From the NCBI GenBank assembly GCA_000002445.1, contig CM000208.1, forward strand, positions 2,880,001 to 2,944,000: a stretch of DNA of 64,000 bases, in the 5' to 3' direction. Positions 1 through 64,000 of this stretch are shown one piece after another. Under the pieces are notes generated by a model. The model was not told the origin of the DNA and ran no database searches. It worked only from the letters and a program-made list of their open reading frames with translations. The translations under genes and the position numbers were made by a program. This DNA comes from Trypanosoma brucei. Lineage: Eukaryota. Numbering within the stretch: position 1 is the first letter of the stretch; every line of letters starts with the position of its first letter.

Positions 1-3000
1 TTGTTGTTACAACCAAAGCGCTGCTTCGTCTCGGACAGCCGCGGAAGGCAGCACTTCTGTTGGAACCACTAATCGAAGAGAGGTCGAACTCCAGCTCCGT
101 ACGGCCTCCGCTCTGGACCAGTGCACTGGAGCCACTTGGTCGCCCTCTCACCGCTGGAGAAATCAGTGAGCGCACGGCGACAATGCTCGTAAGACTTAGA
201 GCATGTGACCTTCATGCACAATGCCTCAGCAAGTTTGACGGGGAGCGTGGCTATCGAGAGGTGGAGCGTGCAAGATCCTTCTTGAAAGAGTTGAAAACGT
301 GGGCGGTATCGGTAATTGCGGAAAGCGCCGTGGTGTACCCTAAGGGGGAGCAACTAATGGTGGACTCTTCCATGTACAACGGCATATTGGAATTGTTGCG
401 CGAAGCGAATGCACTACATCCATTACTTAGTATCACATGCGGCGATTCGTTGGTTAGCTTGGGAAAATGGGAAGAAGCGTTGCAAGAGTACTCTGATGCC
501 CTTTCCATCTATAGCGCCGGTAGTGAGATGGATGGTCTTTCCAACCGCCCTGGAGATGGTATCAATGAGTGTCCCTTTACAACAGATGGTGTAATGCAGA
601 TTCAGGAGACAACCCGATGGGGAAAAGACCAAGACCGCATAAAGAAATACTTTAAAATAAAGGAATCGTTAGTACTAGCGAAGCTCGCTGAGGTGTATGT
701 TGCACTAAGGAAGCCACTAACCGCCATTCATTACTACCGACAGGTGTTGGAGAACTCAACAGAGGTTGGTGACGCGCTGCTGCAATACAACGCTCGTCTT
801 CACCTCGCCCGCTTGCATACAGCTACTGGTGAAACAGATGTTGCGGCAGAGCAGTGGTCCCAGGTTAGTGAACTGGCAAAGGTGTACGACGACGAGGAAA
901 TCAGCCGTGAGACAACTCGAAACATTATTGAGGCTCAACAAACCCGCGGTGCATATGCAGATGTGATTGAGGTTGCAAGAGAACTCAACAATCTGGCATC
1001 TGCGGCGGAAGGTGAAGATGCCCTAGAGGACAGATGTTTCGCTCTCGAAGCAATTGCTGACGCTCATCTTCAACTTGGCCAATACAAGGATTGTGTTAAG
1101 CTCCTTGACGAGCGGGAGAAAGTTGAGGACAAGGGGGCTCAAAGAAAGGGTGAGCTTTTTAACATGCGTGCACGTGCCCTACTTGGCTCCGGTGCAACAC
1201 AAGAAGCGGTTAAGGTTCTGGTGAAGTGGGCGCAAGTGGCCCGGCAGCAGTCAAAGTTTGTTGAGTTGGCAAATGCTAATGCATCTCTGGCAGCTGCATA
1301 TGCCACGGCAGGCCAGATATTTAAGGCGAAGCGACATCACCAAGCTGTTCTTTCGGCGCTCGCAGAGGTGCCCGACATGACACAGGAGCAATCTGGAACC
1401 GCAATGGAATCTGCGCGTTGGCTCGTCCACCAGTTTTACCTAAATGATGAGAAGGTGCCACTCCTTGATGATACGCGCTGCGCGAGGGAAGAGAAGCGAC
1501 CAAGTGCCATGAATGATAGCTTTTTCCCCTCTTCGCAGTCTGTGAGAAGGTATGACGTTGTCTCGCCCTGTGTACTGTCCACCGCCTCCGGTGAAGGCAG
1601 CGAAGGGGAAGGTGAAGAGAACGAAGGGGACGAATATTTTGTTATGAGTGAAAGCGGTGACCTAAACGTACTCCTACAGGAAGAGGAAAAACACGCAAGG
1701 AGACGATTGAAAAATAGAAGTGCAAGCCACGATAACTGCTGTAACAGTTGTAGTAGCGGTGTTTACAGCGGAAGTAGCGAAGGTAGCAGCGAAGGAGGGA
1801 ATACCGCTATGGATGAAAGATTCTTGACCGACTGCGATAATGGCGAAGAACTACCACTGAACTGCTCGATGGTTGGCGTCGACATGGCCTCTGTGCTGCA
1901 GCAGGATGACACGGCTGTGCATACTCTTGGTGTTAGCCGCGGAAGGGATGTAACCAACGGATGCGGTAGTGATGAGGCTACAATCACAGAGAAGCCTGTC
2001 TTACCTTCATCTGACCTCTGCGGCTTGTCCCCGTCTGTGTCCCCTCCCGTTAGTAACGTCAGTGGGGATGCTGCAACCACCAATGCAACCCCAGTCCTTC
2101 GAGGCAAATTGGCTGACTTGAGGGCAAAACAAACATGTGCCTCTGTAGCTGAAACATATCACACGGACGCAGCATCTGAAGGCAGCCATTCTGGTGGAAG
2201 TCCCGTCAATATACAAGCAGGTGATGATGACGGAGCACCGACCGAGGCTCCAACCAGGGAGTTCCTAGACAGAGTGACTACGAAGTCACCTAACCCAGCA
2301 GCTGTGCACACAAAGTGCTTTCACCGAGCGCTAGAAACCATTGAGGCAGCTACTCAACTAGCGTTGATGACGGTGGCAGGGCGGCAGGGCACCATTCCCA
2401 GGAACCCTGCCGATGTTATCGACCTCGCGCTTATCTCTTTTCCACATTGCACCTTTGTGTTTTACTTCGCCGATTTCGCCACACAGCATAGCGTGATTAT
2501 TCGTCCCGCGTGCAGAAGCTTCTATCTGGAATGCCTAGTACACCCGTACACACTAAATAACTATCATTCGGGGGGTTTTCCACCACAGTCACAAAATCAA
2601 CAGGATGGGCACCGGATGATACCTGACGAAAACAACGGTGCTACTGCAGACGGCTCCGTCACATCACCAGACAGTAGCTGTAAGTGGACCTCAGGAGAAC
2701 ACGAACTTCTTCAATCCCTGCACGATCTTCATGCAGATCTTTGGGAGCCTGTGTGTTTTTTGTTGAAGAGGTCCCATTGCAGACCCGATGAGGCGGAGTG
2801 CTTGGTTTTTGTTGTTGATCCCACTTTGCTACAAGTGCCCTTTCCTGCCCTTGTCGGTCGCGGAGACAAGGAAATACCGCTGGGTCAGCAATATACTGTA
2901 CTCGTTACACCAACTGTGGTGAACTTTCTTAGGACAATGCAACATAATAAGCGACCGACGCTTTTTGGTGCTCCACAGAAGGACCGCAGTGCGTTCCTTC

Positions 3001-3719
3001 CACAGGGTGTGTCGTCGCAACCGTGGATAGCAAGTGAGACCACGCTCAAAACCAGCAGCCAGTTAGGGTCGTGTTCATTTCCGGCCCAGCCGATTCCGAC
3101 TGCGCAAGTGAGTGTGGCGTCAAGCATGGGCTCAGTTGTCACTGCCAGAAGTACCGTATCTTTGTTAGGGGAGCTGCGCGGCACATCAAACGACCATGAT
3201 ACTGAAATTGCTTCTAGAGACACTAGCAATGCTGGCACTTGGACCGTTTTCAGTGGTTGCACGCGTAAGGAGCTTGTGTCCGCTTTTGGTTCCCCCTCTT
3301 GTCGAGCTCTGATGCTGCTTTGTGACCCTGTCGGACATAAGTTTAAAGTTGCCGATGGCATGGTCGGACTTGCCGATGTTATACGCGGCAATCCATCTCT
3401 ATCGGAAACGCTGGATCTTGTAGTTATTACAAATGAGCGCTCAACGATGACTTCAGTTGAAGAGCCCGGGATAGCCGCAAGATTGTGCTTGCAGTACGGT
3501 TATCCGCGTGTCATCCGTGTGGATCTACCGCCCGGCACAGGTGTAACCACTGCACACCTGAGACTTTTACACGCGTACTACGAAAAGCTGTCCATGACCC
3601 TCGAGTGGCGCATGCGGTATCCCTACGCATTGGCACTCCGTATGGCCCAGGAAGAGGCATTGCGACTTGGTTTCCCACCCACTGTGTGCGCTTCCCTCAC
3701 GCTGATTGGAGCAGCATGA
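1..3719 (+). CDS. Large hypothetical protein, 5'-truncated by the window edge. The reading frame is open from base 3 and the ORF-track start at 60 is a TTG. It has TPR-like helical repeats at the N-terminus, an acidic Ser/Gly/Glu low-complexity tract, and ends at TGA 3717-3719.
   Basis: A single open frame of at least 1219 codons with no upstream stop back to the window start. TPR-like motifs such as ALQEYSDALSIYSA and AKLAEVYVALRKPLTAIHYYRQVL are present. An SSEGSSEG/EGEGEENEGDE acidic tract lies at about 1560-1810. Confidence 0.6.
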   Translation, partial: VVTTKALLRLGQPRKAALLLEPLIEERSNSSSVRPPLWTSALEPLGRPLTAGEISERTATMLVRLRACDLHAQCLSKFDGERGYREVERARSFLKELKTWAVSVIAESAVVYPKGEQLMVDSSMYNGILELLREANALHPLLSITCGDSLVSLGKWEEALQEYSDALSIYSAGSEMDGLSNRPGDGINECPFTTDGVMQIQETTRWGKDQDRIKKYFKIKESLVLAKLAEVYVALRKPLTAIHYYRQVLENSTEVGDALLQYNARLHLARLHTATGETDVAAEQWSQVSELAKVYDDEEISRETTRNIIEAQQTRGAYADVIEVARELNNLASAAEGEDALEDRCFALEAIADAHLQLGQYKDCVKLLDEREKVEDKGAQRKGELFNMRARALLGSGATQEAVKVLVKWAQVARQQSKFVELANANASLAAAYATAGQIFKAKRHHQAVLSALAEVPDMTQEQSGTAMESARWLVHQFYLNDEKVPLLDDTRCAREEKRPSAMNDSFFPSSQSVRRYDVVSPCVLSTASGEGSEGEGEENEGDEYFVMSESGDLNVLLQEEEKHARRRLKNRSASHDNCCNSCSSGVYSGSSEGSSEGGNTAMDERFLTDCDNGEELPLNCSMVGVDMASVLQQDDTAVHTLGVSRGRDVTNGCGSDEATITEKPVLPSSDLCGLSPSVSPPVSNVSGDAATTNATPVLRGKLADLRAKQTCASVAETYHTDAASEGSHSGGSPVNIQAGDDDGAPTEAPTREFLDRVTTKSPNPAAVHTKCFHRALETIEAATQLALMTVAGRQGTIPRNPADVIDLALISFPHCTFVFYFADFATQHSVIIRPACRSFYLECLVHPYTLNNYHSGGFPPQSQNQQDGHRMIPDENNGATADGSVTSPDSSCKWTSGEHELLQSLHDLHADLWEPVCFLLKRSHCRPDEAECLVFVVDPTLLQVPFPALVGRGDKEIPLGQQYTVLVTPTVVNFLRTMQHNKRPTLFGAPQKDRSAFLPQGVSSQPWIASETTLKTSSQLGSCSFPAQPIPTAQVSVASSMGSVVTARSTVSLLGELRGTSNDHDTEIASRDTSNAGTWTVFSGCTRKELVSAFGSPSCRALMLLCDPVGHKFKVADGMVGLADVIRGNPSLSETLDLVVITNERSTMTSVEEPGIAARLCLQYGYPRVIRVDLPPGTGVTTAHLRLLHAYYEKLSMTLEWRMRYPYALALRMAQEEALRLGFPPTVCASLTLIGAA

Positions 3720-3964
3720 CAGCTTGCCAATATTATCTCAAATTTTCAGCATAAATGTCTTTTCGTGTCCGTGTTTTGTCCTTAGCTGTGCGCTATGTGA
3801 AGGAAAGTGAATAACTAAGAAAAGAAAGTGCTAACTACTGTACAGTGATGTTCACCAAATTGCTTGCGTAGTTGGTACCGGCATACAAAGTCGTGTATGG
3901 TTAGCTTCATCTTTTTTTTATTGCAAATATATTTGTAGGCATGTGTGCCTTTGTACCATTGAAG

Positions 3965-4140
3965 CTCCTTTCCCTTCCCTTCTCTTCTCTCCCATTTCCT
4001 TTAGCTTCTCCCCTGTTGAAGTCTGCATCTTCTATTCTCCTTTTTTTTTTAAACACACGCGAACACACACACAAAAAAAACACCTTATTTCTTTTTTGTC
4101 TTTTTCCCCCTTTTAACCCCCTCCTTCCTGCATTCCATTG
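3965..4140 (+). repeat. Long CT-rich polypyrimidine low-complexity tract in the intergenic region. It includes T10 and A8 runs and a short (CA)n stretch.
   Basis: Directly visible as tttcccttcccttctcttctctcccatttcctttagcttctcccc ... cctttttttttt ... ctttttccccc. This is typical kinetoplastid intergenic polyY. Confidence 0.7.
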
Positions 4141-4661
4141 TCGGGGATCCATACCGAAGAAGCCACGGGTGCTTCTTGTAATGGGGACCAACGGAAATAT
4201 GTAGTGTGTTCGGCTCCACTAGGAGAAGCACGGGAGAATCTGTGTCCTCCGATTATTTTATTTCTCCCTTCTTTTCTATTGCTTGTTGCATCAGCTAAGG
4301 ATGATAAAATAGTCGGGTTATGGGGAAAGCGTGTAGTGAGGTGCACATACAAATGTTTGGAATAGTGTAGGAGACGATGAGGTTTGTGAAGGATGGACTG
4401 AAGTCGTGAGGGGAGCGGGCGGATCATTCAGGTGTGAAAAGGAATGAGTGAATGAGGTTCACTTGATTTTCCTCAAACATTTCCTTGACTCACCCTACGT
4501 ATGTACACACGCAGCTGCTACCGTCACCACGCAAGACATTTTTCGCTTTCCACGTTGAAATACTCATGTGCCTGCTTTTTATTTTTATCACCACTGCCAT
4601 TATATGAAGTGCTGGAGGGTCACTGACTGCATCCACGAATTCCTTTTAATTTTGAAACCTA

Positions 4662-4680
4662 GTGTGTGTGTTTGTGTGTG
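4662..4680. repeat. Imperfect (GT)n microsatellite.
   Basis: The sequence reads gtgtgtgtgtttgtgtgtg. Confidence 0.8.
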
Positions 4681-4725
4681 TTAATGTGACCTTTATCCGA
4701 CTGTGTTTACATGTTTGAGGAGCGT

Positions 4726-4810
4726 TCCTTTTTTTTTTCCACTGAATTGTACTGGCATCATCAATATTTTTTTTTGGTCTTTCTTTTTTTTTTTGTTGTT
4801 CCCCATTGGT
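4726..4810 (+). promoter_or_regulatory. Polypyrimidine tract followed by AG dinucleotides, a candidate spliced-leader trans-splice acceptor signal for the downstream gene.
   Basis: The run tccttttttttttcc ... atttttttttggtctttcttttttttttgttgttcccc is followed by AGs and the first ATG at 4870. Confidence 0.55.
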
Positions 4811-4869
4811 GTTGCTAAACTTTGAACAACTTCATTGCTGTCCATAGTTTGCTGTCACGTCGATTAAGG

Positions 4870-7221
4870 ATGTCTGCGACATCCCCGAGAAATATATATG
4901 CACCGCTCAAAGTTGAGTTCGACAGCGAGGTTGAAATCACAATTCACAGCGCCTTCTTACAAACGGCACGTTTGCTTCAATGTGACCCGATGGCGCACGT
5001 AAGCGTCTCTACGCTTCATGTGGCAACGGACACACGTCGACCGTGCGGGGGTGTTACTCAAGTTGGAGAGAGTACTAGAATAGTTAAAAACGAGCGTCCC
5101 GTTGGTTCAACGAGGCGGCTGCACTTCACCTCAAAGCCAAACTTCAGTGAAATCATACGGTTTGTGATACCTTTCACACAGTGCCGTCGGTCGACTATGA
5201 GACCAGAATCGCGGCTGCTGCTTCGTAAAACCGCTGCGGCAGTATCTACGGATGACAATCCTGATGAGCGGTTTGTTGATCATCAAGTATTGATAACAAT
5301 TACCGACGCACAAGAACAGGGATACGGTCAGGCCGTGTGTCCGTTTCTTTTGCACGTCCCTAGCAGCTCCACGGAGCCACAACGCATCATGCTACAGCCA
5401 CGCAACAAACACGACAAGCACGACCCCGTATTCAAATCTGATGTGGCTCTGCTTGCTAAGCACGGCGTTGACGATTTTGGTTTCGTGGATATATCGTGGC
5501 GAGTCAGTCTGATCCCGCACGGTGGTGCCCTTATCACTGCGTTGCAACCATCGGTAAGCGTACCTACATTTCCCATAGGACTCGTGCTGCGGGCAACGTG
5601 GCTCGTAGCTGGTAACGTCCACCAACCTCGCACACAGTACACGACGTCTGTGGAGTTTGGCGGGCAAGACCGTTTTTTGTTTGAAGGGACAAAACCGCTT
5701 TTTCTTACAATTCAAAGCGCTGCGCAGCTTGAGCGAGCCATCGTTCATTGCACTTTCCACGACACAACGACTCGTCCCCAGTCGTATGATGTGGCTGTAC
5801 CACTGCCTGTTCCCCCGATGGCCTCTTTTGCCATGGAGCGCGATGTATGGTGGACAACTCCCGTGCGAACCGCATGTGGTGTTGACTTAGGCATTCTTCT
5901 GGCATCTATACGTCTTGCACAACGACCTCTTGATGGCAGTACACCATTCTGTACCGTTGAGGGTTGTAGGGAAATTAACAACCCCATTCACCAGTCGCAG
6001 TTTGCACATGTGGCAAAGGAGTGGGGACGCGCACCACCCAATACACCGCCTGGTGCCTACTACCCATTGTTTTGGGAATCTGAGCAGCATATTGCTCGCG
6101 TGGCGGAGCGGCAGTGGCGCCATGATTGCATTGTTGGGGCACGTCCCTCTATAGAGCATGTGCGGCACCTCCTGGAGGTCCTTGCGGGTCGCATTGCCGT
6201 CGATGGCGGCGTGAATGGGGTTGCGGCAGTATACTTCAACCATGCACCGACTACAACACTACAGCAACACCAGGTAAAGCAGTTTCTTGTAACGTGTGCT
6301 TTCCACGCAAAGGAGATGACAGTGCAAGATGCAGCCCGGTTTTGCTTCTTTGCCCTTCGTCGCGACATGGAGCAGGCCATAACGAAGGAAGACGTCGTCT
6401 TCATTCTAGATCACGCACTTATCGGGAAAACAATTGATATGCCTGAGAAAGAAGTATCCCGTCGCGTTGACGACATCTTTGGCGATGGTGTGTACATCAC
6501 CTTTGACGACTTCATGCGTTATTTCATTAACAACTATGCCATGTGGTACCAGTTTGGTGTACCCATTACGACAGGTGATGAACAGGCGGCACAGGGCAGC
6601 ATGGATGTGGCCGTGGAACTCGGACCAAATGCTCAAGGGACGGCGAAGGAGGAATCTGGTGAGGAAGCTCGTGGTGGTGCCGCAGTGCCTGTCGCGCCTC
6701 GTGGAGAGGAGGCCGGGTCATCGAACTCTAATCCTCAAGATGTTGGCGTTTGGCGCAGATTTATAGCACGTGTTCAGCATAGTAACAGGGCATTTAGCGT
6801 AACAGCGCACGTGAACGACTCCATTGCAGAGGTGATGGTGATGGTGCAGAATAGTACTGGAATCCGCGCGTCCTGTCAGGAGTGGAGGATGAATGGTGTT
6901 TTGTTGGATCCAAAGGCTACGGTAGGAAGCACAAAGTTGGGGCTTAGCTCGCGGAATGATGCGTCACCGGAGGTCGTCATTATTGAACGTGATGAATCCT
7001 TGCGTCTTGTTATGTTGTACAAGGAGAAGTCAGTCCGTTGGGAGCTACGCATTCAAGAAACAGAAAAGGTGCTGCGACTCAGAGCACTGGTTCAGCAAAA
7101 AACATTGATACCCCTCTCACGTTGTGTTATGCGGGCGAATGGCCAACGCCTTCAGGACAGGCACCCACTTCAACACTATCAACTTCAAAATGGCGATGTC
7201 GTCGAGGTAATGCAAGAGTAA
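4870..7221 (+). CDS. Hypothetical protein with an EF-hand-like segment and two C-terminal ubiquitin-like (beta-grasp) domains. The ORF-track start at 4822 is a TTG; the first ATG is at 4870.
   Basis: It is a long ORF. The C-terminus (LRIQETEKVLRLRALVQQKTLIPLSRCVMRANGQRLQDRHPLQHYQLQNGDVVEV) has a ubiquitin-like pattern, preceded by a second UBL-like unit (AFSVTAHVNDSIAEVMVMVQNSTGIRASCQEWRMNGVLLD). A polyY tract lies upstream. Confidence 0.55.
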   Translation: MSATSPRNIYAPLKVEFDSEVEITIHSAFLQTARLLQCDPMAHVSVSTLHVATDTRRPCGGVTQVGESTRIVKNERPVGSTRRLHFTSKPNFSEIIRFVIPFTQCRRSTMRPESRLLLRKTAAAVSTDDNPDERFVDHQVLITITDAQEQGYGQAVCPFLLHVPSSSTEPQRIMLQPRNKHDKHDPVFKSDVALLAKHGVDDFGFVDISWRVSLIPHGGALITALQPSVSVPTFPIGLVLRATWLVAGNVHQPRTQYTTSVEFGGQDRFLFEGTKPLFLTIQSAAQLERAIVHCTFHDTTTRPQSYDVAVPLPVPPMASFAMERDVWWTTPVRTACGVDLGILLASIRLAQRPLDGSTPFCTVEGCREINNPIHQSQFAHVAKEWGRAPPNTPPGAYYPLFWESEQHIARVAERQWRHDCIVGARPSIEHVRHLLEVLAGRIAVDGGVNGVAAVYFNHAPTTTLQQHQVKQFLVTCAFHAKEMTVQDAARFCFFALRRDMEQAITKEDVVFILDHALIGKTIDMPEKEVSRRVDDIFGDGVYITFDDFMRYFINNYAMWYQFGVPITTGDEQAAQGSMDVAVELGPNAQGTAKEESGEEARGGAAVPVAPRGEEAGSSNSNPQDVGVWRRFIARVQHSNRAFSVTAHVNDSIAEVMVMVQNSTGIRASCQEWRMNGVLLDPKATVGSTKLGLSSRNDASPEVVIIERDESLRLVMLYKEKSVRWELRIQETEKVLRLRALVQQKTLIPLSRCVMRANGQRLQDRHPLQHYQLQNGDVVEVMQE

Positions 7222-7919
7222 CGTCCATATTAACATGGGAAGGAGCGTTGGCTTCAAAAAAACATTGCACGCATTTGCGTGCGCAACGTTATGCAATACA
7301 GCAAACCATAGAGAGTAACTTATAGAGAAAGGCAAAGGGATGAAAGAAAACAATACTTGATTTGTGCCTGTTGTTTAGTCTGCGCGTTCTTGTGGGATAA
7401 AGAAAGCCATAAGGAAGAAGAGCAATGATGTTGTATAGAGATATTTTTCTTTTTTTTTGCCTTTTACATTGACAGTTTGTTCCCATAGAAGGAGTCATCA
7501 TATAGAAGTGGGGTCAGCTGTGTCCGTGATAAAGCACTGATAGTAATAATAAAATCATCAGCACTGGTGCGTGCGTATTGTCTGGGACCTCGTACAGTGA
7601 AAGAATAATTGTGGAGGGGGGTGAGCATTATTCCTTCCCCCTTCCTATTCGCCGTGCATTCAGCATACCCATTTTCCGTTCCTTCCATCTCCTTCTACAT
7701 CTTTCACTCGTGGAGACAATATAGGCGCCTCGAGACAAGCTGTTTGTGTACTTCGGCAGGTATCCACAAAAAAGCAAAAGGGAAGCAAAAAAGATAGTGA
7801 GGGATTTCCAGGCTCGACGGCGTATCAGATTCTTGTGAGGAAAGGAGAGAGTTGCAAGGGGTTTCCTTCCTGTGGTTTATAGAACCTGGGGTTTGCACTT
7901 CCAGAGAGTCTGAGAGAGC

Positions 7920-10295
7920 ATGCCCGGGAGTTTGAATTCCTGTCCTAATAACCCTAACACTCAGCACTGTGTCCTTTTTTCAACAGTGTCACACTGGACG
8001 GGCCCGCAGTCACTCTACTATTGCTTCCCCCGCAGTCGCACTTTGCTGCAGATAGCACGGTTTATCTTGGATGACCCCGATCTGAGCACTCAGCTTGGCT
8101 ACGGTGCGTTGTTGGGGAGCAATCGGTCAACCGAGTTGTTGAAACAGTACATTTATTGCTCTGCGCATGTGCCGGCTGCTTCCAGCAATGAAAGATACCA
8201 CGCCGCATCGTGGTGCATAGCCTCTGTTGGCATAACCCTAATCTTGGTTGCCACGGTCTGTGACTACAAGTGGCGAGTGGGGACCAGTAGTGTCACACAC
8301 GAGGCAGATGAAACGGGAAATGAAGGGGCAAGCGAACTCAACCCACGCGCCACTCCCGCGTGTTTGCCTTTGATTAGCGCAGAGGAAGTACGTGAGGACT
8401 CTACTAAACTGCCTACTACGCCTAGCCCCGATTGCTCCCGTCAGTGTCCCCGCGCGGGTGGGCTTAGCCGATTTCACCAAATATATGGTGTGCATTCGCC
8501 ACTTCTAACACCCGAGGAGCAACTTACAGCACAGAGTGCTGTGGATAGTTCGAGCGCGTCGATACCTTCCGCACAGGAGGCTTCGGTGTTCAGTTCTTTG
8601 ACTCAGCAACGTTTGGGGTTTCAAGGGACCTCCATGAGGAGCGACGAGCAATTTTTGGGTATTAAAGCTGGTGTGGCACTGGCGTCAGTACCCACTTTAA
8701 TGCAAGAGTCTGGAGATGGAGGTAATTCTTGTGTAACAAAACTGCACGCCCTCAACGTCGAAAAGCTGAATAGGTCCCTGCAAAAGGATCCACTGAGGGG
8801 ATCGGATGCGCCTGTTTTGAGATCCGGTGTGGCGCACGTTGTGCAGTGTTTGTCGCTGGTTAGCAGTTTCCAGAAGTGGCGAGGTTACCCTGAGTCGGAA
8901 TCCGACTTGAATCTGTTTAACGGGCTCCGTGTAATCACTTTCCTTTGGGTAACGATATTCGGAACGTTTTGGTTTACCCAACAAATTAGTCCTGTGAACA
9001 GTTCTGTGGTTCCGAGTGATAGCATGCTTTACGCCTTCCTCCAGAAGAGGATTTTCTCCGCTTGCGCTATTAGCACGTTTCTTGTTATTGCTGGGTTTCT
9101 AACTCTTCATCGTCTTCACATTTATGAGGAGTGGCAAATGAAATCACCTGCCGTGCGTGCAAAGTGGTCGCGGGGCACGCGTAGGCAGTGGCTACTGAAG
9201 GGTGCTCTGTCGTATACCCGTTATGTGGTTTCTCGCTTCGTTCGTGTAATTCCAGTCGCTCTCACGGTAACGTTGCTCGTGCCAAATATTTTGCCAGCGA
9301 CTTCAAAGGGTCCGCTATGGATGGCGCTATCAAATGCACCGGCACTTCACAAAAACTGTGAAGACTACTGGTGGACGAACCTCCTGCTGATCAACAATAT
9401 GGTCCCCACCGATGGAAGTAAGTGTTGTTTTCCTTGGTCCTATTATGTGGCACTTGAGTTCCAGTTGGTCGCTACCGGACCCCTCATTTACCGGCTCGCT
9501 AGATCTTTGCACACCCGTGTATATACCGCCGGCTCAATTGCCTGCGTGATGATAGGTGTGGCCCTGCGCTACAGTGCATTTATGTCCAAGAAAGGCAAGC
9601 ACCTCGAAAAGAGTGAAGCGGCACCGTATACATTCGACGCTGGGGCGCTGTATGAGTGGCCGCACCTCATGTTCATTCCGTTTCTCGCTGGAGCCATTCT
9701 CCATCGCATTTATATCGCCGTGAAGCATCGTGCGCAGACGCTGCTTATGTTTGGCCCTGATATGTTCACGGTTATGCATCGTTGCCCTGAGAGTACCACC
9801 ACGGAGGATAGGCTAAGTTACTTCATACTGGAAAAACTGCGCCTTAGGAGCATGCGCTTTCTGATAATGTGGGGAGGTATTGGTATGATGTGTCTCTGTG
9901 TGTTTTGGGGTTGGAGCGTTCTTCACTTGTCACAAGAGACTACACAAGTGAGCGTATGCCGTGCAGCCTATGAGTCACTCATTCTCCTTTTCTGGTGCCT
10001 TGGGTTGTGCATGTTGGTTTTCCCCTTACTATTTGGGTATGGTGGAGCAACTCGACGGTTTCTTGTTCATCCCTTATGGTGTGGACTGTCGCGTCTGGTG
10101 CTGGTGGGATATCTGCTCACCCCTATCGTCATTGGCATCGTAAACGCTCACTGGGGTCCCACAAACGTGGGTGTGATGCTACTTCTTATGTTGCGGTGGC
10201 TGGGATGCACTTTTTTGACATTTTTGGCAGCGTTCGTGCTTCACATGCTGGTTGAACGGCCGTTCTTGTACATCAGTTCACAAGGAAAGTACTGA
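7920..10295 (+). CDS. Multi-pass membrane protein, tentatively acyltransferase-3 (OafA-like) family. It has a hydrophilic N-terminal region of about 300 aa.
   Basis: There are about 10 predicted hydrophobic helices in the C-terminal 480 aa. NGLRVITFLWVTIFGTFWF resembles the Acyl_transf_3 opening motif (l.GlR.ia.l.Vv). Confidence 0.45.
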   Translation: MPGSLNSCPNNPNTQHCVLFSTVSHWTGPQSLYYCFPRSRTLLQIARFILDDPDLSTQLGYGALLGSNRSTELLKQYIYCSAHVPAASSNERYHAASWCIASVGITLILVATVCDYKWRVGTSSVTHEADETGNEGASELNPRATPACLPLISAEEVREDSTKLPTTPSPDCSRQCPRAGGLSRFHQIYGVHSPLLTPEEQLTAQSAVDSSSASIPSAQEASVFSSLTQQRLGFQGTSMRSDEQFLGIKAGVALASVPTLMQESGDGGNSCVTKLHALNVEKLNRSLQKDPLRGSDAPVLRSGVAHVVQCLSLVSSFQKWRGYPESESDLNLFNGLRVITFLWVTIFGTFWFTQQISPVNSSVVPSDSMLYAFLQKRIFSACAISTFLVIAGFLTLHRLHIYEEWQMKSPAVRAKWSRGTRRQWLLKGALSYTRYVVSRFVRVIPVALTVTLLVPNILPATSKGPLWMALSNAPALHKNCEDYWWTNLLLINNMVPTDGSKCCFPWSYYVALEFQLVATGPLIYRLARSLHTRVYTAGSIACVMIGVALRYSAFMSKKGKHLEKSEAAPYTFDAGALYEWPHLMFIPFLAGAILHRIYIAVKHRAQTLLMFGPDMFTVMHRCPESTTTEDRLSYFILEKLRLRSMRFLIMWGGIGMMCLCVFWGWSVLHLSQETTQVSVCRAAYESLILLFWCLGLCMLVFPLLFGYGGATRRFLVHPLWCGLSRLVLVGYLLTPIVIGIVNAHWGPTNVGVMLLLMLRWLGCTFLTFLAAFVLHMLVERPFLYISSQGKY

Positions 10296-10702
10296 GGTGA
10301 GGAAACACCGCCGATAATACTACGTCATCATTCAGTACGATAACCGCGTTGTGAGCGGTGGTTGGGGTTAGGGGGGCAACACCATTATTAATAATGCTTT
10401 TTAACAGTAGTGCCCTACCCTGTTTGCATGTCCCTGCAATGCCGGTGGAACAGAGTCGTGGGGAGCTCTTTTGGGTGGAGTAATACAAACAGCGGTTATG
10501 GTTCTGTGCCACAAACATGACGTGGCGGCAGTGTGCGTTGGCACACAAGCAAATATGCGCCATTTTCTTCCTTCACCTACGTTTTCCCCATACTTTTTGA
10601 AACATGCGTTGCTTGCTCCAAGCATTCACAGTACCTTGGCTTCCGCTGAATAAGCCACAACTCTCGCCCTGATTACCTCCTCAAAGGTATAGGTGAAGTT
10701 TG

Positions 10703-12058
10703 ATGAGGGATGTACTAGCGAGCTTCATCGAAGCAAGTGCCGCCCGCGGGGCGTGGGAGTCCGCGCTAGCTGCGTGGAACACTGCTTTGTTTACTAATAG
10801 TAGAGAGGTGTCTTCTAACCATACACTGTTACTCACCCGTGTGTTGGCGCAGTACAGCCGCTGGCGTGAAGCGGTGGCTGTGGCTACCAGTGCGGAAACA
10901 GCATTGTGCAGTAGGCAGCTTGCCGCTCGGCGCGTGGCATTATTGGCAACGATAAAGGCGGGCAGTTGGAGGGAGGCCTGTCAGCAAGTGCTCAGTGTCC
11001 GGCGCTACCTTGAAAATAGCGCAGCAATAGGCCCCTCAGTCGGTTACACTGAGGAGGCTGAGATCAGTAAAGAGCTCTACCTGGTTGTGGAGTTGATTGA
11101 GCAGGATCTGTTGCAAGGGATCCCCACTGAGCAACGTGGGCTTTGGGACCCTGTTGTTGGTTGCTTACGGGGGAAGGTAGAGCGCCACCCTCCGAAACAA
11201 GCCGGAGAATTACGTCGGTGCATTCCTGATGTTGAAAACACCACAAGGAGTGATGAATACCAAATGAGGTGCGGTAGTGATGCTGATCACGTGACTAATA
11301 ACGAAGAGCTAGTTCATATTCTTCGCAAGCCAAAGGAGCGCAATTCGTGGTGCGGTGCACTTCGGCTTCTGTTGGACATGCAGCACCCTAACGCTGCCTC
11401 AGTTAATATTGTGATTACCATTTTAAAGTCGCAAGGTCGTGAAGCGGAAGTACTTAGGGTGGTCAACGACTTTATGGTGTCGCGGAAGATTCAACCAACA
11501 GCAATAACGGTGAAGGCTGTATCAGAGGCCGCAAACACCATGCGGTCCCTTCCCCTTTGTATATCCATTCTTGACAACCCGTCGATGCGGGGCAAACTTA
11601 CAGCTCAGTCAGCCGTTCCAATGGTATTGGCACTGCAGCGGCTTGCTGAGTGGAAAAGATGTCTTGAGTGGTGGTCCTCCGTGCCTCCACCCACTACACT
11701 TTCGGGCGAGGGAACCACTGACTACAACTCCGGCGGTGTACCAAATCTTCGGCGGCATCTTAAGCTAAGCAGCTACGTTGCCGTCTGTTTGGCGGGTGGG
11801 GGATGCTGGTTAGATGCGCTCGCGGCTCTTCATTACGCTGCGCCATACGACCCACCCCTCGCGATTCTGTTCTCCCTCCGCGCACTGCGAGTGGCAGGAA
11901 ATTGGGAGGCTGCTGTGACGTTACTGCATAAAAATTGCTCAGTATGGAAAGGGTCAAAGGTAACGCTTCAGGTCCTGGACGTCGTCACAGAACAGAATGC
12001 AGAGAGTTGGATCCCGCCGCACGTTGTGCATATGTTGCGGGGATTATTTCGCTCGTAA
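10703..12058 (+). CDS. Hypothetical protein, helical-repeat, possibly PPR/TPR-like. The ORF-track start at 10700 is TTG; the ATG is at 10703.
   Basis: A 452-codon ORF on the same strand as the transcription unit. Helical repeat-like segments are present, for example ILKSQGREAEVLRVVNDFMVSRKIQPTAITVKAVSEA. Confidence 0.5.
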   Translation: MRDVLASFIEASAARGAWESALAAWNTALFTNSREVSSNHTLLLTRVLAQYSRWREAVAVATSAETALCSRQLAARRVALLATIKAGSWREACQQVLSVRRYLENSAAIGPSVGYTEEAEISKELYLVVELIEQDLLQGIPTEQRGLWDPVVGCLRGKVERHPPKQAGELRRCIPDVENTTRSDEYQMRCGSDADHVTNNEELVHILRKPKERNSWCGALRLLLDMQHPNAASVNIVITILKSQGREAEVLRVVNDFMVSRKIQPTAITVKAVSEAANTMRSLPLCISILDNPSMRGKLTAQSAVPMVLALQRLAEWKRCLEWWSSVPPPTTLSGEGTTDYNSGGVPNLRRHLKLSSYVAVCLAGGGCWLDALAALHYAAPYDPPLAILFSLRALRVAGNWEAAVTLLHKNCSVWKGSKVTLQVLDVVTEQNAESWIPPHVVHMLRGLFRS

Positions 12059-12355
12059 ATGCAAAACTTCTCGACAGTATATCGGATACGGGTGGTGTAC
12101 ATTCCATTGTGTCTACTTTGCATTTAAAACATGTGCCTTTCAGTGAGCCCCTGTATCTTTTTGAGTGGTTTCAGACTTATCGGTTCGCTTGGTCTATGGC
12201 TTACCCCCTTTTTTTCCTCACACTGCATGATGCAACAACAATCCAGCACCTGAGTGCATACTGACACACGTGGAAGGAACGGGTTGACGAACATTTAGGA
12301 GGAGTGAAGGCTTCAGATACTGGGGTTTGTAGGCATTCCAGTGTTAAAAGTTAAT

Positions 12356-13468
12356 ATGCGTGCAACTGCGGACAAACACGTATCGTTCGCCTCTGAGCTC
12401 GTGACGGCGTCGTGGGCAACGGCAAACAGTAAGACACGTGAGAGGAATACCACTTCCCGTTGTGGTGAATATCCCACTGACGGGATGAGCCTTGCCCTGT
12501 TCCATTCGGGGTCACTAGCTCTTCAAGCAGTTGATTCTCTCCGTCTCGAGCTCGAACTACCGCTTGTTGCCCGGTATCGTGTGGTAAACTATCTTTGGCG
12601 GCATTGCTATCAAAGTTGGCAAGAAGAAAACGCGGCGACTCTTCCTCCACGGCCCGCCAGTGTGGAGCACTCAGTTGACGAATATCTGCGCATTTGTCGC
12701 TGCGACGGGGGCATGGCGGGCGCGATATCATCCACATCGTTAAAACTTGTGGACGGCATCACACTCCATCGACTTACATACCTTGCGGATGATGCAGGCC
12801 ACCTTCATCCGTACTCGAGGCGGCTGGATCCCGTCACGAGACCAATTGTTAGGTTTCTGAGGCAAACATGCACGTTGCAGTTGAGTCGCCGACAAAACAA
12901 TATTATTTGTTTGCTGCCAAAACTCGTGGAGATCATCATTATCCTCTGTTATAAACTGGAGCTTAGTGCCCAGAGGTATGGACAGTGGCGACTGCCACCG
13001 CGTCACCTCACTTCCGAGGGGCGCAACTACCGAAAAAAAGGCAGTGGGGGCAAAAGCGAGCGGGAAGGTGGCGACTTCAGCCTTTCCCGCCTTACACACA
13101 CCTGCAATTCTCGCAGTAGTGTGTCTCTTAGTTGGACAAGCCGCTGTACATGGTGGTTAGCCCGGGCGTGCCAGCGCGCATCAGCTCGACCCCATCGACT
13201 GTTTGCACATCTGAGAGCGCTGCTGTTAGATCCCGGGCCCATGTGTCACGTAAAGGCTGGTTACTTACAATTCCTTGCACTCCGCTTCTTTCCTGACCTT
13301 CCGTCCATTCAGTATCCCGTGGCCACGTTCCATCCAGAGACTTTTGTGTGGAAGTCGGAGGATGGAAGTGCTAATGGTTTGGAGGAGACGGGCAAAACTC
13401 ATACACTGCAGGAGTCTCTGAATCATAAGGTAAAATTAAAGATTTCCCCGCATTCTAACTCAAAATGA
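12356..13468 (+). CDS. Hypothetical ORF whose coding status is uncertain. Its C-terminal half is Cys/Ser/Arg-rich and low-complexity. The ORF-track start at 12341 is GTG; the ATG is at 12356.
   Basis: A 371-codon ORF on the sense strand of the transcription unit with no recognisable domain. Antisense ORFs of similar length overlap it. Confidence 0.35.
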   Translation: MRATADKHVSFASELVTASWATANSKTRERNTTSRCGEYPTDGMSLALFHSGSLALQAVDSLRLELELPLVARYRVVNYLWRHCYQSWQEENAATLPPRPASVEHSVDEYLRICRCDGGMAGAISSTSLKLVDGITLHRLTYLADDAGHLHPYSRRLDPVTRPIVRFLRQTCTLQLSRRQNNIICLLPKLVEIIIILCYKLELSAQRYGQWRLPPRHLTSEGRNYRKKGSGGKSEREGGDFSLSRLTHTCNSRSSVSLSWTSRCTWWLARACQRASARPHRLFAHLRALLLDPGPMCHVKAGYLQFLALRFFPDLPSIQYPVATFHPETFVWKSEDGSANGLEETGKTHTLQESLNHKVKLKISPHSNSK

Positions 13469-13544
13469 AGACGGGGCTTTGATGGAATCTTCATTAGCTC
13501 TCACTTTGTAGTTCTCATCGTTTTAATACTCTTCTATGCAGTAA

Positions 13545-13566
13545 TATATACATATATATATATATT
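13545..13566. repeat. (AT)n microsatellite followed by an A8 run.
   Basis: The sequence reads atatatacatatatatatatat. Confidence 0.8.
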
Positions 13567-13917
13567 TAAAAAAAATTTACCCATGTTCTGCCGGGTAAAT
13601 GTCGCTATCCTTCGTTTAGTTGGCACTCTGTATGTTTTGTGGGGGTAGCCGCGTGTAGTTTTATTTGTTTTATTTTCTCGCGTATATGGCTTACTGGTAC
13701 GTTTCATGTTTTTCGTTTTTTTGCATTGGTGTCGTCCAGTACTTAATTCATCATATTCATCTTATATTTTTCCTCGTTATTGTTCCTGAGGGTATTTTGC
13801 GGAGGAAAAGGGAAGGAAGCTACCTGTTACATACCCGTTTATTTTGCTTGGTTGCTTCTTTGATTTCCGTAACGTAAACTCCAATACTGTTGTTGTGAAG
13901 GTCCGTGCAGCGGAGTC

Positions 13918-14601
13918 ATGCGATCAGCCACTGAATATACAGATGGTCTGCTAGGGCTTCCAACTTCACCGCAACTAGCCACACATAAAGAAAGAAGTGG
14001 AGGCACTCAAGTAGGCTTGTGCCCGTGCTTCCGCATCGCAGCCGGCGAATTCATGCACATATATGCGATTTTAAAGGAGGAGCGACTTTCCTGGCGAGAC
14101 GATTTTTTTGACGTTAGTCAGCTTTCAGTACCGCGAAGTACGTCGGAAGTGCTTGAGAGGTTGAACCTCAACTTGCCCTTCTACGCGGCCAACTACATGA
14201 CGGTGTGCATTGTCGTGACGTCTCTTTTATTGTTTCTCAACCCTTATTTCCTCATCTTATTATGTTCCTTAGTTCTCCTACTGCGTGGTTTGTTTCTCCA
14301 CGGGAAATACCAAGGAAGACCTAACCATTGCATCTATATAGGTGGGGTGACTGTCTCGTATTATCGCCTTTTGATTGTGACGCTTTTCGTTCTTTTTTTA
14401 TTTCCTGTTGTTTGGAGTGGGATCCTTAACCTACTTTTTCTTTTGCTCGTAGGCGCCGCTCTTGTTCTTCCGCATGCGGTGTCGCGTCGGCCTGTGTACT
14501 TCCATGATGAGGAACTAGAGAAGCGACGACCAAAGGCTCTTCAATATGTGGTTGTCTTTCTGCTCCACTTTTTGAGTTACATGGAGAGCCCTAACAAGTG
14601 A
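13918..14601 (+). CDS. PRA1 (prenylated Rab acceptor / Yip3) family membrane protein.
   Basis: RLSWRDDFFDVSQLSVPRSTSEVLERLNLNLPFYAANYMTV matches the PRA1 signature (RPW..FF...F..P.s..e...R...Nl.yf..NY). It is followed by two hydrophobic hairpins. Confidence 0.65.
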   Translation: MRSATEYTDGLLGLPTSPQLATHKERSGGTQVGLCPCFRIAAGEFMHIYAILKEERLSWRDDFFDVSQLSVPRSTSEVLERLNLNLPFYAANYMTVCIVVTSLLLFLNPYFLILLCSLVLLLRGLFLHGKYQGRPNHCIYIGGVTVSYYRLLIVTLFVLFLFPVVWSGILNLLFLLLVGAALVLPHAVSRRPVYFHDEELEKRRPKALQYVVVFLLHFLSYMESPNK

Positions 14602-15192
14602 AAATTATTTCTCCAATTTCCTACCTATTGCTTTGTGTTTTTTGCTTTGTTCAATCGGTGGTGTGTCCTGATCGAAGAGTAACACTGCATGAAAACCTCA
14701 GCCCTACATTTTTTTTGCAAGTGATCGATAGCGGGACAGGCACTTTTATTGTTTTATAATGGGCAACGAGAAGTGCTACAAGATGCTGTGAGGGTAATCA
14801 GTGCCTGACTATGCTTTTTTACTACTCATGCTTCGGTACAGCTACGCAACGTCACAACACCTTCACCTTTTTCTTACATGTGCACACACGTGTTCGCTTA
14901 TTTACCCTATGAGGGGTTCATTTTATTCCTACACTTTGTACCACGCTCACACTTACGTGCGGCGTAACGGTTATTGAATTTTTTTTCTTGTTTATTGTTT
15001 CTTTGAGTGCATTTGCAACGTGCATGCGTTGATGTTGGAGTGTATGTGTATATGTTTGCGCGCATTCTGAAGTATGCAGGGTTTACTGCACGTTACGTCT
15101 TCCCTTCCTTGTCGTCGAGTGCATAACTCTGACGTAAACAAAAGCAAAAAAGAGTAGAGAACAAATAGAGTGGAATACACTGCCCCATTTCT

Positions 15193-17301
15193 ATGGGAAG
15201 AAATAAGTCCCATGCGCCGTACCTTGGGGTATTAGAAGATGGCCTCAACACATTACAGCGCATACAACAGTGGGGAGCTGCCGCAGAGCTGTTATACACC
15301 CCGAACAGCCTTGTGAGCAGCCCACAGAGCTCGAACGAACCGCACGCATTAACTGTGGCCCGTCAAATCGCTACCATCATGGCGCGACTGAATGAATTGT
15401 GTAGACGTGAAGCAGAGGTGCTCCTAACGCCCCGATTGGCTCTTCTAGAACTGGCGGACGTTATCCGTCACGGTCTTGTCTCCTTTCACCAAGAGGGTTT
15501 TAATGGCCAATTAGGCAATGCCGAGGTGCTGGCCAAGTACGTCGCCCATCGTACAGCTCCGCAGTGTGGCGTAATAGAAGGGTTACATGTTATCACATGG
15601 GTGAGCGTGAAACTACGCATAGAGTTGTTTATTGAGCAACTACGCAAACGGGTTGATGGGGAACTTGCAGCAGCGGAGGGTGGGGGCAGCCGCACTGAGC
15701 AGCAACTGTCTGCATTGCGCACCACACAGCTGCTGTTCAATGACTTTGAATCACTTTACGACAATCTCCTTGTTACTTTTCCGTGCGTTCAGTATGCGGA
15801 CACAATCCCTGAGGTGGGTGCGCAGCTGATGCCAATCCTCTTGAAACAATACTATCAAATTGCAGAGTGGGTGGAGCTGGTAGAGTCCAACAACGCGCTC
15901 CCTCCCTTAACCGAGACGAGAGTGCAGTCCGTTGACGCGGAATCTTCATCCTTCGTGGTACGCCGTCAAAACCCAGAGGCACCTTTGGGTCTCGTCTTCA
16001 ATGAATGTGGCCGCATAGTTGAAATAGATCCTTCCGTCCGCAGTGCATCGGCATCTGGGGAAGAGCTGCATCGGCTCCTGCGGTGCAGCGAAAAGGGGGC
16101 AGTGGTAGTCGCAGTCAATGGAAAACCAATACCGCGCTCCCCACCGAGCAAACCATCAAAGGTGCTGGAAATGGTTCACGATGCCGTGAAGAAGAACAAG
16201 CGGGTTGTCGTGAAAGTGGCCAAGGAGCTATTTAAACAACCAAAAGTTCATCAGTTAGCGTTTATAATGCCAAACCAGGGAGGTGAAGGCTCTTCCGGCC
16301 AGCGCGCCACACTAGTGCTTCACCGTAGTGACCGGCTCACTCCTTGGGGTTGCCAATTTGATCAAGACTTAATTATAAACAAGATCCCCAGGCGGGAATT
16401 ATCCGAGGATGCTAAGAATTTCTTCACAGAGTACAGTGACCGAGTGAGCATCACGGCTGTGAACGGTGTTGAAGTGACGACGGTGGCTCAGGCGCAAGCG
16501 CTTTGCTCTGACACAGAGACTGCGGTATTAAGCCTTGTGGTCGTTACACCTGCAATGGCCCAGCAGCGAAAGAACCGCACCACGAGACAGGACACGTCGG
16601 TAACCTTGACCCCACAACAGATTGAACAGCTTCAAGAGACGCCGCTAGTTCCTGAACAGAAAACTCTACCTCCTCTGAATCAAGCCCCGGCGGAATTGTT
16701 GGAAAGCGACAGTGTCGTTGATGGCAATCTCGATGCAGCTCTGCTCTCAACCTCTATGGAAGACACCGGTGAGGTGGAGGATGTAACCCATGAACCCCAT
16801 TCACAGGTGGAGGAAGTGGACATGAACACGTATCAGCGCGTGGCAATTGATGTACACCACGGGGAAGATTTGGAACAGGAAGAGCGGCAGAAACAACAGC
16901 ACCTGGAGAGTGAAAGGCATCTCGAACCATCAGGCTTAGAAGGGTCAACGGATGCAGATGCTCCAGGTCCACTCGTTTTTCCCAACGATGTTGCCATCGA
17001 TCTGCTTACTCCGTCAGAGATGGTAATCCGGCGGCCATCCACAGAAGATAGATGGGGTCTCGTGCTTAACAAAATTGGAACAAGCTCAGGGGATGCACTG
17101 CGTGTCTTACAGCTTCCGGAGCTCCCGCCAAAGGGCGACACTAGGCGAAAGCATCCGTTTTACAAGACGTTCAAAAATCCATCCGTACCGACGGAGTGGC
17201 GCATCGAGAGCGTCAACAACACGCCAGTTTCAAAGGCAGCAGACATACTTGAAATAATGCGAAAATCTCTCAAGCTGAGTATTAAGTTTTTCAAGCTTTG
17301 A
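15193..17301 (+). CDS. Hypothetical protein with three PDZ-like domains and an acidic linker.
   Basis: Three segments show PDZ-like Gly-Leu-Gly/WG openings and beta-rich cores: PLGLVFNECGRIVEI..AVVVAVNGKPI, TPWGCQFDQDLIINKI..VSITAVNGVEV and DRWGLVLNKIGTSSGDALRVLQLP. An E/D-rich region lies at about 16700-16960. Confidence 0.55.
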   Translation: MGRNKSHAPYLGVLEDGLNTLQRIQQWGAAAELLYTPNSLVSSPQSSNEPHALTVARQIATIMARLNELCRREAEVLLTPRLALLELADVIRHGLVSFHQEGFNGQLGNAEVLAKYVAHRTAPQCGVIEGLHVITWVSVKLRIELFIEQLRKRVDGELAAAEGGGSRTEQQLSALRTTQLLFNDFESLYDNLLVTFPCVQYADTIPEVGAQLMPILLKQYYQIAEWVELVESNNALPPLTETRVQSVDAESSSFVVRRQNPEAPLGLVFNECGRIVEIDPSVRSASASGEELHRLLRCSEKGAVVVAVNGKPIPRSPPSKPSKVLEMVHDAVKKNKRVVVKVAKELFKQPKVHQLAFIMPNQGGEGSSGQRATLVLHRSDRLTPWGCQFDQDLIINKIPRRELSEDAKNFFTEYSDRVSITAVNGVEVTTVAQAQALCSDTETAVLSLVVVTPAMAQQRKNRTTRQDTSVTLTPQQIEQLQETPLVPEQKTLPPLNQAPAELLESDSVVDGNLDAALLSTSMEDTGEVEDVTHEPHSQVEEVDMNTYQRVAIDVHHGEDLEQEERQKQQHLESERHLEPSGLEGSTDADAPGPLVFPNDVAIDLLTPSEMVIRRPSTEDRWGLVLNKIGTSSGDALRVLQLPELPPKGDTRRKHPFYKTFKNPSVPTEWRIESVNNTPVSKAADILEIMRKSLKLSIKFFKL

Positions 17302-17961
17302 TAGACATGGGTATGAAGGGCAGGTTATGCACTTGCAAGGATTTCCCATATTTCCTTCCCCTCCTCCCGTCTTCTCATTTTTTTTTTGTTGAGACAGAAG
17401 ACGGGTTCGCACACCAGCGCGTATAAGAGTACCATCGTATGTATGCATCTACACACATGGCACTACATATCCTCACGAACATGCGTATACCTGCGTGTGG
17501 ATTTGTGCCTGTAGGGAGACATCATTTAGAGTGTAGTGGGAAATACCCAGATATCCCAATAGATGTAAATGGGGGAGGGGGGTGAAGGTGGTACCTTGGC
17601 CCAAATGAAGGGGTCACGCGCACTTTGCGAAGTACAACAGCAGGACTCGGGTTTATTTTTTCCGTGCTTAATCTCTCTCCAATTAGAATACGTATAGAAG
17701 TGCGCATACCAGCCTGTTTTAAGGCTTGGGCACGCCACAAGAGTGCTTGTATACCTATATCATTTTACGTCCCACTCTCCATATTTTTTTTAACTGATGC
17801 CATGTACTCATTTCAGTGTACTGATTCCACCCGCGCCGCTATGGGCCTGATTCGAATGGCTCACCTTGTTGATTGTTTTTTTTTTGTATGCAACTTCCTA
17901 GAGCACTTTAATCTATCGCTTGTTCAAAAGGGTAGTAAAATATTTTCGTATTGCGGCTTAG

Positions 17962-17976
17962 CACACACACACACAA
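17962..17976. repeat. (CA)n microsatellite immediately upstream of the second PRA1 gene.
   Basis: The sequence reads cacacacacacacaa. Confidence 0.7.
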
Positions 17977-17991
17977 CTATTGGCCGAAGCA

Positions 17992-18630
17992 ATGACAGAT
18001 AAGGATGGTGGCACTGAGATGTCGTTTGTAGACGGTGCAACTGAAGGGCAAACAGCCGGTTTCGCCGATGCACCCACCAGCAACCCCATGGGTAACGCCG
18101 CAATGATTGACCCTCAATCCTTCGTCAGTAAGGCGTGGGGTTTCGTAAGATTTCCTGCTGAAGCCGTGAGGCAGCAGCTCAATCGCGTGCGTCCGTGGAG
18201 CCAATTCTTCGACAGGGAACAATTTGCCTCGCCAGAAGGGTTTGGTGATGCGGTCTCGCGACTTCGCTGCAACGTGGTGCACTTCTATCACAACTATTTC
18301 GTCGTGGCGCTACTCGGATCATTAATTGTCCTGATAGTCAATCCAATGTTTAGTATATGCATGTTTCTCATGCTGCTAATGTGGGCATACACTCACAAAA
18401 AGCAGATGGAGGCGGCGGAGACAAATGTGAACCACTTGTTGATAGGAAACTACGAGATTTCGTTTTCCAAGGCGTATATTCTCATTAGCATTTTTGGCAT
18501 AATATCCTTTTTCTTGTTTAACGGCAGTTCTGTTATGTTCTGGATGTTTTTTGCTTCATTAGGCGTTGCAACCGTACATGCGGTGTTACGCAAACCCCAT
18601 TCGGAGAATGAATTGGCCCATTTTGTGTAG
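17992..18630 (+). CDS. PRA1 (prenylated Rab acceptor) family membrane protein, the second paralogue. The ORF-track start at 17980 is TTG; the ATG is at 17992.
   Basis: RPWSQFFDREQFASPEGFGDAVSRLRCNVVHFYHNYFVV is a near-canonical PRA1 motif. Hydrophobic hairpins follow. Confidence 0.65.
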   Translation: MTDKDGGTEMSFVDGATEGQTAGFADAPTSNPMGNAAMIDPQSFVSKAWGFVRFPAEAVRQQLNRVRPWSQFFDREQFASPEGFGDAVSRLRCNVVHFYHNYFVVALLGSLIVLIVNPMFSICMFLMLLMWAYTHKKQMEAAETNVNHLLIGNYEISFSKAYILISIFGIISFFLFNGSSVMFWMFFASLGVATVHAVLRKPHSENELAHFV

Positions 18631-19412
18631 GAAATTGGAGTAGGGGAAACGTGTGCGTGTGGCTCCCGATATCGTTGTGGTCATTCATTAAGAAATAAGG
18701 CCTGCATGTTCAACAGATGCTGGGTGAAGGAAAGAAAGGCGGAAATTGCAATAAGGATAGAGGCCCTAAGATCGTGAATTTTTTTTTTAAAAAAAGCGAA
18801 AATTGGAGAGTGGTGGACTGTAGACGGGCACCGTTCTTTGCAACTTGGCATGCACGTAGAAGAGCAAAGTCGTGAAAATTGAACTGATGACATTGTGAGG
18901 CGCATGTTCTACCTCTAATGGTGGAGAAAAAATGGTTGTGAGGGAAAGAAACGGTTATGAGAGACGACCTGCTTGTAGTCTTTATCTTGTGGGGGGTTTC
19001 CTGTGTTGTGGTATGCGTACAGGGGGAAAATAAGGTGCACCTTAGGAAAGTTGAAGGCATGGAGAATTTAACTGCCCCGGGTGAACGCCATGAACTCTAT
19101 CACCTCTTCAGTGAGACTTCGAGAGAATTTTTTCTCCGATGGTTGTGTATGTGTGTGGGTTGATTTCTTGAAATGTATATGTACTCCTTTTGACTGCATT
19201 TTTCAGAAATCTATGTGCGCTGGCGGATTGCATACAAATAGAGCTGTTGTTACCGTTTGTATGAAAAGGGGAAGCTGACGCTGGGCTGGTATATCTTTTT
19301 GGTGTCGTTTTTTTTTTTCAAAAATTTTCAGCGTTCTTGTTGATATGTTCCCTTTCCTCCCACCATTGCGGCCATATGTACAAACATATACACGCGTCAC
19401 TAAAAAAGAGAG

Positions 19413-20090
19413 ATGACAGCACTGGTGGTCCAGCGGTTTCGCGAGTGCCAGAATTTATTGGACTCAGTGGTGACTAACCTCTGTGCCATTGAAAACTTTA
19501 CCTCGCAGCGTTCCACCGTGGAAGAGGCCGCATGGCGGCTCCGCTCCTCCACGTCCGTCCGGGATGCCGCGGTACCGCTTTGCTGCACGGACCCATTGGG
19601 GATGTTAGCCGTTTTCCCCGAGTCTGCTGTGGAGTTAATCATCGCTCAACATGATGATGATATGGCTGCTCTACTTCGCTCTTTGAACAGCACTCAACAG
19701 ATGTGGGGGAAGAAGTTGCAGCAGGCTAAAGAGGCACTGCAGTCGGGAGAAAGTGGGAAGGCCAAGGATGCGAATGTAGCAGACAAACAGAGGGACGTGT
19801 CACAAGTTATATGCACACGTAGTTTCATAGCAGTGCTGTCGCAGATGCATGGGTGGCTGAGAGCGCTTATTTTAGCCCTAAGAGCCGACTTGGCAAATCC
19901 ACCGCGAGCGGTAAAACTCTCGGAATTTTTGTCAGCTCACGACCCGCCATTGAAAAGCGATATTACCCCTGTTGTAATTGTGTCTCTAGAAGCAGCACTG
20001 GGACAACTACCGGATAGGGTGAGGCGTGAGTGGGAGTTATGTACTTCGCAGCACATGGTTGATGAGGCATGGGTGATGCTACTGAGTTGA
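19413..20090 (+). CDS. Hypothetical protein.
   Basis: A 225-codon ORF with an ATG start on the sense strand of the transcription unit. No recognisable domain. Confidence 0.45.
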   Translation: MTALVVQRFRECQNLLDSVVTNLCAIENFTSQRSTVEEAAWRLRSSTSVRDAAVPLCCTDPLGMLAVFPESAVELIIAQHDDDMAALLRSLNSTQQMWGKKLQQAKEALQSGESGKAKDANVADKQRDVSQVICTRSFIAVLSQMHGWLRALILALRADLANPPRAVKLSEFLSAHDPPLKSDITPVVIVSLEAALGQLPDRVRREWELCTSQHMVDEAWVMLLS

Positions 20091-20478
20091 AATCCGACGC
20101 GCTTAGATTTCAGCTCACATCGAGTTGTGACCGGTGAGGTAAGAGGGAGTGACTTTACATGGAAACCTTGTAAGACGGTTTGTTGCTTGACTTGCTGCTT
20201 ATTGCCTTTATTTCGTCTTCACAGCACTACTGAATTCCCGGACACCCATTACGTGCAAAGGGGTTGAACATGGAGCAAAATAAAGAGGGGGGAACATTAC
20301 ATTGGTGGTGCGCCACTCGTGTCCTCAGTAACCCTCTTTGTTGCGAGCATGGAGTGGGGAGGCGGATTCATGTTTTGTTTGAAAACGTAAAAAAAAAACT
20401 CTCTCTCCGCCACCTAAAACCTTTATATTGCGAAGGGACATAGACACACACACTCTTTGTGAAAAGACGCCTTTAATT

Positions 20479-21219
20479 ATGGTTCACCGTCAAGATGGAG
20501 CAGTCGTGCACTGCTCGAGAGAAACCGGCAGACTAAGCGCCATTATCGCACCTTCCATCCTTGCTTCGGACTTCGCCCAGCTCTTAAGTGAGTGCCAAAG
20601 TGTTTTGTCACCTGAGGGTGGAGCAGCAGATTGGCTTCATGTGGATGTTATGGATGGACACTTTGTCCCCAACATTTCTATAGGTATGTGTGTTGTTCAG
20701 TCGTTGCGCAGCCACCTGCAAGATGTCTTCTTGGATGTTCACTGCATGGTCAGCGACCCCGATCGTTGGGTTGAAGAAATGGCGAAAGCTGGTGCCACGC
20801 AAATGACATTTCACGTTGAAGCGGTAGCAGACCCCAAGGCTGTCGCCCGTCACATACGTGCTGCAGGTATGTTGTGTGGTGTAGCGTTGAAACCAAAGAC
20901 GCCCGTAAGCTCTGTTTTGAACCTTGTAGAAGAGCAGCTGATCGACATGGTATTGGTCATGACGGTGGAGCCGGGTTTTGGCGGTCAGTCTTTCATGCAA
21001 GACATGATGCCGAAGGTGGAAGAGCTTCGTGCAAGGTTTCCGTGTTTGAATATACAAGTGGATGGAGGAATTGGACCAGGAACAATCGATGCGCCTGCGA
21101 GGGCTGGGGCGAATGTAATTGTGGCGGGAACATCTATTTTCAGGGCAGACTCAAGGAAGGAGGCCACAGAAAGCATGCGACGCGTCGTGCAGGGTTATCT
21201 GGGATCCACAACGAGTTAG
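20479..21219 (+). CDS. RPE: Ribulose-5-phosphate 3-epimerase. The ORF-track start at 20428 is TTG; the first ATG is at 20479.
   Basis: IIAPSILASDFAQL ... HVDVMDGHFVPNISIG ... MTVEPGFGGQSF ... VDGGIGP are conserved RPE (TIM-barrel) motifs. Confidence 0.85.
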   Translation: MVHRQDGAVVHCSRETGRLSAIIAPSILASDFAQLLSECQSVLSPEGGAADWLHVDVMDGHFVPNISIGMCVVQSLRSHLQDVFLDVHCMVSDPDRWVEEMAKAGATQMTFHVEAVADPKAVARHIRAAGMLCGVALKPKTPVSSVLNLVEEQLIDMVLVMTVEPGFGGQSFMQDMMPKVEELRARFPCLNIQVDGGIGPGTIDAPARAGANVIVAGTSIFRADSRKEATESMRRVVQGYLGSTTS

Positions 21220-21614
21220 TTGGCAGTGGGCGAGTAACAATCATGCATTTTAGGATAAAACGAAGCTCGCGGGGAGATTAGTGAGAGTAGGGACTACTTA
21301 ACTACAGAGAGCGTTTACGTATTATCGGTGTCTAAGGCGATACGTGTTTATTGATGAATTATTTATATGTATGAGCGAACGAATGTTAGCGTTTCTGTAG
21401 ATATATTAACACTTAACAACCAAACCGAAGCGCGTCCTTTGGGTAAAGTATCATCATGAAATTAACATATCCTGTTGCTTTTTGAAAAAGCTTTGACTCG
21501 CGCTCTCAAAAAAAAAAAACAAATAAATGTGTCAACGAAGCATTGTTTTCTTATGTTTATTGTTATGAACTGCTCCAGTGCAGTACGGAGAGGAAGTAAC
21601 GTTGTCTCGTCTCT

Positions 21615-22724
21615 ATGAGAAAGGGAATATTTTCTCACATCATCGATAGGATCGCCGGGGTTCCACACAGGAGCGTTGCCGCAATTCCATATGGGCAGTG
21701 GTTTAGTCTCTATGTGCAGTGTTTGAAGGCTCATCAGCGAAACACTGCAGCAGGGAGAGATGCCAATGAGCTGAAGGTTGCACGCCAAAACCTGGATGTG
21801 TCGCTTCTTAGCAGCGTGGTATCGCAGAAGTGGACTGAAGTCATTGTTCCGAGTGACGATAAGTGTGATGCTCGTCAACCGCGATCATCAGTCGGAAACG
21901 TGTTGTGGTGGCACGAGAGCGCTGAGGGTGCATGGCTCAGCTCCAACAATAAAATCCGTGGTTTGGAACTGGTAACTACGTCATTTTTGCTTGAGCCTCT
22001 TCTTGCAGGTCGCTCCATCGCTGCATGGACAGAGACAGTGCAACAATCAAGTGCCGCCGGTGGTCCGCTAATGCAGAATGACAAAGGGCAACCGAGTTTG
22101 TCACCTAACAAGAGTGGAGTGTTGGTAGTAGTGGTGCCGTTCTCAACTCTCTTCCAACTACGTGCCGAAGCTTACCCACGCGCACATACAGCGTCAGCAG
22201 ACGGGGAGAACACCCAGCAGAGGCAGTTATCCCTTCAGGAACGCAGAGCGCGCGTGGCCGTATTAAATTCCCTGCATCAACTTATGGAGCTGCAGTGCAA
22301 CAGCAACAACCGTTGGACAAATGTGGAATTTGCAATATGGAGTCCTGTGTCTGAGTTCGACGCGATAATGCATATATCGCAGGTACGCCTAAGTCTTCCA
22401 GATGCAGCGAAAAAACGCATCACACTGGAGACTGTATGCGAGTGCGAGGCCACTCGCTCTGCATACCTGGCGCATTACTTGACCCTTACAAAGAAAAATG
22501 TGCCCCTCGCGGTGCTCGCGCCTCAATCTCGGCAAACAGAACTGCAGCAGGTGCCTATCACGAACAGCTGTGTCAGGGCGCAATCGGCCTGTGAATCGGA
22601 AGTGAGACGACAGGGCCATTTGAAGAGGAGCACTGTGCACAGACAAGCGGTCACTGGATGTAGCGAACTAGTCAGACGTATGGCAACGCGTGAGGAGAAC
22701 CTACGGCAGATTATGATCCCTTGA
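21615..22724 (+). CDS. Hypothetical protein.
   Basis: A 369-codon ORF with an ATG start on the sense strand of the transcription unit. Confidence 0.45.
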   Translation: MRKGIFSHIIDRIAGVPHRSVAAIPYGQWFSLYVQCLKAHQRNTAAGRDANELKVARQNLDVSLLSSVVSQKWTEVIVPSDDKCDARQPRSSVGNVLWWHESAEGAWLSSNNKIRGLELVTTSFLLEPLLAGRSIAAWTETVQQSSAAGGPLMQNDKGQPSLSPNKSGVLVVVVPFSTLFQLRAEAYPRAHTASADGENTQQRQLSLQERRARVAVLNSLHQLMELQCNSNNRWTNVEFAIWSPVSEFDAIMHISQVRLSLPDAAKKRITLETVCECEATRSAYLAHYLTLTKKNVPLAVLAPQSRQTELQQVPITNSCVRAQSACESEVRRQGHLKRSTVHRQAVTGCSELVRRMATREENLRQIMIP

Positions 22725-23061
22725 CTTTGTTCATGGTCTCTATGCTTATTGTCTTCCACGGTTCATCACCTTCATTGTTCAATTCATGGGAAAGCAATTT
22801 GGGGAGGGGGATTGTGCGAATTGCGACTTTGAAACTTCTATTTCTCCTCTTGCGAGTCACTGTGTTGGTGGGAAATGGAAGGATAATTCTCTCTTATGCT
22901 GTGTCACCCGTCTCAACTATAATTTCCCCGTTGCCACAAGTTCTTCCCTTTGTTGCACCCACTCACGGGTCCTCTTGTCAGTGTGGCATGCTGGAAACCG
23001 TTGTGAAGGTAGCGGAAGGCATTGAGTTTTAGAACGTGAGTGAGGCAGTTAGCCAGCTGGC

Positions 23062-24363
23062 ATGGACTCGGTTTGCCCGGAGCGATCTGTGACGTGTGTT
23101 ACATGGAACCATGATGGAAGCAACTTGGCAGTAGGTCTACGATGTGGTTTCATCATTTACAGCACGGAGCTACTGCACCTTGTCGACGGGAAATTGTTTG
23201 AAATCCTTTTCCAGCCCGTTGATGGTGGCGCAGGGTTAATTGCTTTGCATGGACAATGTAACCTAGTTTTTATCTCTGGGTGGGCGTACGATCACAGGGC
23301 CACTGTGGCAATATACGACCTTTCCGTGAAGGGGGAGGAGCACGACTCGCGTGACCGTGCTGTGCTGGCGAAAGTGACGATGGCAGAGGCAGTGAACGGG
23401 TTGTGTTTCCACCCGCTTTTAGTGATGGTTGGAACAGAAAGCGGTTTGGTACATGTCTTTAACCAGAAGCTCGAAAAGATACAGGAGTACAAAACGTCGC
23501 AAAAAATTCGGACGTTCGCCGGTGCCACGAGCAAAATGGCATTAGGCACAATGTTGGACAAAGAGGTGGCCGGTGGAGTTAATTACTTACTACTGCGTGG
23601 AGTTGTCGCCGGCCCAACCCCTGGCAGTGTGCGGTGTATCCGCTACGTCAGTGAGCGAAGTATGGAAGTTGAGTCGTCACAGTCTTCTCTTGAGGAGGAG
23701 GGTGGATGCGCGGCTGGACCCCTTGAAGAAAACGTTGTCGAACTGCACACAGCAGAGGTGCAGTGTATTGCCATTACGGTGGACGGTCGTTGTGCGGTCA
23801 CCGTTAGCGCACGGGGGACGATGCTCAAACTGCTTGACGTAAGGAAAGGGGTGGTAATCGGCCAGTACTCGCGTGGAGCGGCGCCTAACACAGTTCTCTC
23901 ATTGGCATTACACCAATGGATCGACCGTACAGTCCTAACGTGCATCTCAGATTCAGGGACACTCCATATTTTCCATGGTCCCCCATTAAAAAGGTCCAGT
24001 GAGCACCATGAAACAGCTGACACGACAACCGATGCAAAGTGGTCGGTCCCAGTCGTGCAGCGATTTAACGACTACATTAGCAGTGTGGGTGCGAAGTTTC
24101 GGATCACCATACCTGAGGATGGGTTGTCTGACGTTCATTGCAGAGAGAGATTGGATGTCGGTATGGCATACAGCACAGTTGTTCGCATTCACGATGCGAG
24201 CCTCTCACCCACTATTTTGGTTGCGCAGCGTTATATTAAGAGGGATGGTACATCGTCAAAAGGTCGTTTGCTATTCATCAAAGTGGATATGGCGGCAGAG
24301 GTGCCTGGTGTAGCACGGACAAAGGACCTGCGCAGCTTCTACTTTCCAAAAAGTGAAATGTAG
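23062..24363 (+). CDS. WD-repeat beta-propeller protein of the WIPI/Atg18 (PROPPIN) type.
   Basis: WD-like blades include VTCVTWNHDGSNLAVGL. SARGTMLKLLDVRKGVVIGQYSRGAAPNTVLSLALH aligns with the PROPPIN SxKGTlIRvFD....l.E.RRG....I.SlaF signature, but reads YSRG in place of FRRG. Confidence 0.55.
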   Translation: MDSVCPERSVTCVTWNHDGSNLAVGLRCGFIIYSTELLHLVDGKLFEILFQPVDGGAGLIALHGQCNLVFISGWAYDHRATVAIYDLSVKGEEHDSRDRAVLAKVTMAEAVNGLCFHPLLVMVGTESGLVHVFNQKLEKIQEYKTSQKIRTFAGATSKMALGTMLDKEVAGGVNYLLLRGVVAGPTPGSVRCIRYVSERSMEVESSQSSLEEEGGCAAGPLEENVVELHTAEVQCIAITVDGRCAVTVSARGTMLKLLDVRKGVVIGQYSRGAAPNTVLSLALHQWIDRTVLTCISDSGTLHIFHGPPLKRSSEHHETADTTTDAKWSVPVVQRFNDYISSVGAKFRITIPEDGLSDVHCRERLDVGMAYSTVVRIHDASLSPTILVAQRYIKRDGTSSKGRLLFIKVDMAAEVPGVARTKDLRSFYFPKSEM

Positions 24364-24717
24364 AGTTTGTTGTGCAGCCCATACCTCCAGCAGAGCAAAT
24401 TACCGAGGTGTGTGTGGGGGAGGGCGAAGGACGCATAAAGCGTTCGCTGTTGCAGGTGATTAGTGTCTTTTTTTTACTTTTTTTCAAAGTGTGGTTGTTT
24501 TTTGTCCGCACACTGTTCTTTCATTTTTGTTGTAGAAACAAGAACACGCCACCATTCTTGCTTGCTACTAGGTGCGTGCACGTGCGATTCATTGGGTCGG
24601 TCCCCGTTTCCTGTTCTGTGGCTTATGGCGTGTTCCCACGATTTAACTCCTTCCCTTTGTGTCACACCATGTTTCGTTAGAAGGGAGAGGTAAAAAGTTA
24701 CGAGTCATTTCAAATCG

Positions 24718-25701
24718 ATGTTCTACATTGACGATTTATTTTGGACATCGTTGAACTACGCCACGAGCTGGGTGGGCCTTGTCAGCATCCTAACGTACCT
24801 GTTGGTGGTGCTCCTGCAGCAGTTGGCGCTGCACGTGCCGCAGAACCTTAAGAAGAAGTACGCAGCCGAATGGGCTCTTGTAACAGGGGCGAGCAGTGGC
24901 ATTGGAAAGGCCATTGCGGAGAAGCTTGCCGAGCAGAAGATCAATGTTGTTCTTGTTGCATTGGATGACCCACTTCTGAGTAGTACCTTCGCGGAACTGC
25001 AACAGAGGTACCCCAAGCAAAGTTTCAGGAAGGTAGGAGTTAATCTGGGTGAGGAAGGGATGCGGTACATGCAGCCTATCGTCGAAGCAACAAAGGACCT
25101 TCATATCAATTTGTTGTTCAACAACGCCGGTTACATCAACACAGGACTCTTCGCCGACACCACCATTGAGCGGCTGCGCGCCAATATGGAATGCAATGCT
25201 GGATGTGCTGTGCCAATCACGCACCATTTCTTGCGTCAAATGCTGCAGCGGCAACAGCGAGGTCTTGTGAGCTTCACCTCCTCCGCCTCGTGTTACCTTC
25301 CCGGACCAACCGCTACGTTATACAGCCCAACTAAGGCTTTTCTAACAAACTTTGCAACTACTGTTGCGGCGGAGGTGCGTGACGCGGGTGTTGATGTTGT
25401 GGTCATTCACCCTTCACCTGTCAACACAAATTTCTACAAGAACCAGGGCCCACTGCTCAACTCACTCAAGACGGCACAAAGCGCAGCTGGTTCGCCAATG
25501 AACATCGCTGAACAAATATTCGCCGCCGCGGGGCGCCTGACGGTTTGGGACCAGGGAGTTACGTGTGCCGCATTCCGTATCGTGAACAAAGTCATCGACT
25601 TTCAGTTGTTTTCTGAGCTCGTCGTTCGCTTTGCGTGGCTGAACGGTGACCACAAAAGGCTCGTAGCAAATTCCAACACACGCGGGAAGAAGCAGTCCTG
25701 A
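24718..25701 (+). CDS. Short-chain dehydrogenase/reductase (SDR) with an N-terminal membrane anchor.
   Basis: ALVTGASSGIGKAIAEKLA (TGxxxGxG cofactor motif), NNAGY, and the YSPTKAF catalytic YxxxK are present. An N-terminal hydrophobic helix is present. Confidence 0.8.
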   Translation: MFYIDDLFWTSLNYATSWVGLVSILTYLLVVLLQQLALHVPQNLKKKYAAEWALVTGASSGIGKAIAEKLAEQKINVVLVALDDPLLSSTFAELQQRYPKQSFRKVGVNLGEEGMRYMQPIVEATKDLHINLLFNNAGYINTGLFADTTIERLRANMECNAGCAVPITHHFLRQMLQRQQRGLVSFTSSASCYLPGPTATLYSPTKAFLTNFATTVAAEVRDAGVDVVVIHPSPVNTNFYKNQGPLLNSLKTAQSAAGSPMNIAEQIFAAAGRLTVWDQGVTCAAFRIVNKVIDFQLFSELVVRFAWLNGDHKRLVANSNTRGKKQS

Positions 25702-26084
25702 TTATCGAAATAACTTTTTTTTTTACAAAAAAAGTGGAAACACTAGGAGGAAAGGGGGGAAACGGGATTGAGGGAAGGGTGTTTATTCAGTGACCGCCTT
25801 GCACACGTATATTACACGTGTCTTCACAAATGAAAGGATTGGAGAGTATTTCAGGTGAGCGAACGTCTGCGTATTTTGTTTTCGTCTCTTTTTGTAGTCT
25901 GCAACATAGGGATCATCTTACTCGTGGTAGAGTTTTTGTTGGTTTTCCTGCGGGTCGCGAGTTGGCCCAAGAGACTCTATGATGATGAGTTAAGCAGGGG
26001 CAATTTCGTGGATTGTTCTATGAGTTTTCTTGCTGGCTGCGCCGTGTACATCCACCCAGTGCCGCCGCTACACGACCGCTGTAT

Positions 26085-26160
26085 AACTTTTTTTTTTTGC
26101 GCGCATCGTCTCACCATGCTCGTCAGTTTTGTTTTCCCCCCACCCTTCTTTTTCTTGTTG
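26085..26160 (+). promoter_or_regulatory. Polypyrimidine tract followed by AG, a candidate trans-splice acceptor signal for the gene starting at 26195.
   Basis: The run cttttttttttttgcgcgcatcgtctcaccatgctcgtcagttttgttttccccccacccttctttttcttgttg is followed by ATAG/AAAG and then ATG 26195. Confidence 0.55.
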
Positions 26161-26194
26161 TATGCGCGTGCGTTCTTGAATAGGCAAAGAAAGA

Positions 26195-28573
26195 ATGGGG
26201 TCACCAACCCCAAACGTGCGAAGAGCGATGATTGCAGTGAGCCGGCGGCTGAAGCTTCGTCGACCACCGCGCACGCCCTCCGCAGGGGCAGTAGCAAGGG
26301 GAAGTTGCATAGAACAAACCTCCTCACATTTTGTAACGGCTGCTGTTGAGAGGCTCCACAGCCAAGTTGCACCCGTAACGCCCACACATGCTTCGCACAT
26401 GGACTCTCACAAGAGGGATCTACCGTGTCTGCTGCGCACGTTCCTCGACCAGGGGCACGCACCGCAGTTATCTTCGTCTGTTGTTTCATGTGCTGTCTCC
26501 TCCAAGCAGATTATTGGAAAAACCGCCAAATCAGCAGGGTTGGCTCGGAATGATGCAGAGGATATGCTAATGCAGTATCGACCGAAGATTGATTCCGCGT
26601 TGGTGCGGCGCGTCGCTTGTGCCATGGACGTGGAAGGGGCGTTACGGCGAGCCAGGAAATTGACGCAAGCGCTTCGCGAAGGTGGGGAGCTTGACAAAAT
26701 GCTCTCAAGTTGTGTATCGGTTTCCTCGCAGGTCACAAAGCAGGAGATGGAGCTGCAAGCGGGAATAGCGGCGCGGTTTCATCAGCAGGCCCGGGCCAAG
26801 CGGCAGATGAAACTACGCGGGTTTCGGCTGTCCACTAGTGACATTCAGGTGTCAGAAGTGCTTCCTGATGGGAATATAGTCACTTTTACAAATCCGACGC
26901 TTCCAAGTGCTGCGGGCACGTGCAGCAGGAAGTCTTCTTTGGACGGCAAACAGTTACCATACCTTTACTTTGTACTTTACAAAGAAAATATTTCGCTTGG
27001 AGACGCATTCAGGCTCTTGAGCGAAGTATCCGAAGGGATGTGCCGTCTCGAAGACTTCGCGGTGAATGTGGCACTCGAAGAGTCTGCTGTCACTGCGCAA
27101 CTCTGCAGCGTGCGCATTGCCCTGCTTAATGATGAAACCCACGGAATACGGCGATCAGCCGCGGTGAAGAAACTTCTCAGAGTGAACTTGCGACCCTTAC
27201 GACTTAGTGTTCAGCTAATCGGTTGGAGAGACCGCCCGTGCGAACCTGCCTCTAGCGGCATGTCCCAAGCCCAATACAGCATGCTTATTAGGGGAATCAG
27301 CGCGAATGAGCCAACTCACTTGGAGAGAAAGGTGCTGGCCAGATTCACGGCGTTTCCGAACTTCTTTGGGCCACGCCACTTCGGGCCATTTTGTTTGTTT
27401 CGCACTTACCACGCAGCTGCCGCGTGGGAACGGGGTATGCATGCGGAGGCACTCGTTATAGGAGCCTGCTTGAGTTATGCCGACAGCATTACATCGGGGA
27501 GTGGTTGGATAGGCAAATTGGTGGAAATTCTCCGTCAAGGCGAGGATCGCCTTGGCGTACTGAAAGAGTGGTACCAGTTTAACGTTCCCCACAGGCTGAG
27601 GGCGCAGATTGCTTCAAGTAAAGCTGCCCTGGTATGGAATGTGCTTGCAAGCTGCCGTATTCTTGAGTTGGGGGCGTGCACCATGGAAAGGTCCCCTGAC
27701 GTTGGGGATTTTGTGGTGGATGGAGGTCGTTGCCCTGCCCAAGTTGAGGAAACTGTAGAGAAGGTGGAACTCTTTCCAGAGTGTGGTTGCGGAAAGTGGA
27801 ATAGCCCCCCGTCCGTGGAGCGAAAGGGTAGGGATTGCGCAAATACTGAGGTTGTGAAATTCATCTCCACTCAAGAGGACGCTGCCCCGTACACGATACA
27901 TAATATTGTTGTACCGTTGGGCGCGGAAACTAATGGGGAGGTAAGAGGTCTGTTAATGCAACTGGGCTTCCGTCCCACCTTACATCCGGTTGAGCACTCG
28001 CAGAAACCGGTTGGTCACCGCCCACTCTTTGCAACGGGTAGTGGGTATCCGCGTGCAGCTTCTCCGTGGGTAAAGGCTCTGCCTGAGCTAACTGGAGGCA
28101 TTGCTGGGGACAACGGAGGTGTTTTTAGGCTGCTCACAGATGTAGAAATGCGCCAAAGCAGCAGCTACACAGCCCTGTCGAGAGGCCGGATGCGTGGAAT
28201 TTGGCCAGTGGGAAAGTATGGCTACCGGTTGACGGATCGCTTGCCCGCTGGAATCGTCTCTCTTGCCGCGTCGGACGCGACGTGGCGCGGAACCAGATGT
28301 CTTGCCATGCACTTCACCTTGCCAACACAAGTGTATAGCATGTCCCTCTTCCGAGAGTTCGTAGACATTGAGGACCTTACCGAAGTGACGGATCGCGTAT
28401 CTTCGGCAGGCGATAACAGGAAGGTGGAAGGATCACCTCCTGTAAGGGTGAATACAGCGTCAGTGGAAGGTAAGGGAATGGCAAGCGACCCTGGTCAGGG
28501 ATTTGTGGACGGCGATTTGATGGGTTTGAAGCGCAGAGTATCGGATGCGGGTGCAACAAATGCCGGTAAATAA
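26195..28573 (+). CDS. Putative pseudouridine synthase of the TruD/Pus7 family (tentative) with a mitochondrial-presequence-like N-terminus.
   Basis: FTAFPNFFGPRHFGPF resembles TruD motif NYFGxQRFG. I could not locate the catalytic GxKDxxA motif. The N-terminus MGSPTPNVRRAMIAVSRRLKLRRPPRTPS is Arg-rich and amphipathic. Confidence 0.4.
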   Translation: MGSPTPNVRRAMIAVSRRLKLRRPPRTPSAGAVARGSCIEQTSSHFVTAAVERLHSQVAPVTPTHASHMDSHKRDLPCLLRTFLDQGHAPQLSSSVVSCAVSSKQIIGKTAKSAGLARNDAEDMLMQYRPKIDSALVRRVACAMDVEGALRRARKLTQALREGGELDKMLSSCVSVSSQVTKQEMELQAGIAARFHQQARAKRQMKLRGFRLSTSDIQVSEVLPDGNIVTFTNPTLPSAAGTCSRKSSLDGKQLPYLYFVLYKENISLGDAFRLLSEVSEGMCRLEDFAVNVALEESAVTAQLCSVRIALLNDETHGIRRSAAVKKLLRVNLRPLRLSVQLIGWRDRPCEPASSGMSQAQYSMLIRGISANEPTHLERKVLARFTAFPNFFGPRHFGPFCLFRTYHAAAAWERGMHAEALVIGACLSYADSITSGSGWIGKLVEILRQGEDRLGVLKEWYQFNVPHRLRAQIASSKAALVWNVLASCRILELGACTMERSPDVGDFVVDGGRCPAQVEETVEKVELFPECGCGKWNSPPSVERKGRDCANTEVVKFISTQEDAAPYTIHNIVVPLGAETNGEVRGLLMQLGFRPTLHPVEHSQKPVGHRPLFATGSGYPRAASPWVKALPELTGGIAGDNGGVFRLLTDVEMRQSSSYTALSRGRMRGIWPVGKYGYRLTDRLPAGIVSLAASDATWRGTRCLAMHFTLPTQVYSMSLFREFVDIEDLTEVTDRVSSAGDNRKVEGSPPVRVNTASVEGKGMASDPGQGFVDGDLMGLKRRVSDAGATNAGK

Positions 28574-28816
28574 AGGCCGATGGCTACGATGAGGTGTGTT
28601 GAAATTAATTTCGTTCGGAAGAAACAAACTTGGACGGTTCTGTGGAGGTGTGGTTTTGTTTTTATTTCTTTATTGAGTGCCGTTTAATGCAGTGTCAAAT
28701 TGCCTTCTCTCTTACACTCTGTATTCGTTGTTAGTTGAACGAAGCGATTAAACTTATAGGGTGCTGCTCACAGGTGTCGCGCGAGACTGCAAAAAATTAA
28801 AAAGAATAACAGTAAA

Positions 28817-30244
28817 ATGTCGGTGGATTGGAATACCGTTCACCAAACAGTGTCGGACCACTGGGACACTTCTGTCGTTCCCGGTCTTTCAGAGTTTCTT
28901 GAGGTTCCAAACCAAAGCCCACACTATGATAAAGAGTGGGCGACGAATGGCCACATGAAGAAGGCGATGGACGTCGTGGTTAAATGGATAGAGAAGCAAC
29001 CGATCAAGGGAATGAAGTACGAAGTATTCGAGGATGAAGGCCTAACACCCTTCCTTGTCGTTGAGATCGAGGGGACAGAGCCATGCGCAAACACGCTGCT
29101 AATGTACGGGCACGTGGACAAGCAACCTCCACTCCTTCCCTGGGGTGAAGGCCTTCACCCCTACAAACCCGTGTATCGTGACGGCAACTTGTACGGTCGT
29201 GGATCCGCTGACGACGGTTATGCAGCCTATTTGGCAATCAGCGCCGTGGCGGCCGTTCAGAAACATGGGCTTCAACATGGCAAAGTTGTCGTCATCATTG
29301 AGGCGAGTGAAGAGTCGGGGAGCATGGACTTGCCCCATTACCTGCGCAGGTGCAAAGATCACATTGGAAATGTCGACCTCCTCATCTGCCTTGACAGTGG
29401 TGGTGCCAACCACGAGCAACTGTGGCTGACGACAGCGCTGCGAGGTCTCTGCGGGGGCGTGCTGACGGTTGAGACCATGAGGGAAGGTATGCACAGCGGT
29501 ATGTCTGGTGGCGTGGTCCCCGATTCGTTTCGTATCGCACGCATGCTTCTGGAGCGCATTGAGGATACAAATACGGGCAATGTGAAGATACCTGAGGCGA
29601 TCTGTGACATCCCCGAACATGTCATCAAGGCCGCGGAAGTAATGAGGTCCATACCACTGAAAAAGATGTTCGCTCTCCTTCCCGGCGTTGCAGCGGAAGC
29701 GGATGACAACGCGGAGCTTGCCCTGAGGAGTTCATGGAAGGCAGCCCTCACTGTGGTAGGCGACAACCTTCCGGACACCGCAACAGCCGGTAACGTCAAC
29801 CGTGCCAAAACCACTTTGCGCCTCTCTCTCCGAATCCCGCCAGTTGCGGATGCTGAGAAGGTCAGTGCGGCCATGAAGAGTATACTTGAGGCTGATCCCC
29901 CTTACAATGCAAAGGTCAATTACACCTCACATCACGACGGCACCGGCAGCGCCACCCCGGCCTTAAAACCGTGGCTTGCCCAAGCGCTCCACAGCGGTTG
30001 TGAAACTGCCTTCGGTAAGACTTATGCTTCGCAGGGTGTTGGTGGAACCATCCCCTTTGTCGCGATGCTGCAGCAAATGTTCCCCGAGGCGCAATTCCTC
30101 ATCACAGGGGTCGTGGGACCGAGGAGCAACATCCATGGACCGAATGAGTGTCTAAACGTGCCATTTGCAAAGGGTGTCACCACTTGTGTTGCGCGCGTGA
30201 TTGCTGAACACTTTCACGCAACGCCAAAGTTGCGAAAGGATTAG
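28817..30244 (+). CDS. M20-family metallopeptidase (carboxypeptidase/dipeptidase-like).
   Basis: YGHVDKQP, LYGRGSADDG (GRG-ADD motif), EASEESGS (metal-binding Glu pair) and a dimerisation-domain-sized insertion are present. Total length is 475 aa. Confidence 0.8.
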   Translation: MSVDWNTVHQTVSDHWDTSVVPGLSEFLEVPNQSPHYDKEWATNGHMKKAMDVVVKWIEKQPIKGMKYEVFEDEGLTPFLVVEIEGTEPCANTLLMYGHVDKQPPLLPWGEGLHPYKPVYRDGNLYGRGSADDGYAAYLAISAVAAVQKHGLQHGKVVVIIEASEESGSMDLPHYLRRCKDHIGNVDLLICLDSGGANHEQLWLTTALRGLCGGVLTVETMREGMHSGMSGGVVPDSFRIARMLLERIEDTNTGNVKIPEAICDIPEHVIKAAEVMRSIPLKKMFALLPGVAAEADDNAELALRSSWKAALTVVGDNLPDTATAGNVNRAKTTLRLSLRIPPVADAEKVSAAMKSILEADPPYNAKVNYTSHHDGTGSATPALKPWLAQALHSGCETAFGKTYASQGVGGTIPFVAMLQQMFPEAQFLITGVVGPRSNIHGPNECLNVPFAKGVTTCVARVIAEHFHATPKLRKD

Positions 30245-31112
30245 TAGCAAATTGTCTTCAACGCTACCTCTCTCCTTCACCGGAGCGTTTGTTTATAATT
30301 TACCTTTCAAGGAAACCCCCACTGGCGCCATTACATATTGCACTAGTGGTATTATCGGTACCGAGTGCTGAGCAGCGGAGTTTTTAACGTTCTGAGCAGA
30401 ATCAGCCATGTAAGCCTTCAGGAGGTCTAGCAGACAAAAAAACATGTCTTTCTTTTCCTTATTTGTTTTACGCATTTTTTTTATTTTGAAAATTTTCCGA
30501 TGCGTTATGACTTATCTATTTTCTTTTTACATTTATATTTTGTATTTAGCGTTTTGGCACAAACACCAATTATTTTTGCGATGTTTGAGAGCGTAACATT
30601 TTCCCCGCGTGCAATTACCACTGCCAGGCAATGGCGGTCGCAGGGGAGGGAAATGGAGTAGGGGAAACATTTGCATTTCGGTCAGATAACATTTTCTAGA
30701 CCGTCAGGTATTTTTCATCCGTGTGTTTGTTCGCGTGACCCCGTAACCCTTTGCACTTACCCGCTGCCCCGCCCAAAGTCTCCAACCACGAATAAAACAC
30801 TAATTGTCCCACTTATTGGCTAGATAATGAAAATATAGGAAAGCGGCACAGGAATCGAGGGCCATGCAGCGGAAACATCGGTGCCCAAACAACCAACGAT
30901 ACTGCACATGGAGAGAGGTTTGCACTAAAAAGCATAGTCATCTCGACGTGATTGCCACTTCGTGTTCGCCCCGAAGCACCCGACCTTTGAATGGTTATGG
31001 GCTCATCGGCCTGTCAAGGCGCTTGTGTTACGGAAGGGCCTCGCCGAATGTAAGCTTTTCAAGTTTCATTGTTCCTCTAATTTGCTCGACGGGTGGAAGG
31101 AGTGGAAGGTGC

Positions 31113-31124
31113 GGGGGGGGGGGG
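31113..31124. repeat. G12 homopolymer.
   Basis: The sequence reads gcgggggggggggga, in the intergenic region upstream of the last + strand gene. Confidence 0.8.
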
Positions 31125-31342
31125 AGCGCAGTCCCTTGGAGCTGAAGCACGGCGTTTGCAAAAACGTTTGTCGGCATATTTTGTGCAGTTTGGTAAAAAG
31201 GCGTGAGTGAAAGAGGAAACCAATTGCTCAGTTCATCCTTCTCTGTTAATCCGTGAAAAGCGCAGCCTTTCTTTTAGGAAGTAGAGGGGATTCACCGCAC
31301 AACGGAGCGGGAGGCAAAGTGCAAGCGCACTTGTTGAGGAAA

Positions 31343-32149
31343 ATGAGGCGAGTGGTAGTGGATTTGAGGCCGAAGGAGTGTTACGACGAGGGTCACTTGG
31401 AAGGGGCGTTCAGCTTCCCGTGGGAGGATATACAGAACGAGTCTTGTGGGCTACCACCGCGTGAAACTTTGCTCACCGCCATCGTAGACGAGCGAATAGA
31501 CCAAGGAAGTGTTACGGCATACCTTTCCCGCCTTCAGTACGCGGCGTTGGAGGTAAGGATGTTGGGACAGCACGAAGAGATGGTTCGCCGGCCACCGGAA
31601 GGTTTTTGTTGGGTTCCAAACCCTTTTCTCGTGAGCGTGTTGCGGTTTGTGGAAGAGTCGAGTAGCGGTATCTCGTTTGCACTTGACATTGGCTCCGGCA
31701 GCGGAAGGGATATGGTCTTCCTGGCCTCCCGTGGGTGGCATGTTGTTGGAATCGAGAACCGGAGGCGGCTTATTTGGCAAGGGGAGACGCTTGCCCGCAA
31801 ACACGACGTCTCGGGGCGGGTGGCCTATTTGCACAGTGACATCAAGGAGGCTTACCCAGTAAGAAGTGGGTCGGTGGACCTGGTGCATGTCTGCCGCTTC
31901 TTGCACAGGCCGTCCCTCAGCCGCTTGCTTGAACTTCCACGCCGCGGCGGCCATCTCGTGTACAGTCACTTCCTTGAGGGCTGCCAACACACCAAAGTCG
32001 GCCACCCTTCGTCACCCGCTGGTTTCTGGAGAAGGGGCGAACTGCGATCACTGCTGGAGGATGCCGGTTACGACGTGATCCATGAGGAGGAAACGACGCT
32101 TCCAGACACGAGGCCATTTTTGCACATTCTTGCCAGGCGGGCAGTCTGA
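31343..32149 (+). CDS. Rhodanese-like domain fused to a TehB-like SAM-dependent methyltransferase. It is the last gene of the + strand transcription unit. The ORF-track start at 31253 is GTG; the first ATG after the polyY/AG at 31266-31279 is at 31343.
   Basis: VVDLRPKECYDEGHLEGAFSFPWEDI is a rhodanese motif. FALDIGSGSGRDMVFLASRGWHVVGIE is SAM methyltransferase motif I, TehB-like. The upstream sequence cctttcttttag gives the splice signal. Confidence 0.65.
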   Translation: MRRVVVDLRPKECYDEGHLEGAFSFPWEDIQNESCGLPPRETLLTAIVDERIDQGSVTAYLSRLQYAALEVRMLGQHEEMVRRPPEGFCWVPNPFLVSVLRFVEESSSGISFALDIGSGSGRDMVFLASRGWHVVGIENRRRLIWQGETLARKHDVSGRVAYLHSDIKEAYPVRSGSVDLVHVCRFLHRPSLSRLLELPRRGGHLVYSHFLEGCQHTKVGHPSSPAGFWRRGELRSLLEDAGYDVIHEEETTLPDTRPFLHILARRAV

Positions 32150-33573
32150 TGACGGACACGTAAAAGCCACAACGCCCCCAGCGATCTTAAAGTTTGGAAT
32201 GTGGTCCGAGCAACGCCCACGAGCGTAGGGCCGAACCATCCATCAGTGATGGGAGGGCGCTTGTGGTCCAGGAAGCGCAATAAGCACCGACGATGTGAGG
32301 GACGGTACCCACTCTGTCACTCGTATGCTTGTGCCTACTCGGGCGTTGATTCCGTTTGCTTTTTTCTAACATTTGCGCCCGTTAAAGGCAAAGTAGTGAA
32401 GTAATCTCCCCTTCCAAAGAAAGAAAAAAAAAAGGAAAACCACAAATCCCTTTGGGTGGAAGGTGTGGCCGGTTCAACCACTTCATTCCGCTATGCTGCC
32501 TTGAAGTCTCCGCGGAAGCGGAGGCTACTTGTTCGCGCCTTTCTGTGGCGAAAATGAAAATTACTAAACCTCAAGTTTGGCGTCCCCACCACTCAAGCCA
32601 TGCCTTGTTTCCTCTCTGTCGTCCGCAGCCGTTTCATGGAGCTCCGCCAGGAGGAGCCAAGCTCGCAACAACGCAGCAATTTTGTGCCTAAGAGTCCCAA
32701 TCCATCCGCATTAATGCCGCTCCCGGGCGCCGGCATCCAGCCCATTTGCCCCCAGCTCCCAAATGCTAACCATGCGGAAACGGAGAGAAGCGCGATTCAA
32801 GCTGGCAGGCATGCATTTTTCGCTACCAAATTCAGCAGCCGGCCCCATACCGCGGTGACGGCCAGGATGAGTGAAGGTAAGTCAGCCACCCTTGGCTACA
32901 CTTTTTTGCTTCTCTGGGCTCTCTTAAGCCCTCACCTACTAATCCCACCCCCCAAAAAACAACAGTGCACCTGTCCAACCGGACCCGCCCAGTGACCCCT
33001 GCCTTCTACAAGTACGGTTATACAAGATTTGAAAAAAGGAAGTGAAGAGGGATATCGCTCCACAGGCATGTACGGTGCCGCCAACGCGGATGCGGGAAAG
33101 CCAGCAATGAAAAGGGAAGAGGGTTGGATCCCATCCGTTTAACGAGGTTCTGCAGTTCGTGCTCCTACCTTATCGGTAATTGGACATTTGTCCTTTCTTT
33201 CCTTTTAGGGGATGCTTGAGGGGGGGAAGGTCCACCAGCGGTATCGCTAAGGGCGGGTGGCGCGTGTCAACACGCTCAGGGGGTTTAGACTGCGACGACA
33301 AGGTGCCGACAACCGGCGGTTCTGTGTCATGGCTCGCTTCCCCAACTTCGTTCCCGTTTGCATCCGTAGCGGTAAACAAAAATACAACCGGAGGCAAACC
33401 GTGCGGCAACCGGTGAAGCGGGGATAGGATGCTGCTTGCTTTTTGCACTGCTCCACGACTTTCCGTCAATCCAGTCCAGTCGATTACATGTTGCTTCACA
33501 AAAACCCACGGCTAGTTCGTGCGAAAACGGCATCGAAACTACAGAACAGTCGCGACGTCCTTCCTCAGCTGAC
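32150..33573. other. Convergent strand-switch region where + strand and - strand polycistronic units meet. It is a presumptive RNA Pol II termination zone with no credible ORF.
   Basis: All genes left of 32149 are on + and all genes right of 33574 are on -. Only short overlapping ORFs with no coding signal lie between them. Confidence 0.65.
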
Positions 33574-34689
33574 TCACCGCTTGCCGCATGTTGCGTATAA
33601 CCGTCCTCTACGAACCTTGAAGCGCGAAGGTCTGTACTGCTTTTTCTCACCGAAGTACTCACGCAACTGCGCATACTCCTCCTCCTTAACATTGTGAATC
33701 ATCAATGAACTGTGACTAAGAGGCCCCACCCAACCCTTTCCGTGAAGGTTATGAAAACGGCACATTGGCTCGCCGACGAACAAGGGCTGGTAACCCATTT
33801 CGTAGAGTACACGCCCCATAAGTAAGTCTTCGTGTTGCATGTACAGGGAGGTAAATTCATCCTCCCGCTCTTTGCTGTACGGCACGTCGACAAGTTTCTT
33901 TAGGGGTTCGTATGTCAGGAATTGTTCTATCACCTCTCTCGAAGCGGTGTAAAGACCCCCAGTTGCGAACAACAAAGGCATGAAGCGTGCGTTAACAATG
34001 TTCCCCCAATATAAACGGCGACGTGGTAGAGCACGAAGGTCAGCAAGGTACTGCGGGGTGTGCACAAACATGTCGTCATCCGACTTGGCAACATAATTAA
34101 CATTAGGGAGGAGCCGCAGCATCAGACTAAACCACTTGTACATTTTACGACTCATACCGATCTCAGCATCGGGGCCCCAGTACCTGCCGTCCTGTCCAAT
34201 TACCTTGTTCGTACTTACACGGCCCTCCTTGATTGGGAGAGCGATGATATCTTGCCAACGCAACCCCTCCTCCACTAACTGGGGCGAATGCGTGTAGTTA
34301 TGATCTGGATGGCGCGCGAGAACAAAGGTAACGAGCAAATCTCCAGTAAAGTTATTACTCCTCCTCGCGACGCCTTGGTATTGCCAGCAGGTCAAACGCT
34401 GAAGATGGCGCCTGCGTCGTCTCACGGCATTATCGGGCGACAATACACCGAGCATGACGAGGAAATTTCGTTCCCTCCACGCACGCACAACATCCGGGGG
34501 CACGTACTGCAGAGACTCCCGATCCTTTTCGGTATAGTCGAACTCCGGGAGTGGCGGGGGGGCCGAGAAGCTCGCTTGGGAGGCCTCCCGTACAATACGT
34601 TTGCTCCTCGTTGAAAAAATCAATAGGATTGCCACGAAAGTAAGGCAGACGAGGATCAGTCCCCTCCTACTCAAAATTTGTCCAACCAT
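33574..34689 (-). CDS. Type II membrane UDP-Gal/UDP-GlcNAc-dependent glycosyltransferase (GT31, beta-1,3-glycosyltransferase-like). It is the last gene of the - strand transcription unit.
   Basis: There is an N-terminal signal anchor (LILVCLTFVAILLIF), a galactosyltransferase-family core, and the DxD motif in YVAKSDDDMFV. Architecture is like the multigene GT family of African trypanosomes. Confidence 0.8.
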   Translation of the reverse strand: MVGQILSRRGLILVCLTFVAILLIFSTRSKRIVREASQASFSAPPPLPEFDYTEKDRESLQYVPPDVVRAWRERNFLVMLGVLSPDNAVRRRRRHLQRLTCWQYQGVARRSNNFTGDLLVTFVLARHPDHNYTHSPQLVEEGLRWQDIIALPIKEGRVSTNKVIGQDGRYWGPDAEIGMSRKMYKWFSLMLRLLPNVNYVAKSDDDMFVHTPQYLADLRALPRRRLYWGNIVNARFMPLLFATGGLYTASREVIEQFLTYEPLKKLVDVPYSKEREDEFTSLYMQHEDLLMGRVLYEMGYQPLFVGEPMCRFHNLHGKGWVGPLSHSSLMIHNVKEEEYAQLREYFGEKKQYRPSRFKVRRGRLYATCGKR

Positions 34690-35595
34690 GCTGGGGTCCT
34701 TTCTTTCCTTGTGTGGTGGGGCGGTGCAAGAGGGGATGAGGAGACGGATAATAGTTGAAGAGGAAGGATGCGAGGCGGGCGGTTACGCTTCCACTGAAAC
34801 AAGTAATGCCACACACAACCCCAACGGAACCCAATGATTCACTGTCGAATTAATCAACAATAATGCCAATCACAAGCACCATGAGCAACGAACGATATCA
34901 CCTTCTACCAAATCAGGCGCACCAACAACAACGCGTTCTGTCACACACAACAGATGTGTGCTGATTGGGTAAACCTGCTAGAACTCCCTCAACGGTTAGC
35001 AGCTAAACAATTGAAGGCGTCCGCATTACACAACCCCTCGACAACCGCAAAAAGATTTACAATGTTCCTGACCATTCACCGTTCTTGCAGGAGACGCAGC
35101 AAATGACTGCCATCCGTTCCCTCCCCGTACCATTCGGCGTCAACGTTGCCTTCGGTATCGCACTGGGGAACCTTGCTAACAGCGCCACCAACCCAACAAT
35201 TAGAACCGCCAGCAATACTTCACCTGGTTGCCGACTTTACTGCACGGTGGCGCCCACACGCTGAAGAAAAACAGTCGCGATGCAAGTAGAGGTTTACTCA
35301 TAAACTGGGCAACTTTGGATAAATGGTTGTACATTCGTGCCTCAGTAGTGACGAGCGGAACACAACTGCCCATACACCTACGCAGTGCGATAGAGCGCAG
35401 CGACTTGGTTGTCACCACAACCCGCGACTGCTCACCGTGGCCACCATTACCCGAATGCGAGGGGTTCGGATTCCTTGCACGTATATGGCGTCACAATCTT
35501 TACTTAGCGGTTGTCCTTTCGTCCAGGGCGGGAAAAAAAAAACACCCAAGCGAAGCGGCTTTCCAACCGACGCATTCCAAGAAACTTTTGATTGG

Positions 35596-35997
35596 CTAGT
35601 ACCCCGGCGGACGAGGGAGGTTCTGCACGCCTCTCACGACAGCACCTGCGCCATCTATGGGGGTGATGCCCCATAGCCTGTAGCGCAGGTAGCAAAAGGC
35701 AAAGTAAAGCAGAATCATAATTGGGCCCAAGACTGAGATGTTTGCCACCGTCAGCAATTTCTTAATTTTGAACTTTTGGTCCACGGGCACTTTCTCAAGT
35801 TTATCTTCGAAAACGGACAGCTCCTCCTTGCGCTGTTTCCATCGGCGGTAGGACCAGCGATTGATAGGGTGGCTATCCTTACTTACCTCCCAATAGCCGC
35901 GCTCGCGTAGTGTATCTTTCTTCAATGTTTTGTTGAATGCGTAAAGGCGCTCGGCGTTAATTCTTCCCATTGCGCCTTTGCGCACAAAGTTAGCCAT
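35596..35997 (-). CDS. Small hypothetical protein of 133 aa with one C-terminal transmembrane helix.
   Basis: It has an ATG start preceded on the coding strand by a polyY tract (ctgtccttctcctttccctctttcattctc) and AG sites. The N-terminus is basic and a hydrophobic helix VLGPIMILLYFAFCYL is present. It sits in a 1.5 kb gap otherwise free of genes. Confidence 0.4.
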   Translation of the reverse strand: MANFVRKGAMGRINAERLYAFNKTLKKDTLRERGYWEVSKDSHPINRWSYRRWKQRKEELSVFEDKLEKVPVDQKFKIKKLLTVANISVLGPIMILLYFAFCYLRYRLWGITPIDGAGAVVRGVQNLPRPPGY

Positions 35998-36204
35998 CGG
36001 TGACGATGTCCGCTACTATTTCTTCCTACTGCACGGCGGTCTCCACAGAACACCGAGAATGAAAGAGGGAAAGGAGAAGGACAGTCTCTCACACTCTCTG
36101 TGAAGTGAAAGTGACACACTCCCCGCTCAATTTTTTCTTTAACCATGCCACCAACCCAGCCCCGAACTAAAAAAACAAACAAACGTTACCCAAAGGCCGA
36201 CTAT

Positions 36205-36221
36205 ACACACACACACACACA
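36205..36221. repeat. (AC)n microsatellite.
   Basis: The sequence reads acacacacacacacaca. Confidence 0.8.
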
Positions 36222-36268
36222 AATGCGGAGAGTAGTGACTGCACCAACGCAAGCAGCACCCCTTCCGC

Positions 36269-39037
36269 TCATTTCATGTTTTGTCGATGGGCCTTGCTCT
36301 TTAAGTGCTGTTCCCACACGCGCACTGCAACGTTTCGGCGGCAAACCCTACACATGACCTTTCCCGCCTTACGAGGGTTGGTAACTTCGTCCCTCGACAC
36401 GTGCCGTGGGGGCACACGATCCTTTCTTAAGTTCCGCGGGTCTTCCATACGTTCATGCTTCAAGGGATAACCAGGAAAGTGAGTGTCTAGATACTCCTGG
36501 AAGTTGTTCTTCTGACGGTCCTCGTAGAGCGCTTTAAAGCGATCATACGAGTCTGTGATGAAGGTAGCTTCCCCTGGGAGAATCTTTCCATCCTTGTCAC
36601 GTCCTTTCTTCCATTTGAGCCCGAAAGGTTTGCAGAGCCTGTCGAGCTGCTTCTGCTTGGCGGGGTCTAGTCGCAGTTTGGTGCATGCATCGCACTGGTT
36701 AACGTGCATCAGCACACCGCAGAGCCTCTCGAACGGGGTCGCATCCAGCCCAATGTAGCCGCCCTTGTGCACGTCGAGTGGAGGCACACTTCCATGGGCC
36801 TCCAGATACTCGCGAAGAGTATTCAAACACTCCTCCCACGGGTATGGACCGTGGAGTCCGTAAGTCCGCCACAGAGGGAGTGATTCCAGGTCGCGTATTT
36901 GGTGCATCCTCAAACAGGAGGGTTCTTTGTCCAAGTACTGACGGTATCCCTTTCGGCAGTAACGGTAAAAGAGAGCCATTGAAACCGATTTCTTTCCAAT
37001 AACCCAAGCATCGTTTGTTTTGGGATATCTATTGCACTCTAGCACAATGCGTTTCATTTCGTTGAAGGCATTCTTCCACGGAAGTCGCGTCGCGCGGTGC
37101 AATCGATCCGTGTTCTGGCTTGAGTAGCGCACCCCACGCCTGATGGCGGGAAGAACGAACCTTCGTAGCCGTTCAGATGACAGCTTGAGGGACCTCACAC
37201 CCACGACATCAACGTCGTAGGACACTTTATGAGGGTCAATCAAATACTCAAACAGCAGCGGATCTTCGTCCATCAAAGCATCTGTAAAGGGGACAAGCGT
37301 GGAAAACTTCTCCAGATTGACGGGGTGATCTTCCGGCAGCCTCTTGTTGATGGTGGCGGGAAGGAACACGTAGGAAATGGGCTTGTTTTCCATTTTATTG
37401 AGCGGTCGGCATATACTCTGAACAATGTCACGGGAGCTGTAGCGCGGGGCGGCAAAAAATACGGCGTTGAGGTCGGGAATCTCCACCCCTTCCTGGAGTA
37501 AACGAACGTTTAGCAATAGGCAACGTCTGGATGCTGAAAAATCTCTCAAAACACTAGCAACGGCGGCGCTCCCCATCCGAGAATGGGCGAGCAACACATC
37601 GAAGGGCGTTATATCATCAGGGAGGGGATGCTTCAGATCCGCCGCAAGCTTTGTCGCGTGCTCAATGCACCTACAGTAGACGATCATCTTGTCCACGGTA
37701 TTCATAGCTTCATAAAAGTATGGATTCATGTCATCCATGCTCTCGCCCAATACAATTCGCACCGCAAAAGGGTTCACGTAACCAGCGTCGATGCCCTCCC
37801 GCAAATAGTACCGATACGCTATGTCACCAAACAGATACGTGTTGTCCATTTTTAGTGGCGTATCGTATGCTGGTGTTGCAGTGAGGAATAATCTCCGTCC
37901 GCAGCGAGGTTGGAGGAGGACGTTATTGAAATTAGTGGGTAAGTCACTCCCACAAACGCGGTGACATTCATCAAATACGGTGAGTGCAAAATTTGGCATT
38001 TTTGAGATTATGTGCGAAGACTGATATGTGCTAATAACAATCAAATGTGAGGCACATGAGCTGATGGTGCTCCTAATCAATTCAGCGTCAGTCGTCATGT
38101 TACGAACACAGCCGTCCCCCATGAATATGCTTCCGCTGTCTGACCCTATAAGAAGAAATGGAACATCCTTCAAACCATAGCTATAAAGCTTCCGAGCTGT
38201 CTGCCGCAAAAGCGCAAGGCCTGGAACCAGGTAAAGAATGATGGAATTTGGTTTCATCTCCAAGTGCCGACGAATGAGATCATATGCCACTGGGGTCTTC
38301 CCGCAACGGCACGCCATTTGACAAATTGTGGCGCCACAACTATCGAGCTGCTCAAGGCAACGAGCTACAGCATCCTTTTGATACGGACGAAGCGCCGCCA
38401 AACTAAACGTCTCTTCTCCCAACGCATCCACAACCTCAAAATCACAGCCAATTTCATAGTCTTCCCCGTCTCCTGTCTCAACACTGTTGAAAATATCATC
38501 GTCAGTCGGTGCATCACATGGAGAATTGAGAGAAACCATGGACTCACGAAGCTTTTCCAGTGATCCCATGTACTTTTCCAGGGTGTGCAATTTCGGAGCC
38601 TCCGCCTCACGCCGGGAGTTTTTCTCAGTCGAGATCCGTCCACTGCTCGCATAGTCGGGTGGTAAGCTGTTCTTTTCAATATAAACGGGTGCCATGTTCA
38701 CCAGTGCGTTTAAGTTGAGCGTGCTACAAACACGTCGGGCACCCTCGGTAACATCTTGCGCATCGCCTTTTATAAGCTCTCGCTGTGGGACGCGCCTTTC
38801 TTTGAACAGAAACAGCACAGCTTGTTCAAGGAGGAACGCCTCTTTCATGCTTTCACAACGGAAAACAGCGTAGTACGACCATTCGGGTGTGAAGCACGTT
38901 GTGAACGAAGCCATTTCTAGGCGGCGGGTAAAGTCCGCTGTGCACCCAACCTTCACGTAGCCGGAGCCCGTCAACCATGGGTGGACGGCAACGTAAAAGC
39001 CAAGGCCACACCTAACGAGCACGGTCAGGCGGACCAT
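36269..39037 (-). CDS. Fusion protein of an N-terminal T5orf172 (GIY-YIG-like, MUG113) domain, an SF2 DExH helicase core, and a C-terminal U1/matrin-type C2H2 zinc finger.
   Basis: The N-terminus GLGFYVAVHPWLTGSGYVKVGCTADFTRRLEMAS ... YYAVFRCESMKEAFLLEQAVLFLFKERR fits the T5orf172 pattern. Helicase motifs present are LRPYQKDAV (Q/Ia-like), ACRCGKTPV (Walker A), TVFDECHRV (DExH), LFLTATP (motif III) and QSICRPLNK (motif VI-like). The C-terminus CRVCRRNVAVRVWEQHLKSKAH is a dsRNA-binding-type zinc finger. Confidence 0.7.
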   Translation of the reverse strand: MVRLTVLVRCGLGFYVAVHPWLTGSGYVKVGCTADFTRRLEMASFTTCFTPEWSYYAVFRCESMKEAFLLEQAVLFLFKERRVPQRELIKGDAQDVTEGARRVCSTLNLNALVNMAPVYIEKNSLPPDYASSGRISTEKNSRREAEAPKLHTLEKYMGSLEKLRESMVSLNSPCDAPTDDDIFNSVETGDGEDYEIGCDFEVVDALGEETFSLAALRPYQKDAVARCLEQLDSCGATICQMACRCGKTPVAYDLIRRHLEMKPNSIILYLVPGLALLRQTARKLYSYGLKDVPFLLIGSDSGSIFMGDGCVRNMTTDAELIRSTISSCASHLIVISTYQSSHIISKMPNFALTVFDECHRVCGSDLPTNFNNVLLQPRCGRRLFLTATPAYDTPLKMDNTYLFGDIAYRYYLREGIDAGYVNPFAVRIVLGESMDDMNPYFYEAMNTVDKMIVYCRCIEHATKLAADLKHPLPDDITPFDVLLAHSRMGSAAVASVLRDFSASRRCLLLNVRLLQEGVEIPDLNAVFFAAPRYSSRDIVQSICRPLNKMENKPISYVFLPATINKRLPEDHPVNLEKFSTLVPFTDALMDEDPLLFEYLIDPHKVSYDVDVVGVRSLKLSSERLRRFVLPAIRRGVRYSSQNTDRLHRATRLPWKNAFNEMKRIVLECNRYPKTNDAWVIGKKSVSMALFYRYCRKGYRQYLDKEPSCLRMHQIRDLESLPLWRTYGLHGPYPWEECLNTLREYLEAHGSVPPLDVHKGGYIGLDATPFERLCGVLMHVNQCDACTKLRLDPAKQKQLDRLCKPFGLKWKKGRDKDGKILPGEATFITDSYDRFKALYEDRQKNNFQEYLDTHFPGYPLKHERMEDPRNLRKDRVPPRHVSRDEVTNPRKAGKVMCRVCRRNVAVRVWEQHLKSKAHRQNMK

Positions 39038-39363
39038 TGGCTGCCCTCACAAAACAGTAAAAACGATCGAAAGAAGGTAAGAAAGGGGGAAATATTTTAA
39101 ATTTGTTACAATAAAGGAAGATGATCAAAAATGTAGCAGGGTTGTAGAACAAAACGGTCGCTACAGTTTGCCATAGGTAATGCAACGATCCCCATTTCTA
39201 ACCACTGTGGGTCTTGGTGAACTGCATCCTGAAGCTCCTAGCGAACCAAGAGGGCCGAATCCAAACTACACATCTAAGGATTAAACAAGACCAGAAACTG
39301 CATCTAAGGTGAAAAGGTGTTGGGGCGAGCTAACCGGGGTAATGTCGCCTGTCGTTACGATGG

Positions 39364-40575
39364 TTAGTCCCCAAAGAGGGCTTGTGAAGTGAGGCCCTCA
39401 CCTTCTGAAGGTAATTCTACCCATGATAAATCGTAGACGTAAGAAGCAGGTTGTTCTTTAGTTCCTTCTAGGACCGCCGTGCTGTCGGCGAGCAAGATCA
39501 CGCGAAGAGCAGGGTCTAGTTCCTGGGTTTGTGAAAACGCAACCAACCTTTCCGCAAACCCGCGGTCAGTCACAATCTCACACTCCTTTTCCCATCTCAA
39601 CTTAACCACGGCAAACGCAAAAACCGCACCAAGGTCTTGACAACTCGCACCGCGTAGAAACCCCTCACAACGCCGCATAATAGATTGAATAAACCTCACT
39701 GCCTCCACGCGTTTGGCGTTAAGCGTGCACTTCTCTTGGATCTGCTGCTGCGCCAACTCCTTCAGCATCTGCAAATCTTCTAGTGTCTTTGCGTGACGCG
39801 ATCGCATTAAGATGTCTCGCCTGGCTTCCTCCAGTTTGGTATCATGCGAATACCTCGCAAGCATGGAGAACCCAGCTGTAAGAGCAGACAAATAACAATA
39901 AAGCATGTCGGTATCGGGGAGACCCATCTGCCTACATTCCTGAAGGCGATCCTTCACACCGATTACCGCATTAGAGCCCTTTCCCTCCCCAAGCACAACC
40001 ACAAGCGGTAGGAGGTGCTGGAATTTTGCGTCGGAGAGGGTACAAGTCATCTTACCCCTAGACATGCGCAGAAAGGCTTCGAGCTCTTCCACAACGGCCG
40101 CCGCCGCGGGCTCAAGAACCGGGGATCGCCGCGTACTCCGTAGCAATCTACTGGCACCCTCATACGCACCCTGAGAAGCGTATGCCAGTGCAAGTTCTAT
40201 GGAAGCCATTCGACATTCCGGGGAGTGGAAACTGTACAGTAATTTATTAAGAGAGAAAGCCAACAGAAAAAGCGGAGATAACGCCATAAAATCCAGGAGT
40301 GAGATACCATTGGGGCCGCGCACGCGCTCAACTTCTGCGGAAAGGATACTAATTTTTGCGTGCGGTGACTTTGACGCATCTAAGGCGATGCAGTTGCACA
40401 ACTGGGTGCATTGATCCTCTTTCTCTCTGTAAGCTTCAGAAGAACCTACCGCACCATGCAGGACGCTGTTCTTCGAAGCGGCACCCCGTGCAATGACTAC
40501 TTGAAGTAATTCTACCACTACCTTCCGTTGAAGAATAAGGTGCACCAAGGAGCTGCGCTCTCCACTACTCAACAT
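39364..40575 (-). CDS. Hypothetical alpha-helical protein. The ORF-track start at 40587 is GTG; the ATG is at 40575.
   Basis: An ORF of about 403 codons on the sense strand of the transcription unit with no recognisable catalytic motif. Confidence 0.5.
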   Translation of the reverse strand: MLSSGERSSLVHLILQRKVVVELLQVVIARGAASKNSVLHGAVGSSEAYREKEDQCTQLCNCIALDASKSPHAKISILSAEVERVRGPNGISLLDFMALSPLFLLAFSLNKLLYSFHSPECRMASIELALAYASQGAYEGASRLLRSTRRSPVLEPAAAAVVEELEAFLRMSRGKMTCTLSDAKFQHLLPLVVVLGEGKGSNAVIGVKDRLQECRQMGLPDTDMLYCYLSALTAGFSMLARYSHDTKLEEARRDILMRSRHAKTLEDLQMLKELAQQQIQEKCTLNAKRVEAVRFIQSIMRRCEGFLRGASCQDLGAVFAFAVVKLRWEKECEIVTDRGFAERLVAFSQTQELDPALRVILLADSTAVLEGTKEQPASYVYDLSWVELPSEGEGLTSQALFGD

Positions 40576-40923
40576 TAGGCGATGCACCTTTGGTGAGGTA
40601 AGGTAGAAAGTGAACCATCACAACGAGTTGAAAGATAGCAGCAAAGCAATACCCCAAAGTACGAAAAGCAAAAAAGAAAAAAAGAAAAAAAACGACGAAG
40701 GGGAGTCCCTTCTCCCACCCCTTCGCCTTATCCCCCAAGAATGGAGATAGGGGTGCTGATAAATAATATAGCAGTGGGAGCGATAAACCCCAACAAGCCC
40801 CGGACACCCACCATGCAAGAGGACGGTCGAGACCAAGTTAAAGAAAGTGGGAACAAGAAAATATTTTTGATTAATCATTCTCTGTTCCTAAATTACTCTT
40901 AATTACCTAGCTATTGCTTTTCA

Positions 40924-41532
40924 TTAGGGGGATTCGGCAGCCACATCATGTTTTCCATCGGCCTGGTCGCGACCGTCTACTGAATGGGAAGAGTGACGAT
41001 CCGCCTCTGCAGTGCCGTCGGCCTGTTTCACGCGATCCGCATGACCTACACGGCAGTGCTCACCATATTGACAAGGTCGTCTCCCATCGTCTTCATGCAG
41101 GAAACGGCATGCATCGTAGAATTTACAATTCTTTTGGAGAAAAAAGCAGCAAGTTGTCTCTTTCTCCCAGCGCCTCTGTGTTTCCAATGACCCACCAACA
41201 AACGGCTTCTTTTTTCGTGCGCGAAGACCGAACCCACCGCGACCACGGTCACCGGTAGTGCCTCCCACGTAGGCACCACGTCCGTAGCCTCCACCACCAC
41301 GCCCACCGTTGTAGGGAGCCCTCCCACGGCCCATGTGCCCCAGAACGGTATTTTGAAATCCCTGGAAGTGCACCGGGTTGTAAGCCCCCTGGGGGTACGA
41401 ATGGTAGTAACCCCCCTGCGGGTAGTGCGTTGGGGCGTGATACTGTTGAGGCGGGTAGCCCACATGGCTATAGGTGTTGTATCCACCGTATCCTCGGTTG
41501 GGTACAAGTTGCGTTTGACCAAATGGTTGCAT
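40924..41532 (-). CDS. CCCH-type zinc-finger RNA-binding protein with an N-terminal Tyr/Gly/Gln/Pro-rich region and an RGG/GYGRG low-complexity region. The ORF-track start at 41574 is TTG; the ATG is at 41532.
   Basis: CCFFLQKNCKFYDACRFLH fits C-x7-C-x5-C-x3-H, and a second partial finger is PCQYGEHCRVGH. The low-complexity N-terminus includes GYGGYNTYSHVGYPPQQYH...RGGGGYGRGAYVGG. From unverified memory only: the gene order relative to GCS is reminiscent of T. brucei ZC3H34. Confidence 0.65.
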   Translation of the reverse strand: MQPFGQTQLVPNRGYGGYNTYSHVGYPPQQYHAPTHYPQGGYYHSYPQGAYNPVHFQGFQNTVLGHMGRGRAPYNGGRGGGGYGRGAYVGGTTGDRGRGGFGLRARKKKPFVGGSLETQRRWEKETTCCFFLQKNCKFYDACRFLHEDDGRRPCQYGEHCRVGHADRVKQADGTAEADRHSSHSVDGRDQADGKHDVAAESP

Positions 41533-41862
41533 TCCCACAGGTAGAAGATCAATGCGCGTACGAGTGCTATTCAAAGGCGAGTGAACCCGCAGAAGAAAGA
41601 AGAGAGGAAGTGAGGGAAGAGAATGTGGAAATGTAGACGAATGGTTAGCGAATTATGTGCTTCACATTTTGCTGTCGGCACCCTCTCCTGCTTAAAGCGG
41701 GCAAAGAGGTTGGGGGCAAAAAAAATGAACGCAAGTACCGTAAGGATGAAGTCGAACGAACGTTACACACCGTAGCGTTCGCACACATAATGTACACTGG
41801 CACCTTAACCGACTGTTACATACCATTCCGCGGTGATCACTGTCCGCCTCCTGAAGAAGAAA

Positions 41863-44574
41863 TTAGATGTCCTCCTTAACAGTGCAGTCCAGTGATAGAT
41901 GCGGTAAACCGCAAACAGAACATTCGGGTGCCATTTGCAAACCATTTTCACAGTTAGGACACAGCAGCACGTCGGTGGGAAGATTATCGCTCCCGCAAGA
42001 GGCACAAACCCACGGAAGGAAGCGCGCCCTGCACTCATACTGACTTCGCGCCCGCGCTTCCCTACACGAAATGCAGTGGTCCGACCAACTATAATTCCAC
42101 TGCCCACAAACGTGCGTCCCCGTCACAGCAGTGGCGGGAGTTGTTTCGCGAAGGCATCTCCATACATACACGTCAGCTGCCGCAACATCCTCCCGTGGCG
42201 CGCGGCACGACGTGCACTGAAAACCAATCTGTGCAGGTTTCTGCCCACAGTGACTGCAGCAAAACGGTCTGAGTTCATCGTAACAAAGGCGTGTGTGGCA
42301 AACGTTGCAGCACTCCTCCGAGAGCATGCTTTCACGCGTGTACCCCACACCACACCTGTGGCAATGGCGAGGGAGAAATGGGGAGCAAAGTACATTACAA
42401 TCTCGGGGATGAACATTGCCACAACGCTCACACACAATCAAACGTAGTTTTGAGTTGTGCAGCGGAACCTCAATCGCTTTTTGGCATGTTGACACGATGC
42501 TGCAGCATGCACAAGTGTAAGCGCCGCGGTGCAACAGAGAGCAACTCTCGCAACTCGTCCGACAGGGATGGTTCCGCCCGCCACACCCGCACACCCACGG
42601 CTGCAACGGGGTCACAATGCAGCCCACCTTTCGTTTTCCGGGGCAATGCTGGCATTTCGACCAAGCCGAATGATTAAACTCACCACAAGCATCACAGTGC
42701 CAAAGCAAAGAACTCTTTGCCTCGTTGGCTGCATAGCAAGTGGGGCAGCACAGTGCTTGCTTACTGTATAAGCAACCACAGGAGGGGCATTCCCTCGTCG
42801 CTTGCTTCTCGCGATCTATTTCCCCACACTTGCCACATTCACCTGTGGGAGGTAATATCTCTCCGCAGCCCTCACAAACTCCGACATCCATCAACTCCGC
42901 CTCTCGCATCCTCGGGTGTGGTGAACCGCAGTTGCAAACCGTCTCAACGACCCTGCCGCTGTGCCGGGCGCCACAAACCCCACAAGTCCACGAAATATTC
43001 CCTTGTCGAAGGCAGGTTAAGCACCTCTGTGCGCAAGAGGGGAGTTGCGTACCACAACCGCAACGCCACCAAAACTGAGACCTTTCCATCACTTTGAAAT
43101 CTTCGAGTAGGCGCCGAACCATCGGATTATCACCCAGTCGTATCCCACTCAAACACCTCGAAGGAAAGTAGTCAGCCTGGAGGTTAGCAGTTATGTTCTG
43201 CACAATGGAACAACCAAGTTCACCGTGGGCCTTCCATATCTCGCTCATGATGGGAATAAGGCTGTCTATAACCCACAGAAAGTTGATACTTGGGTGCTCC
43301 TTCAGAAATCGATAGAATTCAGATACAGCAGTGGCCGTTTCCTTGAGGGAACGAACCCCAACAACGCTGACCAAAAGACGAACAACTTGAGAAAAGGCAG
43401 ACTTGTCCACGATAACCGGGTGTCCCAGGGAAGCACACACGTGATACGCTTCAACCACCCTTATGTACACCATGGATTGAGGCTTCAGTGTTATGGCGCC
43501 CTTGAAAAAGATAACCCAAACCGACTGCAAATTGGATTGGCAACTTCCGTAAAGACGAACCGCGAGAGTTGTTACCGCAACTATTTTACGCCAGATTCTG
43601 GCGTCATCACCACCGTCGTCGGCCTCCCCTGTCGCCCCTGCATCCACTAAGCTCCCAACGCAGCGAAGAAGGTACGACAGTGGAAGTTTGGTCTCAAGGG
43701 CTGGAATTTTTGCAAGAAGCTCATCGTGCAGAGACATTAGAGCCTCCCCCCGCCACTGTCGCATGTAAATCCGGCTCAGCTTGTTCAGTATAGGCGTCCA
43801 ACGAACTGACAAGTAGTCAAATGAGTCACCTATTTTACCAATGATGCAGCGAAGGATGGCGTCCATTTCATCGAAATGGTGAGATGTAAAGAAGTTGTCG
43901 CTCGACAACAATCCCTCTACACATGCACAAAACAACCCCTTGCTTATTCCTTCATCACTGCTACATCTTTCCAACTCACGACGAACAACACATTCAAGCA
44001 GAGTCGGGATTGCAGGCACTGACAGCAGCAACTGAACTATGTGGAGTGGAACAGGGCCACGAAACTCCTCTAACTCGGACGAGATTGTCGCGAACTGCTT
44101 TCCGCCATCGTCATTAGTTGAGGCCCATGCGGCATTCAGGAACGAAACCACCAGCTGAATACACCTTGTGTCACGATGTGGGCGAACAGCCGGGCACGAT
44201 GCGCCAAAACACCGTAATGTAAGTTGTGCATATCGACAGCCAGCAACAGATGTACCACCAAAAAGGTTTGCCTCATGTGCTGTCATAAAGGCGCCATCAG
44301 TTTTCAACGCCAATAGCAACAATGGAAGGCGCACATCGTCCGGAGAATGCGGTGCGCCTCCCGCCCACAGAGCAATCGCAGTAAAAGGATAAAAGCTATG
44401 CGACAGGCCCGTGATGCACACACCGCCATTTGCAAAATAATCACTTATGCCTCCCGAAATTTCTCGCTCAAACACCAGACGTTCCTCCATTTGAAACACT
44501 GACGATGACGGAAGGGTAAGTGCTTCTCTCGGTCGGCGCATCACTCTTTTTACTACAGGGCGCCATCTTCTCAT
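41863..44574 (-). CDS. Large protein with a helical N-terminal half and a C-terminal array of about 12 Cys4 modules, including at least 4 canonical RanBP2-type zinc fingers.
   Basis: WHCDACGEFNHSAWSKCQHC and WVCASCGSDNLPTDVLLCPNC match W-x-C-x2-C-x3-N-x6-C-x2-C. Further WxCxxC...CxxC units are WTCGVCGARHSG...CNCG and WVCGCGGRNHPCRTSCESC. About 70 cysteines lie in the last 450 aa. Confidence 0.65.
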   Translation of the reverse strand: MRRWRPVVKRVMRRPREALTLPSSSVFQMEERLVFEREISGGISDYFANGGVCITGLSHSFYPFTAIALWAGGAPHSPDDVRLPLLLLALKTDGAFMTAHEANLFGGTSVAGCRYAQLTLRCFGASCPAVRPHRDTRCIQLVVSFLNAAWASTNDDGGKQFATISSELEEFRGPVPLHIVQLLLSVPAIPTLLECVVRRELERCSSDEGISKGLFCACVEGLLSSDNFFTSHHFDEMDAILRCIIGKIGDSFDYLSVRWTPILNKLSRIYMRQWRGEALMSLHDELLAKIPALETKLPLSYLLRCVGSLVDAGATGEADDGGDDARIWRKIVAVTTLAVRLYGSCQSNLQSVWVIFFKGAITLKPQSMVYIRVVEAYHVCASLGHPVIVDKSAFSQVVRLLVSVVGVRSLKETATAVSEFYRFLKEHPSINFLWVIDSLIPIMSEIWKAHGELGCSIVQNITANLQADYFPSRCLSGIRLGDNPMVRRLLEDFKVMERSQFWWRCGCGTQLPSCAQRCLTCLRQGNISWTCGVCGARHSGRVVETVCNCGSPHPRMREAELMDVGVCEGCGEILPPTGECGKCGEIDREKQATRECPSCGCLYSKQALCCPTCYAANEAKSSLLWHCDACGEFNHSAWSKCQHCPGKRKVGCIVTPLQPWVCGCGGRNHPCRTSCESCSLLHRGAYTCACCSIVSTCQKAIEVPLHNSKLRLIVCERCGNVHPRDCNVLCSPFLPRHCHRCGVGYTRESMLSEECCNVCHTRLCYDELRPFCCSHCGQKPAQIGFQCTSCRAPREDVAAADVYVWRCLRETTPATAVTGTHVCGQWNYSWSDHCISCREARARSQYECRARFLPWVCASCGSDNLPTDVLLCPNCENGLQMAPECSVCGLPHLSLDCTVKEDI

Positions 44575-44880
44575 TTAGCACCTTGAATAGTAGGAAGGGG
44601 GTTTACAGAGTGAAATGTGCCTGCATAACAACTGTAGGGTGTACAAATCGTCACAAAACCAAAACCAAAAACACTCAACAAATGGCATAGCGGAGCACTC
44701 GTGTTGTTCACTTGTATTATTACCTTCATTTTACCGCAAAAAAAAAACTGCAGCATACAGAGCCGCCACCAGGGAAAAAAATAGTTGTACTGACAAGAAT
44801 ACTGGGTGTAAGCAACGAACAACAGCTTCCACCGAGAGGTATGCAACAGAGTGGAAATAATAAGGCGCACAATTGAATAA

Positions 44881-45678
44881 TTATTTTTCACTACTCTGTT
44901 GGAAAAACTTTTTACTCACTTCGACCAACGAAGCCGCCCCTTCCACACTGCCAGTCGCAGTGTAATCCGTGGAGAGCACTTTCGAAATATAAGGATCTAA
45001 GGTGCTGCAACTTCTTTCTTCATCATATCCTCTTACGCGCACCCGCTCGAGGGTACCGGAGTCAATCGCCTCTAGCAACGCATGAAGGGACGGGAAGGCG
45101 CTCTTAATGATGGAGGCACGGTGTTCGGAAACCGTAGCAATTTCAGAAAGCATGTCAAGGTACAATGTGTCGAAATCCGTAGGGTCGCACTTACGCCGTC
45201 CATCCATGCGGACCAGATTCTGGCCGACTTTTGGGTCCTTAGTAGCTTTCATACCGTGGGCCACGACGATTTCGTCAGAACGCTCAACAGATGATGCGAA
45301 GTCGATTCCAACCAAAACATCCAGCAAGTGGGGGTCGGTGCATAACTGCGCCACACCCGTCCAGAAGGGGGGACACCTCGGCCCTGTTGGGTAGCCAATA
45401 ACAACAATGTATATGGGACAAGCGGTTGCACGATGTGCCGCCTTCAAATAGTCATGCGCACAATCACTTCGGAAGAGCAACTGCAAGTCACTGCACGTAA
45501 TAAGAAGGAGTAACAGATAGGGGTTTCCATCTCTTTCCACAACCACCGTGTTTGGTACAGCGTTATGCCTTTTGTTGACAACAAGAGAAGTGACACCGCC
45601 CTGGCCCGAAGCTACAATGCGTGAAACCGCCTCGAAAAGATCATCACACGTGCTATCAACAGTTAGCGCCACGCGCAT
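44881..45678 (-). CDS. Hypothetical protein.
   Basis: A 265-codon ORF with an ATG start on the sense strand of the transcription unit. No confidently recognisable domain. Confidence 0.5.
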   Translation of the reverse strand: MRVALTVDSTCDDLFEAVSRIVASGQGGVTSLVVNKRHNAVPNTVVVERDGNPYLLLLLITCSDLQLLFRSDCAHDYLKAAHRATACPIYIVVIGYPTGPRCPPFWTGVAQLCTDPHLLDVLVGIDFASSVERSDEIVVAHGMKATKDPKVGQNLVRMDGRRKCDPTDFDTLYLDMLSEIATVSEHRASIIKSAFPSLHALLEAIDSGTLERVRVRGYDEERSCSTLDPYISKVLSTDYTATGSVEGAASLVEVSKKFFQQSSEK

Positions 45679-47334
45679 CTAGTTTCTGCACCTCCTCCCC
45701 TATGTCCTCACCTCTTCCTTTCCCTAAACCGTCGGGGGCGATAGAAACAAGCACTTCAAGGCGAGTTAGGAGTTACAAAGCCAGTGGTGCAGTTAAATGT
45801 TGTTGCAGAACCTCGAGGACAAACAGCCAGAAGAAGTTACATAAACAGTTCATCACGCACCACTAACATACCACCCGATACCACTCGTTCGTTCCAGTAA
45901 GTAGTAATGACAACAATATAAAAAAGGGGGTATGCAAATAAGAGAAAGACATTGGTAACAAAACGCGTGCAGCTACGAAAACAAGTATAGGTATGTTGAA
46001 AATAAGAAAGTGGAAAATATACGGGGCCACGTGGTCACCACTAACCACCCGCCGAGTTTACACATGTCCGCCGTTCGAAAGAACTAAAACAACATGGCAG
46101 CGAGGGCACGCACCAACGTGGAAGACCTCCTCCACGAAAAGCCGCTCACTTCTAAACCATACATATTTGCCACCTCCCGATACACCTCACGCACAACAGA
46201 ATTTTCACAACAACAAAAACGCACACACCAGTTTAAGGGAGGAAGGAAGAAAGGGGGTGGATCGCAAACTGCAGAGACCAGTGACCGACAGCAGTGTTTG
46301 GACACCATTTAAGCATCTCCAGTGCCATGAATTGTGCACAAATCCCTTGGTGTCGAACAATCCATCAGAAAAGGAACACCCTGAAGGTGCTGGAGCGTCT
46401 CGCAGTTCACGTATATGTGCTTACGTGCGTCATGAAGGTCGCTCAGCTCCTGATGTAAATATACATACCGCACAATAAAACAGAACAAGAATATCCACAC
46501 CACAAAAACATCACTAGGGGGTGTAACACAATATGTAAAAAAGGCAACGTATAACGTTGAGGCACTCTCGCATCATCCCCACAATAGCCACCCACCAAAA
46601 TCCCTGATTTCATCGCAAATATCGACTTTGGCTTTGCGCCGAAGGGGGCAACACACAACTGAGAGACCGAACGTACACGAAAGACCGGTGAGAACGAAGA
46701 ATTATAAGTGGTAAGAAAAATGAAAAAATGAAGGAAGACGGAGGGAGTCGAGACGAGGCGAGGTGAGGTGGAGATAAAAATCATTTGTTGCTGTGCCGGA
46801 GGAATCCCCTTTCCCCCGAAACGGTCTGACGCCACTGAATCCCTTACTTCGGGTACAACATTTAGATCCTTTTGGCGTCAAATAGAACAAAACACCTGGT
46901 ATGCAACGTAGAGCTTCCAAATAAAACTAACGAGATAAGCGTACTCTTCTCCATGTTACCTATGCACGCATTTCCCCATCTACAATTCCTCCCGCAGCGT
47001 GCTATGCCAGGAAACACGGCACCCAAACAAAACACGGACGACAGCAGCGAATAATGATGAAATACTCATAATATACTTCTTTGCGTGGAAAAAAAAAAAC
47101 ACGCTTCCCCAAGTTCCCAGAAGACCATCTCTGTTCGTTCACGAAATCCAACCACCTGGCTGTTATTGTTGCCGCCCCTTGCCAATTTATTTTTTTTCTT
47201 CTCTTGTATCCCCTCCAAATTCCCCCTTCCTATCATGTGGTACACCTGCTTGCTTTTTATCGTACCAAAGACCTCACATACGCAAACACATAAACCCACT
47301 CCCACAAATTTGAGCTTATATTTCAGTCACACGA

Positions 47335-47847
47335 TCAAATGTTGTTGGTATCGGAAAGCATTTGCAGCGCTTGCTTCACGTTAGCTTCCGTCAATCCAGT
47401 TGTCGCATTCGTGACGATGGCGTGCCGCGCGAAGAAGTTGCGATCAGGGGCGCTGAGTGGTAAGTTAATATCGTCCAGAGCAACGAAGTTGACAATATTG
47501 TACTTTCTTTTGTTAGAATCAATCCACGACAGTATTTCCACAGACCTTGGTTTATCCGGAAGCGTCGGGGTGCAGTCGATGAAAACTGGCATGCCAAACT
47601 GGGTGAGCTGACGGGCCACTTCTTTCCGCCCAAAATCTGTTGTGCGCCACGAGCTGCTCAACACAATTTGCGCTCCCGACCCGTTTATTATATCAGCGAG
47701 GAACTTCATCTGCCTTGGGGCAAACAGCGGCCCCCCAAAGGGTGACACAACGCCATCACAGTCAAGGAACACAATTTTAAGGGGTGCGTTGTTGAAGGGC
47801 ACAGCGTTTGTGGCCGTGTTTCCGGATTTTGCTTTTGTTGCTTTCAT
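47335..47847 (-). CDS. Small HAD-superfamily hydrolase (phosphatase-like). The ORF-track start at 48093 is TTG and runs through a polyY tract; the first ATG is at 47847.
   Basis: KIVFLDCDGVVSPF is HAD motif I (DxDG), IVLSSSWR is motif II (S/T), and the late acidic motif is ALDDINL. Confidence 0.55.
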   Translation of the reverse strand: MKATKAKSGNTATNAVPFNNAPLKIVFLDCDGVVSPFGGPLFAPRQMKFLADIINGSGAQIVLSSSWRTTDFGRKEVARQLTQFGMPVFIDCTPTLPDKPRSVEILSWIDSNKRKYNIVNFVALDDINLPLSAPDRNFFARHAIVTNATTGLTEANVKQALQMLSDTNNI

Positions 47848-48650
47848 GTCGCGGTTTACACTATTTAAAAAAAAATAATAAATAATAAATAAATGACAGA
47901 AGCGCTGGAGAAGATCAAACCAACGGAGATGTGTGAAGGAGGAAGGCGGAAGGTGTTCCTGGAAAATAATATGGGTGCTAGGAAGGTAAATAACTAAACG
48001 GAAGCAAACACACGAGTAGAAACTACACGAGAGGTTGCTGCGTATGTATATCCCTTTACTTCTGGCGGTCCCTTTTAATGGGAATATCACCAAAGCGGGA
48101 TTTCAACAAAGTGAAAAAAATTAAGGAGGGCAAAAAAAAAAGTTAAAGGTTAAAATAATGGTGACAGAACGGAAAAGGGGTTTAAACGCTAAGAATTGTG
48201 CTATCCTGTTTGCCCTTGTCAGGAAGCAGTCATGTTCTACCTTTCGTGCGCTCCGTTCTCGTTGAACAGTTTCACATATTAAAAAAAAAGTAAAACCAGA
48301 AGCAGAATTTTGAATATAAAAAAACTGATGAAAAGGTACATGGGTGTGTTAGTTTAGGTATATATAAAAGCTTGGGTGGGAGCAGGCGCATCGATGGATG
48401 CAACTGCCTCCCTGTAACAGTGTTACTACGTTAAAATTCCAGTAGGATGCCCCAAAATTCGATGACTGCGGCACTAGGATGGGGTTGAACGTAAAAGTGT
48501 GACTAAGCGATCTGCTACTCAACCGCAGCGACCCGTCCCCCAAACGCCGTAGGCACTCTCGCTCGTTTTACCGTAACCACCGGGTAGCTTTTACCCCAGT
48601 AATGTTTTTCCTTCGCCATTACCCCCTTTATTTAATGCGAATCCACCCTT

Positions 48651-50690
48651 TCACCCTTCGCGTTGTCTTTTACTCCCCAATGTATAAGCACCAATCATCG
48701 ACTCGCTCGCATTACCACCGCACGCGAGCTGATGAACGTGGTTAACCACATCATGGGCAATCTGTTCTGTCAATCGCGAATCTTCCCTGTAGTCAGGGTG
48801 CTTCTTAACAAAGTTCCTCAAGTACTGCGCCGCTGTTGGTATCTCCCCACACGCTCGTTTAGAAATAAAGTTTAAGTAGCCCTCGACCACATCGCTTTGA
48901 ATGTTTTCCTCCTCTAGGTACCGACGAACAAGTGGAATTAGGCCATAGTACTCACCAGGCTTTCCATTGATAACTTCCCCAACAGTGAGCTCACAGTTTT
49001 CGCTGGGATCAGTAGTTACTTTGGATGCGAATATGTCACGCCTCATGATATAATGCTGCTGGCACGGGTTGATGTTGTGCGCACGGCCCATATTTTCATC
49101 AACAATGCTTAATTTTGTGTAAAAAACGGCACCAAACCTCATAATGGCACGCGTAAGTAACACAACGAAAACAGAGTATGCTGCGTTTTCAAATGGTGTT
49201 GGCATCACGTCCATTACACGAAACTCCACACGCCACCCAAGCGTGCTGTCAAGCACGGGAAGTTTCAAACGAACAGTTTGCCAATTTGTGCTTTGAATAT
49301 TTTCAAAGTGGTCCACGTGTGTGTGGTCGTCTATGTCTATCATCTGGTCGTAGATGACAAGAGGGTCTCGAATGAAGAGATGCGCAATATGTGTGGCCAA
49401 ACGGGAGTCCACACCTTCCCTAGTGAGTAAATTGTAATAAGAGTCGTTTATCCTGAGCACCTCGTCGTTGAACTCCTCCAGGTTTGGCGTCAATGAACTG
49501 ACAAATACAGAAATTGAGTCATAACGCGACTTGATAATGTGCGGCACCTCCTCATACTTGCGGTCATCAACGGAGGCGGTGATCGTCAACCAGCGAACGT
49601 CCGACTCGCAGAGAATGCCCTTTTGAAACGGGGTTGCTGAGCTTAAGGCAAGAAATAAAGGGCATAATATCCCCAGTTGGTCGTATATATGACGCGCCTG
49701 CGCTTCATTAGGAAGCTGCATGGTAAGCTGAAGGCAGTTGCAGCCCATCCCAAAGGCCATACAATCCATGTAAATGCAAGGGTGGTTTACAGATGGAACG
49801 GGACAGGGGCAAGCCTGGTACCGCTGCTTCACTCGCTCCGCCTGAAGGTTTTGAAAGTATTGAGCATAGTAGTAGTGCGTAACAGGCGTGTAAAGATGTG
49901 TCATATTCGTTACTGCTTCATTTTCTAGAGGAACGCGTTTCGGAGTGATGGTATCACATGAAAATTTCTTTCCCTTCGAACTAGTCTTCTCACCCGAAAA
50001 CGTACAAACAATTTCAACGTTACGGGGATGTAGATCAATATTTACACGCGGGTCTACCGTCCTCTCCATGGTGTACCTGTCAATAAACATCGGTACCTGA
50101 ATGCAAACCTTTCGTCCACGGCGTAGACGAATATTGTTCGTGAGAGCCTTGAAACGAGGATGAGAATCATTGATACACGCATCCGGTACGAAAAGAGACT
50201 GGGAGCACGGTGATTCGGTTTCCGTTGACGTGGTGAAACCACCAACACCCATCAATGGAAACGTGACCAACGTAACAGCGAATGTGTTGTCACCAGCGGC
50301 AGCGTCCAACATGTGGTAACGCCGCCGCATGTTTACTTCCACAGAACACAATGAATCCACATTCGACGAGTATGGCTTGCCGGGGAGGCTCTCGACCATA
50401 AAACTCCCATATTCTGGGCGCCATTCTGCAGTACTCTCGCCGCTGCTTTGACTAAGGCGTTTGATAACGTCCGCAGCGTTAAGCGATAGTTTGACTTTGC
50501 GGCTCTCAAGGCGCACGAGCTGGTGTTCAATTTCGTCTCCCCATAGAAACGGGAAATCAGGTAGCTCCTTCTGTTTGTTGTACACCCACAGAAACTGTTG
50601 AATGCCATGTGCTGACACGTACTCTTTGGCACGATTGTTTTCCTCTGTACCCCACTGCAGAGGCTGGCCGCCAGTGGTTAGAAGACCCAT
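48651..50690 (-). CDS. GSH1: Gamma-glutamylcysteine synthetase (glutamate-cysteine ligase catalytic subunit), the first step of glutathione/trypanothione synthesis.
   Basis: It is 679 aa. MAFGMGCNCLQLTMQ and RWLTITASVDDRKYEE match eukaryotic GCLC signature blocks. Length and architecture are those of trypanosomatid gamma-GCS. Confidence 0.9.
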   Translation of the reverse strand: MGLLTTGGQPLQWGTEENNRAKEYVSAHGIQQFLWVYNKQKELPDFPFLWGDEIEHQLVRLESRKVKLSLNAADVIKRLSQSSGESTAEWRPEYGSFMVESLPGKPYSSNVDSLCSVEVNMRRRYHMLDAAAGDNTFAVTLVTFPLMGVGGFTTSTETESPCSQSLFVPDACINDSHPRFKALTNNIRLRRGRKVCIQVPMFIDRYTMERTVDPRVNIDLHPRNVEIVCTFSGEKTSSKGKKFSCDTITPKRVPLENEAVTNMTHLYTPVTHYYYAQYFQNLQAERVKQRYQACPCPVPSVNHPCIYMDCMAFGMGCNCLQLTMQLPNEAQARHIYDQLGILCPLFLALSSATPFQKGILCESDVRWLTITASVDDRKYEEVPHIIKSRYDSISVFVSSLTPNLEEFNDEVLRINDSYYNLLTREGVDSRLATHIAHLFIRDPLVIYDQMIDIDDHTHVDHFENIQSTNWQTVRLKLPVLDSTLGWRVEFRVMDVMPTPFENAAYSVFVVLLTRAIMRFGAVFYTKLSIVDENMGRAHNINPCQQHYIMRRDIFASKVTTDPSENCELTVGEVINGKPGEYYGLIPLVRRYLEEENIQSDVVEGYLNFISKRACGEIPTAAQYLRNFVKKHPDYREDSRLTEQIAHDVVNHVHQLACGGNASESMIGAYTLGSKRQREG

Positions 50691-50923
50691 CCCTTAATCC
50701 TGCCTTCCACTATTACTAAACACGGATTCACTCCAGGATTCCCTAATGTTGAAACGGCACAAGAAGGCATCAGAATGAAGTATGTATGATGAAAAGAAAT
50801 GCAAATTTTCGCCTCCAGCAACAAGGAATAAACTCCCCAAGTGTAAAAAAGAAAAGGAGAGTACGAAAAAAAAACATGAAAAAATACATCGAAAGAAGAG
50901 TACATTGCCAACTCAACCGAGTC

Positions 50924-52666
50924 TCAGTCTACGATGATGCCGATAAGCTGATCATAAGCTGCTTTCACTAACTTGAACTTTTCCTCAGCTTCCTTCTGCT
51001 CTTGGGCAGAGGCACTGCACCATTTGTCCGGATGCCACTTCATTGCCAGGGCACGATAACTTTTTCTAACCTTCTCTGCTCCAGCCCCATCAGGTAGGGC
51101 AAGTCGGGAATACAACTGCGCCAATGATGTGGGTGCAACAGGCTTTGTCCACTTTCTTTCTTCCTCCTTCTTTTCTCCCTGTCTCTCCCGCTGGTCCGAA
51201 GTCTTCTTTCGCCCCTTGAGTCGTCGCCACATATCAACGGCCGCCGGCAGGCGTTCCTCCCGCATGGACCTCTCCACGCTATGCATCGCATCCGTCCATC
51301 GGGAAAGTTTCTCCTCACAAAGAGCCTTCAACAGTAAGAGCTCAGCACGATCTCTCACGCCTTCAACGTTTCTTAGCGCGACGTCAAGATCATCTACACA
51401 TTCATAAAGGCAGCCAGAATGATAAAGTGCCTGTGCTCGCTGCGACAAAACCGCAGCACGAAGGCGGTCACCAATGAACGGACGCTGAAGAGCCTTCGTA
51501 CACAACTCAACAAGTTGCGGCCAATTTTTCGCCGCAGAAGTCTTCTCCAACTCACGACATAAGTCGATGCATTGCTGTATACGGCTGTTTACCTGCCGGA
51601 ACCGGGCCGCGCAGTCTGCTGAGGCACTCACGCGCGAAAGAGAAAGAATTGCCACTAACTCGCTTTCGTTGCTGCATTCAAGAAATCGCAACTGCACGTT
51701 CCAGTACATGAGTTCCGGAAAGTTAGGGTAGCGTCGAAGGCATTCCTCAGCATGCAGCAAAGCAGCTCGGCTCCCCAATTCGACGGCCACAAGTTGTACC
51801 TTTAAGGCCTCAAAGGGTGCACATGGTGCCCGCTTCAGTAGTTCGTTCAACTGTTTAAGTGCCGTCGCGTGCTCGTTTCTGTCAAAAAGGGCAGTAGAGT
51901 TTTCATATAAAGTGATATTCGCCAACTCTTCTTCAAAACCGTGCCCACACGTTTTGCTGTACGTGTCAATGAGCCCCCTGGCCTCCGAGCACTTTCCGCA
52001 ACAAATGTGTATGCGCACTGCACGCCTGGCACCCAAAACGTATTGATTATTCATCTCGCAGGAACGTATGGCGTCCCGGAGGCTACAACGATAGCTGCCG
52101 CAGCAAAGATAGCACATTGCCCTGTTGCTTACCATGGCAGCGTTCAACACGGTTGGCAGACAGGAATCTATCACCGCCGAAAAGTTTCTGGCAGCTTCGC
52201 TGTAATCACCCACTTTGTATAGCTCGGCCGCCTTTTGACACAGACTTAGTTGTTTGTCATCAAGTGATGCTGAATACATAGAGGAGTCGAGAGTGTAGAG
52301 GTCATGTTTGGCCCCGGAGTGGCAGCAATCGTTACTACCAGCCCCATCTCCTCCATCACTAAAAGTAGGGCCTGGTAGGGCCGCCGAAGGCCCCGCGATG
52401 GCCGACGTTATCTCCTCCAACTGCTGAGTCAATTTCAGGAATTCTTCGTCGCTGAACTGAGTCAGTTTGTTCCCAGGTGCATATTCCCCTTTGGGCTCAG
52501 GGGGTTTCTGCCTTTGGAGTGATACCCTTGCTTGCTTTTGCTCACGCCACTCCTGCACTGCCGCATTCCAGTCGTTGTATATTGAGGCATCAATAAACTG
52601 GTGGATCCGTTCATCACACGCAAGCAGAACCTTCGCTGGAAACGTACGGTATTTCGCATCTTCCAT
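50924..52666 (-). CDS. TPR-repeat protein with a C-terminal DnaJ (J) domain, resembling TPR-DnaJ co-chaperones of the DNAJC7/DNAJC3 type.
   Basis: The C-terminal J domain is LAQLYSRLALPDGAGAEKVRKSYRALAMKWHPDKW...KFKLVKAAYDQL with the HPD tripeptide. Multiple TPR-like helical pairs lie in the middle. The ATG is the second codon of the ORF-track ORF, whose first codon is TTG. Confidence 0.8.
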   Translation of the reverse strand: MEDAKYRTFPAKVLLACDERIHQFIDASIYNDWNAAVQEWREQKQARVSLQRQKPPEPKGEYAPGNKLTQFSDEEFLKLTQQLEEITSAIAGPSAALPGPTFSDGGDGAGSNDCCHSGAKHDLYTLDSSMYSASLDDKQLSLCQKAAELYKVGDYSEAARNFSAVIDSCLPTVLNAAMVSNRAMCYLCCGSYRCSLRDAIRSCEMNNQYVLGARRAVRIHICCGKCSEARGLIDTYSKTCGHGFEEELANITLYENSTALFDRNEHATALKQLNELLKRAPCAPFEALKVQLVAVELGSRAALLHAEECLRRYPNFPELMYWNVQLRFLECSNESELVAILSLSRVSASADCAARFRQVNSRIQQCIDLCRELEKTSAAKNWPQLVELCTKALQRPFIGDRLRAAVLSQRAQALYHSGCLYECVDDLDVALRNVEGVRDRAELLLLKALCEEKLSRWTDAMHSVERSMREERLPAAVDMWRRLKGRKKTSDQRERQGEKKEEERKWTKPVAPTSLAQLYSRLALPDGAGAEKVRKSYRALAMKWHPDKWCSASAQEQKEAEEKFKLVKAAYDQLIGIIVD

Positions 52667-53600
52667 CAAACACCCTACTGCCAGTCACGCTAGAAAATGT
52701 AACGAAAACGTAGTGCCAGGGAAAAGCAGAGAGGCGAGAATGAAAGAAACACAAACCTTGGTGAAGGGCCTTCGCGACCTCATTTTTCAAAAGAAGGGAG
52801 GGTCACGGCGAAATATCCACTATGGGGAAAGCTAACTGCCCACGAGTGAAAGTACAAAGGTGCGTCCAACGCTGGATAAAGAGACCGAATGTAAGCAAAC
52901 ATTCTTTATTGCAACGGGGCTTTTCAGGATGGATACCGTATTTGTGTATTTGCACATATGTATATGCGCCTGATCACATGTACTGAAGGATATTTATAGC
53001 TCACAATGGCGGCGAACACACATCTGTCCACAGTTCAATGGAGGGGTAGGAATAACCACTGCATTAGGTGCCCTCCCCTATGGTTTTGAACTGGTCGGTC
53101 TTTGAAAAAGTTCGTGACTACGTTATCTCCGCATTAGTCGGGGTTGAAGCCGAGTCGCTACTGCTCGCCTCGCGTCTCGCCTTTGAGATCGACGGCTGCC
53201 CAACAGTGGAACGAACCGTTGTCAAACACAACAAAATAAATCACTCGTGACATTAGTGACGGTGCGAAGATTGCTATTGCAATGCGCCTCTCCCATGACT
53301 GTCCACATTTCCTCCTCTGCCTAACTAGCTTTGTTGGACGCCACAGAAATCAAGTATGGAAAGTACAGAGTTACCGCCGGCCACTGGTGCACCGCATGGA
53401 TGGCACAGCAACGTGAAGAGTATTGCAACAATAGCGAGTCGTATCAACATTTGACAGGAAAAGGTATTCTAACGCTCCCCACAGGCGCGGACAAGTACAC
53501 ACACAGAGAGAGATAAAAGCAAAAAAGAAAGTTAGGGGACCGGGAAGGAAAAAAAGGAGTAAAGAACCAGGTCACTCCTGAATATGTACATGGTAGAGAT

Positions 53601-54377
53601 TTATACTAACGGCATAGCATCGTCCGCAGCGGCCTTTGCTGCGGCTTCCTGCTGCCGTCGTCTCTCAATCTCCTCAAATGCCGCCCGCTCTAGTTCCTCC
53701 TTTGTAGGTGGGACATATGTTCCCTGCAACCGAGAGGCCAATTCCGGTAAGCTACATTCTTTAGGGAGGAGCGAACGGAGTTGTTGCACCTCCGCGGGAT
53801 TCAAAACGCTCTCCCCATTGGTTGTGACCAACTCGACTAATTCATCGATGGTAATGCTGTCATCGCCTTCCGTGTCCAGAATTCTTAGCGCCCCCAATAC
53901 CTCTTTTTGCTCAGTCACCGCGTCGCGATAAATTTCCTCAACGCATGATATAAATATATTCCAGTCAATGTTCTTTACCTCTTCAGCAGGTGTAATCTTT
54001 ACGGGCTGCTGCGGATTTTGCCCATCCTGCACTGTTCCTTCAGCAGAGCGATCCCCAGCTAATTTCGTGTTTTTCTTCATTGCAACTGTACCTATTCGCT
54101 TCCTATCCTTCATCTCCTCGCGCCGCTGCTCCTTGTCTCGTCTTATTTCCTCGTTGCGTCGCCACTCCTCCAGTCGAAGCACGGGCTCCGCCATCCGCTC
54201 ACGCAAATAGTCGATATCATCTTGTGTTGGATTCATCCCCATGGCCCGCAGTAGCGTCACGCAGTCCAAAAGTGAAACCAGCTTCTCCTTGTTTTCAAGC
54301 AGGTTGAACGTGACCTCCGCGTCATTGTACACTTCACTTGTCAACACACGGGGGTGGCGCCGCTGACGTTCTTCCAT
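53601..54377 (-). CDS. Hypothetical protein with an EF-hand-like loop and a charged coiled-coil-like region. The ORF-track ORF extends to 54698, but those first 107 codons read like translated polyY UTR.
   Basis: ILDTEGDDSITIDELVELV is EF-hand-loop-like (D-x-E-G-D-x-x-I-x-x-x-E). The charged stretch EEWRRNEEIRRDKEQRREEMKDRKR is present. The internal Met (MEERQRR) follows a pyrimidine-rich stretch. Confidence 0.45.
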   Translation of the reverse strand: MEERQRRHPRVLTSEVYNDAEVTFNLLENKEKLVSLLDCVTLLRAMGMNPTQDDIDYLRERMAEPVLRLEEWRRNEEIRRDKEQRREEMKDRKRIGTVAMKKNTKLAGDRSAEGTVQDGQNPQQPVKITPAEEVKNIDWNIFISCVEEIYRDAVTEQKEVLGALRILDTEGDDSITIDELVELVTTNGESVLNPAEVQQLRSLLPKECSLPELASRLQGTYVPPTKEELERAAFEEIERRRQQEAAAKAAADDAMPLV

Positions 54378-55247
54378 TCCCGCGACGCTGCTGCGTATCT
54401 GTATCTTCACACTTCCTCTACAATACGCTATCAAAACAACAAAAATAAATCCTGTGCACAACCAAAGTGGATACCAAACAAGGACAGGATAGCTAGAGAA
54501 GGGACAAACTGGGGAATCTAGCACAGAACAAAAGTTTTGAATGTCGAGAGGCGTAGCCCAACTCCGTTCTGAAACCTGGAGAGTAACTCGCAGGGACATG
54601 AAAGAGTAAAATACAATAAAAATTATTATATCCAAGAACAAAAATGAAAACGAACGTGGCCCCTCCGCGGACCAGCCGGTGCCCAACTTAGTACTCATAT
54701 CTCCTCATGCAGTACACGGAGGTGAATAAATTCGTAATGATGGTAGTGATAACAGCGGTGGAAGCGGAAAGGAGAATGGGGAATATCAATCTAATAAAAG
54801 TCTAACCCAGTTGAGCAGATGAATTTTCTCCACAACGAAAAGCTCGTTTCGACTGTCTCGCTCCCATTCCTTCTCTTTCGTCCCTTTCACTGTCATTACC
54901 TGCCCCGTGTTTCTCTTTTCGTTTCTCCTTCTTTTAAAATTTGTCATAAGTCAACACACCTGCGAGTGGCATGTATTTGGCAACGGTAACGATCCTATTA
55001 ATAATTACAACATCAAATTAATAACGATGATGATCATAATATTAATAATACGCTACATGTTGGACGAATATACAAATGAAGAATTATTATGCAGTCAAAA
55101 TAAAATGGAATGAAAAGAATGGGCATCATGTCACCACAAGCATTAGGTTTTTCTTTCGCATATTCATTTTCATTTGCTCACTCATTTACTTTTCACTGCT
55201 TTATTACACGTTACTGGCTCGTTTTCTGTTTGATGCTTATGAAGAAA

Positions 55248-55263
55248 ATATATATATATATAT
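55248..55263. repeat. (TA)n microsatellite in an AT-rich intergenic block.
   Basis: The sequence reads atatatatatatatat. Confidence 0.8.
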
Positions 55264-55751
55264 GGAGGCAATGGTAATTATAACAAAAAGTGTGGGAAGT
55301 CTCCCCAGTTTGATATCATGATGAAAATTCCCGGGTCATGTTCAGTTTCGGACAACTTCAAAAAAAAAAGAAACGAAGAGTAGACGAGCACACAGACGCA
55401 CACACGCACACACACGCCAAAGCAAGCCAAACCAGGCACACGCTTATGATACTTTTGATAAACCCATTACTGTTGGAAAAAATGATCTGTGTGTTCAGGA
55501 AAGAAAAAAAATACGAAGGAAGGAAGAAAATCTGATACCTACCGCTGAACGCGGTGTCAAACAATATTAACGATTTATTTCGGTTTGTTTCAGTTTTCCC
55601 ACCTCCCTATCTCCTTTCCCTGTGCGCAGGCCCGCATACACACGCGGTAAGGTTGCTGCTTACCGTAAGTTGAATTTTATTCCTCTTCCATTTATCAAGC
55701 TACACCTTGACATGTGAAGTTGTTCACATCGCCGTGTACGTGGCCACGACG

Positions 55752-57200
55752 TCAGTTAGTGGAAAGCAGGGCCTTTTCCTCACCTTCTGTCAACTCAAGA
55801 GCTTTTTGTGCGAGTTTCTTCCAATCCCAGCGGCTCATCAGACAATAAAGCAAAATCACTTCAAACACCATACCGGTTAGTAAACCCCCGATTACGCCCT
55901 TCACACCCCATTTGAAGACAAGAACATACAAGGCAATAGAGGGGATGCCCACAAACCATAAAGTGAGAAGCACACCTTGAGCCGCTTGCTTGGGTTGACC
56001 AGCACCTCGGAAAATTCCCTGCAAGCAGAGCTGCAGCGAATCTGCCATGTGAGTTAAGGCAACAAGTGGCATTGTCGATTCAACAGCCTTCGCCACACTG
56101 GGAACGTTAGTGTAGAGACGTGCGACAAATGCCCCATTGTAAACAAGGGCAGCAGCCGTTGCTACACCTAATACAATATCACAAATGATTATAAATTTAG
56201 CATAACGCTTAGAAAACTTGTATCGCCCGGACCCCAACGCATTTCCTACTATGACACTTGCAGAAACGCTTATTCCAAGGGACAGAGCGAACAACAAAGA
56301 TAATATGTTCATAAAGACGCCAACAACCGCCAGTGCGAGAGGTGATATGGTAACTGCAAAACACGCTTGCAGCTCGAATGCCCACCACTCAGCACATACA
56401 GCCACTAGCGACGGTAGTCCCACTCTAAGGAAAGTTATCCATTCATCTTTCCTCAGAAGTGCGGGAGACGGCCACGGGGCGTCAAAGATTACGACAGCGG
56501 GGTGAAACGCAGCGATCAGCGAGACGGCGATAGCACATACACTCACTGTGCAGCCAAGGGCCCAAGCCGCGCCATGAACCCCCAATGGTGTTAGATAATA
56601 GTTAATGAAAGGAGAAGCCACAGCTGACACGAAGTTAGCCAAGGCGACAAGAGACGGCTGCCGCTGTGCAAGTAATGTTTTGCTAACAACACCGCTTACG
56701 ATCTGCGCTAGTAAGTAGAGCGGACAGTGTGCGAGAAACAGAGCACCTCCCTCGCCGAGACCTTCACCGAACGAAAACACCATGAAAGGTTTGCTTGTGA
56801 TGAAGAAGATACTCATTAAAGCCCATAAGACAAGATCAATAACGAGAGCTCTTTGTAGCGTTTCGCCAATCAGAGGGGAATGTGGGTCGTGACCATAGGC
56901 CTGTGAGCTAATAGTATCGATTGCAGCGCCCAACCCACAAACGATGGACATGGCAAGGACATTGAAGACGAGAAGCCCAGCACTGTACTCAGACATCCCC
57001 TTTTCCCCAAGATGGTTTCCGACGAACATCAGCGTAATCGTTTGAGACGCCATCATGAGAATTCCACTAATATCCGTCGGTATCAAAATTTTCAGCGTTT
57101 GGATTAACAACGTAACGAGGCCTTCGTCACCGTCAGCACAACGATCCTGTACACGACCCTCCTTACCTTCCTTGCATTGTGATGCAGGCTTGGCTGTCAT
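55752..57200 (-). CDS. MATE (multidrug and toxic compound extrusion) family transporter. The ORF-track start at 57404 is TTG, upstream of a polyY tract; the ATG is at 57200.
   Basis: There are 12 predicted transmembrane helices. The product of about 483 aa has the typical MATE layout of two 6-helix halves and a charged N-terminus. Confidence 0.75.
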   Translation of the reverse strand: MTAKPASQCKEGKEGRVQDRCADGDEGLVTLLIQTLKILIPTDISGILMMASQTITLMFVGNHLGEKGMSEYSAGLLVFNVLAMSIVCGLGAAIDTISSQAYGHDPHSPLIGETLQRALVIDLVLWALMSIFFITSKPFMVFSFGEGLGEGGALFLAHCPLYLLAQIVSGVVSKTLLAQRQPSLVALANFVSAVASPFINYYLTPLGVHGAAWALGCTVSVCAIAVSLIAAFHPAVVIFDAPWPSPALLRKDEWITFLRVGLPSLVAVCAEWWAFELQACFAVTISPLALAVVGVFMNILSLLFALSLGISVSASVIVGNALGSGRYKFSKRYAKFIIICDIVLGVATAAALVYNGAFVARLYTNVPSVAKAVESTMPLVALTHMADSLQLCLQGIFRGAGQPKQAAQGVLLTLWFVGIPSIALYVLVFKWGVKGVIGGLLTGMVFEVILLYCLMSRWDWKKLAQKALELTEGEEKALLSTN

Positions 57201-57596
57201 GATTATTTCCTTCAGACTCTTATGGTGAGGAGGGAAGCGTACAAGAAAAAAAATTCCCCTGCGAGAAGTGCGGAGAAGAAGCAAAAGAAAAAGAAAAAGA
57301 CAGAAAGGAAAGGAAACGGGTAGATAATCACCAACAGAAATAAGAGATGCCTTCATCGTACAAAGAAAAATAGGTATTCCCCTCCATGTGGTAGACACCG
57401 TCAACTTAAAACATAATCCATTTTACATGTGCTGTCTAGGTATCGACAAAAGACTCTTTGCATCCAGTCTTTCATTCTTTCCTTTCGCCGTGCGCAAACG
57501 TGCAGGTTCAATCACCGGTGTGGAGCTGACCTTCATATTCTTATGGCGCTCTAAAGTGAAAAGAATGAGAAAAGCCAAGCGGTGAACAGGGGATTA

Positions 57597-58283
57597 TTAT
57601 GACTCAAGCAGTAATACAGACGCCGCAAGACCCGCCTTAGCGTCGTTTACAGAAGACATGACATCCTCTAAACGCACCGCGAAAAGTGAGGCATCTGCCG
57701 TCCCTGCGGAAATCTTCTGAAGCTGCTCAAACTCTTCAGACGACATCCCCTTCTTAATGGTGTGCAACGTGTATGGCGGCAAACCCTCGTTTCCCACAGA
57801 GTATTCACCAAACCCCAACTTTCTCACATCCCTTAGGTCAAATCCAGCAGAAGTGAGGAGTTCGTGGTTTTGCCACGTTATGTTGTCACCACTGTCTTTC
57901 GCACCGCAGAATGCCTCGGTGGTGAGGCCACATCCGACGGCTACGCAACGGCGTTGAAGAAGTAGGGCGTACCTCACAGTCTCCACAATGACAACAGGCA
58001 GAAGTATTGCGGGAGAAAAATCAGACATCTCGACAGGTTGAACAATTTTTCCAGTGGGTGTGTTACACTCCACGTCCATAATAACCCCTACAACACGCCG
58101 TGCAATGTGTCGGACGTTGCGTACGAGAAACGCAGAAGGCACCAGCCCACTTGACTCACACGCAGCCACATAGTTCATGAAAGGCACATACGTCGCCACC
58201 GCTTTCACCATGTCTTCTCCGTCATCACGATACGTCTTATGTGCCGTAAGCAGCGCAACATCCTTTCCAATCTTAACCTCCAT
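57597..58283 (-). CDS. Hypothetical conserved-looking alpha/beta protein. The ORF-track start at 58508 is TTG and runs through polyY; the first ATG is at 58283.
   Basis: An ORF of about 228 codons after re-anchoring. It has a mixed hydrophobic beta-strand/helix pattern and no confidently recognisable motif. Confidence 0.45.
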   Translation of the reverse strand: MEVKIGKDVALLTAHKTYRDDGEDMVKAVATYVPFMNYVAACESSGLVPSAFLVRNVRHIARRVVGVIMDVECNTPTGKIVQPVEMSDFSPAILLPVVIVETVRYALLLQRRCVAVGCGLTTEAFCGAKDSGDNITWQNHELLTSAGFDLRDVRKLGFGEYSVGNEGLPPYTLHTIKKGMSSEEFEQLQKISAGTADASLFAVRLEDVMSSVNDAKAGLAASVLLLES

Positions 58284-58577
58284 TCCCTTTTCTACCCTCG
58301 ATTTTCTAGTAGTAAGTCCGTTACCACCTCTTGAGACTCGCACGAAAAAGATCACAAGTTGGGGAAACCGATACAAAAAAGGTAAGATAAAAGTAAAGGT
58401 ACGCCGCAAATCGACACCCACCAACACGAATGGGTGTACACAAGTAAATGATGGTAGCCGTGCAGATATATGCCGAAGCACACACAGAGAGAACGAGGAG
58501 CAGGTCAATGATCGTTTGCACCTCAGTTTCTGCTTAATTCCATCATCCTTTAATTAACTCTCAAAGGCGCCTTGGGG

Positions 58578-59006
58578 TTACACATTTCGGTTACCCCGGG
58601 CCTGCAAACCGAGCAATGACAATAACTTTTGTACGGGCGGCGAAAGCATTACCGGTCCGAGAAGCGGGACAGACTCTAAAACGCGCGCTACCATCGGAAA
58701 GAAGTTTCCGAAGAGGTTCAGGGTACCAAACCCCTGTATCATGAGACCTATGAGTGACCGTCCCAACATGATGAGAAGCATCCCAATGAAGAAGCAGCAG
58801 GACGCACGGCGGCGAAACAGGAAGAAGGACTTGAATCGACTTGGACCCATAACTAATGCGATGCCAGCAACGAAAAGAACGTTTCCCATAGTCAAAAGAA
58901 CACTATCCAGAAACATCACGATGCCTATAAAGTTGAAGAACACTCCTAGCGAGGTAAGAGCAATGCCAATCTTCGTTGAATCATTCCAGCTGTATAAAGA
59001 GTCCAT
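58578..59006 (-). CDS. Got1/Sft2-like Golgi vesicle-transport membrane protein.
   Basis: It is 142 aa with four hydrophobic helices. TKIGIALTSLGVFFNFIGIVMFLDSVLLTMGNVLFVAGIALVMG closely follows the Got1 family pattern. Confidence 0.7.
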   Translation of the reverse strand: MDSLYSWNDSTKIGIALTSLGVFFNFIGIVMFLDSVLLTMGNVLFVAGIALVMGPSRFKSFFLFRRRASCCFFIGMLLIMLGRSLIGLMIQGFGTLNLFGNFFPMVARVLESVPLLGPVMLSPPVQKLLSLLGLQARGNRNV

Positions 59007-59222
59007 TTGGCAGTGTCAGGATATCACCTGTTTTTTTTTTCACCCTAGTTGCAATGCCAACCGCGAATGATCCGTGTGGGTCAACGTATGAGTTTGACAA
59101 TAAAGTATCAAAGGTGTAAATACTCGTTGAAAGGAAAGAAAGAAACAAGGAATGAAAAGATTCGGTGTTGTTATACATAAATGTGAAGCAAACAAAAAGA
59201 TAATTTACTAGTGATAAGACTT

Positions 59223-59234
59223 CCCCCCCCCCCC
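59223..59234. repeat. C12 homopolymer, which is G12 on the coding strand of the local - strand transcription unit.
   Basis: The sequence reads ttcccccccccccgc. Confidence 0.8.
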
Positions 59235-59396
59235 GCATCCTGGAGGAGGAGCCTCACGACGGTTGAAATTAGAACGAGAAGGGGAACTTCCTTTTTTTTT
59301 TTACACTTCCTTGCGCATGCGTGTTACACGAACTCATTTTTATGTTACTTACTGTTTATCCGTTGCACACCTTTCGTACAACCCTCAATTTTAACT

Positions 59397-61346
59397 CTAG
59401 GAGTTGTGGTCGCTCCTTTGTCGCTTGCGATTCTTTTTGCTCTTTTCCCTCTCCACGGTGGCCTCCAACGTAACCCTTTCTTCCCCATTTGCATCTTTCT
59501 GTTTAGCAGCGAAGGCCTCAATACGCTGCTGCCGCAGCGATTGGTAGTATGTAATCAATGGGTTTCCAGATGCTTTCAGTTCGTCCTCCATTTGTTTTAC
59601 TGCAGCCAAATCACATGGGCCGGGCCCGGATTGCTCGCGCTTCGATACGATTTTTTGGTTTGTAGTTTGAATGTGGCGCAAGAGGGCGCTTAATTGGGCA
59701 TGCACCTTTGGTACCTTTACCTCCGTGCGCAGTCGTTTCAAAGTCACTTCAACAGACCAAAAAGCCTCAGGAAAGCCGACCGTGTGGCTGTGCGTCGCCA
59801 GGTGTTCCGAAAGAAGATAAAGACATTCAGACCACACACTTCGATGATAGGAGAAGTTGCGTGCCTGAGACTTCTTTACACGAATTGTGAAGCGCAAATC
59901 CACCGGGTCGCCTGTTTCCCCCCGTCCACTACCATTACTGTGGTGACCCAAGGCAATGCTTGGTGACGTGAGAATACGCAGGAGGTAAGGCGCCACAGGT
60001 ATAAAAACACCATCAGCACGAAGTGCAATGTGGTTGAGCACTTCAATAACCTGGAGGTGCATGGGGAACATGCGTGGAGAGGAAAAAAGGTCCATAAGCC
60101 CAGTAGCGAGTTGGACGACAGGATGAATAAGGGGCCCGAGTTGCGATGCTTCGGAATAATTTGACACAACAGCGCCCCATGCGCGCAGTGCGTTGAGGTA
60201 TTGCCAGTTTACCACAGCACGTACATTACTCTGCGATTGTTGCTGCAGGGCCCCGCGAAGATAAATCGCCAGCTGACGCAGGTATACGAATGCGTGCTGA
60301 TAAGCTGCTTCCATGTCAGTCCCATAGAGGTCAACCACACAGTTGGTGAGAAACGCTAACAGAGGAGCGTTGCGGATGTTATAACTGTGCGCCGTGCGTA
60401 TGAGTGTGAGAAACACACCCTTAAAGGCCGTTGACTGATACATAGAACGGGTACCCGTCGCACGCGTCGCAATTGAGCGAACAACAACATAAGCAGCGAC
60501 GCGGACAGACTCCTCTGTTGCACAACAAAGTAAAAGGGATGCCTTCAAAACAGATTTTGTCATACCCTTTAGGAAATGGAGGATGGGTACAAAAGCTACT
60601 AAAGCGTGAAGCAGGCCAGCCGCCAGCGCAGCGTCAGTGTTGCTCTCGTCCAAGCTGACCACCAAAGACGACAATATACGCCTCACCAAATGCCGTGTTT
60701 TGGGCGTTTTGAACGCTCCTTTACCGGTGATGACGGTGCTAAGGTTCGAGCCAATAAACTGGGCAACACGTAGCATGGACTCTTTCACCAGCGATGGGTC
60801 TTCGAATTTGCGCCTGGTGCTTGCCCTGGGGCTCTCTTTTACACGGTACCCGAGTTCACGCAGCGCGCTTACAAAAATGTTAACACACGCTTCCACATTC
60901 TTCTCCTTAATCAGGCGGTCGAGCTCCCCACTTGTGACACGTGACTCCTGAATCGACTGCTCTCCATTCCCCTCGTCAGCGATCCCGCTTATGTTATCAT
61001 CGCCATCGTCTATGTCGTTACCATCCTCTTCTTCATCTGGCTCCGTTTCAGCGTCACTGCCCTCGTTCTCATCCACAATATCCATGTCCTTGTCCCCAAA
61101 CTGCAGTAAAGTGGGATCCTCTTCCTCGAGGTACGAATAAAACTCCGGGTCCGTATCCTTCAGCCGCTCCAGTTGCTCTTGATGCTCCCGCTCCTCACGC
61201 TCTGCCTCCTTTTCTTCCCGCACCTTTTTCCTTTCCACACGCTCCAGCTTCTCCTTCTTCGCCTTGGCGCCCTTACGTCGGTTTTCAATCACAGTCGCCA
61301 AATGCTTCTTCGCATACTTCTTGAACGATTTTTTTTCCTTTGCCAT
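59397..61346 (-). CDS. NOC2: Nucleolar complex protein 2 (NOC2) homolog, a ribosome biogenesis factor.
   Basis: The N-terminal basic region is followed by DPEFYSYLEEEDPTLLQFGD, a hallmark NOC2 block. A long helical repeat body and an acidic D/E stretch are also present. Confidence 0.75.
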   Translation of the reverse strand: MAKEKKSFKKYAKKHLATVIENRRKGAKAKKEKLERVERKKVREEKEAEREEREHQEQLERLKDTDPEFYSYLEEEDPTLLQFGDKDMDIVDENEGSDAETEPDEEEDGNDIDDGDDNISGIADEGNGEQSIQESRVTSGELDRLIKEKNVEACVNIFVSALRELGYRVKESPRASTRRKFEDPSLVKESMLRVAQFIGSNLSTVITGKGAFKTPKTRHLVRRILSSLVVSLDESNTDAALAAGLLHALVAFVPILHFLKGMTKSVLKASLLLCCATEESVRVAAYVVVRSIATRATGTRSMYQSTAFKGVFLTLIRTAHSYNIRNAPLLAFLTNCVVDLYGTDMEAAYQHAFVYLRQLAIYLRGALQQQSQSNVRAVVNWQYLNALRAWGAVVSNYSEASQLGPLIHPVVQLATGLMDLFSSPRMFPMHLQVIEVLNHIALRADGVFIPVAPYLLRILTSPSIALGHHSNGSGRGETGDPVDLRFTIRVKKSQARNFSYHRSVWSECLYLLSEHLATHSHTVGFPEAFWSVEVTLKRLRTEVKVPKVHAQLSALLRHIQTTNQKIVSKREQSGPGPCDLAAVKQMEDELKASGNPLITYYQSLRQQRIEAFAAKQKDANGEERVTLEATVEREKSKKNRKRQRSDHNS

Positions 61347-61858
61347 GGCGGTCTGAGGCTGTCGCCGTATTATGAGCTAAATTGCAGAAAGGAAAAAAAA
61401 AAAAAATGGCGTCTCCCTATCACCGACACCAATATTTAGGTACTCTCGCTTGCTCTGTGCTACCACTTTTGCTATTTTCGTATCCGCTTTTAGCCTATCC
61501 GGGGAAGGGCCTTGTTGCGCACAGTTATGGCAAGTCCTAACAGAAAAGGGGGAAAAAAGGCGAACAGAACGGAACGGAAAATTCCTTGGTTCAGTTGGAA
61601 CAAGGTCAGCGGAGAAGTTACAAATAACCGTCAAACATATTCCAGTGAGGCGGAGAAAAGTCAAAAACATACCGCGCAAACCGAGTTTAAGGTCTAAACA
61701 GAAGCACCTTTTTATCCCCCAACCAGATAAGCTTCCCCTTCTCTTTTTTTCCCAAAAAAAAAAAAACTGTATCATTTCGGAGAAGCTCGGCATCTTCAAA
61801 CAACTGTAGCTTACAACGAGGAACCAGGCTTCCTTTTGTATTGTTTCTATGCGAGTGT

Positions 61859-64000
61859 CTACATTATTACACAGTAATGGCAACCCTGTTTAACAGGGTC
61901 TCTGTCTCTATGGTTATCTCTATTTTCCCGCTTCGTTTTCTTTCCTTTTCCTTTGTGAACCTCGGGGGACTCACTTGCAAGAGTACCACTAAGCTCGAGG
62001 ATTTCACCACGCGGACAGTCCAGGCGGTTCTCTTCTTCACAAGCGACTAATATGTGTGAACTCTTTGGCTGAGATTCCAATAACCCGGGAGACGAAGACG
62101 TATTAGCCGTCGTTCCAACGGTCAGCTCCACTTCCTTGAAGGAAATTTCGCTCTCGTCTCCGCCCGCATGCAGAGAAGGTTGATCATCAAGTGTCTCAAC
62201 GTCACACTGATCAGCACTGTCAGTAATGATTTGCTCACCAACACTTTGAGGTGATTGTTCTCCCTTTTCGGGGTCTATATCACACGATACCGCACGTACC
62301 GCGACCGAATTCGGCAGGGGCACTGGATTGAGCTCCTTTTCCTCACCGCAAAAGGTGGAAGGCGATGATAATGACGATGGTTCTGGATCATCAGCCTCAT
62401 CAATGTCAGCAGAGCCCACAGCCCGACAACACACCATCTCAGTCAAATCCTCTTGGAACTGTACGCTTTCCCATGATATTTGTGAGCGAAAGCCATCACC
62501 ATTTTGTCCTTCATTATGGTCTGTAAGAGCCTTTCGTTGGGGCCCAACTGGACTCCCTATCAAACTGTCCTCCCCCACTTCATAATGATAGGAATAATCC
62601 GACAGCGCATCGAGTACCTCTGAGTTGAAAAAAGGTACAGAGCCATGCGAATCGTTACTTTTCTTGTGTACTGATTGGGACGCATCGGTGTCATTGGAGG
62701 CACCCGCTGGTTGATGCTGTTCTGACTGAAGTGTGACTAAATGTTGGAGAACATTCTCCTTCACCTCGTTTGGTGCATTAAGGGGTGCACCAAACACCAG
62801 TGCTAAAGGCATCAGTGGTTCGAGGGTTAAAAGGCCACCGCAGCACGCAAACGGGCTCCCAGAGGCTCCCAATGGTTCCACAAGTTGTTCGTCCACCTTG
62901 AAGAAAGCCAATAAAAAGATGTTATTGGTCTCGTTATATTCATGCACTTCCCACGAGTGAACCTCTTTACAACTTAGTTTGTGAAGTCCAACACATGCAG
63001 GTATCCCTGCATCAAGCATTGAAAGACCAATTGAAGGGTCACCAACGTCCAGAAAAGCTAAACCGTTTAGTGCCTCAGTCTTGCTGCACGGAGGCAGGCA
63101 TGCCATTAGTGAAACAAAACCAACTACTTGAATCTCCCCAGGCAAGTAGTCATCAAAGTAGTCATCAAAACCTACAGAAAGCTGTGGAAGCATGCTAAGA
63201 GTGCGGCTGACAAGCCAACCCGCAACACGCCTTATGTCTTTCGAACGAAGCAGCCGTTGCTTGTGCCTCATTATTGACCTCTCGCTTCGATCAGGACCTT
63301 CCACTCTGGGGGCAGCATCCTGTGGCGGCGCCGGTGGGGCACAGTTGTCCTGGTATAGCTTAGTTTTCAAAGTGTCGTCATTTCCTGCTGCCACACCGGC
63401 GCATGGATTTATACCCACAATCTTGCGTAATGCTAACAGCTCTTCCAACAGGTTTTTGTGTTCCTTCGGATGAAACAGGGACGAGTCATCATTGGGCTTT
63501 TGGGGCGGTGGCTTTGTCTTGATGTGTTTCAAGCGCTGGGTGTAGCGCATGGTGCTCATAGTCTCCTGTACAAACTGCACATCGGGGTGAATGCAAGCCA
63601 CAAACACAGTCATGGAGGCGCCACATAGATACCGTTGGAGAAGCACTGTAAGTGTCGTGTCACGAAAGTTAACATAAGAAGAAGAACCATCTGGCCTTCG
63701 GCGAATCGTGCTGAGGGCCTCCAAAACAGTGCTAAGACGGGAGAGCGACTTATTTATCGCAATACTCTCACTATTCAGCTGCGGGGAATATGTGGTTTGA
63801 CGCTCACTTCCCGCTAAGTCAACCATACAGAGCCTAAGACCACGACTCTTGATAGTAAAAAGCGCATGGCTCCGACTGCTTCGAGAGTTACGTTCGGTTG
63901 GAGCCGTACGTCTTGTCTCCATGCCGAACGCCGAAACTGCTTCCCATTCCTGCAGAGTTGAAAGCGAACAGGTAGTCAGATCCTCTACTATAATTGCAAC
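61859..64000 (-). CDS. Kinesin, 5'-truncated by the window edge. The motor domain continues beyond position 64000, and the frame is open upstream of the ATG at 63922.
   Basis: SSRSHALFTI (switch I) and LCMVDLAGSER (switch II) lie near the window end, followed by the neck and a long Ser/Glu/Asp-rich tail. No stop occurs between 63923 and 64000 in this frame. Confidence 0.8.
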   Translation of the reverse strand, partial: VAIIVEDLTTCSLSTLQEWEAVSAFGMETRRTAPTERNSRSSRSHALFTIKSRGLRLCMVDLAGSERQTTYSPQLNSESIAINKSLSRLSTVLEALSTIRRRPDGSSSYVNFRDTTLTVLLQRYLCGASMTVFVACIHPDVQFVQETMSTMRYTQRLKHIKTKPPPQKPNDDSSLFHPKEHKNLLEELLALRKIVGINPCAGVAAGNDDTLKTKLYQDNCAPPAPPQDAAPRVEGPDRSERSIMRHKQRLLRSKDIRRVAGWLVSRTLSMLPQLSVGFDDYFDDYLPGEIQVVGFVSLMACLPPCSKTEALNGLAFLDVGDPSIGLSMLDAGIPACVGLHKLSCKEVHSWEVHEYNETNNIFLLAFFKVDEQLVEPLGASGSPFACCGGLLTLEPLMPLALVFGAPLNAPNEVKENVLQHLVTLQSEQHQPAGASNDTDASQSVHKKSNDSHGSVPFFNSEVLDALSDYSYHYEVGEDSLIGSPVGPQRKALTDHNEGQNGDGFRSQISWESVQFQEDLTEMVCCRAVGSADIDEADDPEPSSLSSPSTFCGEEKELNPVPLPNSVAVRAVSCDIDPEKGEQSPQSVGEQIITDSADQCDVETLDDQPSLHAGGDESEISFKEVELTVGTTANTSSSPGLLESQPKSSHILVACEEENRLDCPRGEILELSGTLASESPEVHKGKGKKTKRENRDNHRDRDPVKQGCHYCVIM

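What the first reader, a model, noticed from the sequence alone, without database searches (positions are those of the whole stretch)
32150..33573. Convergent strand-switch region between two polycistronic units
Gene orientation flips from all + to all - across a gene-free gap of about 1.4 kb. In trypanosomatids such convergent regions are Pol II termination zones marked by base J and the histone variants H3.V/H4.V. In RNAi-competent species they are also hotspots of siRNA production, and they often host Pol III genes. I scanned both strands for tRNA T-arm and D-arm consensus and C/D-box pairs and found nothing convincing, so this region may be a pure termination zone. It is the natural place to look for unannotated ncRNA, which a by-eye scan cannot exclude.
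Basis: partly seen in the sequence, partly recalled or inferred. Interest (0 to 1): 0.5.

Follow-up and report, generated by a model that had tools for sequence, protein, structure and literature searches.

The report
Known trypanosome convergent transcription stop
This is an already-mapped spot on Trypanosoma brucei chromosome 10 where two head-on gene arrays end; it hides no RNA gene, and published knockout data show that base J and histone H3.V stop transcription here, so it is an ordinary example of a known feature.

Summary
Sixteen ORFs of at least 200 aa lie on + up to 32149 and fourteen on − from 33574, and cumulative GC skew peaks at the junction. The window is T. brucei brucei TREU927 chromosome 10. 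The flanks are Tb927.10.12270 (methyltransferase, +) and TbGT8/Tb927.10.12290 (−).

The gap is not strictly gene-free in the reference annotation, which places a 131-aa "T. brucei-specific" ORF at 32600-32995. That ORF has an in-frame stop in T. b. gambiense, near-neutral substitutions, no homologue among 1.84 billion proteins and no transcript-assembly members, so it is probably not a real gene.

RNA-seq contigs show that at least 474 of the 1424 bp are 3'UTRs of the flanking mRNAs. ARAGORN, Rfam (both thresholds), a B-box scan, a folding z-score scan and cross-species comparison find no ncRNA.

Published data cover this junction. H3.V and base J lie within 10 kb. Removing both raises Tb927.10.12270 and 12280 mRNA 2.4-5-fold and TbGT8 antisense RNA 5-fold, with sense RNA unchanged. 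It most likely corresponds to siRNA locus CTU42.

The parts
31343..32149 (+). Last conserved gene of the + strand polycistronic unit: Tb927.10.12270, a rhodanese/methyltransferase-domain protein (268 aa)
   Evidence: Pfam Methyltransf_25/11/31. Exact match to EAN78604/XP_823432 of TREU927. Named Tb927.10.12270 in PMC5853035. Orthologues in T. congolense, T. vivax, T. cruzi, T. theileri and others. pN/pS 0.23-0.31.
32150..32328 (+). Minimum 3'UTR of the Tb927.10.12270 mRNA
   Evidence: RNA-seq contig L004 (Logan ERR7929162) aligns to 31253..32328 at 98.2% identity. The runs are RNA-seq because sister contigs carry the spliced-leader 3' end.
32350..32387 (+). Polypyrimidine tract (32350-32367, TTCCGTTTGCTTTTTTCT) followed by the first AG (32386-32387). 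Candidate terminal trans-splicing/polyadenylation signal of the + unit.
   Evidence: Read directly from the sequence. It lies 22 nt downstream of the end of mRNA contig L004. Its function is inferred from the known coupling of polyadenylation to downstream trans-splicing (stated in PMC3332058).
32600..32995 (+). Annotated 131-aa ORF Tb10.389.1460 / Tb927.10.12280, 'T. brucei spp.-specific protein'. Probably not a real protein-coding gene but the terminal by-product transcript of the + unit.
   Evidence: Annotated in TREU927, T. equiperdum and T. b. gambiense, where it is 93 aa. In-frame stop at codon 31 in gambiense. Of 11 substitutions, 8 are non-synonymous or nonsense; pN/pS 0.4-0.7. Substitution density 2.8%, against 2.9% in the adjacent non-coding DNA. 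No Pfam hit. No real homologue among 1.84 billion representatives. No Logan transcript member in its cluster, unlike all neighbours. Low RPKM of 2.1.
32329..33278 (.). Interior of the gap not covered by the flanking mRNA contigs (950 bp). The zone where the two units meet.
   Evidence: Limits set by L004 and L005. No tRNA. No Rfam hit with E below 3. Folding z-scores are the same as in other intergenic DNA. No repeats. No similarity to the T. vivax, T. cruzi or T. theileri loci.
32996..33573 (.). The cSSR as delimited in the literature (from the stop of Tb927.10.12280 to the stop of TbGT8), 578 bp
   Evidence: Schulz 2016 S6 Table gives 397 bp from the start of Tb927.10.12280 to the nearest cSSR, and the ORF is 396 bp long. 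Ouna 2012 places Tb927.10.12270 '1 kb' from the convergent stop area.
33215..33230 (-). Polypyrimidine tract on the − strand (33230-33218, CCTTCCCCCCCTC) followed by AG (33216-33215). Candidate terminal processing signal of the − unit.
   Evidence: It lies 49 nt downstream of the aligned end of TbGT8 mRNA contig L005. Its function is inferred.
33279..33573 (-). Minimum 3'UTR of the TbGT8 mRNA
   Evidence: RNA-seq contigs L005 (34700..33279, 99.6%) and L006 (34710..33401).
33574..34689 (-). Last gene of the − strand polycistronic unit: TbGT8 (Tb927.10.12290), a UDP-GlcNAc:betaGal beta1-3 GlcNAc-transferase (371 aa)
   Evidence: Exact match to EAN78606. The published cloning primers match the window at both ends of the CDS (compared). 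pN/pS 0.07. Sense log2 RPKM about 7.0, antisense −3.36 in wild type.

Best explanation
The interval is the convergent strand-switch region of T. brucei brucei TREU927 chromosome 10 between Tb927.10.12270/12280 (+) and TbGT8/Tb927.10.12290 (−), probably at about 2.98 Mb. RNA polymerase II transcribing each polycistronic unit runs past its last gene. It must do so because each last mRNA needs a downstream polypyrimidine/AG signal for 3'-end formation. The candidates are 32350-32387 on + and 33230-33215 on −. Polymerase is then stopped by chromatin carrying histone H3.V and base J.

The DNA between the two coding sequences is therefore two 3'UTRs (at least 179 and 295 nt), two terminal processing signals, and a few hundred bp of unconstrained sequence. 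That unconstrained sequence happens to contain a 131-codon ORF annotated as a species-specific gene. The residual transcription that overlaps from both sides is the likely source of DCL2-dependent siRNAs. There is no Pol III gene or other structured RNA gene here.

Shown: the gene layout, the UTR minima, the absence of known or structured RNAs, the lack of constraint, and (from published tables) the dependence of termination on J and H3.V at this junction. Inferred: the roles of the two polypyrimidine tracts, the identity with CTU42, and the exact points where polymerase stops.
For: - Layout and skew.
- Source identification by exact protein matches and by the TbGT8 primers.
- mRNA contigs carrying the spliced leader, which define UTR minima.
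- No tRNA, with a positive control tRNA-Arg found in T. theileri.
- No Rfam family at gathering threshold or at E up to 10 beyond noise.
- B-box-like matches below chance, 21 against 29 expected.
- Folding z-scores in the gap equal to other intergenic DNA (mean −0.07 against −0.04, p = 0.67). The best hairpin is not significant (z = −1.83).
- Substitution density in the gap (0.9-2.9%) is comparable with synonymous divergence of the flanking genes (pS 0.016-0.039).
- Reynolds 2016 S4 Table: both + strand terminal genes are within 10 kb of H3.V and of base J. RPKM 11.1 to 30.5 (2.75-fold) and 2.15 to 5.21 (2.4-fold) in H3.V KO + DMOG.
- Schulz 2016: Tb927.10.12280 sense 0.236 to 1.17 (adjusted p 0.027), 397 bp from the cSSR. 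TbGT8 antisense log2 RPKM −3.36, −1.64, −2.78, −1.01 (WT, J, H3.V, both), with sense constant at about 7.0.
- Ouna 2012 treats it as a convergent transcription stop area.
- Tschudi 2012: siRNAs at all surveyed convergent units. CTU42 has 1825 top and 1800 bottom reads and falls to 0.65% of wild type in dcl2-/-.
- Coordinates are compatible through T. b. gambiense chr10. Reynolds S2 lists chr10:2,980,784-2,987,816.
Against: - The H3.V and J calls in the published table have only 10-kb resolution and come from strain Lister 427, not TREU927.
- The assignment to CTU42 / chr10:2.98 Mb rests on gene-ID scaling and on gambiense coordinates, not on an exact TREU927 coordinate. The index had no record for TREU927.
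- At that small-RNA region the increase in the H3.V KO was not significant (5 to 12.7 RPM, p = 0.42/0.35).
- Contig ends give only minimum UTR lengths. No poly(A) tail or spliced-leader junction was seen for the two flanking mRNAs themselves.
- The 14-fold CTR9-RNAi increase of Tb927.10.12270 could not be confirmed by RT-PCR in the original paper.
Confidence: 0.9

Rival explanations
1. The gap contains a genuine, T. brucei-specific protein-coding gene (Tb927.10.12280, 131 aa). The + unit then ends at 32995 and the true non-coding junction is only 578 bp.
For: - The ORF is annotated in three genomes.
- It is preceded by a polypyrimidine tract and AG at a suitable distance.
- Poly(A)+ reads are recorded for it: RPKM 2.15 and 0.236.
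- It is intact in TREU927 and T. equiperdum.
Against: - In-frame stop at codon 31 in T. b. gambiense, so only a 93-aa remnant is annotated there.
- Of 11 substitutions, 8 are non-synonymous or nonsense. pN/pS is 0.4-0.7, against 0.07 and 0.23-0.31 for the neighbours.
- Substitution density equals that of the flanking non-coding DNA.
- No Pfam domain.
- No homologue among 1.84 billion representatives other than a spurious repeat hit.
- It is absent from the T. vivax, T. cruzi and T. theileri loci.
- It is the only annotated gene in the neighbourhood with no RNA-seq-assembly member in its cluster.
- Expression is 5- to 60-fold below the neighbours.
Confidence: 0.08
2. The region hides an unannotated non-coding RNA gene (tRNA-like, snRNA, snoRNA or another structured RNA), as many strand-switch regions do.
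For: - In T. theileri a tRNA-Arg(ACG) lies about 400 bp downstream of the orthologous methyltransferase gene, so this position can host a Pol III gene.
- One window (32500-32599, +) reached z = −3.0 in the coarse scan.
Against: - ARAGORN finds nothing in the whole 64-kb window, nor in the T. b. gambiense and T. equiperdum copies.
- Rfam finds nothing at gathering threshold and only E of 3 or higher to irrelevant bacterial, archaeal and animal families in the gap.
- B-box-like matches are below chance.
- The z-score distribution is identical to control intergenic DNA.
- The best hairpin drops to z = −1.83 with 200 shuffles.
- No sequence is conserved with other trypanosome species, and within-species divergence is at neutral levels.
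Confidence: 0.03
3. Besides termination, the junction serves another chromosomal function such as a replication origin (ORC1/CDC6 site). This is not exclusive of the main explanation.
For: From my own knowledge, not tested here: in T. brucei, ORC1/CDC6 binding sites and mapped origins lie at boundaries of transcription units. The GC-skew extremum at the junction is what either transcription-coupled or replication-coupled asymmetry would give.
Against: - No sequence feature distinguishes the gap from other intergenic DNA.
- There is no repeat array or AT-rich block of centromeric type.
- Only a minority of unit boundaries are active origins (own knowledge).
- The skew pattern is fully explained by coding-strand bias.
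Confidence: 0.1
4. The strand switch is an artefact of mis-assembly or of mis-oriented gene calls.
For: One related assembly (T. equiperdum OVI) does have a scaffolding artefact inside the gap: an N-run with duplicated flanks at the position equivalent to 32424.
Against: - Three independent assemblies share the same order and orientation.
- T. vivax also switches strand directly after the methyltransferase orthologue.
- RNA-seq contigs run across each CDS into the gap in the expected orientation.
- A spliced-leader junction at 36041 (−) confirms the direction of the − unit.
Confidence: 0.01

Closest known systems
T. brucei convergent strand-switch regions / Pol II transcription termination sites marked by H3.V, H4.V and base J (Reynolds 2016, PMC4721609; Schulz 2016, PMC4721952)
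   Same: Two polycistronic units converge. H3.V and base J are recorded within 10 kb. Terminal genes and antisense RNA rise when both marks are removed. The site is treated as a cSSR in those genome-wide analyses.
   Different: Nothing essential; this is one of the catalogued sites. Locally, the gap is short and consists mostly of UTR, and the reference annotation places a doubtful ORF in it.
siRNA-producing convergent transcription units of T. brucei (Tschudi 2012, PMC3447711): CTU42
   Same: Balanced top- and bottom-strand small RNAs that depend on DCL2, produced at all convergent units surveyed. CTU42 (chr10:2,977,900-2,992,300) fits the expected position.
   Different: Identity with CTU42 is inferred, not proven. 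The siRNA window (7.0-14.4 kb) is 5-10 times wider than the 1.4-kb gap, so siRNAs must also come from the flanking genes.
J/H3.V-dependent premature termination within polycistronic units that attenuates the last genes (Reynolds 2014, PMC4150806; Reynolds 2016, PMC4721609)
   Same: Tb927.10.12270 and 12280, the last two annotated + strand genes, are weakly expressed (4.1 rpkm against a median of 30.6; 11.1 and 2.1 RPKM). They rise 2.4-2.75-fold on loss of J and H3.V.
   Different: The effect is modest and needs loss of both marks (1.1-fold and 0.6-fold in the H3.V KO alone, 1.6-fold with DMOG alone). The position of the internal stop relative to the genes is not known from the tables.
Strand-switch regions that carry Pol III genes (tRNA, snRNA, 5S), e.g. 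the T. theileri orthologous position
   Same: It is a boundary of a polycistronic unit immediately downstream of the same methyltransferase gene. T. theileri has tRNA-Arg(ACG) there.
   Different: No tRNA or other Rfam RNA is present in the T. brucei gap or anywhere in the 64-kb window, and there is no relic of the T. theileri tRNA.
Leishmania convergent strand-switch regions (base J-dependent termination)
   Same: The same architecture and the same DNA modification at the ends of polycistronic units (introductions of PMC4721609 and PMC4721952).
   Different: In L. major, loss of J alone gives read-through. In T. brucei, J and H3.V act together, and overlapping transcripts feed an RNAi pathway.

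Membership tests
Trypanosomatid convergent strand-switch region (Pol II termination site) | Two long same-strand gene arrays converge tail to tail | tested here: met
   16 + ORFs followed by 14 − ORFs of at least 200 aa. GC-skew maximum at the junction. Orientation confirmed by mRNA contigs and a spliced-leader junction.
Trypanosomatid convergent strand-switch region (Pol II termination site) | Enrichment of histone variant H3.V | tested here: met
   By literature look-up, not computed here. Reynolds 2016 S4 Table scores Tb427.10.12270 and Tb427.10.12280 'Yes' for H3.V within 10 kb. The resolution is 10 kb and the strain is Lister 427.
Trypanosomatid convergent strand-switch region (Pol II termination site) | Presence of base J | tested here: met
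   By literature look-up. The same table scores 'Yes' for base J within 10 kb.
Trypanosomatid convergent strand-switch region (Pol II termination site) | Loss of the marks causes read-through or antisense transcription into the opposing unit | tested here: met
   By literature look-up. TbGT8 antisense log2 RPKM goes from −3.36 (WT) to −1.01 (J and H3.V double mutant), about 5-fold, with sense unchanged at 7.0. Tb927.10.12280 sense is 5-fold up.
Trypanosomatid convergent strand-switch region (Pol II termination site) | Enrichment of H4.V | not tested
   No dataset or table reachable here gives H4.V at this locus.
siRNA-producing convergent transcription unit (T. brucei) | DCL2-dependent 21-27-nt RNAs from both strands mapping to the junction | tested here: inconclusive
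   All surveyed units give such RNAs. CTU42 (1825 top and 1800 bottom reads; 0.65% of wild type in dcl2-/-) and Reynolds' region chr10:2,980,784-2,987,816 fit by position. The exact TREU927 coordinate of the window could not be obtained.
Strand-switch region hosting Pol III genes | A tRNA, snRNA, 5S or 7SL gene within the region | tested here: not met
   ARAGORN finds 0 genes in the window, with a positive control in T. theileri. Rfam finds 0 at gathering threshold and only E of 3 or higher noise in 31800-33900. B-box-like matches are below chance.
Protein-coding gene (annotated Tb927.10.12280) | Reading frame kept open in close relatives | tested here: not met
   In-frame stop at codon 31 in T. 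b. gambiense DAL972. Only 93 aa are annotated there.
Protein-coding gene (annotated Tb927.10.12280) | Purifying selection on the protein (pN/pS well below 1 and below the neighbouring non-coding rate) | tested here: inconclusive
   pN/pS is 0.4-0.7 from only 11 substitutions, against 0.07 (TbGT8) and 0.23-0.31 (methyltransferase). Substitution density is 2.78% against 2.89% in the adjacent non-coding DNA. The counts are too small for a formal test.
Protein-coding gene (annotated Tb927.10.12280) | Homologues or domains outside the species | tested here: not met
   No Pfam hit. phmmer against 1.84 billion representatives finds only the ORF itself and a spurious repeat match. No tblastx signal in the T. 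vivax, T. cruzi or T. theileri loci.
Trypanosome centromere | Large AT-rich tandem repeat array at a strand-switch region | tested here: not met
   No tandem or dispersed repeats of note in or near the gap. GC is 0.52-0.55 there.

The most novel reading that the evidence does not exclude
The roughly 950-bp interior (32329-33278), including the Tb927.10.12280 ORF, could give rise to a T. brucei-specific functional transcript. This would be a lineage-specific long non-coding RNA or a micro-protein whose level is set by J/H3.V-dependent termination. The junction would then act as a small epigenetically gated gene rather than a passive stop. The evidence does not exclude this: poly(A)+ reads exist at low level and rise 2.4-5-fold when the marks are removed.
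Probability: 0.05. Interest if true: 0.35.

Novelty: already known. Interest (0 to 1): 0.1.

Why it matters
It matters little as a discovery. This junction is already included in published genome-wide maps of T. brucei termination sites, and its behaviour in J and H3.V mutants is tabulated.

The follow-up has three practical results:
1. The by-eye suspicion of a hidden ncRNA can be put aside.
2. The reference gene Tb927.10.12280 inside the gap is probably a spurious or at best dispensable ORF. It is better read as the terminal by-product transcript that a polycistronic unit needs in order to polyadenylate its last real mRNA.
3. A third or more of such a 'gap' is simply 3'UTR, and the overlap/siRNA zone extends well beyond it. 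CDS-to-CDS gaps are therefore a poor proxy for the termination zone.

Tried and rejected
- Species misread at first. I took the organism to be an unsequenced relative of T. congolense, because the 90%-identity cluster representatives were unnamed Logan sequences and the best named hits were 50-70% identical. I then took it to be T. equiperdum. Exact look-up showed T. b. brucei TREU927 chr10.
- Apparent 211-bp insertion in the T. equiperdum gap. It is an N-run with duplicated flanks, a scaffolding artefact.
- Rfam E-value hits in the gap (eL15 leader, BM-sr0117, Ms_AS-1, mir-204, NPPA-AS1). All have E of 3 or higher, score far below gathering and come from irrelevant taxa, so I rejected them.
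- Hairpin at 32500-32599 (+). It scored z = −3.0 with 40 shuffles but −1.83 with 200.
- tRNA T-arm-like GGTTCAACCAC at 32471. It is one of 21 one-mismatch B-box matches, against 29 expected.
- Relic of a neighbouring gene or of the T. theileri tRNA in the gap. blastn and tblastx found none.
- P0191 hit to the gap ORF. It is a 14/45-residue match inflated by five tandem copies.
- Exact TREU927 coordinates. The gene-position index had no record.
- The held supplements of the PJW/PP1 complex paper (PMC7055916) contain none of these gene IDs.
- The start of L004 at 31253 is not preceded by AG, so it is not a splice-acceptor site.
- The first folding scan timed out.
Full report
**1. Observation**

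Every ORF of at least 200 aa from the start of the window to 32149 is on the + strand (16 ORFs). Every one from 33574 to the end is on the − strand (14 ORFs). Cumulative GC skew climbs steadily to about 32 kb and then declines. The finding's coordinates are exactly the stop-to-stop interval between the two flanking coding sequences.

The interval is 1424 bp. The 28 same-strand spacers of the window have a median of 471 bp and a maximum of 1656 bp, and two of them are as long or longer. The switch is therefore real and precisely placed. The gap is long but not exceptional.

**2. Where the window comes from**

My first two guesses were wrong. The best named relatives of the flanking proteins were only 50-70% identical, because the 90% cluster representatives are unnamed Logan sequences. 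A 100% match of the M20 peptidase then pointed to T. equiperdum OVI.

An exact-sequence look-up settled it. The methyltransferase, the small gap ORF, the glycosyltransferase, the 133-aa protein, the helicase and gamma-glutamylcysteine synthetase are each identical to T. brucei brucei TREU927 chromosome 10 proteins EAN78604-08 and EAN78614. Several of them differ from the T. equiperdum and T. b. gambiense versions.

The + flank is Tb927.10.12270 (PMC5853035). The − flank is TbGT8, Tb927.10.12290, and the published cloning primers match the window at both ends of the CDS (compared).

**3. Is the gap gene-free?**

Not according to the reference annotation. The ORF at 32600-32995 (+) is Tb10.389.1460, 'T. 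brucei spp.-specific protein'. It is called in TREU927, in T. equiperdum (131 aa) and in T. b. gambiense (93 aa). Reynolds' and Schulz's tables call it Tb427/Tb927.10.12280.

I aligned the whole interval from the three subspecies and found the following.
- The gambiense copy carries an in-frame stop at codon 31.
- Of 11 substitutions in the ORF, 3 are synonymous and 8 are non-synonymous or nonsense. pN/pS is 0.4-0.7, against 0.07 for TbGT8 and 0.23-0.31 for the methyltransferase.
- Substitution density in the ORF (2.78%) equals that of the non-coding DNA to its left (2.89%).
- It has no Pfam domain.
- phmmer against 1.84 billion representative proteins returns only the ORF itself and a spurious match to a tandem-repeat protein.
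- Nothing similar exists at the T. vivax, T. cruzi or T. theileri loci.
- Its cluster is the only one in the neighbourhood without any RNA-seq-assembly member.

I conclude, with about 90% confidence, that it is not a functional protein-coding gene.

**4. What the gap is made of**

The Logan contigs that brought in near-identical proteins come from runs ERR7929156-64. One of them (L010) begins with ...TCTGTACTATATTG. This is the 3' end of the trypanosome spliced leader; I know that sequence from memory, not from a tool. Another (L015) has ACTATATTG joined at window 36041 on the − strand. The runs are therefore RNA-seq assemblies of a T. brucei strain 0.4-1.8% divergent from TREU927.

- Contig L004 covers 31253-32328, that is, the methyltransferase mRNA plus 179 nt of 3'UTR.
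- Contigs L005 and L006 cover 34700-33279 and 34710-33401, that is, the TbGT8 mRNA plus up to 295 nt of 3'UTR.

At least 474 of the 1424 bp are therefore UTR, and at most 950 bp (32329-33278) are unaccounted for.

A polypyrimidine tract (32350-32367) and the first AG (32386-7) lie 22 nt beyond the end of L004 on the + strand. A polypyrimidine tract on the − strand (33230-33218) with its AG (33216-5) lies 49 nt beyond the aligned end of L005. Polyadenylation in trypanosomes is coupled to trans-splicing of the downstream RNA (stated in PMC3332058, and PMC4162612). The last real gene of each unit therefore needs such a downstream signal. I infer that these tracts serve that purpose, and that the low-level 'Tb927.10.12280 mRNA' is the by-product. 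This step is inference. No spliced-leader or poly(A) junction was seen for these two mRNAs.

**5. Search for hidden RNA genes**

- ARAGORN finds no tRNA or tmRNA in the 64-kb window, nor in the gambiense and T. equiperdum copies. It does find tRNA-Arg(ACG) in the T. theileri locus, which serves as a positive control.
- Rfam 15 gives nothing at gathering threshold over the whole window. Over 31800-33900 it gives only five matches with E between 3 and 6.8, to bacterial, archaeal and animal families and far below their thresholds.
- Pol III B-box-like sequences with one mismatch occur 21 times in the window, against 29 expected.
- A sliding 100-nt folding scan on both strands gives a mean z of −0.07 in the gap (106 windows) against −0.04 in the other intergenic regions (498 windows), Mann-Whitney p = 0.67. 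The lowest gap window, 32500-32599 (+) at z = −3.0, falls to z = −1.83 with 200 shuffles.
- There are no noteworthy direct, inverted or tandem repeats.
- Nothing in the gap aligns with the orthologous regions of T. vivax, T. cruzi or T. theileri at the DNA or translated level.
- Divergence among T. brucei subspecies in the gap (0.9-2.9%) is of the order of synonymous divergence in the flanking genes (pS 0.016-0.039).

I find no support for an ncRNA gene.

**6. Published functional data for this very junction**

- Ouna et al. [quoted passage not shown] It is weakly expressed (4.1 rpkm against a median of 30.6) and 14-fold up after CTR9 RNAi, although this was not confirmed by RT-PCR.
- Reynolds et al. 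2016 (S4 Table) place Tb427.10.12270 and Tb427.10.12280 in the same unit (no. 49). Both are within 10 kb of H3.V and of base J. RPKM in WT, DMOG, H3.V KO and H3.V KO+DMOG is 11.08, 17.30, 12.12 and 30.49 for 12270, and 2.15, 3.46, 1.30 and 5.21 for 12280. That is 2.75-fold and 2.4-fold up when both marks are lost.
- Schulz et al. 2016 list Tb927.10.12280 (sense) as rising from 0.236 to 1.17 in the J/H3.V double mutant (adjusted p 0.027). Its start is 397 bp from the nearest cSSR, so their cSSR begins at the ORF's stop.
- Schulz's S2 Data give TbGT8 antisense log2 RPKM of −3.36 (WT), −1.64 (J-null), −2.78 (H3.V-null) and −1.01 (both), with sense constant at 7.0-7.15.

In wild type, + strand poly(A)+ RNA over TbGT8 is thus about 1300-fold below the sense RNA. 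It rises about 5-fold without the marks. This is the behaviour expected of a J/H3.V-dependent terminator between the units.

The de-repression of the two last + strand genes also suggests that some polymerases already stop upstream of them. This is the 'termination before the end of the unit' described by Reynolds and colleagues.

**7. siRNAs**

Tschudi et al. 2012 detected DCL2-dependent small RNAs at all 49 convergent units they surveyed. Two of their chr10 entries are candidates for this junction: CTU42 (2,977,900-2,992,300) and CTU43 (3,163,700-3,186,300).

The locus sits at 2,868,254-2,880,655 on the 3,899,268-bp chr10 of T. b. gambiense. TREU927 chr10 is 4,054,025 bp, about 155 kb longer. 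The locus should therefore lie between 2.87 and 3.03 Mb. That fits CTU42 and excludes CTU43, provided the chromosomes are collinear. Scaling by gene ID against CTU38 and CTU41 agrees.

CTU42 gave 1825 top-strand and 1800 bottom-strand reads, the 13th highest normalised count in the table. It fell to 0.65% of wild type in dcl2-/-. Reynolds' S2 Table has a nested region, chr10:2,980,784-2,987,816, with 5 RPM in WT and 12.7 RPM in the H3.V KO (not significant).

If the assignment is right, the dual-strand zone is 7-14 kb wide. That is far wider than the 1.4-kb gap and must include the terminal genes on both sides. The assignment remains an inference because no exact TREU927 coordinate could be retrieved.

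**8. Comparative context**

In T. vivax the order of the 791-aa gene, the M20 peptidase and the methyltransferase is conserved. The strand also switches right after the methyltransferase, with a gap of only about 510 bp. The − strand unit is different there (ATG3-like, RESC9, TPR, kinase), and TbGT8 and the helicase are absent from that contig.

In T. cruzi and T. theileri the genes after the methyltransferase are on the same strand. T. theileri has a tRNA-Arg there. So the position downstream of this gene is a recurrent boundary and synteny breakpoint, but its content is lineage-specific.

**9. Verdict**

The finding is a correct identification of an ordinary convergent strand-switch region that is already catalogued in T. 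brucei. Its interpretation as a base J/H3.V-marked Pol II termination zone without Pol III genes is supported by data for this exact locus.

Three refinements apply:
- The doubtful annotated ORF lies in the gap.
- The gap is made largely of UTR and processing signals.
- The zone of overlap extends beyond the gap.

Novelty: already known. Interest: low.

Noticed in passing
L002 11152-11225 (− strand), T. theileri NBCO01000035.1: A tRNA-Arg(ACG) gene lies about 400 bp downstream of the orthologue of Tb927.10.12270. The equivalent position in T. brucei, T. vivax and T. cruzi has no tRNA. The site downstream of this gene seems to be a recurrent unit boundary with lineage-specific content.
   Followed up: partly
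window 36269-39037 (−): A 922-aa protein combining an N-terminal T5orf172 (GIY-YIG-like) domain with a ResIII/DEAD helicase core. It is Tb927.10.12310, named 'Probable helicase A859L' by UniProt, which is a virus-like name. This is an unusual, possibly horizontally acquired architecture sitting two genes from the junction.
   Followed up: no
window 31343-34689 compared with L011 and L012: Divergence among TREU927, T. equiperdum OVI and T. b. gambiense is 3-6 times higher to the left of about 33000 (methyltransferase 2.0%, left gap 2.9%, ORF 2.8%) than to the right (right gap 0.87%, TbGT8 0.45%). The level of diversity changes across the junction.
   Followed up: no
L007 about 13600-13830 / L011, equivalent to window 32424: The T. 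equiperdum OVI contig CZPT02000209.1 has a 217-column apparent insertion consisting of a run of 10 N flanked by duplicated sequence. It is a scaffolding artefact that inflates the gap to 1635 bp in that assembly.
   Followed up: yes
window 17340-17480 (−), just downstream of the ORF 15193-17301 (+): This was the most stable intergenic fold in the window: −46.6 kcal/mol, z = −4.49, and 0 of 200 shuffles fold as well. It has two long hairpins, one of them around an A10 loop. No Rfam match. It could be a 3'UTR structural element or simply an inverted repeat.
   Followed up: partly
L003 6454-6962 and flanks (T. vivax NLFJ01000509.1): On this T. vivax contig the methyltransferase is followed, after a 510-bp convergent gap, by ATG3-like, RESC9, TPR and kinase genes, with no TbGT8 or helicase orthologue. 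[quoted passage not shown] Either the strains or assemblies differ, or the published synteny does not hold for T. vivax.
   Followed up: partly
window 35596-35997 (−), with mRNA from 36041/36043 down to 34954/34794: The 133-aa hypothetical gene between TbGT8 and the helicase is identical in three subspecies. It is recovered as a complete mRNA contig in six RNA-seq runs, with a spliced-leader junction at 36041. Unlike the gap ORF, it looks like a genuinely expressed small gene of unknown function with no Pfam hit.
   Followed up: partly
L005 positions 1423-1454 (beyond window 33279, − strand): The last 32 nt of this TbGT8 mRNA contig do not match the window. The cause could be a strain-specific indel, an alternative haplotype or an assembly chimera. 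It is not a poly(A) tail.
   Followed up: no
window 47335-48093 (−): A 252-aa protein with a HAD_SAK_2 domain ('HAD domain in Swiss Army Knife RNA repair proteins', E = 1.4e-27) lies in the − unit next to gamma-glutamylcysteine synthetase.
   Followed up: no

What the first reader, a model, noticed from the sequence alone, without database searches (positions are those of the whole stretch)
41863..44574. Protein with a tandem array of about 12 Cys4 zinc modules, including canonical RanBP2-type fingers
The C-terminal 450 aa contain about 70 cysteines arranged as repeated W-x-C-x2-C ... C-x2-C units. At least 4 match the RanBP2 ZnF signature exactly (W-x-C-x2-C-x3-N-x6-C-x2-C). RanBP2 fingers bind ssRNA or ubiquitin. 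Such a long array attached to a helical N-terminal domain is uncommon and suggests a multivalent RNA-binding or ubiquitin-binding scaffold. It lies immediately next to a CCCH/RGG RNA-binding protein gene.
Basis: seen in the sequence. Interest (0 to 1): 0.55.

Follow-up and report, generated by a model that had tools for sequence, protein, structure and literature searches.

The report
Kinetoplastid protein with twelve zinc modules
This is Tb927.10.12340, an unstudied trypanosome gene for a helical-repeat domain followed by twelve small zinc-binding modules descended from RanBP2-type fingers; it probably binds RNA, but nothing about it overturns current ideas.

Summary
The ORF is real: window 41863-44574, minus strand, 903 aa. 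It is Trypanosoma brucei Tb927.10.12340 (UniProt Q389A9), annotated 'hypothetical protein, conserved' and already named 'RanBP2-type domain-containing protein' by UniRef.

The C-terminal 400 aa hold twelve four-ligand zinc modules (eleven Cys4, one Cys2-His-Cys). Their ligands are almost invariant in 19 homologues spanning Kinetoplastea.

Only one module (M5) fits the signature exactly. M6, M10, M11 and M1 are near-variants, and seven modules are plain zinc ribbons. No family member reaches Pfam's RanBP threshold.

The underlying idea still holds. A prokinetoplastid homologue has seven modules with the RanBP2 core plus one x7 variant, so the array looks like a degenerated tandem duplication of that finger.

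The ubiquitin-binding (NZF) motif is absent. The most conserved module, M10, matches only the FUS RNA-binding finger among PDB sequences.

The N-terminal half is a PPR-like alpha-solenoid behind an Arg-rich, acid-poor N-terminus that resembles a mitochondrial presequence.

Best reading: a multivalent single-stranded-RNA-binding protein, possibly mitochondrial, analogous to MRB6070 and the plant OZ factors. No experimental data were found. Adjacency to ZC3H34 is conserved synteny and carries no functional meaning.

The parts
41863..44574 (-). Complete CDS of Tb927.10.12340 (903 aa plus stop). The TREU927 annotation starts at Met12 (892 aa).
   Evidence: ORF list. 100 % identical to XP_823439.1/Q389A9. 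The gene table gives Tb927.10.12340 as 2679 nt on the minus strand, and the neighbouring gene lengths match the window ORFs.
44485..44574 (-). Arg-rich, nearly acid-free N-terminus (MRRWRPVVKRVMRRPREALT...), a candidate mitochondrial presequence
   Evidence: M1, R3, W4 and K9 are invariant in 7 Trypanosoma species. Family-wide net charge is +6.2 per 25 aa against a background of 0.25 +/- 2.0. AF2 confidence is low here. The targeting function is inferred, not shown.
43099..44400 (-). All-alpha helical-hairpin solenoid domain (aa ~59-492); its most conserved core is aa ~250-400
43012..43068 (-). M1: W-x-C-G-C-G-x2-L-x6-C-x2-C, a CxC-knuckle RanBP2-like variant with Asn replaced by Leu in Trypanosoma
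   Evidence: Ligands C505/507/518/521 are present in 19/19 sequences and the loop is fixed at 10 residues. Asn is present in divergent homologues (CGCGxxNP). Paralogue of M6.
42928..42990 (-). M2: W-T-C-x2-C-x12-C-x-C-G, followed by a (N/H)PR motif
   Evidence: Ligands C531/534/547/549 in 19/19 sequences. HMM cross-hits to M11.
42826..42876 (-). M3: C-x2-C-x9-C-x2-C plain zinc ribbon (canonical RanBP2 pattern in the prokinetoplastid homologue)
   Evidence: P0032 reads WYCTLCRKINPSGQTKCGSC at this module.
42736..42789 (-). M4: C-x2-C-x10-C-x2-C zinc ribbon
   Evidence: Ligands in 19/19 sequences. Pfam Zn_ribbon_3 at 14.8 bits, below threshold.
42643..42702 (-). M5: the only exact RanBP2-type signature (WHCDACGEFNHSAWSKCQHC)
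   Evidence: Regex match. PF00641 at 19.2 bits, E 7e-4, on the isolated module. The profile hits TAB3, Nup153, FUS, ZRANB2, RBM10 and RanBP2 fingers.
42541..42597 (-). M6: W-x-C-G-C-G-x2-N-x6-C-x2-C, a CxC-knuckle RanBP2-like variant with Asn retained
   Evidence: Reciprocal HMM hits with M1. No significant PDB hit.
42400..42519 (-). M7: Y-T-C-x2-C-x23-C-x2-C-x3-HPRD, a long-loop zinc ribbon
   Evidence: Ligands in 19/19 sequences, loop 21-33 residues. AF2 predicts a beta-hairpin in the loop (low confidence).
42298..42363 (-). M8: C-x2-C-x14-C-x2-C zinc ribbon; the third ligand is replaced in 7/19 homologues
   Evidence: P0032 has a canonical RanBP2 pattern in the corresponding region (WGCVSCNFTNLSPSIECGSC).
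42205..42258 (-). M9: C-x2-C-x10-C-x2-C zinc ribbon
42064..42162 (-). M10: W-x-C-(x15)-C-G-x-W-N-Y-S-W-x3-C-x2-C, a RanBP2 core with an insertion in the first knuckle and a FUS-like aromatic loop. It is the most conserved module family-wide.
   Evidence: Its core profile hits only the FUS ZnF (6g99) in the PDB, E 2.3e-3. N827 and W830 are invariant and W826 and S829 nearly invariant in 23 sequences. PF00641 at 13.9 bits.
41950..42012 (-). M11: W-x-C-x2-C-x3-N-x7-C-x2-C, RanBP2-like with one extra loop residue
   Evidence: The profile hits HOIP NZF (E 3.5e-3) and Nup153, but also PHD fragments. M11 plus M12 score 24.2 bits on DZR_2, below 27.
41884..41922 (-). M12: C-x2-C-x3-H-x4-C terminal knuckle (Cys2-His-Cys)
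   Evidence: C885, C888, H892 and C897 are invariant in Trypanosoma and present in 17-18 of 19 homologues.

Best explanation
Tb927.10.12340 encodes a protein family found only in Kinetoplastea. Each member has three parts: an Arg-rich N-terminal extension, a PPR-like alpha-solenoid of about 430 aa, and a bead-on-a-string array of twelve independently folding zinc ribbons. Each ribbon should bind one Zn through two knuckles.

The array arose by tandem duplication of a RanBP2-type finger. In trypanosomatids most copies have degenerated. Five still show the RanBP2 core spacing (M1, M5, M6, M10, M11), and two of these (M1, M6) carry a family-specific C-x-C first knuckle.

The most likely function is multivalent binding of single-stranded RNA. 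M10, and M5 in most species, would use a FUS-like aromatic stacking platform. The solenoid would act as a second RNA-binding or protein-docking surface. The site of action is probably the mitochondrion, by analogy with the MRB1-associated RanBP2-finger protein MRB6070 and with plant organellar OZ-PPR editing factors.

Shown here: the architecture, its conservation, the RanBP2 ancestry and the lack of an NZF motif. Inferred only: zinc binding, RNA binding and mitochondrial location.
For: Architecture and conservation. The twelve ligand quartets are invariant or nearly so. Intra-module loops are fixed while linkers vary.

RanBP2 ancestry. M5 matches the signature exactly. The top 14 PDB hits of the M5 profile are all RanBP2/NZF fingers. 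HMM cross-hits link M1 with M6 and link M5 with M10 and M11. The prokinetoplastid homologue P0032 has 3 strict matches and 7 core matches, against 1 and 3 in T. brucei.

RNA rather than ubiquitin. TAB3 NZF has C-T-F-L-N where the M5 consensus has C-e-e-y-N. The M10 core profile hits only the FUS RNA-binding ZnF, with N-Y-S-W aligned to N-F-S-W. FUS F438 and W440 stack on the guanines, and an aromatic at this position is the criterion used for putative RNA-binding RanBP2 fingers.

Mitochondrial hint. Family N-termini carry a net charge of +6.2 per 25 aa, are Arg-rich (102 R against 32 K), and have their first acidic residue at a median position of 28, although their sequences have diverged.

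Precedents. MRB6070 has 5-6 RanBP2 ZnFs and associates with MRB1 in an RNA-dependent way. OZ1 is a RanBP2-ZnF chloroplast editing factor.

Distribution. The family occurs across Kinetoplastea, including Prokinetoplastina. An exhaustive profile search found 38 representatives; every one that could be identified (nine species) is a kinetoplastid and all that were read share the family's module motifs, but most are unnamed metagenome or read-archive proteins.
Against: No experimental data for this gene could be retrieved. It is absent from the main text of every paper in the library.

It is not listed in the ATOM40-dependent mitochondrial importome tables or in the compiled mitoproteome file. That file may be incomplete, because it holds no Tb927.10.123xx entries at all.

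In the tethering-screen count tables it shows none of the read enrichment seen for its neighbour ZC3H34. The column meanings were not verified.

The GGU-specifying hydrogen-bond residues of FUS and ZRANB2 (N14, R19/R20, N24) are not conserved in any T. brucei module.

The AF2 model of the zinc region is unreliable (pLDDT 45) and its fold search was uninformative.

A basic N-terminus is not unique to this gene: 3 of 30 ORFs in the window reach a net charge of +7 or more. It could be a nuclear or nucleolar signal instead.
Confidence: 0.4

Rival explanations
1. The array is a multivalent ubiquitin- or polyubiquitin-binding scaffold. The zinc modules would act as NZF-type fingers, as in TAB2/3, HOIP, TRABID and Npl4.
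For: The best single PDB hit of the M5 profile is the TAB3 NZF (E 1e-3). The M11 profile hits the HOIP/RNF31 NZF (E 3.5e-3). Tandem NZFs are known linkage-specific ubiquitin readers (established knowledge).
Against: The T-F dipeptide after the second Cys that defines ubiquitin-binding NZFs is absent from every module. TAB3 has C-T-F-L-N; M5 has C-G-E-F-N, M6 C-G-G-R-N, M10 C-G-Q-W-N and M11 C-G-S-D-N. The PDB hits are driven by the shared Cys/Trp/Asn scaffold.
Confidence: 0.08
2. It is a nuclear or nuclear-pore protein-interaction scaffold. The fingers would bind Ran or other proteins, as in Nup153 and Nup358, and the basic N-terminus would be a nuclear or nucleolar localisation signal.
For: The M5 and M11 profiles hit Nup153 and RanBP2 fingers. 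The basic N-terminus is compatible with an NLS or NoLS. Trypanosomes lack Nup153 and Nup358, and the zinc-finger nucleoporin NUP149 has non-homologous fingers.
Against: The main text of the trypanosome NPC proximity-mapping paper does not mention this gene. N-terminal basic character is conserved without sequence conservation, which is more typical of presequences than of an NLS. The solenoid resembles PPR proteins more than karyopherin or HEAT proteins among natural hits.
Confidence: 0.15
3. The zinc ribbons are mainly structural or bind DNA. The protein would be a kinetoplast-DNA-associated or chromatin-associated factor, not an RNA binder.
For: The family is restricted to Kinetoplastea, the clade defined by kDNA. 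Seven of the twelve modules have no RNA-binding-type features. Other zinc-knuckle proteins such as UMSBP bind kDNA (mentioned).
Against: The gene is not in the supplementary tables held for the genome-wide kDNA-maintenance screen. No similarity to any DNA-binding zinc family was detected. The best-conserved module resembles an RNA-binding finger.
Confidence: 0.1
4. The cysteines do not bind zinc. They would form disulfides in a secreted, surface or intermembrane-space cysteine-rich domain.
For: Cysteine content is very high (13.7 %).
Against: The cysteines are arranged almost entirely as paired CxxC or CxC knuckles 9-14 residues apart, which is the zinc-ribbon hallmark. There is no hydrophobic signal peptide or transmembrane segment at the N-terminus (sequence). 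One ligand position is an invariant His (H892). No EGF, TNFR or CX9C-type pattern was significant.
Confidence: 0.03

Closest known systems
RanBP2-type zinc finger (Pfam PF00641 Zn_ribbon_RanBP; PROSITE W-x-C-x(2,4)-C-x3-N-x6-C-x2-C), RNA-binding subclass typified by FUS, EWS and ZRANB2
   Same: M5 fits the signature exactly. M1, M5, M6 and M10 have the exact C-x10-C loop, and M5, M6 and M10 have the Asn at the right position. M10 shares the FUS N-[FY]-S-W aromatic loop and hits only FUS in the PDB.
   Different: No module reaches Pfam's gathering score. M1 and M6 have a C-x-C first knuckle instead of C-x(2,4)-C. M10 has a 15-residue insertion and M11 an x7 loop. The GGU-specifying Asn and Arg residues are missing. 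Twelve modules in tandem exceeds the arrays recalled from memory (about 8 fingers in RanBP2/Nup358, 4 in Nup153).
T. brucei MRB6070 (Tb927.2.6070), RNA-dependent associate of the mitochondrial RNA-editing accessory complex MRB1
   Same: It is a kinetoplastid protein described as carrying 5-6 tandem RanBP2-type ZnFs that are thought to bind RNA. It is the nearest functional precedent in the same organism.
   Different: MRB6070 is small (31 kDa) and has no solenoid domain. The target has not been reported in MRB1 purifications.
Plant organelle zinc-finger (OZ) editing factors, e.g. OZ1, which work with PPR proteins
   Same: RanBP2-type fingers act in organellar RNA editing together with helical-repeat (PPR) RNA binders. 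The target joins RanBP2-derived fingers and a PPR-like solenoid in one chain.
   Different: OZ1 has two fingers, not twelve. In plants the PPR partner is a separate protein. The target's solenoid has no detectable PPR motif. Organellar location of the target is only inferred.
Double zinc ribbon domains (Pfam DZR PF12773, DZR_2 PF18912)
   Same: M11 plus M12 align to DZR_2 over 40 residues (24.2 bits). Other family members hit DZR at 17-26 bits.
   Different: All scores are below the gathering thresholds (27 and 27.3 bits). These families are generic descriptors of consecutive zinc ribbons and have no defined function.
NZF ubiquitin-binding fingers (Npl4, TAB2/3, HOIP, TRABID)
   Same: They share the RanBP2-type scaffold and give the top PDB sequence hits for M5 and M11.
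   Different: The T-F ubiquitin-contact dipeptide is absent from all twelve modules.

Membership tests
RanBP2-type zinc finger (PROSITE PS01358 pattern) | W-x-C-x(2,4)-C-x(3)-N-x(6)-C-x(2)-C | tested here: met
   Met by one module only (M5, W625-C644). M6, M10, M11 and M1 each fail by one or two elements.
RanBP2-type zinc finger (Pfam PF00641) | Score at or above the curated gathering threshold (27 bits) | tested here: not met
   No hit on the whole protein at E <= 10. Isolated M5 scores 19.2 bits and M10 13.9 bits. None of 7 orthologues hits. The best in any distant homologue is 22 bits.
RanBP2-type zinc finger | Profile-level similarity to experimentally solved RanBP2/NZF fingers | tested here: met
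   M5 profile: the top 14 PDB hits are all RanBP2/NZF fingers, E 1e-3 to 0.1. M10 core hits FUS ZnF at E 2.3e-3. M11 is mixed. M1/M6 are not significant.
RanBP2-type zinc finger | Zinc-ribbon fold: two beta-hairpin knuckles coordinating one Zn with four Cys | tested here: inconclusive
   The AF2 model of aa 496-903 has pLDDT 45 and Foldseek found nothing with E < 0.1. Fixed loops and variable linkers support independent modules indirectly.
NZF (ubiquitin-binding subclass) | T-F dipeptide immediately after the second Cys, plus a hydrophobic residue after the fourth Cys | tested here: not met
   TAB3 has C-T-F-L-N. The target has GEFN, GGRN, GQWN and GSDN.
RNA-binding RanBP2 fingers (ZRANB2/FUS type, GGU readers) | Aromatic residue directly after the conserved Asn (position 17), which stacks between the guanines | tested here: met
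   Met in M10 (Y828; conserved Y in most of the family, and W830 aligns with FUS W440). In M5 it is H in T. brucei but Y or F in most other species. Not met in M1, M6 or M11.
RNA-binding RanBP2 fingers (ZRANB2/FUS type, GGU readers) | Hydrogen-bonding residues N14, R19/R20 and N24 that specify GGU | tested here: not met
   M10 has Q, W, S and I at these positions. M5 has E, A, W and Q. M6 has G, C, R and E.
RING / B-box / ZZ / PHD (cross-braced zinc domains) | Eight interleaved ligands with a family-specific Cys/His order and spacing, detectable by Pfam | tested here: not met
   No such family appears at E <= 10 in whole-protein or per-module scans. Only partial PHD fragments hit the M11 profile. 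The ligand order of M11 plus M12 (C, C, C, C, C, C, H, C) differs from that of PHD. Large indels fall between modules.
Pentatricopeptide repeat (PPR) proteins | Tandem 35-aa PPR motifs detectable by sequence profile | tested here: not met
Mitochondrial matrix proteins of T. brucei | Cleavable N-terminal presequence and experimentally shown import | not testable with these tools
   The presequence-like composition is shown. The gene is absent from the importome tables that are held. No TrypTag entry was retrievable.

The most novel reading that the evidence does not exclude
The protein is a kinetoplast-specific mitochondrial RNA-processing or editing factor that fuses two parts into one chain: a PPR-like helical-repeat RNA binder and a 12-unit array of RanBP2-derived fingers. 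Plants would have reached the same combination convergently with separate PPR and OZ proteins. With about 3 nt read per finger, the array could measure or clamp some 30-40 nt of G-rich pre-edited mRNA or of gRNA-mRNA intermediates. The C-x-C-knuckle fingers (M1, M6) would be a previously undescribed structural subtype of the RanBP2 fold.
Probability: 0.12. Interest if true: 0.65.

Novelty: new variant of a known kind. Interest (0 to 1): 0.3.

Why it matters
Kinetoplastids control gene expression almost entirely after transcription, and their mitochondrial RNA metabolism depends on many lineage-specific RNA-binding proteins. A protein conserved across Kinetoplastea with twelve potential RNA-reading modules plus a helical-repeat domain is a plausible uncharacterised player, and it has no human homologue.

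It also records how a RanBP2-finger array decays: canonical fingers in a prokinetoplastid, degenerate ribbons in trypanosomes. It further contains a conserved C-x-C-knuckle variant that domain databases miss.

As it stands, this is a refined annotation of a conserved hypothetical protein. No function has been discovered.

Tried and rejected
1. Pfam on the whole protein and on all 7 orthologues gave no RanBP, RING, B-box, ZZ, PHD or PPR hit, only DZR_2 at E 0.01.

2. The AF2 model of the zinc-rich half was unusable (pLDDT 45), and its Foldseek search against the PDB gave nothing below E 0.29.

4. The N-terminal domain profile found no PDB sequence.

5. The M1/M6 profile against the PDB gave only non-significant hits to archaeal eL40 and to TAB2.

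6. Literature searches for Tb927.10.12340, Tb10.389.1400 and Q389A9 found no paper.

7. Supplement searches:
- ATOM40 importome: absent.
- TrypTag: absent from the held text, possibly truncated.
- hyperLOPIT: orthogroup table only.
- kDNA screen: absent.
- Mitoproteome compilation: absent, but the file seems incomplete.
- MRB1 paper: no supplements held.

8. NUP149, the zinc-finger nucleoporin, was considered and rejected as the identity: it has a different size and non-homologous fingers.

9. A functional link with the neighbour ZC3H34 was rejected. The gene order is simply syntenic in T. grayi, and trypanosomatid polycistrons do not group genes by function.

10. The FUS structure paper could not be read by DOI. 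Residue roles were taken from two other papers.


Full report
**Identity of the locus**

The window holds an uninterrupted ORF at 41863-44574 on the minus strand, 903 aa. It is 100 % identical to a protein of Trypanosoma brucei brucei TREU927 and T. equiperdum (XP_823439.1, EAN78611.1, UniProt Q389A9). That protein is annotated 'hypothetical protein, conserved', and UniRef names it 'RanBP2-type domain-containing protein'.

The gene is Tb927.10.12340. Three results support this:
- A genome-wide table lists Tb927.10.12340 as 2679 nt on the minus strand. It is flanked by genes of 2769, 1212 and 609 nt on one side and 372, 513 and 2040 nt on the other. All but the 372- and 513-nt entries match the window ORFs; those two genes are longer ORFs here.
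- ZC3H34 is Tb927.10.12330.
- The glutamate-cysteine ligase three genes away is GSH1, Tb927.10.12370.

The TREU927 model starts at Met12. However, M1, R3, W4 and K9 are invariant in seven Trypanosoma species, so the 903-aa form, as annotated in T. b. gambiense, is probably correct.

**Checking the observation**

The protein has 75 cysteines. Sixty-two lie in aa 451-903 (13.7 %) and 13 in the first 450 aa. The C-terminal half contains 19 CxxC pairs against 8.3 +/- 2.5 in shuffles (P = 1.5e-4). It contains 6 WxC against 1.4 expected (P = 5.5e-4).

In an alignment with six orthologues at 48-54 % identity, the cysteines fall into twelve four-ligand groups that are invariant:
- M1: 505/507/518/521
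- M2: 531/534/547/549
- M3: 567/570/580/583
- M4: 596/599/610/613
- M5: 627/630/641/644
- M6: 662/664/675/678
- M7: 688/691/715/718
- M8: 738/741/756/759
- M9: 773/776/787/790
- M10: 807/823/834/837
- M11: 857/860/872/875
- M12: 885/888/H892/897

So 'about 12 Cys4 modules' is correct. 'About 70 cysteines' is a slight overcount.

The claim of at least four exact RanBP2 matches is wrong. Only M5 (WHCDACGEFNHSAWSKCQHC) matches exactly. The near-variants are:
- M6: W-x-C-x-C-x3-N-x6-C-x2-C.
- M10: a 15-residue insertion between the first two cysteines.
- M11: x7 instead of x6.
- M1: a CxC knuckle and Leu in place of Asn.

**Domain-database tests**

Pfam finds no RanBP model on the whole protein, even at E <= 10. 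The only hit is DZR_2 at E 0.01. None of the seven orthologues does better.

Scanned as isolated peptides, M5 scores 19.2 bits on PF00641 (E 7e-4) and the second half of M10 scores 13.9 bits. M11 plus M12 score 24.2 bits on DZR_2. All are below the 27-bit gathering scores.

**Are the modules independent knuckles?**

I aligned 19 homologues that span the family and measured the spacing between successive ligands.
- Knuckles are fixed at x2. M1 and M6 have x1 in their first knuckle.
- The loop between the two knuckles is exactly 10 residues in M1, M5, M6 and M10 in all sequences. This is the RanBP2 C-x3-N-x6-C distance. In M11 it is exactly 11.
- Linkers between modules vary widely: 12-45, 17-39, 7-23, 14-29 and 19-42 residues.

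This is the pattern expected for beads on a string with sequential ligation. It is not the pattern of cross-braced domains.

**Relationships among modules and to known fingers**

Module-specific HMMs show that M1 and M6 are reciprocal best hits (31-34 bits). M5 hits M10 and M11, and M2 hits M11. The other modules are related only through their cysteines.

Profiles were searched against all PDB sequences:
- M5: TAB3 NZF (E 1e-3), Nup153, FUS, ZRANB2, TAB2, RBM10 and RanBP2 fill the top 14 places.
- M11: HOIP NZF (E 3.5e-3) and Nup153, mixed with PHD fragments.
- M1/M6: nothing significant.
- M10 core, the most conserved module in the whole family (N and the second W invariant, the first W and S nearly so, in 23 sequences): only the FUS zinc finger, 6g99, at E 2.3e-3. 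C-G-q-W-N-Y-S-W aligns to C-E-N-M-N-F-S-W.

**Evolutionary origin**

An exhaustive profile search of 1.84 billion representative proteins found only 38 hits. Every hit that could be identified (nine species) is a kinetoplastid; most of the rest carry no name, and all that were read share the family's motifs. The named members outside Trypanosoma are:
- Leptomonas seymouri
- Strigomonas culicis
- Phytomonas sp. EM1
- Angomonas deanei
- Apiculatamorpha spiralis, a free-living member of Prokinetoplastina, which I recall as the earliest-diverging kinetoplastid subclass

In the Apiculatamorpha protein, modules that are plain ribbons in T. brucei read as canonical RanBP2 fingers. Examples are WYCTLCRKINPSGQTKCGSC at M3 and WGCVSCNFTNLSPSIECGSC at M8. 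That protein has 3 strict and 7 core matches, against 1 and 3 in T. brucei.

In divergent members M1 also carries the Asn (CGCGxxNP). The array is therefore best explained as a tandem duplication of a RanBP2-type finger followed by degeneration. The C-x-C first knuckle of M1 and M6 is an old, conserved variant.

Some very long relatives (1265-1592 aa) keep the N-terminal core and only a subset of modules, always including M10 and M12.

**Which functional subclass?**

Ubiquitin-binding NZFs have T-F straight after the second Cys; TAB3 reads C-T-F-L-N in the alignment. The target has GEFN, GGRN, GQWN and GSDN. No module has this dipeptide, which defines ubiquitin-binding NZFs (recalled from the NZF literature, not checked here).

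RNA-binding fingers carry an aromatic residue after the conserved Asn that stacks between guanines. In FUS, F438 and W440 stack, while N435, R441, N445 and D425 make the GGU-specific hydrogen bonds.

M10 keeps both aromatic positions (Y828, W830). M5 has Y or F at the first of them in most species, though H in T. brucei. None of the hydrogen-bonding residues is kept in any module. So there is a stacking platform without GGU specificity. RNA binding is plausible, but the target sequence cannot be predicted.

**The N-terminal half**

AF2 on a 7-sequence alignment gives an all-alpha model of about 24 helices in hairpins (pLDDT 73, pTM 0.68). The first 75 residues are disordered.

- PRORP1
- yeast Aep1 and Atp25

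No PPR, TPR or HEAT motif is detectable by sequence. The similarity is therefore at fold level only.

The extreme N-terminus is Arg-rich and nearly free of acidic residues throughout the family, although its sequence is not conserved outside Trypanosoma. The figures are a mean net charge of +6.2 in 25 aa against 0.25 +/- 2.0 for internal windows, 102 Arg against 32 Lys, and a median first acidic residue at position 28. In this window 3 of 30 ORFs are as basic. This composition is what trypanosomatid mitochondrial presequences look like (established knowledge), but it is not proof.

**Context**

The downstream neighbour is indeed the CCCH/RGG protein ZC3H34, an activator in the tethering screen. 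The same gene order is found in T. grayi: DnaJ, GCS, HAD_SAK_2, a 260-aa gene, the target, a 203-aa gene, a 415-aa gene and the helicase. Genes in trypanosomatid polycistronic units are not grouped by function (established knowledge), so the adjacency adds nothing.

**Experimental information**

None was found.
- The gene's absence from the ATOM40 importome tables is mild evidence against an abundant mitochondrial protein.
- In the tethering-screen counts the gene shows none of the read enrichment of ZC3H34. I did not verify what each column means.

**Interpretation**

Shown here:
- a Kinetoplastea-restricted family with a fixed architecture of basic N-terminus, alpha-solenoid and twelve zinc ribbons;
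- descent of the ribbons from RanBP2-type fingers;
- absence of the NZF ubiquitin motif;
- a FUS-like aromatic loop in the best-conserved module.

Inferred:
- one Zn per module;
- multivalent ssRNA binding;
- mitochondrial location.

The nearest functional precedents are MRB6070, which has 5-6 RanBP2 fingers and an RNA-dependent association with the editing accessory complex MRB1, and the plant organellar OZ factors.

I put about 0.4 on the RNA-binding scaffold reading as a whole, and somewhat less on the mitochondrial part taken alone. Rivals are a nuclear or pore protein-interaction scaffold (0.15), a DNA/kDNA-binding or purely structural role (0.10), a ubiquitin reader (0.08) and a disulfide-rich non-zinc domain (0.03).

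**Verdict**

It refines the annotation of a conserved hypothetical protein that UniRef already flags as RanBP2-type.

The new elements are:
- the full 12-module map;
- the C-x-C-knuckle variant;
- the decay series from a prokinetoplastid to trypanosomes;
- the FUS-like M10 loop;
- the PPR-like solenoid with a presequence-like N-terminus.

Interest is modest (0.3). Novelty class: new variant of a known kind.

Noticed in passing
window 44541-44574 (-): The TREU927 gene model (892 aa) starts at Met12. The upstream Met1 with MRRW is invariant in 7 Trypanosoma species and is used in the T. b. gambiense model (903 aa). The reference annotation probably cuts 11 residues from a possible targeting sequence.
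   Followed up: partly
window 44881-45678 (-): Tb927.10.12350 is an intact 265-aa ORF here and in T. equiperdum and T. b. gambiense. In TREU927 it is annotated as only 123 aa (372 nt). It has no Pfam domain.
   Followed up: no
window 36269-39037 (-): Tb927.10.12310 (922 aa) combines an N-terminal T5orf172/MUG113 domain with a ResIII/DEAD helicase core and Helicase_C. This is an unusual nuclease-like plus helicase architecture for a trypanosome gene.
   Followed up: no
window 47335-48093 (-): Tb927.10.12360 carries a HAD_SAK_2 domain ('HAD domain in Swiss Army Knife RNA repair proteins', E 1e-27). It sits next to GSH1 (48651-50690), and the same order is kept in T. grayi.
   Followed up: no
window ~32150-33570: A convergent strand-switch region. 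All long ORFs from 60 to 32149 are on the + strand and all from 33574 to 63922 are on the - strand. GC skew changes sign here. No tRNA gene was found anywhere in the window.
   Followed up: partly
window 40924-41574 (-): ZC3H34 (Tb927.10.12330) has a clear C-x7-C-x5-C-x3-H finger and RGG repeats by eye, yet gives no Pfam zf-CCCH hit at E <= 0.01. It is listed as an activator in the tethering screen.
   Followed up: partly
window 26195-28573 (+) and 59397-61346 (-): Two other ORFs in the window have very basic N-termini. One has net +7 and is Arg-rich (MGSPTPNVRRAMIAVSRRLKLRRPP), a possible presequence. The other has net +8 and is Lys-rich (MAKEKKSFKKYAKKH...), which looks more nucleolar.
   Followed up: no
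P0034, P0035, P0036, P0039 (homologues from read archives, 1304-1592 aa): These very long, low-complexity-rich relatives keep the solenoid core and only some zinc modules, always including M10 (CGQWNYSW) and M12 (C-x-E-C-G-L-P-H-x-S-x-Q-C-P). Their source organisms are unknown.
   Followed up: partly
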